From Halomicrobium mukohataei DSM 12286 (lineage in GTDB: Archaea > Halobacteriota > Halobacteria > Halobacteriales > Haloarculaceae): 32,000 nt of DNA. The stretch's first letter is position 1. Every line of letters begins with the position of its first letter. The notes beneath the pieces were generated by a model. It searched no databases. It saw nothing but the letters and a program-made list of their open reading frames with translations, and was not told where the DNA came from. The stretch is taken from positions 1,380,001-1,412,000 of the forward strand of contig NC_013202.1 of assembly GCF_000023965.1 (NCBI RefSeq). Direction: 5' to 3'. The translations under genes and the position numbers were made by a program. Below, piece by piece: positions 1 to 32,000 of this stretch.

Positions 1-2
1 TT

Positions 3-713
3 GAGGATGTATGGTTCTCATACAACGATAGCGAGACCGTTCTCCAGGGGATGAACTTTCAAGTGGAAAAAGGCCAGTTCGTCGGATTCGTTGGACAGTC
101 AGGAGCAGGCAAGTCGACTCTCGTCTCCTTGCTAGCACGGATGTACGAGATTGACCGGGGCACGATCAAGGCTAACGGGGTATCAATCGATGAGATTGAC
201 ATCGACGACTGGCGTGAATGTCTGTCGGTCGTCCGTCAGAACCCGTTCATTTTCAACGATACACTCCGATACAACTTGACAATCGGGAACCGTGACGTGA
301 GTGAGTCAGAATTAGACCAAGTCTGTTCGATCGCACGAGTTGACGAGTTTCTCGAAGATCTCCCGGACGGGTACGACACAATGCTCGGCGACGAAGGTGT
401 CCGGTTGTCGGGCGGTCAAAAGCAGCGCGTCGCACTTGCACGGGCGCTGATCAAGGACGCCGACCTGTTAATCATGGACGAGGCAACGAGCGACTTGGAC
501 TCGGATCTTGAGAAGCAAGTGCAGCGCGCAATCGAGGAAATGGACAGGAATTATGCGATAATTACGATCGCACACCGGCTATCAACCGTGAAGAACGCTG
601 ATCGGATTTACACTGTTGAGGATGGACGGATCACCGAACGCGGAACCCACAACGAATTGGTAGAGACCGATGGGAAGTACGCGGAATTGTACGGAATCCA
701 ATCAGGAAGATAA
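3..713 (+). CDS. ABC transporter ATP-binding domain; C-terminal part of an exporter-type (MsbA-like) ABC protein whose 5' end lies outside the window
   Basis: Frame 3 is open from nt 3 (EDVWFSYNDSETVLQG precedes the tracked Met at 51). Walker A GQSGAGKST, ABC signature LSGGQKQR, Walker B LLIMDEATSDLD, H-loop IAHRLST. Stop TAA at 711-713. Confidence 0.9.
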   Translation, partial: EDVWFSYNDSETVLQGMNFQVEKGQFVGFVGQSGAGKSTLVSLLARMYEIDRGTIKANGVSIDEIDIDDWRECLSVVRQNPFIFNDTLRYNLTIGNRDVSESELDQVCSIARVDEFLEDLPDGYDTMLGDEGVRLSGGQKQRVALARALIKDADLLIMDEATSDLDSDLEKQVQRAIEEMDRNYAIITIAHRLSTVKNADRIYTVEDGRITERGTHNELVETDGKYAELYGIQSGR

Positions 714-841
714 TAACTAATTTGAGACAATGGTTGTGGATTTGTGAAGTCTCCCGTCAAGGTTTCGGAAATGGGTTTGGGATCCCCGTTCCGTCCGTTC
801 GCCGACCACTCGTGTCGAAACCGTTTAATGGTCTACTATCA

Positions 842-1690
842 ATGAAATCGGCAGAGGTGAACTCGTTATCCAAGCGACCGTTTTCGGTGTTAATTAGTGT
901 CTACAAGGAAGATAATCCGGATCACTTCAAGACGGCGCTTGAGAGTATCGTCAATCAAACGATCGTTCCAGACGAGGTGCTCGTCGTGAAAGACGGCCCA
1001 CTCCCCGACGATCTGGATTCGGTGATCGCAGAATTTCAGACATCATATCCGGAAACGTTCGTACAAGTCGCCCTTAACGAGAACCAAGGCCTCGGAAAGG
1101 CGCTACAAACGGGGGTTCGGCTGTGTTCACACGATCTGATCGCAAGAATGGATGCCGATGATGTTTCCGTATCTGAACGGTTTGAAGAACAACTCCGATA
1201 CCTCGAACAACATCCTGAAGTTGACGTGCTCGGGGGATATGTCTCCGAGTTCGATCAGGATCCCGGAGCAGCTGACCGGATCCGAGCAGTTCCACAGGAC
1301 GCCGATGAAATCCGAAAGTTCGCGAGGTCACGATGCCCAACTAATCATCCAACTGTAATATTCCGCCGAGAATCAGTTCTAGAAGCAGGGAACTACAGGC
1401 CATGGCGACTGATGCAAGATTACGAGTTATGGATGAGAATGTTGAATCACGGACACATTATTGAGAATCTACCAAAAGTGCTGGTCAAATCGCGGGCTGG
1501 CAGCGCCCTTTACGGTCGCCGTGGAGGGAAAAAGTACGCTCGTCTTGAGCTCAAGTTACAACGAGAATTCAGACGAATGGGTGTTATCTCTCAAACACGG
1601 TTCGTCAAGAACGTCCTCTCCCGGGTGCCAATACGTCTCGTCCCAAACCGGATCCGTGAACTGATCTACCGATTCTGCTTCCGCTCCTGA
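842..1690 (+). CDS. Family-2 (GT-A) glycosyltransferase
   Basis: ATG 842 is M41 of the tracked ORF; the 40 upstream codons start at TTG 722 and are Trp/Arg/Gly-rich and non-halophilic. FSVLISVYKEDNPDHFKTALESIVNQT, VVKDGPL and the DxD-type ARMDADDVS are typical GT2 motifs. Confidence 0.85.
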   Translation: MKSAEVNSLSKRPFSVLISVYKEDNPDHFKTALESIVNQTIVPDEVLVVKDGPLPDDLDSVIAEFQTSYPETFVQVALNENQGLGKALQTGVRLCSHDLIARMDADDVSVSERFEEQLRYLEQHPEVDVLGGYVSEFDQDPGAADRIRAVPQDADEIRKFARSRCPTNHPTVIFRRESVLEAGNYRPWRLMQDYELWMRMLNHGHIIENLPKVLVKSRAGSALYGRRGGKKYARLELKLQREFRRMGVISQTRFVKNVLSRVPIRLVPNRIRELIYRFCFRS

Positions 1691-1722
1691 GTGCCACTCC
1701 CACGCCGGACTCTGTATCCACT

Positions 1723-1934
1723 GCTCTATTGAATCCGCAGACGGCACTGGGATTGAGGCCGAAGACACAGTTATCAGACTCCATTGGTGACGAATTCTTA
1801 CAACCGACCTTCGATTGATGGGTCGGCTTTGGAGAGCGAAAGCAGATTCTGACTCGCTATCTGTTGCTGACTCCATCTGACACACTCGACGCTAGCCCGT
1901 CGACTTGGCCGCCGTCACCGGATTCAACAGAGCA
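1723..1934. mobile_element. MITE-like non-autonomous element (212 bp) related to the IS5-family element at 16229-17164
   Basis: Terminal inverted repeats GCTCTATTGAATCCG (1723-1737) and CGGATTCAACAGAGC (1919-1933) differ by 1 mismatch. They are flanked by a perfect 9-bp direct repeat GTATCCACT (1714-1722 and 1935-1943). No credible ORF inside. The termini resemble those of the IS5 copy (TGTTGAATCC / GGATTCAACAGAG). Confidence 0.6.
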
Positions 1935-2307
1935 GTATCCACTTAATCAAGGGGGCTCCCTGTCATTACAAGTATCGCCTTCCAGTCTCGTCACTAGCAC
2001 CAAATACAAAAGCTCAGAGAATGAATAATACGAAGGAAAAATGCCACCACGAAACTGTGACTGAGAAATTTAGACACTGAATTCGAAATTTAACATCCAA
2101 CCGACACTCTATTGCTAATATTATGGCCATCTCTGATGAGTGATAAAATGGCAAATGATTTCTTTGAGTGCTTCTTGCTTGGGTTTACGGAAGAGCTCAG
2201 TCGATACCGTAGTTCGGAAATATCGAAACATCCAGACCGATTCGCACAGACCGCTCGAAGCAGTCGCTGTAAACACACTTACAACGACCGGGGAGAGACA
2301 GGAAAGT

Positions 2308-3372
2308 ATGCAAATTGAACACCGAGTAATCAGCCCTGACGAGCCCTACTTTATTGCCGAAGCTGGTGTCAACCACAACGGCGATCTGGAGATGGCCGAA
2401 AAGCTGATCGACGCCGCGGCAGACGCCGGGGCGGACGCAGTGAAATTCCAGACGTTCAGTGCGGATAGACTCGTTACCGAGGACACAGAGAAAGCGGACT
2501 ACCAGGAGGAGACGAGCGGAGAGGGGAGCCAGTACGAGATGCTGCGGAACTACGAACTGGACCGGGCGGCACACGAACGCTTGCAGAACCACTGCCAGAC
2601 GCGTGACATCACCTTCCTCTCGACCCCGTTCGACGTCCAGAGTGCCGATCTCCTCGCAGATCTCGGCGTGCCAGCTGTCAAGCTCGGCTCCGGCGAATTC
2701 GACAACCATCCGCTGCTGGAACACGTCGCCGAGCTGGGACTGCCGATGATCGTCAGCACGGGGATGGGAACGATGGACGAGGTCCGCGAGGCGCGGGACG
2801 TGATCCGCAGTGTCGACCCTAAGATCGACCTGGCATTTCTCCACTGCACGTCGGAGTATCCCTGCGACATCGAGGACATGAACCTCCGGGCAATGGAGCA
2901 GATGGACGAGGCATTCACGGAGCCAGTCGGCTACTCTGATCATACAACGTACCCAGAAACACCGTCTTTCGCGGTCTCGGGAGGGGCACAGATCCTTGAG
3001 AAACACTTCACGCTGGACAGAACTCTCCCGGGACCGGACCACAAGGCGTCCTTGGAACCGGACAAACTGGAACGGGCGGTCACGCTGTCGCGACTGGCCG
3101 CGCGGGCTAGAGGCAACGCTGAGAAACAGCCCACAGCGGGTGAACGACGAAACAAGTCCACGACAAGGAAGAGCCTGCACGCCGCTGTCGACCTCTCGGC
3201 GGGCGAGGTGCTATCCTCGAACGATATAAATATCCTGCGACCGACAGACGGACTGTCGCCAAAACACTACGACACCGTCATTGGGGCAGTCCTGGAGACG
3301 GACCTCGGTGCTGGCGACCCAATCACGACTGCCAACGTCGACGTGACTCTGGAGAGTGAGAGGGATGTTTGA
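2308..3372 (+). CDS. neuB: Nonulosonic acid synthase (NeuB/LegI/PseI family; by context a legionaminic-acid-type synthase)
   Basis: ATG 2308 is M57 of the tracked ORF. The N-terminus MQIEHRVISPDEPYFIAEAGVNHNGDLEMAEKLIDAAADAGADAVKFQTF is the NeuB-family signature. C-terminal SAF/antifreeze-like domain (INILRPTDGLSP...GDPIT). Confidence 0.9.
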   Translation: MQIEHRVISPDEPYFIAEAGVNHNGDLEMAEKLIDAAADAGADAVKFQTFSADRLVTEDTEKADYQEETSGEGSQYEMLRNYELDRAAHERLQNHCQTRDITFLSTPFDVQSADLLADLGVPAVKLGSGEFDNHPLLEHVAELGLPMIVSTGMGTMDEVREARDVIRSVDPKIDLAFLHCTSEYPCDIEDMNLRAMEQMDEAFTEPVGYSDHTTYPETPSFAVSGGAQILEKHFTLDRTLPGPDHKASLEPDKLERAVTLSRLAARARGNAEKQPTAGERRNKSTTRKSLHAAVDLSAGEVLSSNDINILRPTDGLSPKHYDTVIGAVLETDLGAGDPITTANVDVTLESERDV

Positions 3373-4036
3373 CGGGACCGATACGGTGCTGGTGATCGGG
3401 GCTCACCCGGACGACGAGGTACTCGGAGCTGGCGGTGCGATGGCGAAACATGCAGCGGCGGGCGATGAGGTACACGTGCTCATTGTCACGGAAGGGACAA
3501 CACAGCAGTACGGGGACGATGAGGACCTGATCGAGGAGAAACAGACCGACGCTCGCACCTGTGCAGAGACGCTCGGCGTTTCCGCTATCCATTTCGGTGG
3601 CCTGCCAGACATGCGCCTCGACGAGGTCGCTCACGTCGACGTCAACGCCGCCATCGAGGACGCGTGTGCGGAGATCGGGCCCGATATCGTCTACACCCAT
3701 TCGCGGCGTGAGGTCAACCGGGACCACGTCGAAATACACGACTCGACCCTGGTCGCCACGCGGCCAGGAACAGACGTTTCAACGGTTCTGGCGTACGAGA
3801 CCCCCTCGTCTACTGATTTCGCCCCTGGGACGGACGGATTTGATCCGGACCTGTTCGTCGACATCGAGGAACACCTAGAGACGAAGATCGAGGCATTCGG
3901 TTCCTACGAGATCGAGAAGCGGCCGTTCCCCCATCCCCGTTCACCGGAGGCACTCGAAGCGATTGCCCGGTCACGGGGTGCGGCAAGTGGGGTCCCCGCG
4001 GCAGAGGCATTCGACGTGCTGCGGGCGTACCGATAA
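3365..4036 (+). CDS. PIG-L/LmbE-family N-acetyl-sugar deacetylase
   Basis: VLVIGAHPDDEVLGAGG (AHPDDE zinc-site motif), then HxD-type REVNRDH. ATG 3365 overlaps the neuB stop (3370-3372) by 8 nt. The tracked GTG 3356 is an alternative start. Confidence 0.85.
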   Translation: MFDGTDTVLVIGAHPDDEVLGAGGAMAKHAAAGDEVHVLIVTEGTTQQYGDDEDLIEEKQTDARTCAETLGVSAIHFGGLPDMRLDEVAHVDVNAAIEDACAEIGPDIVYTHSRREVNRDHVEIHDSTLVATRPGTDVSTVLAYETPSSTDFAPGTDGFDPDLFVDIEEHLETKIEAFGSYEIEKRPFPHPRSPEALEAIARSRGAASGVPAAEAFDVLRAYR

Positions 4037-4041
4037 CCTGA

Positions 4042-4659
4042 TTACAGTGGTTCAGCGGGTACGCCAACGACGGTCGATCCTGCTTCAATCGATTCCGTGA
4101 CAACCGATCCAGCGCCGATGACAGCACCGTGTCCGATGGTCACATCTTCAACGACAGTTGCACCCGGACCGATGTACGCGTCCTGACCGACCTCAACCCC
4201 CCCAGCGAGCGTAGCACCCGGTGTGATTGTCGCGCCGCACCTGAGGTGTGAGTCGTGAGATATGTTTACACAACTGTCGATGAGAACGTGATCTTCTATC
4301 GAGACATCGGGTCCGACGTAACTGCGGGCGTTGACAGTCACACCGTCACCAAGTGTTGCGGTATCGGATATAGTTGAATCTGGATGAGCGGCTGAAAAGA
4401 AGCCATAGCCATGGTCCGAGATCTTCTCGGCAATCGATAGCCGAACACCTTGATCGTCGCCGTACGCCACGAGACACTGTACCGGTTCATCGAACGTGGA
4501 CAGTGCCGTCACATCACCGACAACCGGTATCTCTTCGATAACGTCGCTGTGCAATGCGGTATTGTCGTCAAGGAAGACAACCCCTTCTGTGTTGTCGCTA
4601 CTGCAGAGGATATCGAGCACGACCCGGCCTTGTTCGCCGGCACCGTAGATTGCACGCAT
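4042..4659 (-). CDS. NeuD/PglD/LegH-type sugar N-acetyltransferase (left-handed beta-helix)
   Basis: ATG at 4659 is M39 of the tracked ORF. MRAIYGAGEQGRVVLDIL forms a Rossmann-like N-domain, followed by hexapeptide repeats (IGPGATVVEDVTIGHGAVIGAGSVV). Convergent with the deacetylase gene, 5 nt apart. Confidence 0.85.
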   Translation of the reverse strand: MRAIYGAGEQGRVVLDILCSSDNTEGVVFLDDNTALHSDVIEEIPVVGDVTALSTFDEPVQCLVAYGDDQGVRLSIAEKISDHGYGFFSAAHPDSTISDTATLGDGVTVNARSYVGPDVSIEDHVLIDSCVNISHDSHLRCGATITPGATLAGGVEVGQDAYIGPGATVVEDVTIGHGAVIGAGSVVTESIEAGSTVVGVPAEPL

Positions 4660-4679
4660 ACCTGTCCTATTGTGGCTAG

Positions 4680-4701
4680 TTCGGTAAAGGCTTCTACCGA
4701 A
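4680..4701. promoter_or_regulatory. Inverted repeat TTCGGTA-N8-TACCGAA in the divergent promoter region between the acetyltransferase and methyltransferase genes
   Basis: Perfect 7-bp arms at 4680-4686 and 4695-4701. An AT-rich AAGTATATGTATG box (about 4709-4721) lies 20-30 nt upstream of ATG 4741. Confidence 0.25.
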
Positions 4702-4740
4702 TGGACACAAGTATATGTATGCTACTGAACAACAGCAGGT

Positions 4741-5493
4741 ATGGACGACGATTGGGACGACATCACGACGCAAAAATCGGGTGGGCAGTGGTACCCGGCA
4801 GAGCCGATGGTTCGGCTAACCGCCCGATTTATTCAGCGACGAACTGGAATCGATAGCTACGACGTAAAGCGACCGACCGACCGCGTGCTGGATGTCGGCT
4901 GTGGCAATGGAAGTCACGTCCTCTTTTTTGCCGAGCAGGGACTGTCAGCTGCCGGCGTCGATATCTCCAAGCCCGCCATCGAGCTTGGACGACAACGGGC
5001 AGCAGAAACGGGCCTCGATGTCGACTTCAAAACCGGTGATGCGGCGGACCTCTCTTGGGGGAGCGAGACGTTCGACCTCGTCGTCTCGGACGGCGTACTC
5101 GACCACGTCAGTTTCTCGGAAGCAAAGTCAATTCTGGCCGAGATACAGCGCGTGTCGACACCGGACGCGTACATTTTTCTTTCCCTCCGATCGACTGCGG
5201 ACTCAGAATGTGGACGCGGTGAGGAGGTCGAAGAGAACACATATATTTTGAAGGAGGGCTACGAAAAAGGGATGTTGCAGCACTTCTTCGATCGTCGTAG
5301 CATTGAGGAACTGCTCGAGGGCTACGAGATATTCGATATTGAGCACCTGAAACGCGAGTATCCAGCCGACTTCAGCGTCGACAAGTCGCATCTACAGAGC
5401 TCTGAGGGGCTTAAAAAGCAAATAGATCTGCGGGATACTGATTTCTCGCGACAGCACGCCAGATGGTGGATAGCAGCAAGGCGGACGAAGTGA
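4741..5493 (+). CDS. Class I SAM-dependent methyltransferase
   Basis: Motif I VLDVGCGNGSHVLFFAEQG and acidic loop VDIS, followed by DLVVSDGVLDHV. Size and order fit the Methyltransf_11/25 type. Confidence 0.85.
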   Translation: MDDDWDDITTQKSGGQWYPAEPMVRLTARFIQRRTGIDSYDVKRPTDRVLDVGCGNGSHVLFFAEQGLSAAGVDISKPAIELGRQRAAETGLDVDFKTGDAADLSWGSETFDLVVSDGVLDHVSFSEAKSILAEIQRVSTPDAYIFLSLRSTADSECGRGEEVEENTYILKEGYEKGMLQHFFDRRSIEELLEGYEIFDIEHLKREYPADFSVDKSHLQSSEGLKKQIDLRDTDFSRQHARWWIAARRTK

Positions 5494-5516
5494 GTGCCGT
5501 TTCAGCCAGACAGACT

Positions 5517-6917
5517 ACTGTCAGTACATCACAAAGCCGGTTAGTTGAGACGCCTGCTTGCTGAGGATGTGTCCAAGCACCAGCAGCAAGCAGACGGTGA
5601 GATTCACGAGGACCAGCTCCTTAACTTCCTCGTCAACACGCTTGACGAGGAAGTTTCACTCAGTCTCGGCGCTAATGCTGAAATCGATGCTGAGGACATT
5701 TACGAGGTCTTCGTCGGCGCTTGCGCCGACGGGACCTCGGTATCTGAACTCTGTGAGACCAGTGAAGACTCTCCGCACGAAAACACGGTTCTGTACCACC
5801 TCCGCGAGAAATTCGAACTAACGTCAGTTGAACAGATCGGGAACGCACTCCTGCAAAAGGACGTTCTAGAGGTTCTTCCTGAGCAGGTGGAGGTCGTCGC
5901 AGACCTCCACCTGCGGCCCTACTACGGTGACGGGGACGAAACGGATGGTCTCTATCACTCAGAAGCCAAGCGTGGAACCACCGCGTTCCATGCTTACGCG
6001 ACACTGTACGCGCGTGTGAAGAACAAGCGATACACGCTGGCGGTGCGCCGTCTCGTCGACGGCGACACCGCCAGCAGTGTCCTCGCTGAGTTTCTTGGCC
6101 TCCTCGACGGCCTTGGCCTCGGCGTCAAGGCCGTCTATCTTGATCGAGAATTCTACGATAGCAAGTGTCTCACGCTGCTTCAGGCGCACAACTACGCGTA
6201 CGTGATGCCAATCGTCCGATGGGGAAAGACGATCAAGCAGGAACTCTCGGAAGGATGGAGTCGCGTCATCCAACACGAGCTGACGGGGAAACTCGACGGT
6301 CACAGCTGGACCGTCGAGTTTCCCGTCTACATCGACTGTACCTATCAAAAAGGACGGTATGGAGAACACGGAGTGGCGCGTCACGGCTACGCCGCTGACG
6401 CGCCGTTCATTGACACACCACGAGACGCTCGATACCACTACGCGAAACGCTTCGGTATCGAGGCCAGCTATCGACTCTCCGAGCAAAGCATTGTAACGAC
6501 CACGACGCAGAATCCGGTCGTACGGCTGCTGTATGTCGTGGTTAGTCTACTCTTGCAGAACGTATGGCGGTATCTCCATTGGGAGTATGTGGCGACGCCC
6601 CGCCGTGGCGGGCGTCGCCTCTGGAAGTGGTCATTCGAGGAGTTCATCAACATGCTGTGTCGGGCAGCGTGGACGGCCCTCGCGGTGCGTCGGGCCGTCC
6701 CCGCGAACCGACCACCGGACGACCGGTTCCACCGGTAATTACTCACCGAGGACGCCGCCTTGTGAGTGGCAACACTGCCGCGTCGGCGGCTGATCGCCGC
6801 CGACGGCGGCAGCTCTACCTTCGATTAGCGTTCTCCAACCACTATCAACGACCCATCCCAACAGAACAGGTGACTCAGGTCAGGTTAACTGGCGACGCTT
6901 TGTGAGGTACTGACTGT
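5517..6917 (+). mobile_element. ISH3-family insertion sequence (about 1.4 kb)
   Basis: 21-bp imperfect terminal IRs: ACTGTCAGTACATCACAAAGC (5517-5537) versus the reverse complement of 6897-6917, ACAGTCAGTACCTCACAAAGC (2 mismatches). Single transposase ORF. GC-rich internal hairpin at about 6776-6813. I could not identify a target-site duplication. Confidence 0.8.
5569..6738 (+). CDS. ISH3-family (IS4-related DDE) transposase
   Basis: SKHQQQADGEIHEDQLLNFLV, LHLRPYYGD, HSEAKRGTTAFHAYATLYARV, FGIEASYR and LLLQNVWRYLH match my memory of ISH27/ISH51-type transposases. GTG 5569 is the likely start; the tracked TTG 5545 is the alternative. Confidence 0.9.
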   Translation: MSKHQQQADGEIHEDQLLNFLVNTLDEEVSLSLGANAEIDAEDIYEVFVGACADGTSVSELCETSEDSPHENTVLYHLREKFELTSVEQIGNALLQKDVLEVLPEQVEVVADLHLRPYYGDGDETDGLYHSEAKRGTTAFHAYATLYARVKNKRYTLAVRRLVDGDTASSVLAEFLGLLDGLGLGVKAVYLDREFYDSKCLTLLQAHNYAYVMPIVRWGKTIKQELSEGWSRVIQHELTGKLDGHSWTVEFPVYIDCTYQKGRYGEHGVARHGYAADAPFIDTPRDARYHYAKRFGIEASYRLSEQSIVTTTTQNPVVRLLYVVVSLLLQNVWRYLHWEYVATPRRGGRRLWKWSFEEFINMLCRAAWTALAVRRAVPANRPPDDRFHR

Positions 6918-7011
6918 GAGTTAATCCCACTCGGTCGCCGCTGCTACGCTCTCAACCTGTAAGGTGTCCGCACTATCGGGTTTAGTCTGAAACGAGCCAC
7001 AGCAGTCTGTG

Positions 7012-8169
7012 TCAATATCGATTCGATTTGACAAGTAGTTCGGTGTCGAGGTCGATATTCGCAAGTACATCCGCGATTCGCGGGCCGCTGTTGCCGTCGC
7101 CGTAGTACGTGGTGTCGGTCTGCTCAAGGAGATCTGCCCGCCGTGTGTCGTCTGTGAGTCGCTGGACCGCCTCAACGATCTCGTCCACGTCGTGGTCGAC
7201 GTAAACGACGTTGCCGGCGTTAGTCCGTCCGGTCTGCCTGTTCCCGATATTGACCGCGGGCAGTGACAGAAACGGTGCTTCGAGAATTCCCGCACTCGAG
7301 TTACCGACGAGTGCCGTTGCGTACCTGAGGAGGTTCACGAACAGGTCTCGCTCGAAATTCTCGTGTACCGAAACGAAATCATAGTTCTGGTACTCGTGCA
7401 ATACGTCGATAATCTCCTCGCTTCCGGGGTCCGTGTTCGGATGGATAGCGACAGTCGGGATCGAGAGGTCCGCGAGCGCCTTCATCGTGGTTTCCATCTG
7501 CGAGCCGGCCGCCGTCCGCTCTGAGGAGAGAGGATGTTTGATTAAGACGAGAAAGGGTCCCTCGGTGATGTCGAACCCGATTTCGCGGGACAGCTCCTCG
7601 CGTGACAGTTCGGGCACGGTCCTAATACGGTCAAGCCCGGGGTTACCTACATCGAAGGTGCGAAATTCGTGTTCGCCCATCTGGACCAGTCGGTCGCGGT
7701 GGTCGGCACAAGCGGTCAGGTGAATATGTGTCATCTTCGAGACGGCGTGGCGAACCGGATCGTCCGCGTTGCCCCATACGGGGTCGCCGCCGAAGATGTG
7801 TGCGACGGGGATGTCGAGGTAGTTTCCGACGATAGCCGTCGCCAGGGGCTCCTCACGGTCACCAGCTACAAGGAGGATATCGGGCGACTCACGGCTCACG
7901 ACCTCCGTCAGGGAGGCAACCAGCGTCCCGACGCCTTTGGCACGCATGCGTTTGTCATCGCCGCGCAGCAGATACGCCACGGAGTCGACCACCTCAAAGC
8001 CATTCTGCTGGATGTAGGAGATCGTATCTCCATGGGTGTCAGCCACGTGTCCGCCACTGGCAACCACGCCGGCCGATAACTCTTCGTGGGCCTGAATAGC
8101 GTCGAGAGCGGGATAGAGAATATCGTACTCTGACCGGATTCCCGTTATCGCAAGAATGTCGCGCGGCAC
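7012..8169 (-). CDS. neuC: Hydrolysing UDP-/GDP-N-acetyl-hexosamine 2-epimerase (NeuC/LegG type)
   Basis: The N-terminus ILAITGIRSEYDILYPALDAI and the core VAHIFGGD...DDPVRHAVSKMTHIHL are NeuC-type. There is no in-frame ATG. GTG 8169 gives the canonical N-terminus. The tracked TTG 8244 would leave only 14 bp to the divergent ATP-grasp gene. Confidence 0.85.
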   Translation of the reverse strand: MPRDILAITGIRSEYDILYPALDAIQAHEELSAGVVASGGHVADTHGDTISYIQQNGFEVVDSVAYLLRGDDKRMRAKGVGTLVASLTEVVSRESPDILLVAGDREEPLATAIVGNYLDIPVAHIFGGDPVWGNADDPVRHAVSKMTHIHLTACADHRDRLVQMGEHEFRTFDVGNPGLDRIRTVPELSREELSREIGFDITEGPFLVLIKHPLSSERTAAGSQMETTMKALADLSIPTVAIHPNTDPGSEEIIDVLHEYQNYDFVSVHENFERDLFVNLLRYATALVGNSSAGILEAPFLSLPAVNIGNRQTGRTNAGNVVYVDHDVDEIVEAVQRLTDDTRRADLLEQTDTTYYGDGNSGPRIADVLANIDLDTELLVKSNRY

Positions 8170-8258
8170 ACTTAGACTGTGCTCAACACAATCGTAAATC
8201 CGTTTTGATTGCGGCACACTGGGAACATCTAATACGCCGACCAACGAAGCACCGGGGA

Positions 8259-9215
8259 ATGACTAACCTGACCATCCTCCGGACCGCAGTTGGCAGCCTC
8301 CCCTCACGCGGTCTCATTGATGCGCTCCGCGAGTACGGGTTCAGCGTGGTCGGTGCCGACGCAAACCCGGCGGCCTACGGCCACCTCTATCTTGACGAGT
8401 CGGAAGTCGTGCCGCGGGCTGACGAGCCGACCTTTCTCGACACCGTGACTGACCTCGTCGCGGACCACAACATCGACGCCATTCTCGCCGGGCCCGAGGC
8501 CGAGCTGTTGGCGCTCGCGGGCGAAAAGGCGAAACTCGGCAGACAGGGCGCGACGGTGCTGTGTCCCGACGCCAAGACGGTCGAATTGTGTGCGGACAAG
8601 CGACAGACTCAAGCGGCGTTTGCTGACGCAGAGATTCCGGTCCCAGACCTGTACGAGCGCGATGCCGTTGAGTTTCCGTGTATTGTCAAACCGCGGTTCG
8701 GTGGCGGCAGCACGGCCGTCAACGTCGCCCGCTCCGAGAGCGAGTTAGCGGTGTACGCCGCCGACCTCAACGACCCAATCTTCCAGAATTACGTCGATGG
8801 CCCAGAGTACACCGTGGACGTGCTATCGGGAGATGACGGCCGTCCGCTATCGGTGGTGCCCCGGCGACGCCACGGCGTCGAGTCCGGCAAGTCCGTCACG
8901 GGTGAAACGGTCGCACGCGAGGATATTATCGAGCACTGCGAAACCATCTCCCGGGAGTTTGACCTGTTCGGACCTTCTTGCATTCAGTGTATCGACGGGC
9001 CGGACGGACTGCGGTTTATCGAGGTTAACACGCGCTTTGGCGGCGGGGCAGTCCTCTCAATGCAGGCTGACGACTCGGTGTTGCCAAATGTTGAGCGGCT
9101 GATCCGCGGCGAGCGCGGTGTCAAGAGTGAAAGCTTTCGAGACGGGCTTGTTATGATACGCAACTATACCGAACTATACGCCGACCGAACAGAGGTGTGG
9201 GACGATAATGCGTGA
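8259..9215 (+). CDS. ATP-grasp domain ligase (CarB/PylC-like carboxylate-amine ligase)
   Basis: ATG 8259 is M19 of the tracked ORF. Pre-ATP-grasp Rossmann part, then LCADKRQTQAAF, FPCIVKPRFGGGS, PIFQNYVDGPEYTVDV and FIEVNTRFGGG, the typical ATP-grasp order. Confidence 0.8.
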   Translation: MTNLTILRTAVGSLPSRGLIDALREYGFSVVGADANPAAYGHLYLDESEVVPRADEPTFLDTVTDLVADHNIDAILAGPEAELLALAGEKAKLGRQGATVLCPDAKTVELCADKRQTQAAFADAEIPVPDLYERDAVEFPCIVKPRFGGGSTAVNVARSESELAVYAADLNDPIFQNYVDGPEYTVDVLSGDDGRPLSVVPRRRHGVESGKSVTGETVAREDIIEHCETISREFDLFGPSCIQCIDGPDGLRFIEVNTRFGGGAVLSMQADDSVLPNVERLIRGERGVKSESFRDGLVMIRNYTELYADRTEVWDDNA

Positions 9216-9894
9216 CGTGATTCTGTTTGATCTAGACAACACGCTGTTCGATGTCGAGCAGTACATGACCGGTGCGTTCGCGGATGTCGCAGCCCATCTG
9301 GAAGCAGAATACGGCGTCAATGGCGAACAGATCCACGCAGACCTGCTTGAGCTGTGGCGCAAAGAAACCAGTATGTACCCGCACCTTTTCGACGATCTCA
9401 TCGCGGACCACAGCATCAACGCGGATATTGAGCAGATAGTTGCGGTGTTCAATGATCACGAGCCAGTGCTTGAGCCATACGATGGGGTACCAGAGGTGCT
9501 CAACAATCTTCAACAGAGAGGATACACGCTTGGTATCGTTACTGATGGCACGGCTCGCAGACAGCGACGGAAACTTGACGCACTTGGACTCCGGTCAGCG
9601 TTCGAGACAGTCGTGTTGACAGCCGAACTCAACGAACCAAAGCCCTCACCGCTCCCGTTCGAGGAGGCTGCGCGCCGACTCGAACGGTCTGGAGACAGGT
9701 GTGTATATGTCGGTGATAACCCACAGGTCGACTTTGCCGGGGCAAAAAAAGTCGATATGTGTACGATCAGGGTTCGCCAGGGTGAGTTCCGGCATCTACC
9801 GTCAGGCCCTCATTCCGATATTTCAATTGAAAATATTAATGAGGTCTACGAAGCTATTGTGAATGCGTCAAAAGATCACCAAGAGAGTCATTGA
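9208..9894 (+). CDS. HAD-superfamily hydrolase (subfamily IA-like phosphatase)
   Basis: Motif I ILFDLDNTLF, motif II GIVTDG, motif III/IV K...YVGDNPQVDFAGA. ATG 9208 overlaps the ATP-grasp stop (9213-9215) by 8 nt. Confidence 0.85.
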   Translation: MRDVILFDLDNTLFDVEQYMTGAFADVAAHLEAEYGVNGEQIHADLLELWRKETSMYPHLFDDLIADHSINADIEQIVAVFNDHEPVLEPYDGVPEVLNNLQQRGYTLGIVTDGTARRQRRKLDALGLRSAFETVVLTAELNEPKPSPLPFEEAARRLERSGDRCVYVGDNPQVDFAGAKKVDMCTIRVRQGEFRHLPSGPHSDISIENINEVYEAIVNASKDHQESH

Positions 9895-10173
9895 AGCGAA
9901 GATATGTGTAGACGGCGAGAAGTCCGCTCCTGAGCGTGACAGTCGAGTGTTCTAAAACGGTACCAGTCTGTTCTCGTACGTACAGTCATAATTCTACAGC
10001 GGTATCGTCGATAGCTGCCCTACCTAATCCATGATTCGGCAGGGCCGCCTGGACAATCGACGTCGTCACGCCGGTGAATCTGTGCCAGCAGATTAGCGGC
10101 ACAACGCTTCGAGACGAACGTTTTGGTCGACATCACGACTCGTCTGGGGGCGCGTCCGGGCCACCCTTTTCGG

Positions 10174-10311
10174 CTATGACTCTCGGCCACCGCTAAGAAC
10201 TGACCAACGGTCCTCGACCTCCTGGATGGCGTCCATCGCCGGTTTGAGCAACCCGTATTCGGCTCTAGTTCCGGTCAGTACCGTGATCGTGCGTCGACCC
10301 TGCTCGTCCAT
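10174..10311 (-). pseudogene. Remnant of a second NeuC/WecB-like 2-epimerase gene (N-terminal 45 codons, then decay)
   Basis: MDEQGRRTITVLTGTRAEYGLLKPAMDAIQEVED is a canonical NeuC N-terminus. It ends in a premature TAG at 10174-10176. Further downstream (about 9900-10170) there are only frame-broken traces. It lies 76 nt after the SDR stop. Confidence 0.6.
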
Positions 10312-10387
10312 GCGAAGAACGTTCTCGCCACGGCGGCGTGTAGGTTTCGTCTTCGAGACATAGACGAACTCCAAGCCGTGAGCGGAC

Positions 10388-11173
10388 TCACTTGATCGTC
10401 CAACCACCGTCGACGACGAGGTTGTGCCCGGTAACGTACCCCGCCGCGTCAGACGCCAAAAAGACGACAGGACCGACCATATCTTCCGGTGCAGCCATGC
10501 GCCCCAACGGCGTCCTCCGCTCGTAGTTCTCGACGAACTGCTCGTCCTGTCCGTCGAACACACCGCCCGGACTGACCGCATTCACTCGGACGTCGTACTC
10601 ACCGAGGTAGGAGGCCATGTACCGGACCAGGTTCAGGATACCCCCTTTGATCGCCGAGTACTCCACGGGACTGGTCATACCCGTCCCGTCGTAGACGCCG
10701 AAGTCGGGCGCTTGCACACCGTAGACTGAGCCGAGGTTGATGATACTCCCGCCGTCGGCTTGGTCTTTCATCGCCATCGACGCGCAGTACGAACTGTAGA
10801 AGTAGCTGTTCAGGTGGAGATCGACGTTCTCTCGCCAGTCTGCGAGTGTCATCTCCTCGTAGCGCTGCCCGTAATTCTTGTTCCGTGGGTACGCCGTGTT
10901 GACGAGGACGTCAAGCGAGCCGAACTCGTCGATTACAGACGCCACCGTCTCCTCGACCGCCTCGGCCTTCGTGATATCGAGCGATCGGAACTGTCCGTTC
11001 TCGCCGATCGAATCCGCGACCGCCTGTCCCTCTTCTGCTGCCGGATCGGCGACGACGACTGTTGCTCCGTGATCCGCGAGCCCCTCACAGATCTCTCGAC
11101 CCAGCAGTCCCGCGCCCCCGGTAACGAGGGCGACGTCACCGTCAAGATCGAACGCATCAATCAAAGTCGACAC
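10388..11173 (-). CDS. Short-chain dehydrogenase/reductase (SDR)
   Basis: ALVTGGAGLLGREI (TGxxxGxG), NTAY, and catalytic YSAIKGG (YxxxK). The start overlaps the cytidylyltransferase stop by 17 nt. Confidence 0.9.
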   Translation of the reverse strand: MSTLIDAFDLDGDVALVTGGAGLLGREICEGLADHGATVVVADPAAEEGQAVADSIGENGQFRSLDITKAEAVEETVASVIDEFGSLDVLVNTAYPRNKNYGQRYEEMTLADWRENVDLHLNSYFYSSYCASMAMKDQADGGSIINLGSVYGVQAPDFGVYDGTGMTSPVEYSAIKGGILNLVRYMASYLGEYDVRVNAVSPGGVFDGQDEQFVENYERRTPLGRMAAPEDMVGPVVFLASDAAGYVTGHNLVVDGGWTIK

Positions 11174-11876
11174 CCCACTCTTCGACGAGGAACTTCACGA
11201 GAGCGAAGTCGATGGGGCGATCGATGTCGACAGAGCGCTCCGGTGGCATCTCCGCGACGCCGGTTCGGTCGCCGTGAGTCGAGTCCGCATCAGCCAGGTA
11301 CGATCGCTCGTAGGTGTACACGGAGGCGTTCATCTCGTAGACGCTCGGCGCGTCCTGGCGCCTGACGACCTCGTCGTCAAGCGACTTCGAGAGCGACGCA
11401 TAGCCGTTCTCGTCCAGTTCGACCATGTTGAAGTACGGGTTCTTGTCGGCCTCCGTCACGGTGTAGGCGTTGGTGGCCTCCGTCCCGTGGACCCGCTGAA
11501 AGCAGTTCTCTATGTCCGCGACGAGGCGGAGCGGTGCCGTCGCGTCGAGATCGACGACGTAGTCGTAGGTCCGACCCGTGATGGACTCCATCTGCTCGTG
11601 TGCGTGCTGGATGACCGGGAGCTTGGCTGCTTCGTCCGTGGCGAGTTCGTCGGGACGGCGGAACGGGACCCGCGCACCGGCGTCCTCGGCCACCATCGAG
11701 ATTCCGTCGCTGTCGGTCGAGACGACAAGATCAGTCGTCCGATCCCACTGCTTTGCCTGGCGGATCGTGTGTGTGATCAGCGGCTGTCCGTCCAGGTCAC
11801 GCACGTTCTTGTCGGGGACGCCCTTCGACCCGCCCCGGGCACAGATCGTTACGAGCGTCGAAGCATCTACTGTCAT
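11157..11876 (-). CDS. neuA: CMP-nonulosonic acid synthetase (acylneuraminate cytidylyltransferase family, NeuA/LegF)
   Basis: ATG 11876 is M24 of the tracked ORF. ICARGGSKGVPDKNVRDLDGQPLITHTI is the CTP_transf_3 signature. ATGA overlap (11873-11876) with the upstream oxidoreductase stop. Confidence 0.9.
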   Translation of the reverse strand: MTVDASTLVTICARGGSKGVPDKNVRDLDGQPLITHTIRQAKQWDRTTDLVVSTDSDGISMVAEDAGARVPFRRPDELATDEAAKLPVIQHAHEQMESITGRTYDYVVDLDATAPLRLVADIENCFQRVHGTEATNAYTVTEADKNPYFNMVELDENGYASLSKSLDDEVVRRQDAPSVYEMNASVYTYERSYLADADSTHGDRTGVAEMPPERSVDIDRPIDFALVKFLVEEWGVDFD

Positions 11877-12823
11877 ACCTGATTCTCCTTTGCTTCGAGG
11901 GCAATTTCTAAAACCCTTTTTGCTTCGGGCACGTCGTTGTGGCACGGTTCTCGGGTTCGGACGTGCTCGAGGAAGTACCCCAGCTGGTCGCGAAACACGT
12001 CGTCGCGTGTGTAGTCGAACTCTCGGTGATCTGTCTCGGCTGGCGTTTCGATCGTCACCGTCTGTTCGTTCAGGTCGGCACGGACGACGCCGGCTTCGCC
12101 AATCACCACCAGTGTCCGCTTTGGCACACGTCGGAAGTAATCTAGATGGACACTACCGAGCGCGCCCGACCGCGTCCGGAGAACGATCTCAGCCACATCT
12201 TCGGTCTCGATCTCGAGAGAGCTGAGATGACCGATGTGTCCATCGACCGTCGCCACGTCGCCGAGCAACCAGTAGATATAGTCGAGTTCGTGAACGAGGT
12301 CGAGCACGACCCCGCCACCGAGTTCGGACGAAGCGCTGTACGAGTTCCGGTAGTCCTGCCCGGGTCGCCACTCTGGGAGGTGCGAGCCGGCGGTCGCACG
12401 AAAGGAGAGCACGTCACCGATCCTGTCTGCCCCCAGTGCATCCCGGACCGCCGCCAAGACGGGCGAAAACCGGAGCTGGCACCCCACGTACGTGATCAGG
12501 TCCCGTTCGTCGACGACCTGCTGGAGTTCCTCGACGCCAGCCAGTGAGTCGGATAGCGGCTTCTCGAGGAAGAGGTCACACCCACTGCGGGCACACCGTG
12601 TGGCGGTCTCAACGTGCAACGCGGTCGGGTTCGTGACGAACGCGACATCCGGGTCAACGGCGAGCCCCGCCTCTAGTGAGTCGTGCTCAACGATGCCCGC
12701 CGGCCCGTCCCCTTCTGCAGTGCCGCTCCGGTAGGCGTGTACCTCGAACTCCTCCGGCCGTTCATCGAGAAGTCGCAGATGCCGCCGACCGATCGATCCG
12801 AGACCGGTAAACAGTATACGCAT
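11873..12823 (-). CDS. Gfo/Idh/MocA-family NAD(P)-dependent oxidoreductase
   Basis: MRILFTGLGSIGRRHLRLL N-terminal Rossmann motif, EKPL motif (FLEKPLS) and the C-terminal alpha/beta domain. Confidence 0.85.
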   Translation of the reverse strand: MRILFTGLGSIGRRHLRLLDERPEEFEVHAYRSGTAEGDGPAGIVEHDSLEAGLAVDPDVAFVTNPTALHVETATRCARSGCDLFLEKPLSDSLAGVEELQQVVDERDLITYVGCQLRFSPVLAAVRDALGADRIGDVLSFRATAGSHLPEWRPGQDYRNSYSASSELGGGVVLDLVHELDYIYWLLGDVATVDGHIGHLSSLEIETEDVAEIVLRTRSGALGSVHLDYFRRVPKRTLVVIGEAGVVRADLNEQTVTIETPAETDHREFDYTRDDVFRDQLGYFLEHVRTREPCHNDVPEAKRVLEIALEAKENQV

Positions 12824-12861
12824 ACGACGCCTTTCCGGCCCGGTTACAAAAGCGTTTGAAT

Positions 12862-13656
12862 GGCACTGTTAGTTCTGGAGCTCCTGAGCTGGCGTTCGTC
12901 CGTCGAGTGCTTGGTTCGGCCGTTCGTGGTTGTAGTGGTGTCTGAAGCGTCGTAACCATTGTCTGGCGCTCGATTGACTGCCCCGCCAGAAGGTGTGGAA
13001 GCCGTCGATTCGCATGGTGACGGTCTGGAACACTTTTCGATGTGGTTCCGAGTTCGATAGTCGAGCCGACCGCTCAATTCGTGACGCGCGAGGGCAGTCA
13101 GATAGCCGCTATCATCGACGAGAAACTCTGTATTGTCGATATCGTGTTTCTCGGTGAGTCGATGCAAAAACGCCGTCCTCAGAAATCTTCGATTTCTGAT
13201 GTGCGAACGAGAGCAGCGCTCTCGTTAACGCCGCGGGGTCAGTCTCGCGGCGGCTGAAAACGTCAATGTCGAGCAATAACTTTGAGTCGGTGTCGATGGC
13301 AGCGTAGAGCCACTTTTTCTCACCATCAACCTCGATCTGCTTCTCGTCGACCGCAACCCGCGACGGCTCCGCCGTCGGTGGGTGGCTCTGTGCTTCAGAC
13401 AACGTATGCACCCAATTCCAGACCGCCCCGTGAGAACGATCGACAACCAACAGTTCTAAGATCACCACCGTCTCCCTGATCGACAGCCCCGCCGTGTGGA
13501 GACGTACCCCAAACCGCCGGACGGGTGTCGGGGTGCGCTCGTTCTCCCAAACGTCATGACTGTCTATTTCCAACGTTTCTCTGAGCAGGTTTGCGAGTGA
13601 TATGAACACCTCTCGCTACGGCCTGCTCGTTCCTCAATCCCTCAACTAGACAGTGC
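12862..13656 (-). mobile_element. IS6-family insertion sequence (795 bp) with intact target duplication
   Basis: Termini GGCACTGTTAGTT (12862-) and the reverse complement of 13641-13656, GGCACTGTCTAGTT (one indel). Perfect 8-bp direct repeats GTTTGAAT at 12854-12861 and 13657-13664; 8 bp is the IS6-family target duplication length. Confidence 0.85.
12869..13609 (-). pseudogene. IS6-family transposase, disrupted by a 55-nt insertion and a 1-nt deletion
   Basis: ERTPTPVRRFGVRLHTAGLSIRET...SRVAVDEKQIEV...WLYAAIDTDSKLLLDIDVFSRRETDPAA, then the frame is lost at 13174-13228. It resumes in a second frame (AFLHRLTEKHDIDNTEFLVDDSGYLTALAR...NHIEK), then is lost again near 13031-13033 (expected TGG reads TG). 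A third frame reads FQTVTMRIDGFHTFWRGSQ...HHYNHERPNQALDGRTPAQEL, ending at stop 12869-12871. Confidence 0.8.
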
Positions 13657-13702
13657 CGTTTGAATACGCCTGTCGAACCGCGGACAGTCCGTTCGCACGT
13701 GG

Positions 13703-14833
13703 TCAGTCGAGTGCTGCTGCCACACAGTCGACCACGCGGTCGATGTCCTCCTCGGCCATGTGCGAAAACATCGGCAGTGAGAGGACGCTCTCGGAGACGG
13801 CGTCGGTCGTCGGAAGAGACCAGGCACCATCTCCGTATCGCTCGGTGTAGTATTCTGACCGGTGGACAGGATCGAAGTAGACTTTCGATGCGATGTTCTC
13901 GTCTTCGAGTGACTGAACGACAGCGTCGCGATCGACATCGTCGTCAAACCGGACCGTGAACAGCTGGTAGACGTGGCGTCCGTCTGCCGGAGCGCGAGGC
14001 GGCGTGACTCCGGCGATTTTCTCCAGTTGTTCCCGATAGCGTGCCGCCACGCGTTGGCGGCCGGCGATGAGCGTGTCTTCGACTTTTTGCATCTGTGCGA
14101 CACCGATGCTGGCGACCACGTCGGGCATCCGAAAGTTGTTCCCGAGCGCGACGTAGTCGCCGCCACTGGCCGAGTCGAAGTAGTCCCGCGAAGCTCGTCC
14201 GTGCGACCGAAGGAGCCGAGCCTTGCGTGCCACGTCGTCGTCTCCCGTCAGGACAGCCCCTCCTTCGCCCGTCGCAACCACTTTGTTCTGACAGAAGCTC
14301 AGCATCCCAGCGTCGCCGAATGTCCCGACCTTCTGTCCCCGTGATTCCGCACCGAGCGCCTCCGCTGCGTCTTCGACGAGTCGAAGATCGTGGTCGGTTG
14401 CGATCTCGCGCAGCTCCCTGATCTTGCAGGGTTTGCCTGCGTAGTGAATCGGGAGAATTGCAGCGGTGTCGTCCGTAATCCTGTCACGAACGTCGTCGGG
14501 ATCGAGACCGAACGACTCCGGTTCGATGTCTGCGAAGACCGGTTTCGCGTCGACCATCTCTATGACGTTGGCCGTCGAGATGAACGTGAACGACGGGACG
14601 ATGACCTCGTCGCCCGGGCCGACGTTCAACGCCCGGAGAGCGCTGACCAGCGCCGTCGTCCCCGAGTTGAATACGACGGCGTGGTCGACATCGTGATACT
14701 CCTCAAGAGCCGTCTCGAAGTCGTCGATGTAGGGACCGTTGGCCCAGTATGACCCTCGAGTGACCGAGTCAAGGACGTTCTTGACGTCGTCACGATCCCA
14801 TGTGATCTCGAAGAGTGGAATTGCGTCGGCCAT
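13703..14833 (-). CDS. DegT/DnrJ/EryC1-family PLP-dependent sugar 4-aminotransferase (LegC/PseC/PglE-like)
   Basis: Family fold with FCQNKVVATGEGGAV (Schiff-base Lys region). ATG 14833 lies 2 nt after the dehydratase stop; the tracked GTG 14839 would overlap it. Confidence 0.9.
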   Translation of the reverse strand: MADAIPLFEITWDRDDVKNVLDSVTRGSYWANGPYIDDFETALEEYHDVDHAVVFNSGTTALVSALRALNVGPGDEVIVPSFTFISTANVIEMVDAKPVFADIEPESFGLDPDDVRDRITDDTAAILPIHYAGKPCKIRELREIATDHDLRLVEDAAEALGAESRGQKVGTFGDAGMLSFCQNKVVATGEGGAVLTGDDDVARKARLLRSHGRASRDYFDSASGGDYVALGNNFRMPDVVASIGVAQMQKVEDTLIAGRQRVAARYREQLEKIAGVTPPRAPADGRHVYQLFTVRFDDDVDRDAVVQSLEDENIASKVYFDPVHRSEYYTERYGDGAWSLPTTDAVSESVLSLPMFSHMAEEDIDRVVDCVAAALD

Positions 14834-14835
14834 CG

Positions 14836-15861
14836 TCACCAGCCTCCATTCGGCGCTTGCGATTCGATGAGGGCCGAGAGTTCGTCCGAAGAGAGCAGGT
14901 CGGCCTCTTCGGACGTGTACTCTCTGGTGAGCGAGTTGGAGATGTTCGACGTCGTCGTGTAGCTACTGAGGTCGATCTCGGGATACAGGACGAACATCTT
15001 GTCTTCCTCTTTCGTCTGTCGACGTTCGTCCGCTGATATCAGTTTCTCGTGGGTCCGCTCGGCCGGCCGCGGACCGATGATCTCGATCTCGATGTCCTCG
15101 GGATCGTAGCCCGCTCGCGGTGCGTAGGTGTCCCGGATGACGACCGCAAGATCCTCAAGTTTGAACGCCGGCATCTTCAGGATGAACACCTCGCCGCCCT
15201 CCAGCCGTGCATGCGACTTGAGGACGAACTCAACGGCACGCTCAATCGACATGAGGAACCGGGTCATATCGGGATCGGTGACGGTCAGCGGCCCACCGTC
15301 CCTGACTTGATCGATGAAGAGGGGAACGACCGAACCGCTCGACCCGAGGACGTTGCCAAACCGGACGCATCCGAACTTCGTCTGTCGGTTCCCCTTGTAC
15401 GTGTTGGCTGCGATGACCAGCCGTTCGGAGAGCAGTTTTGTCGCTCCCATCACCGACGTTGGGTTCGATGCCTTGTCCGTACTGATTGCCAGCAGCGATT
15501 CGACGTTCTCTTCTCGCGCTGCGTTGATGAGGTTCTGTGTCCCCTGGATGTTGGTCTGGACCGCTTCGAACGGATTGTACTCGCTAATTTCGACGTGTTT
15601 CAGCGCTGCGGCGTGAAAGACGACGTCTACATCTTCGACTGCCATTTCCAATCGCGATTCATCGCGGATATCACCCAATAGCATCCGGAGTGTATCACTG
15701 TGTTCTTCATGTTTCCGTTCGAGATGAAAGAGCCCCTCCTCGTCGTTGTCGAAGACGCGAACGGCCGCGGGATCCCGCTCAAGACACTGTTTCACGATCC
15801 CGGAGCCGATCGAGCCACAGCCGCCAGTAACGAGAATTTTCTTCCCCTCAAGTGAGGACAT
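14836..15861 (-). CDS. UDP-GlcNAc 4,6-dehydratase of the CapD/FlaA1/PseB/PglF type
   Basis: KILVTGGCGSIGSGI, ISTDKASNPTSVMGATKLLSE, and RFGNVLGSSGSVVPLFIDQVRDGGPLTVTDPDMTRFLMSIERAV. First gene of the minus-strand operon. Confidence 0.9.
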   Translation of the reverse strand: MSSLEGKKILVTGGCGSIGSGIVKQCLERDPAAVRVFDNDEEGLFHLERKHEEHSDTLRMLLGDIRDESRLEMAVEDVDVVFHAAALKHVEISEYNPFEAVQTNIQGTQNLINAAREENVESLLAISTDKASNPTSVMGATKLLSERLVIAANTYKGNRQTKFGCVRFGNVLGSSGSVVPLFIDQVRDGGPLTVTDPDMTRFLMSIERAVEFVLKSHARLEGGEVFILKMPAFKLEDLAVVIRDTYAPRAGYDPEDIEIEIIGPRPAERTHEKLISADERRQTKEEDKMFVLYPEIDLSSYTTTSNISNSLTREYTSEEADLLSSDELSALIESQAPNGGW

Positions 15862-16228
15862 ATGTGTTGTACGTTCGTACCCGAGCTACTGGATTAAGCG
15901 TTTTCGTTGCTCTGGCAGTATCGTGTTTAGTTACTTGGAACGAACATCCGGGGCCCCAACTGTTGTATTTGCTAGTTTGGGCTCAGACACCGCTCCGTGA
16001 TCGGTAGTTGGTGTAACTGACAAGTAGTGGGGAAATCTTGAGATAGTCGTCCCGTCGAGAAAGGGAAAGTTAGCGTAAACTGGTGGTTTCGCGACTGTTT
16101 CGAAACAACTGTTGTGATCATAGATCTCACTGGAGAAATAAGATTGCGCTAGAGACGACACTCCACAATCTCTGGCGAATATCCAGTGATTGGTCGTACA
16201 GATTCTACACCTCCGTTTCGAACAAAGT

Positions 16229-17164
16229 GCCTTGTTGAATCCAGGGATGGCGTAGTGATCACTCCTTGATGGCTTGTTCGAGGTTGTAGACGGCCACGGT
16301 CAGCACCAGTTCTCTGAATTCGCGGTACCACGCGCTCGGCCCGACAGCGGAGCCGAATAGGCGGTTGATGGCCGAGAATGCGGTCTCGGCCATCCATCGC
16401 TGCCCGTAGAGATCGCTGTCCAACCGTGCGTTGTGGGCGTGATCGTAGTGCGCAAACAGCCGGTGTCTGATGACCGGCCGGACGCCTTCGGAACGGAGTG
16501 CGTCCCGCAGTGACTGATCGTCGTAGCCTTTGTCACCGGCGAGATCTCGATTTCAGCGGTATTGCGCAGTGCCACCCGACGGCCGACCTGTGTATCGTGG
16601 GGCCAGTGTGCCGAACAGTGGAGGTCGAGGACGGCACACGACGCCGTGTCTACGAGGGCCGTCGTTTTCAGCGTGCGTATGTGGCGATCCGACCGGTCGA
16701 CGTAGTGGCTGGATGCCGCTTCACGGTCGAAAAATGTGGCATCCAGCGCCCCATGATTGCCGGGATCGCAGCGGGTCGCCGACCGACGGAGCAGTTGCCG
16801 CCAGATACGGGTCGGCACCCGTTCGAAGGACCGCCACAGCGTCGAGGGGGCCGGGAAGTCGGTCCGAGCCAACTGTAACAGGCCACGAACGCGATCCATC
16901 TCACTCGCCCAATCGACGATCTCGCGGTAGCTCGCGTCCATGTGGTTCCGCAAGAAATGCAGCGTCAGATGCTTCCAATCCGCAAATCCGTTGCCAGCCG
17001 GGTCACTCACCACCGCCGTGGGGCTGGCGGCACAGCGTTTTTGAGCCAGTGATGCGGCTTGTGTAACGAAGCGGAAGAGTGGCATTGGTACATTCACTCT
17101 CTCCGCTTCGCTTCCACCTTCACAGCAACGCTATCCGCTCGCAGTCATCGGATTCAACAGAGTA
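16229..17164 (-). mobile_element. IS5-family insertion sequence (about 0.94 kb)
   Basis: Terminal IRs GCCTTGTTGAATCC (16229-16242) and GGATTCAACAGAGT (17150-17163), with core TGTTGAATCC perfect. Contains one DDE transposase gene. No target duplication recognisable, and the boundaries are uncertain by a few nt. Confidence 0.7.
16259..17085 (-). pseudogene. IS5-family (DDE_Tnp_1) transposase with one frameshift
   Basis: The N-terminal part MPLFRF...DREAASSHYVDRSDRHIRTLKTTALVDTASCAVLDLHCSAHWPHDTQVGRRVALRNTAEI is in one frame. The conserved C-terminus LAGDKGYDDQSLRDALRSEGVRPVIRHR...GQRWMAETAFSAINRLFGS...VYNLEQAIKE is in the -1 frame and ends at TGA 16259-16261. The switch is within 16541-16556, with no slippery heptamer. 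Confidence 0.75.
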
Positions 17165-17244
17165 GCATACTGGAATTCTGAAGTCAGTCGTTTCTCGAAA
17201 CGATCGATAGAAAGCCTTTTTAAAAAATATCGTATATCTCAGAT

Positions 17245-18204
17245 ATGCATAGAATAATCCACCGCCCACTTGAAATCCTCCGTGAAGGCGGTCCGAGAGC
17301 ACTCTTCCGGAAGTCGTGTTCGAAACTCAATAGGCAGTTTTATCGGAACTTCACTACCGGTCATTTCAATTCTTCGGGAACAAGCGTGTTCGAACGGGAC
17401 TGGGACAATCTCCTAATCCTAGATGCTTGTCGGTACGACATCTTCGAAGAAGTGAACTCTTTCCGCGGTGACCTCGAGACACATTGCTCACTCGGATCAT
17501 CGAGTCGTGAGTTCGTCAGGGCGAACTTCGCTGACCGGACACTCCATGACGTTGTTGTCGTATCAGCCAATGGATGGTATAAAAAAATATCCGACACCTC
17601 TGGAAAAATAAATGTTGATGTTCACGATCTGATTGTCGTAGATAACAAAAGCGTAGAGTCCCACAAGTCTGATATTGACACGGTGCGACCGGATCGTGAA
17701 TGGATTCTCCCCGAAGCAGTTACAAATGAAGCCTGCGATGCCATCGAACGATATCCGAACAAACGTATTATAGTCCACTATCACCAGCCCCATACGCCGT
17801 ACATCGGACCGACAGGCAAGGAGTACGCAGGGGAGCTACCGCAGAAGTTTGACGGCAAAGAGGAGTTACGGACATCCCATGAGATTCTCCGCAGAGCGTA
17901 TCGAGAAAACTTAGAGATTGTTCTGGAGGAAGTCGGAGGTCTCTATCCAGAACTGACCGGGAAAACGGTCATCTCCGCAGATCACGGCGATCTACTTGGG
18001 GAACGTGGGTTTCCGATTCCTGTCCGGGAATACGGGCACCCCTCCCAGGCGTATCGTGAGGAACTCGTCCGAGTCCCCTGGTTCAACTTACCATTCGATG
18101 AGCGAAAAGAGATTATAGCGGAGTCACCATCGGATAATAGGAAAAACGATCTCTCCATTGACGAGGTCAATGAACGACTGAAGAAACTGGGATACAAGAT
18201 TTGA
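17245..18204 (+). CDS. Uncharacterised cytoplasmic alkaline-phosphatase-superfamily (sulfatase/PglZ-like) protein, paralogue 1
   Basis: RDWDNLLILDACRYD (metal-ligand Asp region), SLGSSSREFV (candidate nucleophile segment), HYHQPHTPYIGPTG, SADHGDLLGE and VPWF. No TM segment. The AT-rich box TTTTAAAAAATAT (about 17216-17230) lies 15-29 nt upstream of the ATG. Confidence 0.55.
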   Translation: MHRIIHRPLEILREGGPRALFRKSCSKLNRQFYRNFTTGHFNSSGTSVFERDWDNLLILDACRYDIFEEVNSFRGDLETHCSLGSSSREFVRANFADRTLHDVVVVSANGWYKKISDTSGKINVDVHDLIVVDNKSVESHKSDIDTVRPDREWILPEAVTNEACDAIERYPNKRIIVHYHQPHTPYIGPTGKEYAGELPQKFDGKEELRTSHEILRRAYRENLEIVLEEVGGLYPELTGKTVISADHGDLLGERGFPIPVREYGHPSQAYREELVRVPWFNLPFDERKEIIAESPSDNRKNDLSIDEVNERLKKLGYKI

Positions 18205-18224
18205 GGAGGACTCGTTCCGGTTGT

Positions 18225-19451
18225 ATGATCGAAACACTTGAAAGCGCGGTTAATCGAAAAAGCACCCGTCAGGAGCGGTGGATATTCTATTCAATTATTG
18301 TGATTAGCGTCCTCTCGTCCTCGGTGATTCTCCCAAGGCTGGCCGGTATCGTGCTTCTCGTTGGCACGTATGCCGTGTTTATCCTGATAACCTTCTCTCG
18401 ACGGGGATACTTCCTGATAGGTCCTCACTACGCCTTTTTTGCACTAGCTTTGCTATCGTCTTTAATGGTCTTGAACCACGTGATGGGAAAGGTCGGAGAT
18501 ATCACTCACGTTCTTTTCCCGGCAGTCACGGTCTTTCTATTGGTTGCGAATCTATTCGTCATCCCTCACGTGATCAATAGCGAGTACTTTGCTTTCATCA
18601 CCAGCCGCGTCTCTGCTGTCGTCGTTATCGTTGGTTTACTGATGCTTGTTTTTGGTGACATCAGTTTACTCTGGTTTGAACTTCAAAACTGGCCGGGCAC
18701 TGACCAAGTGTATTATTTCGGGGAGCTTCACCCATTGCGGTCGATCTATCGTGGAAGCCAGAACAACACAGCTGTCCTGTTATTCGTGGGGTTCCTGGCG
18801 TCAATCTATCAACTTGTCCAAGAGAAAACCTCTGTGTACATCGCGTTATCGGTGATAAACGGCGTCGGGTTGTATCTAACCCACAGTCGTGGCGGAATCG
18901 GCGTAGCCCTGATCGGTTTTTCCCTCATTTTTCTGTATTTAGTGTATAGGTACGAGGCCGTAGGGGTAGTCACCATATCGGGGGGAGTGCTATTCTTGGC
19001 AGGTATATTGACGTATTCCAGTATCTTCCCCGGGCCGAGCTGGTTCGACGTCGTGAATTTGAATGACCGACAGGAGATCTGGCGTGCGGGATACAAAGCC
19101 TTCAAGCAAAAGCCTGCTCTAGGATACGGGGTGAAAGAGACGGCTGATATTATAGAACTGTATCTTCCTGAAAACAAGCGAGGGCACTCCATTCACAATG
19201 CCTATTTTCGAATATTTTTATATACTGGATTTATTGGGGGTATAACATATATGGCCTTTATTTTCTACAGCCTCATAGATACTGTTTTTGACGATAGAAT
19301 CAATATCTTTATTTTCGCCCTCGCTGTAGCATTTGCGGTTCATCACTTTCAAGGGGGAGCACCGCTCTTTGGAGCAAATTTCAAATCTGTCAGTATCGGA
19401 CTAACCTTTGGGTACCTCATAAACGGTCGATACGACTTCTCCGAGGGCTGA
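18225..19451 (+). CDS. Wzy_C / O-antigen-ligase-family polytopic membrane protein (polymerase, ligase or O-oligosaccharyltransferase-like)
   Basis: About 10 hydrophobic segments. LYLTHSRGGIGVALIGF and the loop EIWRAGYKAFKQKPALGYGV...GHSIHNAYFRIFLYTGFIGG are Wzy_C hallmarks. ATG 18225 is preceded by GGAGGA (18205-18210). Very AT-rich. Confidence 0.75.
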   Translation: MIETLESAVNRKSTRQERWIFYSIIVISVLSSSVILPRLAGIVLLVGTYAVFILITFSRRGYFLIGPHYAFFALALLSSLMVLNHVMGKVGDITHVLFPAVTVFLLVANLFVIPHVINSEYFAFITSRVSAVVVIVGLLMLVFGDISLLWFELQNWPGTDQVYYFGELHPLRSIYRGSQNNTAVLLFVGFLASIYQLVQEKTSVYIALSVINGVGLYLTHSRGGIGVALIGFSLIFLYLVYRYEAVGVVTISGGVLFLAGILTYSSIFPGPSWFDVVNLNDRQEIWRAGYKAFKQKPALGYGVKETADIIELYLPENKRGHSIHNAYFRIFLYTGFIGGITYMAFIFYSLIDTVFDDRINIFIFALAVAFAVHHFQGGAPLFGANFKSVSIGLTFGYLINGRYDFSEG

Positions 19452-19586
19452 GAGCAACAATATGAACGCTCGTATTGGATTCGGACGTTCGATCTATTCT
19501 GGACTCGTCAAGCTTTTAGCCGATTTTTCAAGACAACTTCACTAGAACCGATAGATACTTATTCACCCCTCGAAAACTCCTGCGAA

Positions 19587-20570
19587 GTGACAGAACTGCT
19601 GAAAAAAGCGAAAAATGCGTATCACCGCGAAGGTCCTACAGGAATTGTCAACGGAGGCTTAGATTTACTTCTAAGCACGTCGACATCCGCGTATTGCAAG
19701 AAGAAATCTATCGAGCAGAACTGGTATATAAAAAGATTGAATGAAAAAGGTCTCGGGACCCCACTCAATCGTTCCATCTTGACCCGGAAGAAGTCCAGCA
19801 ACACGGTTTTTATCCTCGGTTCTGGAAGCTCAATAAATAGGATATCCGAAGAAGAATGGGATGTAATCGACAATCACGATTCGATGGGGCTGAATCGTTG
19901 GCCTATCCACGATTTCTCACCTACCTATCTGGTTTTTGAGATACCTTCATTGAATGCAGGTCAAGAGATAAGAAAACAGTATTGGGAGTTATTAGATATG
20001 AAAAAAAGAGACTACGAGGAGACACAGCTGATTCTTAAAGATGTGGACCGGTTCTTTCATACATCTTCTGTAGATGCAGTTCCGGATTGGTTCACTACGG
20101 GGATTATGTTGTCTCCTGACATCGAACTTCCTCCCTTGTTTGGAGATTCCAGAGAGCGATTTCGAACCGTATTGCGGTACCTGGACAACCAGAATTACCT
20201 CACCCAAGATGGCCGAATTAATCAATTATTCAAGAAACGGGGTTCGGTCAGCTACACACTCTTTCTCGCCACGGTTCTAGGATACGACCGAATCGTTCTA
20301 TGTGGTGTCGACATGGTGGACTCGAAGTATTTTTGGGACGAGCGGAGAGGTCAACTGAACGAAGAAGATATTCCTATCCCGGAGCCGAACATGGAACGGA
20401 ACCCCGAGGAAGTTCACAAGACGAACGACGCTTCAAGACAAGGAATCCCCCTCGAACAGATCATCTACGATATCGACGAAGAACTATTACGTCCGAACGG
20501 GATCGAATTGTATACCGAAACGAAACGCTCTGCACTTCATCCAAAGGTACCCCACTTCGAAGTCCAGTAG
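19587..20570 (+). CDS. Putative nonulosonic-acid (sialyl-type) transferase, Cst-II (GT42)/DUF115 (Maf/MptE)-like
   Basis: VFILGSGSSINRISEEEWDVIDNHDSMGLNRW parallels the GNGPS nucleotide-sugar-binding start of Cst-II/Maf proteins. SYTLFLATVLGYDRIVLCGVDMVDSKYFWD parallels the G-x-D segment. GTG start; no alternative in-frame ATG nearby. Confidence 0.45.
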   Translation: MTELLKKAKNAYHREGPTGIVNGGLDLLLSTSTSAYCKKKSIEQNWYIKRLNEKGLGTPLNRSILTRKKSSNTVFILGSGSSINRISEEEWDVIDNHDSMGLNRWPIHDFSPTYLVFEIPSLNAGQEIRKQYWELLDMKKRDYEETQLILKDVDRFFHTSSVDAVPDWFTTGIMLSPDIELPPLFGDSRERFRTVLRYLDNQNYLTQDGRINQLFKKRGSVSYTLFLATVLGYDRIVLCGVDMVDSKYFWDERRGQLNEEDIPIPEPNMERNPEEVHKTNDASRQGIPLEQIIYDIDEELLRPNGIELYTETKRSALHPKVPHFEVQ

Positions 20571-20700
20571 CCCAACGAGTCAGAAGAGTCGGTTCCAGGC
20601 GCGAATCTTAAATTGGAGAACTCCCTTAGCTGGGATAACGCTTGAGTTTATGGCTTTCCGTCCTGTTGTTGACCGGCTATATTGTCTGACGCCGTTAACA

Positions 20701-21709
20701 CCGGTTCGCTCTTGCGAAGGAGATTGTTGATAGCGATGGCTGGAGCTGAAAGTCGAAGAGGGCAAGGGCACCGCGCTAGCGGTGCCCGATATGTTCCCAA
20801 TAAGCCGGTTCGTGTCGGAATCGGCTGCAGCGGACCTGCTGGAACAGGTTCGCTGGCGTGATGGCGTCGAGTGCCCCCGCTGCCGTTCTGACCTGACGGT
20901 CAGAAACGGCAGCTACCGGGTGTATCAACGGTATCTGTGTAAGAATTGCGGTCGCACGTTCAACGACAAGACCGACACGATCTTCGCTCACTCGAAGCTG
21001 AAGCTCAAAGAATGGTACTTCACGATCTACGTGTTCTTACGGTTCAACACGAGTATTCGGCAAATCGAGGCAGAGCTTGATTGTTCCTACCGGACGGTGA
21101 GACGGCACGTCGAGCAGTTCGCCAGAACTCTCGACGCGCCTTCGATTACGCTGTCTGGACCGGTCGAAATCGACGAAGTGTACGTCTCTGCTGGTCTCAA
21201 AGGCCGCGAGCGTGACCAGGAGTCGCGCTCGCGTGGCCTGTCCACGCGTGGACGGGGATCGTACGACGGCGACAAACCGCCGGTGTTCACGCTCGTCGAT
21301 CGTGGTTCGGACGAGCGGTACGTCGTGCCAGCGAAATCCGCTGACGAATCGACCGTTCGACTCCTGCTTGCTGACCACGAAGAGGAGTCACTGACCGTCT
21401 ATACGGACGGATTTCGGGCCTACGACCCACTAGAAGACGACGACTCATTCACCCGCAAATACGTCGTCCACAGCGACGGTGAATACGCTGATGGCGAAGT
21501 ACACGTCAACGGCTGCGAGAGCCACGCGTCGCTGACGCGACGGTGGCTCTCGCCCCATCGAGGCGTCTCGAAAGACAAGCTAACGCCGTATCTCAGAGCC
21601 TTCGAACTCCGCCGTGAACTCTACAGAAAACCAGGTGACGAAGCACTCAAACATGCTCTCAACGCCGCACTCTGAAAATCAACAACGTGCTTCACAAGAG
21701 CGACACCGG
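20701..21709 (+). mobile_element. IS1595-family insertion sequence (about 1.0 kb)
   Basis: Imperfect terminal IRs of about 33 bp: CCGGTTCGCTCTTGCGAAGGAGATTGTTGAT (20701-) versus the reverse complement of 21677-21709, CCGGTGTCGCTCTTGTGAAGCACGTTGTTGAT. Single transposase gene. No clear target duplication. Confidence 0.75.
20791..21675 (+). CDS. IS1595-family transposase (N-terminal zinc ribbon + ISXO2-like DDE domain)
   Basis: LEQVRWRDGVECPRCRSDLTVRNGSYRVYQRYLCKNCGRTFNDKTDTIF (Zn ribbon), and VEIDEVYVSAGLKGRERD...TVYTDGFRAYD. ATG 20791; the tracked GTG 20782 is the alternative. Confidence 0.9.
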   Translation: MFPISRFVSESAAADLLEQVRWRDGVECPRCRSDLTVRNGSYRVYQRYLCKNCGRTFNDKTDTIFAHSKLKLKEWYFTIYVFLRFNTSIRQIEAELDCSYRTVRRHVEQFARTLDAPSITLSGPVEIDEVYVSAGLKGRERDQESRSRGLSTRGRGSYDGDKPPVFTLVDRGSDERYVVPAKSADESTVRLLLADHEEESLTVYTDGFRAYDPLEDDDSFTRKYVVHSDGEYADGEVHVNGCESHASLTRRWLSPHRGVSKDKLTPYLRAFELRRELYRKPGDEALKHALNAAL

Positions 21710-22436
21710 TTTGATGTCTTTCCCTACAGATGCTGATCTTGAATACGGCATTCAATTCCTAGCGGCCTCAGGGAGTCCTGCGACCGCAGCAACCCCAAAA
21801 TTTCATAACCAAATTCTCGAAAGCCTTCGAAACTGCTGTAACTTTGTCCACCGGGGTGCTTCCGTAGTCTGGGAATGAGTGTCGGTAGGGTCTGATACGT
21901 TCTCCAAATCGAACTAAGCATTGCTGGGCGAATACGTCTTCGGTGAGAGATCAAGACGTTCCTGTCGAGGAGGGGCAGCACGGGTCAAGAAACGGGCCAA
22001 CCTTGACTACCGAAAAGAGAGAATAGTGGAAGCGATAACCTCCCCAAAATGCCGAAATATAACCCTCCCCAATATGCATAAGAATCTCACAAGGAGATAG
22101 AGTTGCTGGCCTATCGGAGTGGAACATCGAATGCGTGATATCGACTGTAAATTCTCGAATTCACCGATTTGGGCCTGGACACTCGATGCGTATAATGTTA
22201 CGTACGTCACTCATTCAATTTACCACCATGTCTTGAGGGCACTCAGTTTGGTATCCATGGCTGCGGGCTCTTCGTGGAGAAGCCGTTATTAGACAGATTC
22301 AATAGTAGACAAACTCCTCACAGCGACTATCGGAGCTTAATGACATAAATCGGTATCACAGCCGATATAGGCCTGGGCAGGCAACGGACGAGCGTTGAAG
22401 TAACATTAACAACCCACCATCCCGTCTCCAAATACT

Positions 22437-23366
22437 ATGTATTCAATAGAGCAAGTAAAAGAGGGTGTAAAAAGCCCCTCGTTGTTTAAAAGGGGGATGA
22501 TCAATATATGTTGGCGTGGCATATCAACGGTATCAAGAAAGATGCTCGGACAAAATGATCCTCCGATCCCCGAACGGGACTGGGACAATTTGCTCCTCCT
22601 GGATGCCTGTCGATACGATCTCTTCGAAGAACTCAATTCGCTTCCGGGCGAACTCAACTCCTACTATTCTGTTGCGTCCAACACGACTGAGTACGTCCAG
22701 AGGACGTTCAATGGGAATGAATTCCCGGACATCGTCTGCGTCACATCAACTCCGAAGTACTACAAGCCGAATGTCGAAGACAGTTTTCACGACATCATCC
22801 ATGTCTGGAGGGAAGATTGGAATACAGAACTTGGGACGATTACTGCAGAGACGATGAACAAGCACGTCCTCCAAGCGATTGACGAGTACCCGAGTAAGCG
22901 GATTCTCGCACATTACATCCCTCCACACCAGCCTTTTATTGGACCAACCGGCCAAGAAATTCCTCACGAGGTTAGATTCTCCGGGGACGTCATCGCTCAG
23001 GACACGGAAGCACCGAACCTGTGGGGGAGCATTCGAAACGGAGAAATTGAGCCGGACCGAGTCAGGCAAGCCTACCGGGAGAACCTCGAACTGACCCTCC
23101 CAGCGATTGAGGAGATCCTTGACGAACTTCCTGGGAAGACCGTTGTAACGTCCGACCACGGTAATGTGTTCGGATCATTCAACGAGTGGGGCGTCGTCGG
23201 GCATCCGCCATATCGTCACATTGAACCGTTAATCAAAGTGCCGTGGCTCGTTCACTCCAATGGAGACCGGAAGGATATCTACGAAGGATCAATCGACAGA
23301 GACAACACGGATATAAACCACGAACTCGTGGAAGAGCGACTCGGGGATCTCGGCTACCTCGAATAG
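22437..23366 (+). CDS. Uncharacterised cytoplasmic alkaline-phosphatase-superfamily protein, paralogue 2
   Basis: Collinear with 17245-18204: RDWDNLLLLDACRYDLFEE, SVASNTTEYV, HYIPPHQPFIGPTG, AYRENLELT, TSDHGNVFG, VPWLV and ERLGDLGY. Confidence 0.55.
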   Translation: MYSIEQVKEGVKSPSLFKRGMINICWRGISTVSRKMLGQNDPPIPERDWDNLLLLDACRYDLFEELNSLPGELNSYYSVASNTTEYVQRTFNGNEFPDIVCVTSTPKYYKPNVEDSFHDIIHVWREDWNTELGTITAETMNKHVLQAIDEYPSKRILAHYIPPHQPFIGPTGQEIPHEVRFSGDVIAQDTEAPNLWGSIRNGEIEPDRVRQAYRENLELTLPAIEEILDELPGKTVVTSDHGNVFGSFNEWGVVGHPPYRHIEPLIKVPWLVHSNGDRKDIYEGSIDRDNTDINHELVEERLGDLGYLE

Positions 23367-24116
23367 CCGCTCAAGTAGACGAGGAAGAGCCAGATTCTGA
23401 ATTGGCTACTCATCCTCGTTCTGACCGGCAAGCCCGGTACCCCCACATGAACGCCTCGGGTCCCGTTTCGTACATCGAGGGGTGGCATGCGTTGCAAGCG
23501 TAGTCATCGCCCATCGTCTCCGACATGTGATCACGAAGTTCGTCAACTAATATTTCCGACGTTCGAGCGAAGTGCCGACCGGATCCACTAACAGGGAGAG
23601 GAGGAGCAAGTCATGGTGGCCGTAGTTCAGGCTTAGACAACGCACTGGCGGAACGGTTGAGGGCTCTGAAACCGCCTGAATCGATGGTTCAGTGCTTGCT
23701 AACCAAGCGACCAGTATGAGCGTGTTAGCAGTTAGGAACAATCCTCAACGAGACGAATAATTCGATATAAAAATATAATTTATTATAATATCGGGAAGAT
23801 TAGAATGGGAGAATCGACGAGACACTGATTCCCGATCAAACCCTCAAACACAGTCATGCTCGCTCTGTTGTTCATCTAGATGCTCAGCCTCGTCCTCACT
23901 CGGCAGAAGACGCTGTCGGCCATCCCAGCACCAATTCTCTTTGCTTGGATCGTCGCACCAGACAGATTTCGCGCCGACTGGATACTCACAGAACTCGCTG
24001 AAAATCGCTTCGGCAGACTTGCGAAGACATTCTTCGAGCTACTATAGATTCCAAAAAAGGCCGATAATTCCATTGGGAGTCGGTGACTTTATTCTGGCTA
24101 CCGAACACCACCGCAT

Positions 24117-26441
24117 ATGAGCGATGAGGGCGACGTGAACGCGCTTCTCGATGAGCGTCCGGATCTCCGAGACGCCCTCGATACAGTTATGTATGTCGAC
24201 GAACAATATGACACTTGGACGTTCGAAGACGTACCGATCGCTTCCGGTCCATTCGGTGAACTCGTTTCCAGCGGTGTCGTAGAGTCTGTCGGTAACGAGT
24301 ACCGACTCACGAACCCTGACGTCACGGCAGCGGCGCTCTCAAGTGGCCCAACAGACCAAGCGGAGTCGCTCGATTTCGGCGATCCCCTCTCTGGATTCGA
24401 GTGGCCAATGTTCGACCGAATAACCTCCCTTGCACTCACCGCCGCGCTCGCCGTCGTCGCACTCGTTCGCGCCCACCCTCTCGGAAGCGTCTACCGGGGT
24501 GGTAACGTCGTCCTCTCGGGCAACGATCCCTACTACTACCGGTACTGGGTCGAGCGGGTCCTCGCGGAGAGCCAGTCGGTGTTCAGTCTTGACACCCTCG
24601 CTGCGTTACCAGGCGGTGTCACGAATGGCGAACCACTGCTGGTCGCGACGCTGTGGTGGGTCTCGGAACTCCTCGGTGACGGCGCGGCTGTCGTCGGCGA
24701 CGTGATGGCGTGGTACCCCGTCGTCACGGCAGTCGTCACGGCGATTTTCGTCTACCTGCTGGCAGTCGCTGTTACCGGCGACAGACGCGTCGGTCTCGCG
24801 GCAGTCCTCCTCTTCGCGATTATCCCCGGCCACGCAATGCGGACCAGCCTGGGTTTCGCGGATCACCACGCCTTCGACTACCCGTGGCTGGCGGCGACGG
24901 CCTACGCGCTGACGGTACTCGCAAGCGTCGACCGGGACGCAGTCACGACCTCGAAAACGTGGCTCGCGAGCGCCCTCCTCGGGATCGTGATCGCCGGCCA
25001 GACGCTGGCCTGGGAGTCCGCGCCGCTGCTCATCGCGGCGGTCGGCCTCGCAGTCGCCGCTGTCGCCCTGGCAGCGGTCGATCAGGGTGAGTCCCCGCTC
25101 GTCCCCGGAGCGCCGATCCTCACCGGCCTCACGATCGCTGCTGGCCTCGCCGCGGCGGGCCACATCTTCGTCGGCTGGCACACGCCACGCGTCGCGTTCT
25201 CGCCGGCGCTGGTCCTCGGTGGGGTCGCCCTCGCACTCCTCGTCGCCGAAGCCGTCCACCGGACGACCGACGATGCGCGCCACCTCCTGGTCATCGATGC
25301 CGTTCTCGCTCCGATTGGCATCCTCACCTTCCGCGAAGCTCGCCCGGAAGACTGGGAGGCGCTCCTGCGGGGCACCGGACGGATCACGGCCGAGCGCAAC
25401 ATCGCCGAGACGGTCGGCCTGTTCGATCCGGACTCCCTGGGAGTCTTGCTCTTGCTGGGGTTTACGCTCGTCATCGCGATCCCGGCGATGGTCGCTGGCG
25501 TCCAACGTGCTCGAACGGCACCGAAGTGGGCGGTGCCGACCGCGTACGTCTGGTACTTCTTCGGACTCGCGACGCTGTCGGTCCGTTTCGTCGGCGAACT
25601 CGCGCCGGTCCTCGCGGTGTTCGCGGGCATCGGTTTCGTGCGACTCGCGGCCTGGATCGACGCTGTCGAGGCGCTCTCGGTCGATGCGACCCGCGCGGCG
25701 CTCCCTGGACTGACCGTGCCGGATCGACGGACGCTCGGGACGCTCACCCTGATCTTCCTGCTCGTCGGCAGCCTCGGAATCGTCCAAGTGCCGGTCAAGA
25801 CCGGCCAGCTCACGGTCGAGGACAGCACCTACCAGAGCGCTGCCTACGTCGCGAACCACTCGGCCCAGCTCAACGAATCCTATCCGGAGAACTACGTCCT
25901 GAGCCAGTGGGGTCGCAACCGCGTGTACAACTACTTTGTCAACGGTGCATCGGAGAGTTACAGCTACGCTCGACAGACGTACGCCGAGTTTCTCGCGAGC
26001 CCCAATGCCGACGAGTGGTACAGTCGGTTCGACGGCCGCGTCGGCTACGTCGTCCTCTCCGAGGACGTCAACACCACCGGTGGGACTGCCTACGCACACC
26101 TCACAGACCACTACGGGAGTCGAACCGCAGATCGGGACGGACTCGCTCACTTCCAGCCACTGTACGTCACGGCAGGCGGCGAGAAACTCACCTACCAGGT
26201 CGTCCCCGGTGCGAACCTGACGGGGCAGGTCGCGCCCAACGAGACAGTCACAGTCCAGACGGACGTGACGATCCCTGGTGCGTCGTTCACGTACGAACGA
26301 CAGACGACGGCCGACGCGGCCGGTCACTACAGCGTCCGCGTTGCCAACCCCGGCACGTACACCATTGAGACGGCCAACGAGACGCGGGAAGCGACCGTCC
26401 AGGCCGGCGCTGTCCGGAACGGTACGGCTGTCGAAGGCTGA
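24117..26441 (+). CDS. aglB: STT3/AglB-family oligosaccharyltransferase homologue with a non-canonical WWDYG position
   Basis: About 100-aa cytoplasmic N-domain followed by about 13 TM segments. First-loop motif GNDPYYYRYW (aa 135-144), DHH (aa 249-251) and TIXE-type NIAE (aa 428-431). The WWDYG position reads SQWGRN (aa 596-601, nt 25902-25919). Short C-terminal domain ending in a carboxypeptidase-regulatory-like beta-sandwich. TATA-like TTTATT at 24088-24093. Confidence 0.8.
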   Translation: MSDEGDVNALLDERPDLRDALDTVMYVDEQYDTWTFEDVPIASGPFGELVSSGVVESVGNEYRLTNPDVTAAALSSGPTDQAESLDFGDPLSGFEWPMFDRITSLALTAALAVVALVRAHPLGSVYRGGNVVLSGNDPYYYRYWVERVLAESQSVFSLDTLAALPGGVTNGEPLLVATLWWVSELLGDGAAVVGDVMAWYPVVTAVVTAIFVYLLAVAVTGDRRVGLAAVLLFAIIPGHAMRTSLGFADHHAFDYPWLAATAYALTVLASVDRDAVTTSKTWLASALLGIVIAGQTLAWESAPLLIAAVGLAVAAVALAAVDQGESPLVPGAPILTGLTIAAGLAAAGHIFVGWHTPRVAFSPALVLGGVALALLVAEAVHRTTDDARHLLVIDAVLAPIGILTFREARPEDWEALLRGTGRITAERNIAETVGLFDPDSLGVLLLLGFTLVIAIPAMVAGVQRARTAPKWAVPTAYVWYFFGLATLSVRFVGELAPVLAVFAGIGFVRLAAWIDAVEALSVDATRAALPGLTVPDRRTLGTLTLIFLLVGSLGIVQVPVKTGQLTVEDSTYQSAAYVANHSAQLNESYPENYVLSQWGRNRVYNYFVNGASESYSYARQTYAEFLASPNADEWYSRFDGRVGYVVLSEDVNTTGGTAYAHLTDHYGSRTADRDGLAHFQPLYVTAGGEKLTYQVVPGANLTGQVAPNETVTVQTDVTIPGASFTYERQTTADAAGHYSVRVANPGTYTIETANETREATVQAGAVRNGTAVEG

Positions 26442-26875
26442 GGGACCAACCATCGTCCGCTCGTGAGGAATTGACTAACCGGAGCGTGTCATACACTAGT
26501 TCTCAGCTAGATCATTTCCCGAGAAATCATGCGAATATAATATAAAATACAGCGTTCCTCTGTATCAAGCGTGAGGCGAAGTGCTCAAAGTCACTGTGTA
26601 GAGGGTGTGAGACGCATTCTATGACACGCTGTAACCGACCTATTTCCGAGGTGGAACCAACCATCCCCTGGCGGAGTGAAAGGGGAAGCAGGCTTGTGGT
26701 GAGCGACCGGCGGATTCGAACCGTGTCGCCTGCGAGCCCCTCTTTGATCGAACGTCATGAGCGAGGAGATGTCGAGCAGCGACCGCGAGTCTGCCGAGGG
26801 CTTTCGAGGTATCCGTTGTCGTAGTCACCTCTCGTCAGGTCGCTGCAAAAATATCAACCGTCGTAGCGAAACCTC

Positions 26876-26883
26876 TTTTATAA
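26876..26883 (+). promoter_or_regulatory. TATA-box-like element for the DUF4330-like gene (leaderless arrangement)
   Basis: TTTTATAA is centred about 26 nt upstream of ATG 26905, the spacing expected for haloarchaeal leaderless transcripts. Confidence 0.35.
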
Positions 26884-26904
26884 CAGCCCGACATTCCGAA
26901 GCGA

Positions 26905-28311
26905 ATGCAACTCATCGACGACGAAGGGAACGTCTTCGGACGCGTCAACGTCATCGACGGGCTCGTGGTCCTCCTGGTTCTCGCTGTCGTGGTTGCCGGT
27001 GTCTCGCTCGTCTTCGGGAACAACGAGCAATCCGAACCGGACCTCCCGACGACGAACGTCACGCTCGATCTCGGTCCCCAACCCGATTACGTCGTCGCGG
27101 AGATGAACCAAGGCGACTCCTACAGTCCCGGCGATAATTCCAATCTCACAATCACGGACATCTATCTCTCACCACAGGACGATCAGACGCACGTCACCGT
27201 CCGTGCTGAGATCCAGGATCGGCCAGACGACAACAGCGATGGTCCCACCTACGCTGACGGTCTCCTTCGCCTCGGCCGTACACTCGATATTGCCACGAGT
27301 CGCTACGAAGTTAGCGGCCAGATCCGTGCCATCGGCGGCGGAACCTCTCTTGATCGAGAGACGACCACTGTCGTCGTTCAGGACACAGTCCCGGCAACTG
27401 ATGCTCGTGCAATTACGACTGGCGATGAGATCCGACTCGCGGGACGGACCATCGCCACGGTAACGGACGTAGCCGCGTACCCGACGAATAAATCGGCGCA
27501 ACGAACCGTCTACGTCGAAGCCGAACTCGAGACGTACGCCCAGCGGGGCGAGCGTCGCTTCGGGAACACGCAACTCCGTCGCGGTCAGACAGTCACCCTC
27601 CCAGCGAGCGAGTACACGATCGACGGCCGACTCGAACGAGTCGGGGGCGGTCTCGATCGCGGGGAGGTCGACGTGCTCGTCGAGAGCACCGTCGACGTCG
27701 AAACGGCAAACCGAATCGCCGAAGGTGACATCGCGACGGTCGCCGGACACGAAACAGCTGAAGTACAGCGGGTCACGACGTACGCGACGGGGAATCCCGA
27801 CAAAGCGCACGTGTTCGTCGGGATCACGCTTCAGACGCTATCGGACGACCAGTACCAGCAGTTCGGAAGCACGCACGTCCAGCGGGGCAACAACGTCGAA
27901 ATCGAGACCGAGAGCTACGCACTGTCGGGACCGATCCGTCGCGTCGGCGCACTCGAAGAACGTGGTACGCTCAGTAACCGTACCGTCACGCTCCGGATGA
28001 CCGACATCCGCGAGGATACGACGGACGCGATCGATGTGGGCATGACCGAACACTCGGGTGGCACGACCGTCGCCCGTGTGACCCGCGTCGACATTGACCC
28101 AGCGGTCATCATCGCCACAGACGACAGCGGTTCTGTGAACGTCGTCGATCACCCGTTCCTCCGTGATGTCACACTCACGACGGAGCTGCGGGTCAGAGAA
28201 ACGACCAGCGGCGTCCGGTTCAAGGGCGACACGATCAGACAGGACTCGACGGTCGTGCTCGATTTGGGGACGATCACCGTCCGGACCGAGGTCGCCAGTA
28301 TCGGCGGGTGA
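26905..28311 (+). CDS. Membrane-anchored DUF4330-like protein with four tandem repeats of about 100 aa
   Basis: MQLIDDEGNVFGRVNVIDGLVVLLVLAVVVAG matches the DUF4330 N-terminal signature plus TM helix as I remember it. Four repeats each end in a similar motif: LGRTLDIATSRYEVSGQIRAIGGG, LRRGQTVTLPASEYTIDGRLERVGGG, VQRGNNVEIETESYALSGPIRRVGAL and DSTVVLDLGTITVRTEVASIGG. Confidence 0.7.
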   Translation: MQLIDDEGNVFGRVNVIDGLVVLLVLAVVVAGVSLVFGNNEQSEPDLPTTNVTLDLGPQPDYVVAEMNQGDSYSPGDNSNLTITDIYLSPQDDQTHVTVRAEIQDRPDDNSDGPTYADGLLRLGRTLDIATSRYEVSGQIRAIGGGTSLDRETTTVVVQDTVPATDARAITTGDEIRLAGRTIATVTDVAAYPTNKSAQRTVYVEAELETYAQRGERRFGNTQLRRGQTVTLPASEYTIDGRLERVGGGLDRGEVDVLVESTVDVETANRIAEGDIATVAGHETAEVQRVTTYATGNPDKAHVFVGITLQTLSDDQYQQFGSTHVQRGNNVEIETESYALSGPIRRVGALEERGTLSNRTVTLRMTDIREDTTDAIDVGMTEHSGGTTVARVTRVDIDPAVIIATDDSGSVNVVDHPFLRDVTLTTELRVRETTSGVRFKGDTIRQDSTVVLDLGTITVRTEVASIGG

Positions 28312-28368
28312 CCGCGTTCGAACACCGAAAGCGGGATATCATTCCAGTCAAACTGGTACCCACTTCGA

Positions 28369-28926
28369 ATGGACGCTGAGGAACGCTCGATAACAGCGTA
28401 TCTCGAGGCTGCGGCTGAAGAAGTGGCCCGCCTACCGGATGGTTCACACACCATTCAGATCGGCCAGTCACTCACCGGGTGGATCACAGATGTCACGCGG
28501 GAGTCGTCCCTCTACCGTTGGCTCACCAAAGAGCCGGACCCAGAGGTCATGGTTATTGACCTGGCCGAGACCTACACCGTCGGTCCGTTCATCCGATTGC
28601 TCGATCGACTTATCCCATACGTCGAGCGGGCCTGGAACGGATCAGTGCTCAAGCGCACGACTGCTCGCACGGCCGAGCTGGTACGCGATGTCCCGATCAA
28701 GGTCGCGAGCGTGCTCTTCATCGCCGTGTTACTTGCTCAGACGATTCAGCTTCTCCCGTCTATTCAAAACGAACCCACGACGACCCTCGGGATACACGCT
28801 GTCGCGTGGCTCCTCGCGCTGGGTGGCCTTCGCGTCGACTGGACGCTCGAGGAACTCTCCCAGAGTCGCGTTGGCCGACTTACCCGGGCACTTCTCGAAC
28901 CGCCGGAACCACCGGACGACGACTGA
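28369..28926 (+). CDS. Small acidic membrane protein of unknown function (two C-terminal TM helices)
   Basis: Halophile-like acidic composition. Hydrophobic segments VPIKVASVLFIAVLLAQTIQLL and LGIHAVAWLLALGGLRV. Acidic tail EPPEPPDDD. No family recognised. Confidence 0.6.
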   Translation: MDAEERSITAYLEAAAEEVARLPDGSHTIQIGQSLTGWITDVTRESSLYRWLTKEPDPEVMVIDLAETYTVGPFIRLLDRLIPYVERAWNGSVLKRTTARTAELVRDVPIKVASVLFIAVLLAQTIQLLPSIQNEPTTTLGIHAVAWLLALGGLRVDWTLEELSQSRVGRLTRALLEPPEPPDDD

Positions 28927-29139
28927 ATCCACCGGGGGTCGGTGACTCTGTTCTCCCCAGCGAGGACGGCGCTCAAGTGCGAGACAGTTCAGCGTGGTCG
29001 TACGGTCACATTCGACCTGGGCGAGCAGACAATCCGGGCGACGGTCGTCTCGCTGTAACGGGACACTACGATTTTGCGACGCTCTATTTCTCAGGATCTC
29101 TTTCTGTCGGTCACTCTCTCGTTGACACTCTATTCTCAA

Positions 29140-29165
29140 ATAATTGTGCGTCCGACAATTATATT
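29140..29165 (+). promoter_or_regulatory. Palindromic operator overlapping a TATA-like box upstream of the wHTH gene
   Basis: Perfect inverted repeat ATAATTGT-N7-ACAATTAT (29140-29162). AATTATATT (29157-29165) is centred about 27 nt upstream of ATG 29189. Confidence 0.4.
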
Positions 29166-29188
29166 GCGGTAGGCGACGTACAGTTTGT

Positions 29189-29710
29189 ATGGACGAGTTC
29201 GACCCTGCTCCTGAGCCCGATCGCCAGCGGTGGCAAGCGGGCACGGACACGTTCGGGCGGGTGTACGACGTGTTGCTCGGGACGACGGCACCCACGCCGT
29301 ACGCCGAGATCGCGGAGACGGCCGACTGTTCGCCGAACGCGGCAAAGAAACACCTCGATCGCCTCACGGAGATGGACATCGCTCGTGCCGACACGGACGG
29401 ACAGCCCGCCCGGTACGCGCGCAACGACGCGTATTTCGAGTGGCAAGAGGCCAGTCGGATCGCTCGCGAGCACAGCGTCGACGATATCGTCGAACGCGTC
29501 CACGAACTCGAAACGAAGCGTTCGGCATACGAAGAACGGTTCGATGCGACCGATCCGTCGGGAGTCTCGGCGTTCGACGCCGACGGCCACGACGCAGTAC
29601 ACGAGCGAATGGCCGCGATCGGCGACTGGCAAGGGATCGTCCGTGAGATTCGCCTGTACGAACTCGCGCGCCAGATCACCCAGAACGACGGCCACCTCAT
29701 CCCAGCGTGA
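29189..29710 (+). CDS. Winged-helix (wHTH) DNA-binding protein, probable transcriptional regulator
   Basis: ATG 29189 is M16 of the tracked ORF. TPYAEIAETADCSPNAAKKHLDRLTEMDIARADTDGQPARYARND has an HTH + wing pattern. Acidic C-terminal helical part. Confidence 0.7.
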   Translation: MDEFDPAPEPDRQRWQAGTDTFGRVYDVLLGTTAPTPYAEIAETADCSPNAAKKHLDRLTEMDIARADTDGQPARYARNDAYFEWQEASRIAREHSVDDIVERVHELETKRSAYEERFDATDPSGVSAFDADGHDAVHERMAAIGDWQGIVREIRLYELARQITQNDGHLIPA

Positions 29711-30159
29711 CGCCGCCCACAGGCCCGTCGGGGACGACCGGTCCCCCGGATCGACAGACACTGCGACTCCTCGAGAAGCATCTCCGTGACGACCCGCTGG
29801 TCGCGGCGACGAGCTTCGAACCGAGTACACACGAGTTGCGCTCGCTCCGGGCCGAACTCGACGCGGACCGATACCCTGTGTCCGTGGTCGACACTCATCT
29901 AGATGTCCGCTGGTTCGTGTCTGGTGATTTTTCCTTTCACTATAACGAGACGCACGACAGCGGCCGATGGGAGTGTCGATGGGATCGCCATCCGAATGAG
30001 CACAACGCGCGACTCCACTTTCATCGACCTCCAGACGGGAACGCCGTCGAAACCCTCTCGCTGGAGGACACGCATCCGCTCGATCTCTATTCGATCGTGC
30101 TTGGCGCGGTCGAAGAACGTATCGACCACCTGTGGGAAGACTCGACCGAGTCCGACTGA
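29707..30159 (+). CDS. Hypothetical protein (150 aa) with a His/Trp-rich segment RWECRWDRHPNEHNARLHFHRPPDG
   Basis: The GTG start overlaps the upstream stop (GTGA, 29707-29710). Acidic composition, whereas the antisense ORFs are Arg-rich shadows. No family recognised. Confidence 0.6.
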   Translation: MTPPTGPSGTTGPPDRQTLRLLEKHLRDDPLVAATSFEPSTHELRSLRAELDADRYPVSVVDTHLDVRWFVSGDFSFHYNETHDSGRWECRWDRHPNEHNARLHFHRPPDGNAVETLSLEDTHPLDLYSIVLGAVEERIDHLWEDSTESD

Positions 30160-30179
30160 CCGAAATCAACTTCGAACCA

Positions 30180-30635
30180 ATGCACCTGCGCTACTACGCC
30201 GAAGCCGACACCGACGTTGACCACCGTCAGACGGTCGAACTCCTCGAATCGATCGCTGATCGACACGCGATCGCAGTCGAGATCGTACAGGTCGAGCCAC
30301 AGAGAGCACCACCCGAGGACTTCTCGGGGACCGTCGAACACCGCACGCTTGCGGAAGCGTGGGACGATTTCACGTACAATCCGGCGCTACAGCAGGGACT
30401 GGGCGAGCCACCGTCGAGTTGCTACGACGGCCCCGAGGACCTCGTCGGCAACGTCGGGATCGTCGTCGACGGCGATCTCGTCTGGGCCACGCGCTTCTGG
30501 GGGACACACCACGGCTGGGGACCCGTCGATCCCGAGGAGACGGCGATCGGCTTCCTCGAAGCGGTCGAAGAGCGAGGTGTCACGGCAATCGACGAACGTC
30601 TTCCGCCTGAAGCACAATTCCTTGAAGAGTCATGA
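30180..30635 (+). CDS. Hypothetical protein (about 151 aa)
   Basis: ATG 30180 lies 20 nt after the upstream stop. The tracked GTG 30132 would overlap that gene by 28 nt. Its stop overlaps the next ATG (ATGA, 30632-30635). No family recognised. Confidence 0.55.
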   Translation: MHLRYYAEADTDVDHRQTVELLESIADRHAIAVEIVQVEPQRAPPEDFSGTVEHRTLAEAWDDFTYNPALQQGLGEPPSSCYDGPEDLVGNVGIVVDGDLVWATRFWGTHHGWGPVDPEETAIGFLEAVEERGVTAIDERLPPEAQFLEES

Positions 30636-31999
30636 CCCGCTCCGATCCCGATTCCGAACTTGATCCCGACTCCCGCGACCTGACACCGACCCGCGATGCC
30701 ATCAGGAGCATCTGCACCGCACAGTCATTCCAGCGCGGCGTCGAGTACGTCGAGGACGGTCGAGTGCGCGACCTCACCGTCACAGGTACCGAGGCGGAGG
30801 CGACGGTCAGGGGAAGCCACGACTACCGAACGGCCGTCGACCTGTCAGTCGAGGGGTTCGACCCGCAGTGTTCGTGCCCGTACGACCACGCCGGCGAGTG
30901 CAAGCACGTCGTCGCGGTGTTACTGACTGTGATTGAACAGTCGGCAGAACTGTTCGATGAACATGCGGAACACGATTTTGGAGTGCCAGATCACGAAATG
31001 TTGACATCAGGCGTCGCGGTTGACGATCGATCGACACGGCATGCCGTCGAACGAGCTGTCGACGAGGCTGACCCGGAGACGATGCGGGCGTTCCTGCGCG
31101 ACGTGCTCGCCGAGGACTCCGACCGTCGAGAGCAGTTTCTGGTCGCCGTCGGGACGCCGGCCGAGAAGAGCGTCGCAGACTATCGGCGTGAGATCGACCG
31201 GAAGTTCGAGCAGGCCACGGATCGCCGCGGGATCGTCGCGTACGACACGCAACTCGACTTCCGCCAGTACTACGACCGCGCGGACACCTATCGGGAGCAC
31301 GGCGACCACGAGCGAGCGCTGACGATCTATCGAGCGCTCGCCGAGGGAATCCAGCAGAACCTCGACCGGATCGACGACAGCGGCGGCCACTACGCGGGCC
31401 AGATCGAGCGCGCGATGGACGTAGCCGTCGACTGCATCAACGAGATGGAGTCCGACGCCGAGCGGCGACGCGAGTTCCTCGACACTCTCTTCGAGCAGTA
31501 CGAGGCGACTGAATACGCCTTCGTCATGGAGTACTACGACGACGCGCTCCGGTCGATCTGTGAGACGACCGCGGACCTCGAACACCTCCGTTCGCTGCTG
31601 GAGCCACACCTCCCCTCGCCTGTGGCGGAAGGCGACAAACGCATGGACGAAACGGAAACCAGTGAGGGCGACGAGGGTGGCCTCCCGGACCCGACCCGGG
31701 ACCGCCTCGACGCCGATCTGCTCACCGGTGGTGTGCTCGACATCGACCGTCTCTCCGAGAGCCCGCTCGACGTATCCGATTTCGTCGGCGAGACGCTCGC
31801 GACAAAGCTCGCGTCGACGGAGGCGGGGGGCGCGACTGCAGGCGACAGCCAGCACTCCCAGACGGGACTCTCGGCCGAGGCACAGACGGTGGTCTCGACC
31901 TACGCTTGGGTGCTGTCGGAACTCGACGAGAACGAGGCACTCCGCGCTGTGCTCGAACCGGTCGCAACCGAGACCCCGACGCTCTGTTGCCGATACGTC
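30632..31999 (+). CDS. SWIM zinc-finger domain protein (at least 456 aa; 3' end outside the window)
   Basis: Hand translation of frame 2 from ATG 30632 is open to the window end, and this ORF is absent from the supplied track. It reads MTRSDPDSELDPDSRDLTPTRDAIRSICTAQSFQRGVEYVEDGRVRDL...FDPQCSCPYDHAGECKHVVAVLL, a CxCx(n)CxH SWIM motif at nt 30869-30907. A long acidic helical region follows. The 282-aa antisense ORF 31007-31855 is an Arg-rich shadow. Confidence 0.8.
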   Translation, partial: MTRSDPDSELDPDSRDLTPTRDAIRSICTAQSFQRGVEYVEDGRVRDLTVTGTEAEATVRGSHDYRTAVDLSVEGFDPQCSCPYDHAGECKHVVAVLLTVIEQSAELFDEHAEHDFGVPDHEMLTSGVAVDDRSTRHAVERAVDEADPETMRAFLRDVLAEDSDRREQFLVAVGTPAEKSVADYRREIDRKFEQATDRRGIVAYDTQLDFRQYYDRADTYREHGDHERALTIYRALAEGIQQNLDRIDDSGGHYAGQIERAMDVAVDCINEMESDAERRREFLDTLFEQYEATEYAFVMEYYDDALRSICETTADLEHLRSLLEPHLPSPVAEGDKRMDETETSEGDEGGLPDPTRDRLDADLLTGGVLDIDRLSESPLDVSDFVGETLATKLASTEAGGATAGDSQHSQTGLSAEAQTVVSTYAWVLSELDENEALRAVLEPVATETPTLCCRYV

Positions 32000-32000
32000 G

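Follow-up and report, generated by a model that had tools for sequence, protein, structure and literature searches.

Results and Discussion

Gene Content of the Locus

The window analyzed here is a 32,000-nt stretch of DNA from Halomicrobium mukohataei DSM 12286. It encodes a NeuB-type nonulosonic acid (NulO) synthase, a NeuC/LegG-type epimerase, and a CMP-NulO synthetase, together with the target of this study, a candidate CMP-NulO:glycan transferase (Table 1). The epimerase presumably marks the pathway as Leg/Neu-type and not Pse-type. The Wzy_C gene is co-oriented with the target and lies directly upstream of it. In other haloarchaea (L001 and L003; tblastn), a homolog of the downstream sulfatase/PglZ-like gene directly follows the target homolog on its 3′ side; here the IS1595-family transposase gene stands between the two. 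A TATA-like sequence, ACTTATTC, is found about 27 nt upstream of the GTG start.

Table 1. Positions of the target gene, its sequence elements, and neighboring genes in the window
Feature	Position (nt)	Strand	Remarks
NeuB-type nonulosonic acid synthase with SAF domain	2140..3372	+	Pfam PF03102, E 3.8e-86
NeuC/LegG-type UDP-sugar 2-epimerase	7012..8244	-	Pfam PF02350, E 2.4e-70
CMP-NulO synthetase (CTP_transf_3)	11157..11945	-	Pfam PF02348, E 1.2e-18; makes the presumed donor
Wzy_C (O-antigen ligase/polymerase-like) membrane protein	18201..19451	+	Pfam PF04932, E 2.6e-15; 69 hydrophobic windows
Candidate CMP-nonulosonic acid:glycan transferase gene (target)	19587..20570	+	Full-length ORF, 327 aa, GTG start; predicted compact GT42/DUF115-superfamily fold
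Basic N-terminal extension, aa 1-70	19587..19796	+	Mostly three helices, aa 2-53 (DSSP on model)
Predicted N-terminal donor-binding motif F75-I-L-G78-S-G80-S-S82 ... D98-S-x-G101-x-N103-x-W105	19806..19901	+	Within VFILGSGSSINRISEEEWDVIDNHDSMGLNRW, aa 74-105
Internal ATG (M138)	19998..20000	+	Start of the 190-aa assembly gene call P0004
K217-R-G-S220	20235..20246	+	Pairs with Cst-II R129-I-T131-S132 (hhalign, MAFFT)
Central motif S-Y-x-L-x-L-A-x-x-L-G232-Y-x-x-I-V-L-C-G240-V-D242 ... Y248-F249	20250..20339	+	Within SYTLFLATVLGYDRIVLCGVDMVDSKYFWD, aa 222-251
H277	20415..20417	+	Candidate general base equivalent to Cst-II H188
IS1595-family transposase	20782..21675	+	Pfam PF12762, PF12760; just downstream of the target gene, which is intact
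Sulfatase/PglZ-like (alkaline-phosphatase superfamily) ORF	22437..23366	+	Weak PF00884/PF08665; paralog of 17245-18204
Divergent AglB/STT3 oligosaccharyltransferase paralog	24117..26441	+	Pfam PF02516, PF18079

We considered other open reading frames of the window as transferases. ORF 5545-6738 (397 aa), within the Leg cluster, was set aside; it has no Pfam match and, by eye, its sequence looks transposase-like. The paralogs at 17245-18204 and 22437-23366 recur in haloarchaeal NulO loci, but they have only weak sulfatase/PglZ similarity and were rejected as well. Profile searches of the source genome found no protein of the tested NulO-transferase families PF06002, PF04464, PF05159, PF07922, or PF07388, which backs an earlier statement that no other obvious CMP-sugar-dependent transferase is present.

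Reading Frame and N-Terminal Region

A preliminary description of this DNA had quoted three motif strings from the target reading frame. The frame has exactly the limits listed in Table 1, and its translation contains all three strings. The gene call of the source assembly, P0004, is only 190 aa long and equals residues 138-327; because it begins at M138, the N-terminal nucleotide-binding motif is lost from it. The 327-aa reading is supported by P0001, an 84% identical protein that matches from residue 1. We conclude that the shorter call is an annotation error that hides the N-terminal motif.

The N-terminal region had also been described as basic, and residues 1-70 indeed contain 14 Lys and Arg compared to 5 Asp and Glu, giving a net charge of about +9. 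In the alignment, most bacterial relatives have a shorter extension than the members of the haloarchaeal clade. The extension may associate with the membrane surface. Hydropathy analysis found no transmembrane segment in the 327-aa protein (maximum KD19 1.44), indicating that the protein would be cytoplasmic and share a compartment with CMP-sugars.

Profile Searches Define a Family Related to GT42

Searches with the single target sequence against Pfam, NCBIfam, and the PDB (phmmer) returned nothing significant. The only Pfam match was PF01973 (12.1 bits, E 0.17, aa 222-244; cutoff 34.6 bits), NCBIfam gave no match, and PF06002, which has a threshold of 25 bits, did not match the target at E ≤ 10. 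The only PDB match, AP-2, was dismissed as a chance hit. A six-frame search of the source genome with PF06002 likewise gave 0 matches at E ≤ 1, as did the control genomes in the same search. Because single-sequence searches were uninformative, profiles were needed.

We collected 90 homologs and built a family profile and alignment from 44 of them. The best eight matches of this profile in the PDB were all Campylobacter GT42 enzymes, including Cst-I (E 9.8e-4) and Cst-II (E 3e-3). When the family was aligned by hhalign with a 26-member GT42 profile, the probability was 91.3% (E 9.5e-7), with family residues 72-327 covering GT42 residues 2-227 in the greedy alignment. PF01973 touches 34/44 relatives (best E 3.5e-7), and PF06002 touches 4/44 weakly (best E 6e-3); three relatives carry a precomputed PF01973 match. 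Since the target falls below the curated thresholds of both families, it belongs to an uncurated sister family.

An exhaustive phmmer search retrieved 1177 cluster representatives at E ≤ 1e-3, of which 638 reach E ≤ 1e-10. Members occur in Halobacteria, Bathyarchaeia, Acidobacteriota, Pseudomonadota, Bacteroidota, Verrucomicrobiota, Bacillaceae, and Cyanobacteria, in more than 1000 clusters at 50% identity. The family is large, extends across many bacterial phyla and into a few archaea, is distinct from PF06002, and is only peripheral to PF01973.

Conserved Motifs and Their Counterparts in Cst-II

The second motif string, placed about 140 aa after the first in the preliminary description, follows it by 148 aa. 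The third, EEVHKTNDASRQG, comprises aa 274-286 (nt 20406-20444). Eight residues are invariant among the 44 aligned homologs (F75, S79, G80, S82, G240, D242, F249, and L317), and W91, S99, G101, N103, W105, H108, P112, G232, C239, Y248, H277, S315, and P319 are at least 90% conserved. Conservation across these homologs argues that the three motifs are not due to chance.

The motif from F75 to W105 pairs with Cst-II I5-I-A-G8-N-G10-P-S12 ... D26 ... N31-x-F33 in hhalign (mact 0.05) and in MAFFT L-INS-i and E-INS-i alignments. The central motif pairs with Cst-II G144-Y ... G152-I-D154 ... Y162 in the HMMER profile search against the PDB, hhalign, and MAFFT. Between them, K217-R-G-S220 is matched to the donor-contacting loop of Cst-II (1RO7). 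In the joint MAFFT alignments, G78/G80/S82, N103, K217, and S220 correspond to Cst-II G8/G10/S12, N31, R129, and S132, and G240, D242, Y248, and H277 correspond to G152, D154, Y162, and H188. Four donor-site residues of Cst-II are changed in the target (N9 to S79, P11 to S81, T131 to G219, and Y156 to V244).

The motif correspondences that the preliminary description had proposed hold in both profile-profile and joint alignments. The match of H277 is exact in the joint MAFFT alignments only: it shares a column with H188 in L-INS-i and E-INS-i, and hhalign places it a few residues off, with a 3-residue indel. The donor site of Maf/DUF115 proteins resembles that of Cst-II (bioRxiv 10.1101/2020.06.03.131540). 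We conjecture that D242 is equivalent to one of the catalytic acidic residues, E324 or D415, of Magnetospirillum magneticum Maf.

Predicted Fold

The AlphaFold (AF2) model of the 327-aa protein is a single domain with a pLDDT of 92.1 and a pTM of 0.92, and it is predicted to have a sialyltransferase-type modified GT-A (single Rossmann-like) fold. Its best Foldseek match in the PDB is Cst-II (1ro8_A; E 1.6e-6, prob 1.00, identity about 16%), with moderate TM-scores of 0.39/0.50. The second-best match is Methanocaldococcus jannaschii MptE/HPPK (8sd5, E 4.8e-4). Maf 5mu5 also matches (prob 0.97, TMt 0.16), over 195 columns of its 632 residues, and the human GT29 sialyltransferases ST8SiaIII and ST6GalNAc2 are among the further matches. 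An unrelated fold was not seen, and this ranking agrees with the GT42/DUF115 layout proposed earlier. The loop bearing H277 has a lower pLDDT (79-84), comparable to the lid of Cst-II.

The MptE match raises the question of whether the protein is a glycosyltransferase at all. An MptE-like kinase or pyrophosphokinase, or another nucleotide-binding enzyme for NulO biosynthesis or modification, would suit both this match and the sole Pfam match of the target, which is to an MptE-like family, and linkage to NulO genes alone fits a biosynthetic enzyme equally well. We nevertheless regard such an activity as highly improbable. The genome encodes a bona fide MptE elsewhere (52.4 bits, 281 aa), with which the family reaches a probability of 0.5% in hhalign, versus 74.6% with the single Cst-II sequence and 91% with the GT42 profile. 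Most donor-contacting residues of Cst-II and, in the joint MAFFT alignments, the candidate catalytic His are conserved, and the Leg, Pse, and Neu pathways are not known to need an MptE-like kinase.

Genomic Context and Distribution

We examined 80 loci of the family from Archaea and many bacterial phyla. NeuB, NeuA, or NeuC is encoded within 10 kb of the family gene in 64 of them and, when only the 48 loci with full flanks are counted, in 43. Individually, NeuB is found at 55 loci, NeuA at 44, and NeuC at 31, and most of these genes (113/130) are co-oriented with the family gene. Metagenomic relatives from hypersaline samples show the same linkage. The co-occurrence with neuA and neuB that the preliminary description had put forward as a check is therefore seen across relatives, and each of the three Halobacteria genomes with a family member is NeuB-positive. 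This neighborhood fits a transferase and a NulO-modifying enzyme alike.

Among 150 immediate neighbors, the other Pfam families include GT4, GT2, Wzx, Wzt, Wza, Wzy_C, and GT9, pointing to polysaccharide assembly. Flagellin is absent from the top 25 Pfam families of these neighbors, and Pfam scans found no flagellin or archaellin genes in the 32,000-nt window. These surroundings bear on whether the protein could act as a Maf-like transferase, placing a NulO directly onto Ser or Thr of an S-layer glycoprotein, archaellin, or pilin. The PF01973 (Maf_flag10) matches in most relatives and the fold match to Maf are consistent with that activity, one relative has an N-terminal TPR domain, a protein-binding module, and the donors of Maf enzymes are CMP-Leg, CMP-Pse, CMP-Neu5Ac, and CMP-Kdo (bioRxiv 10.1101/2020.06.03.131540). 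However, the target consists of one catalytic domain that lacks the flanking Maf domains and aligns over 195 columns of Maf, the solved structures nearest to it in sequence and fold belong to glycan-directed GT42 enzymes, and its neighbors assemble polysaccharides in the absence of flagellin. Direct protein modification is therefore unlikely.

Within Halobacteria, the family is present in 3 of 251 genomes, with the gene 10-18 kb from NeuB in each. Only 3 of 52 NeuB-positive genomes have it; as the other 49 do not, it is not a general archaeal solution. In 16 NeuB-positive haloarchaeal loci lacking the family, searches as permissive as E ≤ 1 retrieved no member of either the family or GT42, and across haloarchaeal NulO loci a GT42 HMM matched only members of the target's family. 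The haloarchaeal copies form a conserved clade that spans four families and always lies within NulO loci.

This rarity could also be read as a sign that the gene is silent or decaying, carried along on an IS-ridden island gained by horizontal transfer and functionless in this strain. The target gene lies in a low-GC accessory block with IS elements on either side, its GC content is 0.46 compared to 0.58-0.63 in the Leg genes, the pI of its product is atypical (5.5), and the automated gene call is truncated. Yet the 327-aa frame is intact and retains every invariant and near-invariant residue of the family, the 84% identical homolog is full length, and the clade is conserved in NulO loci, all of which make a functionless passenger very hard to credit.

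Proposed Function

Legionaminic and pseudaminic acids cap the surface glycans of many bacteria and of haloarchaea, and a Leg-capped N-glycan is also present on a haloarchaeal virus spike. Few of the NulO transferases are known. The Leg transferase of protein glycosylation has been stated to be unidentified (PMC6137143), and Dubois et al. found no NulO transferase in Bacillus subtilis (2020, PMC7439481).

We consider it likely that the target protein is a transferase that moves a NulO, a Leg-type derivative, from its CMP-sugar onto a lipid-linked glycan. The GT42-like fold, the key residues, and the adjacency to NulO genes together suggest that it is probably the long-sought enzyme attaching legionaminic acid to a surface glycan. 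Its earlier designation as the best candidate for the NulO-adding enzyme is supported by the same evidence, with a Leg donor and an N-glycan precursor as the presumed substrates.

In the mechanism that we propose, the protein would be an inverting, metal-independent glycosyltransferase of the GT42/Cst-II and Maf/DUF115 superfamily that works in the cytoplasm, either in soluble form or as a peripheral protein. CMP and the nonulosonate would be bound by the G78-S-G-S-S82 loop, N103, K217/S220, and G240-x-D242, with Y248 contacting the phosphate, and H277 on a flexible lid would deprotonate the acceptor hydroxyl. The neighboring pathway would supply the CMP-activated Leg-type donor, and the acceptor would be a sugar residue in an oligosaccharide carried on a lipid, probably dolichol phosphate, with flipping and surface transfer coming afterward. 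We infer CMP-Leg as the donor, a glycan and not a protein as the acceptor, H277 as the base, and a membrane-proximal site of action.

The AglB/STT3 paralog may act downstream by using the NulO-capped lipid-linked glycan, a link to the target that we draw tentatively. Instead of the AglB N-glycan, the product might be a Wzy_C-dependent polymer or an O-linked glycan put together by the adjacent Wzy_C protein, or the enzyme might be bifunctional or oligomerizing, joining one NulO to another in the manner of the α-2,8 reaction of Cst-II. The Wzy_C gene upstream would suit this, as would Wzy_C homologs beside the family in L002 and G153, the Wzx/Wzy, Wzt, and Wza loci of bacterial relatives, the GT38 polysialyltransferase that twice adjoins them, and the divergence of the nearby AglB. 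On the other side, Leg has been described in only one haloarchaeal glycan, an N-linked pentasaccharide in which it is terminal (PMC6137143), and AglB-type genes are clustered with the locus here. We view these alternatives as possible but doubtful.

For the family as a whole, we lean toward compact glycan-directed legionaminyl, pseudaminyl, or sialyl transferases that comprise a minimal GT42/Maf core and supply the missing NulO-capping enzyme in many organisms, with the target as the first archaeal representative. If the assignment to NulO transfer is true, the target would be the first legionaminic acid transferase to be identified in archaeal protein glycosylation and the family would merit its own CAZy GT family, with more than 1000 clusters of "hypothetical" proteins gaining an annotation. 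It would also provide new enzymes for chemoenzymatic synthesis of Leg and Pse glycosides and show that the GT42/Maf catalytic core can stand alone as a module that Bacteria and Archaea have exchanged. As a concrete, well-supported candidate with named putative catalytic residues, the protein is directly testable.

Comparison with Known Systems

MptE, the archaeal 6-hydroxymethylpterin diphosphokinase and founder of PF01973 (8SD5), shares the Rossmann-like fold and a similar glycine-rich loop with the target but performs ATP-dependent pyrophosphoryl transfer and has no link to NulO genes. The Tannerella forsythia enzymes Tanf_01245 and TFUB4_00887 resemble the target in their location beside a CMP-NulO pathway and in their proposed role, the addition of a terminal Pse or Leg derivative to an oligosaccharide bound to protein (PMC5420450). 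These TagB-like enzymes differ from the target in their unrelated GT-B/TagB fold with D/E-D/E-G and HP motifs, and no PF04464 protein is present in the source genome.

Maf (PF01973, 5MU5) belongs to the same superfamily as the target, is likewise linked to NulO biosynthesis genes, and shares the use of CMP-Leg, CMP-Pse, or CMP-Neu5Ac, which is predicted for the target. At about 600 aa or more, Maf proteins carry additional domains at both termini and attach the sugar straight to Ser/Thr of flagellin, whereas the target is a stand-alone domain, and its loci are of the polysaccharide type and, unlike those of Maf, have no flagellin genes.

The best profile and fold match is to Cst-II and Cst-I of Campylobacter jejuni (GT42, PF06002; 1RO7, 1RO8, 2P2V). 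Like the target, these are single-domain modified GT-A proteins without a DxD motif, encoded beside NeuB/NeuC/NeuA and surface-glycan glycosyltransferases, and Cst-II shares its N-terminal G-x-G-x-S loop and C-terminal S-x-L. Unlike Cst-II, the target has about 90 extra residues inserted between the two motifs, and it lacks Y156, as noted above. It has a basic N-terminal helical extension where Cst-II has a C-terminal membrane-association segment, and whereas Cst-II uses CMP-Neu5Ac and lipooligosaccharide, the target, in its archaeal host, probably uses CMP-Leg and a dolichol-linked glycan.

Assignment of the Target to a Sister Family of GT42

The target, a 327-aa ORF with a GTG start in the ORF listing of the window, belongs to an uncurated sister family of GT42 (PF06002) and PF01973 (MptE-like, formerly DUF115) and shares their fold. 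Searched alone, it gave a single Pfam signal, PF01973 at aa 222-244 (E 0.17, 12.1 bits; cut-off 34.6), and no match in NCBIfam or the PDB; by curated scores it lies below both the GT42 and PF01973 thresholds. A profile of its family had Campylobacter GT42 sialyltransferases as its eight best PDB matches (E 9.8e-4 for Cst-I 2p2v and about 3e-3 for Cst-II 1ro7 and others), the alignment covering the block S-Y...L-G-Y-x-x-I-x-L-x-G-x-D...Y. In A1, an alignment of 44 family members, 34 touched PF01973 (best 3.5e-7) and 4 touched PF06002; these models overlap, as several true GT42 proteins match both.

With hhalign, the family scored 74.5 % against a single Cst-II sequence (identical to chain 1ro7_A) and 91.3 % (E 9.5e-7) against a 26-member GT42 alignment, and a greedier setting aligned target residues 72-327 to Cst-II 2-227. 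In the reciprocal test, a GT42 HMM matched family members only among all ORFs of 24 archaeal nonulosonic acid (NulO) loci (23 haloarchaeal, one Bathyarchaeia). An MptE-like kinase is highly improbable, since the genome has a bona fide MptE, against which the family profile scored 0.5 % versus 91.3 % for GT42. The chemistry of the sister family is most likely GT42-like.

An AlphaFold2 model of the target built with A1 has a mean pLDDT of 92.1 and a pTM of 0.92. Its top Foldseek match in the PDB was Cst-II 1ro8_A (E 1.6e-6, prob 1.00), followed by M. jannaschii HPPK/MptE 8sd5 (E 4.8e-4). Only Cst-II and MptE reached E ≤ 0.001; later matches, including Magnetospirillum Maf 5mu5 (prob 0.97) and human ST8SiaIII and ST6GalNAc2, were weaker and mixed with low-probability unrelated folds. 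The GT42/DUF115 fold anticipated in the preliminary description was thus recovered, rather than an unrelated one. The moderate TM-scores of the model against Cst-II (0.39/0.50) probably reflect two features of the target, its N-terminal helices (aa 2-53) and ~90 residues inserted between its two motifs.

A word-indexed search returned 90 relatives, every one labelled "hypothetical", and an exhaustive phmmer search of 1.84 billion cluster representatives returned 1177 family representatives at E ≤ 1e-3 and 638 at E ≤ 1e-10; we found no paper describing the family in the literature. Domain variants occur among proteins P0136, P0161, and P0223: two have the domain duplicated in tandem (573 and 544 aa), and one is fused to an N-terminal TPR (599 aa).

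Gene Call and Conserved Residues

The source assembly calls a 190-aa protein (P0004), identical to target residues 138-327, that begins at an internal ATG (M138) and leaves out the first 137 aa with the nucleotide-binding motif. The true start is the GTG at 19587 and not M138, as indicated by protein P0001, which matches at 84 % identity from residue 1 onward, and by numerous full-length relatives.

All three peptide strings quoted in the preliminary description occur in the target (aa 74-105, 222-251, and 274-286), as does its basic N-terminal region (14 K+R versus 5 D+E in residues 1-70). No transmembrane segment was detected in the target (maximum 19-residue Kyte-Doolittle mean 1.44). Residues F75, S79, G80, S82, G240, D242, F249, and L317 are invariant in A1, and conservation reaches at least 90 % at W91, S99, G101, N103, W105, H108, P112, G232, C239, Y248, H277, S315, and P319. 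The target retains every one, so the quoted motifs represent the conserved core of the family and not chance strings. With these residues intact, a silent passenger gene is very unlikely.

Two independent MAFFT alignments, L-INS-i and E-INS-i, in which the two families were aligned together, agreed in pairing target G78, G80, S82, D98, N103, K217, S220, G232, G240, D242, Y248, H277, and S315 with Cst-II G8, G10, S12, D26, N31, R129, S132, G144, G152, D154, Y162, H188, and S215, respectively. Most residues of the G-x-G-P-S..N and G-x-D elements of GT42 thus have counterparts, in G78/G80/S82, N103, and G240/D242; Cst-II Y156 is replaced by V244. In Cst-II, H188 serves as the general base and Y162 as a phosphate ligand, as established in the 1RO7 work. 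On the proposed equivalence of a His segment with the Cst-II catalytic His region, the alignment methods differ: H277 occupies the H188 column in both MAFFT alignments, but hhalign sets it a few residues off owing to a 3-residue indel. The loop that carries H277 in the AlphaFold2 model has a lower pLDDT (79-84) and perhaps resembles the Cst-II lid.

Gene Content of the Window

Features of the window, assigned from Pfam where indicated
Feature	Position	Strand	Basis
ABC ATPase	3-713	+	Pfam
GT2	722-1690	+	Pfam
NeuB	2140-3372	+	Pfam
PIG-L deacetylase	3356-4036	+	Pfam
PglD-like acetyltransferase	4042-4773	-	Pfam
Methyltransferase (SAM)	4741-5493	+	Pfam
IS/transposase-like ORF (397 aa)	5545-6738	+	By eye
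NeuC-like 2-epimerase	7012-8244	-	Pfam
ATP-grasp	8205-9215	+	Pfam
HAD	9208-9894	+	Pfam
SDR	10388-11173	-	Pfam
CMP-NulO synthetase	11157-11945	-	Pfam
Gfo/Idh/MocA	11873-12823	-	Pfam
IS/transposase-like ORF	13112-13609	-	
DegT aminotransferase	13703-14839	-	Pfam
PseB/LegB-type dehydratase	14836-15861	-	Pfam
IS/transposase-like ORF	16300-17097	-	
Sulfatase-like ORF	17245-18204	+	Pfam
Wzy_C membrane protein	18201-19451	+	Pfam
Target	19587-20570	+	
P0004 (assembly call)	19998-20570	+	
IS1595 transposase	20782-21675	+	Pfam
Second sulfatase-like ORF	22437-23366	+	Pfam
AglB/STT3 paralogue	24117-26441	+	Pfam

The only glycosyltransferase in the window besides the target is a GT2, a class not known to act on CMP-sugars. 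PF06002, PF04464 (TagB-like, Tannerella type), PF05159 (KpsS/C type), PF07922 (GT52), and PF07388 (GT38) are all missing from the genome, in agreement with the suggestion that the window holds no other obvious CMP-sugar transferase. Several enzymes of the legionaminic acid (Leg) cluster go beyond the needs of plain Leg5Ac7Ac (PIG-L deacetylase, SAM methyltransferase, ATP-grasp ligase, HAD phosphatase, SDR, and Gfo/Idh/MocA), which suggests that the real donor is a re-acylated, methylated, or epimerised Leg derivative.

The target (GC 0.46, GC3 0.50, pI 5.5) is part of a low-GC accessory block; the Leg genes of the window have a GC of 0.58-0.63 and a pI of 4.1-4.8. Four IS/transposase-like ORFs interrupt the glycosylation island: two are supported by Pfam (a DDE IS240 fragment and IS1595), one has weak DDE_Tnp_1 matches only, and the 397-aa ORF has no Pfam match.

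Linkage to NulO Genes

A related-locus search yielded 80 homologue loci from Halobacteria, Bathyarchaeia, Bacillaceae, Acidobacteriota, Pseudomonadota, Verrucomicrobiota, Bacteroidota, Cyanobacteriota, and others, in which NulO genes were sought by tblastn with the pathway proteins of the window. NeuB was present in 55/80, CMP-synthetase in 44/80, and NeuC in 31/80; at least one of these occurred in 64/80 loci and in 43 of the 48 loci whose flanks reached 9 kb or more on each side. NulO genes were co-oriented with the target homologue in 113 of 130 cases (median gap 3-4 kb). Given roughly one locus per genome and a NeuB genome frequency of 52/251, NeuB would be expected in ~1 % or fewer of random 20-kb windows. 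The co-occurrence with neuA/neuB proposed as a check is thus borne out, also in Halobacteria, where all three family-positive genomes among 251 carry NeuB, 10-18 kb from the family gene.

The 150 nearest non-NulO neighbours included, by Pfam, GT4 (14), GT2 (9), Wzx-type flippases (8), NTP-transferase+CBS (8), ABC/Wzt (6), PseG-like (6), Wza (4), GT9 (3), Wzy_C (2), and GT38 polysialyltransferase (2) genes; in alignment A5, a GT38 gene adjoins each of two family members. Flagellin families were absent from the 25 commonest families of these neighbours. Direct protein O-glycosylation of the Maf type is unlikely, given that the target is single-domain and that flagellin or archaellin linkage is lacking.

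Pathway types at family loci include Leg/Neu (with NeuC), Pse (PseB without NeuC), and apparently Neu5Ac (Bacillaceae), and the family probably covers several donor specificities. Four Bacillaceae loci (L004, L007, L012, and L017; Metabacillus, Halalkalibacter, Neobacillus, and Niallia) have the family member immediately next to NeuB-NeuC-NeuA and no DegT/PseB homologues, apparently a Neu5Ac-type pathway.

Distribution and Origin in Halobacteria

NeuB occurs in 52 of the 251 genomes, and 49 of these lack the family; 16 sampled loci of this kind (L122-L137) contained no relative even at E ≤ 1 and no GT42-like relative. The family is thus one haloarchaeal solution among several. Maximum-likelihood analysis placed five haloarchaeal copies, which come from four families, in a single clade (SH-aLRT 97) surrounded by bacterial sequences. 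Another copy (G153:C1:558465-559322; loci L120/L121) falls outside it with Bathyarchaeia and bacterial sequences, a position that suggests a separate second uptake by a haloarchaeon. Taken together, tree and composition favour acquisition by horizontal transfer, with spread in genomic islands.

In two metagenomic relatives of this clade, NulO genes are followed in turn by a sulfatase gene, the homologue of the target, and GT4 or ABC genes. A sulfatase/PglZ-like (alkaline-phosphatase superfamily) gene lies directly 3' of the homologue in L001 (11131-) and L003 (11070-), and a sulfatase-family gene directly 5' in L001 and L139 (L139:8692-9903); in the window, the IS1595 insertion parts the target from its downstream sulfatase/PglZ-like partner. 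Such genes are also present in haloarchaeal NulO loci without the family. Wzy_C (O-antigen ligase/polymerase-like) membrane proteins recur likewise with or without it (the window; L002:4718; L120:7282/9598; L128; L130; L131). Of 17 other sampled NeuB-positive Halobacteria, 9 (L118, L122, L124, L125, L130-L133, and L135; 56-74 % identity) also keep the ABC ATPase adjacent or close to NeuB, which suggests that a step of export or flipping connected with the NulO glycan is ABC-dependent.

Proposed Function and Comparison with Known Systems

The observations of the preliminary description are confirmed, and its reading of the target as a candidate NulO transferase is supported by every computational test run. 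The fold, the conserved residues, the residue matches with Cst-II, and the linkage to NulO genes are observations; our model has the target as a cytoplasmic, inverting, metal-independent transferase, peripherally associated with the membrane presumably through its basic N-terminus. CMP-NulO, with a Leg derivative as the inferred donor, would be held by the G-S-G-S-S loop, N103, K217/S220, and G240-x-D242, with Y248 contacting the phosphate. H277 would act as general base, and NulO would be added to a sugar hydroxyl of what we infer to be a lipid-linked oligosaccharide before export. A variant of this model, in which the product is another glycan (e.g., Wzy_C-dependent or oligo-NulO), is less probable.

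The Leg transferase of protein glycosylation was stated in 2018 to be unidentified in any organism (PMC6137143), and no such enzyme was found in B. subtilis in 2020 (PMC7439481); later reviews (PMC11407970, PMC10384203) contribute nothing further on a NulO transferase in archaea. The Bacillaceae family members may be relevant to the enzyme that transfers NulO in the spore crusts of Bacillus (PMC7439481). Among known systems, the Tannerella Pse/Leg transferases are GT-B/TagB-like (PMC5420450), and the Maf enzymes have a described structural relation to Cst-II (PMC9298399; bioRxiv 10.1101/2020.06.03.131540).

What the first reader, a model, noticed from the sequence alone, without database searches (positions are those of the whole stretch)
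24117..26441. AglB/STT3 homologue with the WWDYG motif replaced by SQWGRN and a very short C-terminal domain
The other STT3 landmarks are present in the expected order: GNDPYYYRYW in the first external loop (nt 24519-24548), DHH (24861-24869) and TIXE-like NIAE (25398-25409). The sequence context around the catalytic motif also aligns (ENYVLS-[motif]-VYNYFVNG ... AEFLASP ... RVGYVVLSED). At the WWDYG position, however, the sequence is S-Q-W-G-R-N (25902-25919). The only WW in the protein (LWWVSE, aa 179-184) is near the N-terminus, far from the expected position. In PglB/AglB structures the WWD residues bind the +2 Ser/Thr hydroxyl of the N-x-S/T sequon, so this protein should have altered acceptor recognition or be a non-catalytic paralogue. 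The soluble C-terminal part is only about 175 aa and ends in a carboxypeptidase-regulatory-like beta-sandwich. About 100 cytoplasmic residues precede TM1. It sits directly beside a NulO-glycan cassette, so it could be a dedicated transferase for that glycan with non-standard site specificity.
Basis: partly seen in the sequence, partly recalled or inferred. Interest (0 to 1): 0.7.

Follow-up and report, generated by a model that had tools for sequence, protein, structure and literature searches.

The report
STT3 paralogue without the WWDYG pocket
This gene is a second, divergent copy of the enzyme that attaches sugar chains to proteins in a salt-loving archaeon; it keeps the catalytic residues but lacks the pocket that normally reads the N-x-S/T signal, so it probably glycosylates other sites, and it belongs to a large family that I found no functional study of.

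Summary
Window 24117-26441(+) encodes a 774-aa STT3/AglB-fold protein.

This is a family trait, not a one-off lesion. None of 263 relatives carries WWDxG, against 237 of 237 canonical haloarchaeal AglBs. The site is conserved instead as x-W-[G/S/D]-x-N-R, and the DK-motif stretch is also gone. The metal, amide-activating and phosphate-binding residues (D137, D249, H251, E431, R490) are essentially invariant, and dN/dS is 0.18.

The same 3.11-Mb replicon also encodes a canonical WWDYG AglB of 1030 aa with its own agl cluster. So this gene is a paralogue, not the sole transferase.

The link to the NulO cassette is not conserved. The 90%-identical orthologue in a sister strain sits beside a different glycan cassette, and DNA homology starts 43 bp upstream of the ATG.

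Across genera the family lies near polyprenyl-phosphate sugar-phosphate transferase or polyprenyl-diphosphate phosphatase genes (5 of 11 loci, against 0 of 81 canonical loci). It sometimes lies near PGF-CTERM S-layer-type genes.

Best reading: an active oligosaccharyltransferase that does not need the +2 Ser/Thr and probably uses dolichol-pyrophosphate-linked donors. This is inferred, not shown.

The parts
24117..26441 (+). Complete gene for a 774-aa divergent STT3/AglB paralogue (stop codon included)
   Evidence: ORF. Pfam STT3 and AglB_L1. Structural match to AfAglB-L. Full-length homologues.
24117..24341 (+). Family-specific cytoplasmic N-terminal domain (aa 1-75), winged-helix-like; aa 76-100 form a disordered linker
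   Evidence: Conserved in the family (invariant L11, R14, S43, G44, F46, G47, V50). pLDDT about 90, with topology H-H-(strand)-H-strand-strand-H. Only weak Foldseek hits, to winged-helix domains (E >= 0.16). No Pfam hit. The family alignment with canonical AglB begins only at family aa 103 = canonical aa 26, so canonical AglB has nothing aligned to this N-terminal region.
24417..25808 (+). Multi-helix GT-C transmembrane domain (aa 101-564)
   Evidence: Family profile positions 105-519 align to AfAglB-L residues 16-454, E 3.5e-23. Helix map of the model.
24519..24548 (+). First external-loop motif GNDPYYYRYW; D137 is the first catalytic Asp
   Evidence: N136 in 264/264 and D137 in 263/264. Aligns to GNDPWYY of AfAglB-L.
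24861..24869 (+). DHH, the second acidic/metal-binding motif (D249, H251)
   Evidence: D249 in 264/264, H250 in 263/264, H251 in 256/264. Aligns to GFNDHH of AfAglB-L.
25398..25409 (+). NIAE, the TIXE-type motif on external loop 5, with catalytic E431
   Evidence: E431 in 262/264 and I429 in 226/264. Aligns to TIAE of AfAglB-L. The loop has low pLDDT, as expected for a flexible EL5.
25584..25586 (+). R490, the conserved Arg of the Q-x-R-F motif (phosphate-binding Arg in AglB/PglB)
   Evidence: R490 in 264/264. Aligns to QNRF of AfAglB-L and to the invariant R447 of canonical haloarchaeal AglB.
25809..26186 (+). Reduced central-core (CC) unit of the external C-terminal domain (aa 565-690, about 125 aa); no match to the AglB_core-like model
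   Evidence: Canonical AglBs carry PF22627 AglB_core-like and this protein does not. The only PDB sequence hit of this region is the minimal CC domain of AfAglB-S2. CC units of solved AglB/PglB structures are 152-243 aa (PMC3703281).
25902..25919 (+). S-Q-W-G-R-N at the WWDYG position
   Evidence: Register. Family column counts: S596 250/264, W598 261/264, position 599 G186/S37/D23, N601 227/264, R602 259/264. 0/263 family members have WWDxG against 237/237 canonical AglBs.
26055..26090 (+). Short, variable, gap-rich stretch (aa 647-658) where canonical haloarchaeal AglB carries its DK-variant motif (D..M...K)
   Evidence: Column counts show no conserved D, M or K here. The canonical motif VDWKM...GKFFAP is seen in P0436. 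The motif is defined in PMC5131992 and PMC3703281. The correspondence rests on the flanking anchors RVGYVV/RYVxV and RLH..GS/RLY.FHGS, matched by eye on the consensus lines.
26187..26438 (+). C-terminal beta-sandwich, AglB_L1 (P1 unit)
   Evidence: PF18079 at E 3e-8. Aligns to AfAglB-L residues 764-865 and to the canonical haloarchaeal AglB C-terminus.
24074..24116 (.). Left boundary of inter-strain DNA conservation; everything upstream is a strain-specific glycan island
   Evidence: blastn of the window against the LC1Hm locus: homology covers 24074-26432 at 89% identity, and the upstream cassette finds no counterpart.
26905..28311 (+). DUF4330 membrane-anchored protein, a recurrent neighbour of the family
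   Evidence: PF14221 at E 1.7e-24. Found within 10 kb in 4/11 family loci and 0/81 canonical AglB loci.

Best explanation
The gene encodes a catalytically competent lipid-linked-glycan transferase of the STT3/AglB (GT-C, GT66) fold. It is a paralogue of the organism's canonical AglB. It represents a large haloarchaeal family whose acceptor site has been rebuilt: the Ser/Thr(+2) pocket (WWD plus the DK motif) is gone, while the metal centre, the Asp/Glu pair that activates the acceptor amide and the phosphate-binding Arg are kept.

Proposed mechanism. A glycan assembled on dolichol phosphate or pyrophosphate by whichever variable cluster lies next door is flipped outward. It binds through R490 and the D137/D249/H251 metal site. 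It is then transferred to a protein nucleophile that D137 and E431 activate, most likely an Asn that does not need Ser/Thr at +2. Likely targets are S-layer-type (PGF-CTERM) surface proteins. The donor is probably pyrophosphate-linked.

Shown: the fold, conservation of the catalytic residues, loss of the pocket motifs, coexistence with a canonical AglB, purifying selection, and the synteny.

Inferred: enzymatic activity, the Asn acceptor, sequon independence, the Dol-PP donor and the S-layer targets.
For: Fold and catalytic residues:
- STT3 fold and homology.
- D137 263/264, D249 264/264, H250 263/264, H251 256/264, E431 262/264, R490 264/264.
- dN/dS 0.18 against the LC1Hm orthologue, below 0.3 in every region.

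Loss of the pocket:
- WWDxG in 0/263 family members against 237/237 canonical AglBs.
- Register supported.
- The DK region is replaced by a short variable stretch.
- The site is not decaying. It is re-conserved as S-x-W-[GSD]-x-N-R-x-Y-N-Y-F-V.

Paralogue status:
- Canonical AglB P0436 (WWDYG, 859 bits to TIGR04154) shares the 3,110,487-bp contig length with the window's protein.

Donor hint: a Bac_transf phosphoglycosyltransferase and/or a BacA/UppP polyprenyl-diphosphatase gene lies within 8-10 kb in 5/11 family loci and 0/81 canonical loci. Fisher p = 9e-6, not corrected for phylogeny or for the shorter 6-kb flanks of the control loci.

Acceptor hint: large PGF-CTERM surface-protein genes lie next to the gene in Haloplanus, Salinigranum and Halorarum.

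Position: the gene sits at the edge of a strain-variable glycan island, as expected for a transferase with relaxed donor specificity.

Precedent for the activity: the Dol-PP-derived glycan on Asn-2 of the Hbt. salinarum S-layer glycoprotein is still attached after Ser-4 is replaced by Val, Leu or Asn (Zeitler 1998, as reviewed in PMC2952790).
Against: - There is no biochemical or genetic evidence for any family member. I found none in the searchable literature.
- The Dol-PP and S-layer associations hold for only a minority of the 11 loci. Neither is present in this window.
- The loci are phylogenetically non-independent, and the control loci had shorter flanks.
- The motif register in the core domain is low-confidence by sequence, and one alignment run gave another register.
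- I had no model coordinates, so I could not inspect the pocket.
- 23/264 members keep x-W-D and one keeps WWD, so some members may retain part of the pocket.
- Published surveys report a single aglB in Hfx. volcanii and Hbt. salinarum (PMC5131992 and PMC2952790). The family may therefore be absent from the very species where a second transferase is inferred.
Confidence: 0.5

Rival explanations
1. It is still an ordinary N-x-S/T oligosaccharyltransferase. The +2 hydroxyl would be read by a differently built pocket (for example the retained W598 plus N601, R602 or Y604). The paralogue would differ from AglB only in donor glycan or in regulation.
For: The catalytic residues and W598 are conserved. 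23/264 members keep W-D at the site. Paralogous OSTs with distinct donor and acceptor preferences exist in other organisms; T. brucei is cited in PMC5131992. The WWDYG region is structurally plastic (PMC3703281).
Against: Two of the three WWD hydrogen-bonding side chains are lost, and so is the DK/MI signature residue, in most members. The published rule says paralogues in one organism share the same pocket type, and this family breaks it. In studied OSTs the pocket's signature residues are needed for activity: mutagenesis showed the second DK/MI residue to be essential (PMC3703281), and the WWDXG motif is described as necessary for catalysis (PMC5131992).
Confidence: 0.15
2. It transfers sugar to a non-Asn protein acceptor, for example by O-glycosylating the Thr-rich stalks of S-layer glycoproteins. 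No enzyme is known for archaeal O-glycosylation.
For: [quoted passage not shown] Neighbouring PGF-CTERM proteins have Thr-rich C-termini and few N-x-S/T sequons. The GT-C fold also supports O- and C-glycosylation: there are weak sub-threshold PMT and Dpy19 hits, and DPY19 appears among the structural matches.
Against: The EL5 glutamate (E431) and D137, which in established OST mechanism activate the acceptor Asn carboxamide, are invariant. STT3 and AglB structures are much the better matches. The PMT and Dpy19 scores fall below their gathering cutoffs.
Confidence: 0.12
3. It acts on a non-protein acceptor. It could ligate or release a Wzy-polymerised, Dol-PP-linked surface polysaccharide onto a lipid, another glycan or water.
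For: Bac_transf, BacA, Wzy_C and flippase genes nearby resemble bacterial O-antigen or capsule loci. About a quarter of family members carry an extra C-terminal LamG (Laminin_G_3) lectin-like domain.
Against: No STT3-fold enzyme is known to use such acceptors (established knowledge). The peptide-side residues of EL5 (I-A-E) are conserved. Adjacency to S-layer genes favours a protein target.
Confidence: 0.12
4. It is a non-catalytic or decaying paralogue, a pseudo-enzyme with a scaffold or regulatory role.
For: It lacks a motif regarded as essential in canonical OSTs. It carries an added cytoplasmic winged-helix-like domain that could serve a non-enzymatic role.
Against: The catalytic residues are invariant across at least 150 clusters at 50% identity. 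dN/dS is 0.18. The replaced motif is itself strongly conserved.
Confidence: 0.05

Closest known systems
Canonical haloarchaeal AglB (NCBIfam TIGR04154 'oligosaccharyl transferase, archaeosortase A system-associated'; e.g. Hfx. volcanii AglB, Halomicrobium P0436)
   Same: Same fold and order of landmarks. It shares the GND, DHH, (T)IxE and QxRF catalytic motifs and the C-terminal AglB_L1 beta-sandwich. The profile-profile match has probability 99.9. Both sit at the edge of glycan-biosynthesis clusters.
   Different: It scores 114.6 bits against the 450-bit cutoff. It has no AglB_core-like domain, no WWDxG and no DK-variant motif. Its external domain is about 210 aa, against about 500 aa. It has an extra cytoplasmic N-terminal domain of about 75 aa. 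Its neighbours differ (Bac_transf, BacA, DUF4330). It coexists with the canonical enzyme in the same genome.
Archaeoglobus fulgidus AglB-L (PDB 3WAJ, 3WAK, 5GMY, 7E9S)
   Same: It is the best structural and sequence match among solved structures: TM 0.62-0.64 and profile E 3.5e-23. The TM domain, TIAE, QNRF and the P1 unit all align.
   Different: AfAglB-L has WWDYG (550-554) and an E613/K618 DK variant that form the Ser/Thr pocket (PMC3703281). The window protein has neither, and it lacks the IS unit and most of the enlarged CC unit.
A. fulgidus AglB-S2 (minimal C-terminal domain, PDB 3VU0)
   Same: It is the only PDB sequence hit of the family's core-domain profile. It has the same compact CC layout, with VLS-[motif], A.F and R.V.YVV aligned.
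   Different: AfAglB-S2 keeps WWDYG and a DK variant and has no P1 unit. The match is weak (E 0.13).
The unidentified activity that attaches the Dol-PP-derived repeating-unit glycan to Asn-2 of the Halobacterium salinarum S-layer glycoprotein, and the unidentified AglB-independent 'low-salt' transferase of Haloferax volcanii
   Same: The expected properties match. It would be a second haloarchaeal N-glycan transferase distinct from AglB, tolerant of loss of the +2 Ser (Hbt. salinarum), using a Dol-PP-linked donor and acting on the S-layer glycoprotein.
   Different: No sequence is known for those activities. Surveys report only one aglB in those two species. I could not test whether this family occurs there. 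The Hfx. volcanii low-salt glycan, by my recollection of Kaminski et al. 2013 (not re-read here), is Dol-P-linked. This is a functional analogy only.
Paralogous single-subunit OSTs with divergent specificities (e.g. the three Trypanosoma brucei STT3s; multi-copy archaeal aglB genes with WWDXG variants noted in surveys)
   Same: It follows the same concept: several STT3-type enzymes in one cell with different donor or acceptor preferences. Variation in WWDXG among extra archaeal copies has been noted (PMC5131992 citing Kaminski 2013).
   Different: The eukaryotic paralogues keep WWDYG and the DK motif (established knowledge). Here the whole pocket signature is replaced, which contradicts the rule that paralogues in one organism share the pocket type.

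Membership tests
STT3/AglB/PglB oligosaccharyltransferase superfamily (Pfam PF02516, CAZy GT66) | Sequence match to the STT3 N-terminal (transmembrane) model above the curated threshold | tested here: met
   PF02516 scores 33.2 bits against a 24.5 cutoff, E 5.3e-8, over aa 130-318.
STT3/AglB/PglB oligosaccharyltransferase superfamily (Pfam PF02516, CAZy GT66) | GT-C fold: a multi-helix membrane domain plus an external C-terminal domain resembling solved OSTs | tested here: met
   The AF2 model has pLDDT 86. Foldseek finds AfAglB-L at TM 0.62-0.64 (E 6.5e-21), then yeast and human STT3.
STT3/AglB/PglB oligosaccharyltransferase superfamily (Pfam PF02516, CAZy GT66) | First and second acidic (DXD-type) motifs, the EL5 TIXE/SVSE glutamate and the conserved Arg | tested here: met
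   D137, D249/H251, E431 and R490 align to the AfAglB-L motifs. They are invariant or nearly so in 264 sequences.
STT3/AglB/PglB oligosaccharyltransferase superfamily (Pfam PF02516, CAZy GT66) | WWDXG motif in the external C-terminal domain | tested here: not met
   The aligned site reads S-Q-W-G-R-N. No WWDxG occurs anywhere in the protein or in 263 relatives.
STT3/AglB/PglB oligosaccharyltransferase superfamily (Pfam PF02516, CAZy GT66) | DK or MI motif (or the DK variant with an insertion) completing the Ser/Thr(+2) pocket | tested here: not met
   The stretch between the conserved RVGYVV and RLH..GS anchors is short, variable and lacks a conserved D/E...K. Structural confirmation was not possible because no model coordinates were available.
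STT3/AglB/PglB oligosaccharyltransferase superfamily (Pfam PF02516, CAZy GT66) | Transfers a lipid-linked glycan to Asn of N-x-S/T | not testable with these tools
   This needs genetics, biochemistry or glycoproteomics.
Canonical euryarchaeal AglB, NCBIfam TIGR04154 (archaeosortase A system-associated OST) | Whole-protein score at or above the curated 450-bit cutoff | tested here: not met
   114.6 bits. The same genome's P0436 scores 859.2 bits.
Canonical euryarchaeal AglB, NCBIfam TIGR04154 (archaeosortase A system-associated OST) | AglB_core-like (PF22627) central domain | tested here: not met
   No hit at E <= 1 for the whole protein or E <= 10 for aa 562-774. It is absent from the precomputed domain lists of all 120 listed family hits and present in every listed canonical AglB.
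AglB long-type peripheral (P1) unit, Pfam PF18079 AglB_L1 | C-terminal beta-sandwich matching the model above threshold | tested here: met
   34 bits against a 23.6 cutoff over aa 698-771. It aligns to AfAglB-L residues 764-865.
Other GT-C protein glycosyltransferases (PMT, GT39; DPY19 C-mannosyltransferase) | Match to PF02366 or PF10034 above the gathering threshold | tested here: not met
   PMT scores 14.0 against 22.7 and Dpy19 scores 12.7 against 27.2. DPY19 structures rank below all STT3 and AglB structures.

The most novel reading that the evidence does not exclude
This family is a second, sequon-independent oligosaccharyltransferase of haloarchaea. Having lost the Ser/Thr(+2) pocket, it would transfer dolichol-pyrophosphate-linked (possibly Wzy-polymerised, strain-variable) glycans onto Asn residues of S-layer-type glycoproteins without needing N-x-S/T. 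That is the kind of activity inferred since the 1990s from Asn-2 of the Halobacterium S-layer glycoprotein and never assigned to a gene.
Probability: 0.2. Interest if true: 0.85.

Novelty: new variant of a known kind. Interest (0 to 1): 0.62.

Why it matters
[quoted passage not shown] Here a large family under purifying selection keeps the catalytic centre and replaces that pocket. It is a natural experiment in how acceptor specificity of this enzyme class can be rewired.

It contradicts the published rule that OST paralogues in one organism share the same pocket type.

It also gives a concrete, testable gene for AglB-independent or sequon-independent glycosylation in haloarchaea. That question has been open for Haloferax and Halobacterium, although the family may not occur in those two species. 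Orthologues exist in genetically tractable Haloarcula.

If the enzyme really accepts non-sequon sites and diverse donors, it would also interest glycoengineers.

Tried and rejected
- Exact look-up of the source's own 677-aa gene product (P0002) found nothing. I used the LC1Hm orthologue instead.
- The representative-library search was meant to reach canonical AglBs. Its 150 listed hits were all full-length family members. A canonical AglB was finally obtained from a Halocatena plasmid by tblastn.
The third protein search settled the question.
- Two cluster-member runs, meant to name the organisms of divergent representatives, returned almost only unnamed metagenome proteins. The taxonomic breadth beyond the named genera is therefore unresolved. 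So is the presence or absence of the family in Halobacterium and Haloferax.
- The C-terminus-only hhalign gave a conflicting register onto the DK strand. I rejected it in favour of the WWDYG register, on the evidence and on the topology common to OSTs: last TM helix, one helix, short loop, beta-strand, motif, helix.
- The N-terminal domain has no Pfam hit and only insignificant Foldseek matches to winged-helix domains. No function is assigned.
- The DUF4330 neighbour and ORF 22437-23366 have no PDB or NCBIfam matches.
- Model coordinates are not exposed, so I could not superpose the pocket on 5GMY.
- Two papers that might name the second Haloarcula copy (PMC3911113, PMC3412612) are not held.
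- The idea that the WW at aa 180-181 replaces the missing WWD was dropped. It lies in a predicted membrane helix and is only moderately conserved (W180 80%, W181 58%).


Full report
**What is there.** The ORF at 24117-26441(+) encodes 774 aa. These are GNDPYYYRYW (aa 135-144), DHH (249-251), NIAE (428-431) and SQWGRN (596-601). The only WW is at aa 180-181.

The protein is an STT3 homologue:
- Pfam STT3 scores 33.2 bits (cutoff 24.5) on aa 130-318, and AglB_L1 scores 34 bits (cutoff 23.6) on aa 698-771.
- The best solved relative is Archaeoglobus fulgidus AglB-L, at E 8.5e-10 with the single sequence and 3.5e-23 with a family profile.
- In the profile alignment the whole membrane domain aligns (family positions 105-519 to AfAglB-L 16-454). 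GNDP aligns with GNDPWYY, GFADHH with GFNDHH, IAE with TIAE and QVRF with QNRF. The last about 90 residues align to the P1 beta-unit.
- An AlphaFold2 model built on 35 relatives (pLDDT 86, pTM 0.78) matches AfAglB-L at TM 0.62-0.64. Yeast and human STT3 come next, and the DPY19 C-mannosyltransferase ranks lower.

**It is a family, not a lesion.**
- The first protein search returned 471 hits. The best 120 are full-length relatives at 44-90% identity from Halomicrobium, Haloarcula, Halorientalis, Haladaptatus, Halorarum, Halomarina, Salinibaculum and Halorubellus.
- A profile scan of 1.84 billion 50%-identity representatives found 407 proteins at E <= 1e-30. Its 150 listed hits are all full-length members at E < 1e-203.
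- tblastn also finds copies on plasmids of Haloplanus, Salinigranum and Natrinema.
- About a quarter of members are about 950-1050 aa, carrying an added C-terminal Laminin_G_3/LamG domain.

In a 264-sequence alignment the catalytic positions are essentially invariant:

| Residue | Conserved in |
|---|---|
| N136 | 264/264 |
| D137 | 263/264 |
| D249 | 264/264 |
| H250 | 263/264 |
| H251 | 256/264 |
| E431 | 262/264 |
| R490 | 264/264 |

The window gene and its orthologue in Halomicrobium sp. LC1Hm give dN/dS 0.18, and the ratio is below 0.3 in each of four regions. A decaying or non-catalytic gene is therefore unlikely.

**The WWDYG position.** The site is conserved with a different sequence: [YF]-V-[LF]-S-x-W-[G186/S37/D23]-x-N-R-x-Y-N-Y-F-V-[NS]-G. 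Three observations support placing S-Q-W-G-R-N on S-W-W-D-Y-G:
- A full-length hhalign of the family (A1) against 21 canonical haloarchaeal AglBs (A2) gives probability 99.9 and E 9.5e-37. It aligns 'YVLSQWGRN' with 'GVLSWWDYG'.
- The core-domain profile alone has a single PDB hit, the minimal C-terminal domain of AfAglB-S2 (3VU0). The hit is weak (E 0.13). It aligns 'vlsewgkn' with 'VLSWWDYG', 'aeflas' with 'AKFFTA' and 'R.vgyvv' with 'RkVRYVV'.
- Within the family, 23 sequences have x-W-D and one has S-W-W-D at this column.

The model's secondary structure fits the usual OST layout: last TM helix (537-564), one helix (569-584), a short strand (594-595), then a helix starting at W598.

A C-terminus-only hhalign run instead laid 'YVLSQWG' on the canonical 'YVAVDWK' strand at low confidence. 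I regard this as an artefact of local similarity, but it shows the register is not beyond doubt.

Whichever register is right, no family member carries WWDxG anywhere (0/263). All 237 canonical haloarchaeal AglBs collected carry it, and 225 of them read WWDYG.

**The other half of the pocket.** Canonical haloarchaeal AglB has the DK variant with an insertion, seen in P0436 as VDWKMAETNGNVGGKFFAP. The motif is defined in PMC5131992 and PMC3703281. The conserved anchors RVGYVV/RYVxV and RLH..GS/RLY.FHGS bracket this region. In the family the bracketed stretch is only about 12 residues, variable, gap-rich and without a conserved Asp, Met or Lys. The protein also fails the AglB_core-like model that every listed canonical AglB matches. 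Both elements that bind the +2 Ser/Thr are therefore missing.

**Paralogue, not the sole enzyme.** A canonical AglB recovered from a Halocatena plasmid led to P0436. It is named 'MULTISPECIES: oligosaccharyl transferase, archaeosortase A system-associated [Halomicrobium]' and is 1030 aa long.
- Its longest contig is 3,110,487 bp, the same length as the contig carrying P0002, which is 100% identical to the window protein.
- P0436 has WWDYG at 575-579 and scores 859 bits on TIGR04154, against 114.6 bits for the window protein (cutoff 450).
- It sits in a classical agl cluster of a GT2, several GT1-family (Glycos_transf_1) glycosyltransferases, a flippase and a sulfatase.

**Context in the window.**
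- Positions 2140-15861 carry a nonulosonic-acid cassette: NeuB, PIG-L deacetylase, PglD-like acetyltransferase, methyltransferase, UDP-GlcNAc 2-epimerase, ATP-grasp, HAD, SDR, cytidylyltransferase, GFO/IDH/MocA oxidoreductase, DegT aminotransferase and a PseB/LegB-type dehydratase.
- IS elements interrupt it: ISH3 at 5545-6738, an IS240-like fragment at 13112-13609 and an IS5-like element at 16300-17097.
- A low-GC stretch follows, holding a Wzy_C protein (18201-19451), unknown ORFs and an IS1595 transposase (20782-21675).
- The gene is thus near the cassette but not directly beside it.
- In strain LC1Hm the 90%-identical orthologue is preceded by a different cassette. blastn homology between the strains starts at 24074, 43 bp before the ATG, and continues through the downstream DUF4330 gene.

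The gene is therefore a conserved anchor at the edge of a hypervariable glycan island. It is not a component dedicated to the NulO glycan. A transferase with relaxed donor specificity would be expected in such a position; that is an inference.

**Context elsewhere.** I compared 11 family loci with 81 canonical AglB loci.

| Neighbouring gene | Family loci (n = 11) | Canonical loci (n = 81) | Fisher p |
|---|---|---|---|
| Bac_transf and/or BacA/UppP | 5 | 0 | 9e-6 |
| DUF4330 | 4 | 0 | 1e-4 |
| UDP-sugar dehydrogenase | 6 | 5 | not computed |
| Large PGF-CTERM surface protein | 3 | 2 | 0.011 |

- Bac_transf (a polyprenyl-phosphate sugar-phosphate transferase) occurs in the Haloarcula, Salinibaculum and Salinigranum loci.
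- BacA/UppP (a polyprenyl-diphosphate phosphatase) occurs in the Halorarum, Haloplanus and Salinigranum loci, immediately adjacent in the last two and one gene away in Halorarum.
- The PGF-CTERM genes in the Haloplanus, Salinigranum and Halorarum loci include one annotated as an HVO_2072-family S-layer glycoprotein.
- The control loci have shorter flanks (6 kb against 8-10 kb), and none of the counts is corrected for phylogeny.
- Neither association is present in this window.

By established biochemistry, a phosphoglycosyltransferase makes a pyrophosphate-linked donor and a diphosphatase recycles the pyrophosphate carrier after transfer. The neighbours therefore point to Dol-PP-linked donors. 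Canonical haloarchaeal AglB, by contrast, uses Dol-P-linked glycans (reviewed in PMC2952790 and PMC6591318).

**Most likely function.** I propose an active OST-type transferase with these features:
- It binds a lipid-linked glycan through R490 and the D137/D249/H251 metal site.
- It activates an acceptor carboxamide with D137 and E431, the pair characteristic of OSTs.
- It does not read a +2 hydroxy amino acid.
- It probably acts on S-layer-type surface proteins and probably uses Dol-PP-linked donors.

Only the fold, residue conservation, motif loss, paralogy, selection and synteny are shown. Activity, acceptor and donor are inferred. I put this at about 0.5. Rivals are:
- an ordinary N-x-S/T OST with a rebuilt pocket (0.15);
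- an O- or other protein glycosyltransferase (0.12);
- a transferase acting on a non-protein acceptor or polymer (0.12);
- a pseudo-enzyme (0.05).

**Relation to open questions.** Reviews still list the AglB-independent transferase of the Haloferax volcanii low-salt pathway as unidentified (PMC11407970, PMC8241124). In Halobacterium salinarum the Dol-PP-derived repeating-unit glycan on Asn-2 is still attached after Ser-4 is replaced by Val, Leu or Asn. This is described as unexplained because only one OST gene was found (PMC2952790; PMC6591318).

The family has the properties such an enzyme should have. However, surveys report a single aglB in those two species, and I could not scan their genomes. 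The link is therefore a functional analogy, not an identification.

Earlier surveys noted that more than 30 archaea carry several aglB copies, some with WWDXG variants (PMC5131992 citing Kaminski 2013). The existence of odd copies is thus not new. I found no study that describes this family or tests any member.

**Other anatomy.**
- The roughly 100 residues before TM1 form a family-specific cytoplasmic domain (aa 1-75), conserved and confidently modelled. Its winged-helix-like topology has only insignificant structural matches. A disordered linker follows.
- In the profile alignment the family matches canonical AglB only from family aa 103 = canonical aa 26, so canonical AglB has nothing aligned to this N-terminal region.
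- The source's own gene call (677 aa) seems to start near M98 and would miss this domain.
- The external domain is about 210 aa: a reduced core of about 125 aa plus the AglB_L1 sandwich. That places it between the 'short' and 'long' Archaeoglobus AglB types.

**Verdict.** This is a new variant of a known enzyme kind. It is worth an experiment because orthologues exist in tractable Haloarcula species.

Noticed in passing
window 2140-15861: A complete-looking nonulosonic-acid (legionaminic or pseudaminic type) biosynthesis cassette. It encodes NeuB, PIG-L deacetylase, PglD-like acetyltransferase, SAM methyltransferase, UDP-GlcNAc 2-epimerase, ATP-grasp, HAD, SDR, CMP-sugar synthetase, GFO/IDH/MocA oxidoreductase, DegT aminotransferase and a PseB/LegB-type dehydratase. 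The methyltransferase, ATP-grasp and HAD genes suggest a modified NulO.
   Followed up: partly
window 5545-6738, 13112-13609, 16300-17097, 20782-21675: Four transposase genes or fragments pepper the glycan island: ISH3, an IS240-like DDE fragment, an IS5-like element and IS1595. GC falls to 0.43-0.52 between 17 and 23 kb. The island is absent from the sister strain LC1Hm, so it looks recently acquired or rearranged.
   Followed up: partly
window 18201-19451 (+): A 416-aa membrane protein with a Wzy_C domain (O-antigen polymerase, ligase or PglL-type). It could polymerise repeat units, or it could itself be an oligosaccharyltransferase or ligase. Either role bears on what the STT3 paralogue transfers.
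   Followed up: no
window 22437-23366 (+): A 309-aa ORF directly upstream of the STT3 paralogue with no Pfam, NCBIfam or PDB match. By eye it contains 'LLLDACRYD' and 'TSDHGN', which recall metal-site motifs of the alkaline-phosphatase/sulfatase superfamily. This was not verified.
   Followed up: partly
window 26905-28311 (+); also L001 12386-13798, L002 17532-18656, L004 6355-7476: A DUF4330 protein with an N-terminal membrane anchor and a long external part recurs near the STT3 paralogue (4/11 loci) and never near canonical AglB (0/81). It has no structural or functional annotation and may be a partner or substrate.
   Followed up: partly
window 24117-24410: The source's own gene call for this protein (P0002, 677 aa, 87% coverage) appears to start near M98. 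That would omit the conserved cytoplasmic N-terminal domain, so it is probably a start-site mis-annotation.
   Followed up: yes
L086 (Haloplanus plasmid) 2477-12384; L087 (Salinigranum plasmid) 3512-15074: Plasmid-borne cassettes combine one or two PGF-CTERM S-layer-type glycoprotein genes, the STT3 paralogue, an undecaprenyl-diphosphate phosphatase and, in Salinigranum, a sugar-phosphate transferase and a glycosyltransferase. They look like a portable alternative surface-layer-plus-glycosylation module.
   Followed up: partly
family members P0083, P0085, P0099, P0100, P0116 etc.; plasmid hits H3, H4: A subfamily of about 950-1250 aa carries an extra C-terminal Laminin_G_3/LamG (concanavalin-like lectin) domain after the AglB_L1 sandwich.
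   Followed up: no
window 29134-30125; L001 17153-19119; L089 5641-6649: Pairs of DUF7342 (TrmB-like HTH) and TumE genes lie downstream of the locus in several genomes. They look like small toxin-antitoxin or regulator pairs. No evident link to glycosylation.
   Followed up: no
window 51-1690: An ABC-transporter ATPase (51-713) and a GT2 glycosyltransferase (722-1690) sit at the left edge of the island. They may belong to an ABC-transporter-dependent glycan export route.
   Followed up: no
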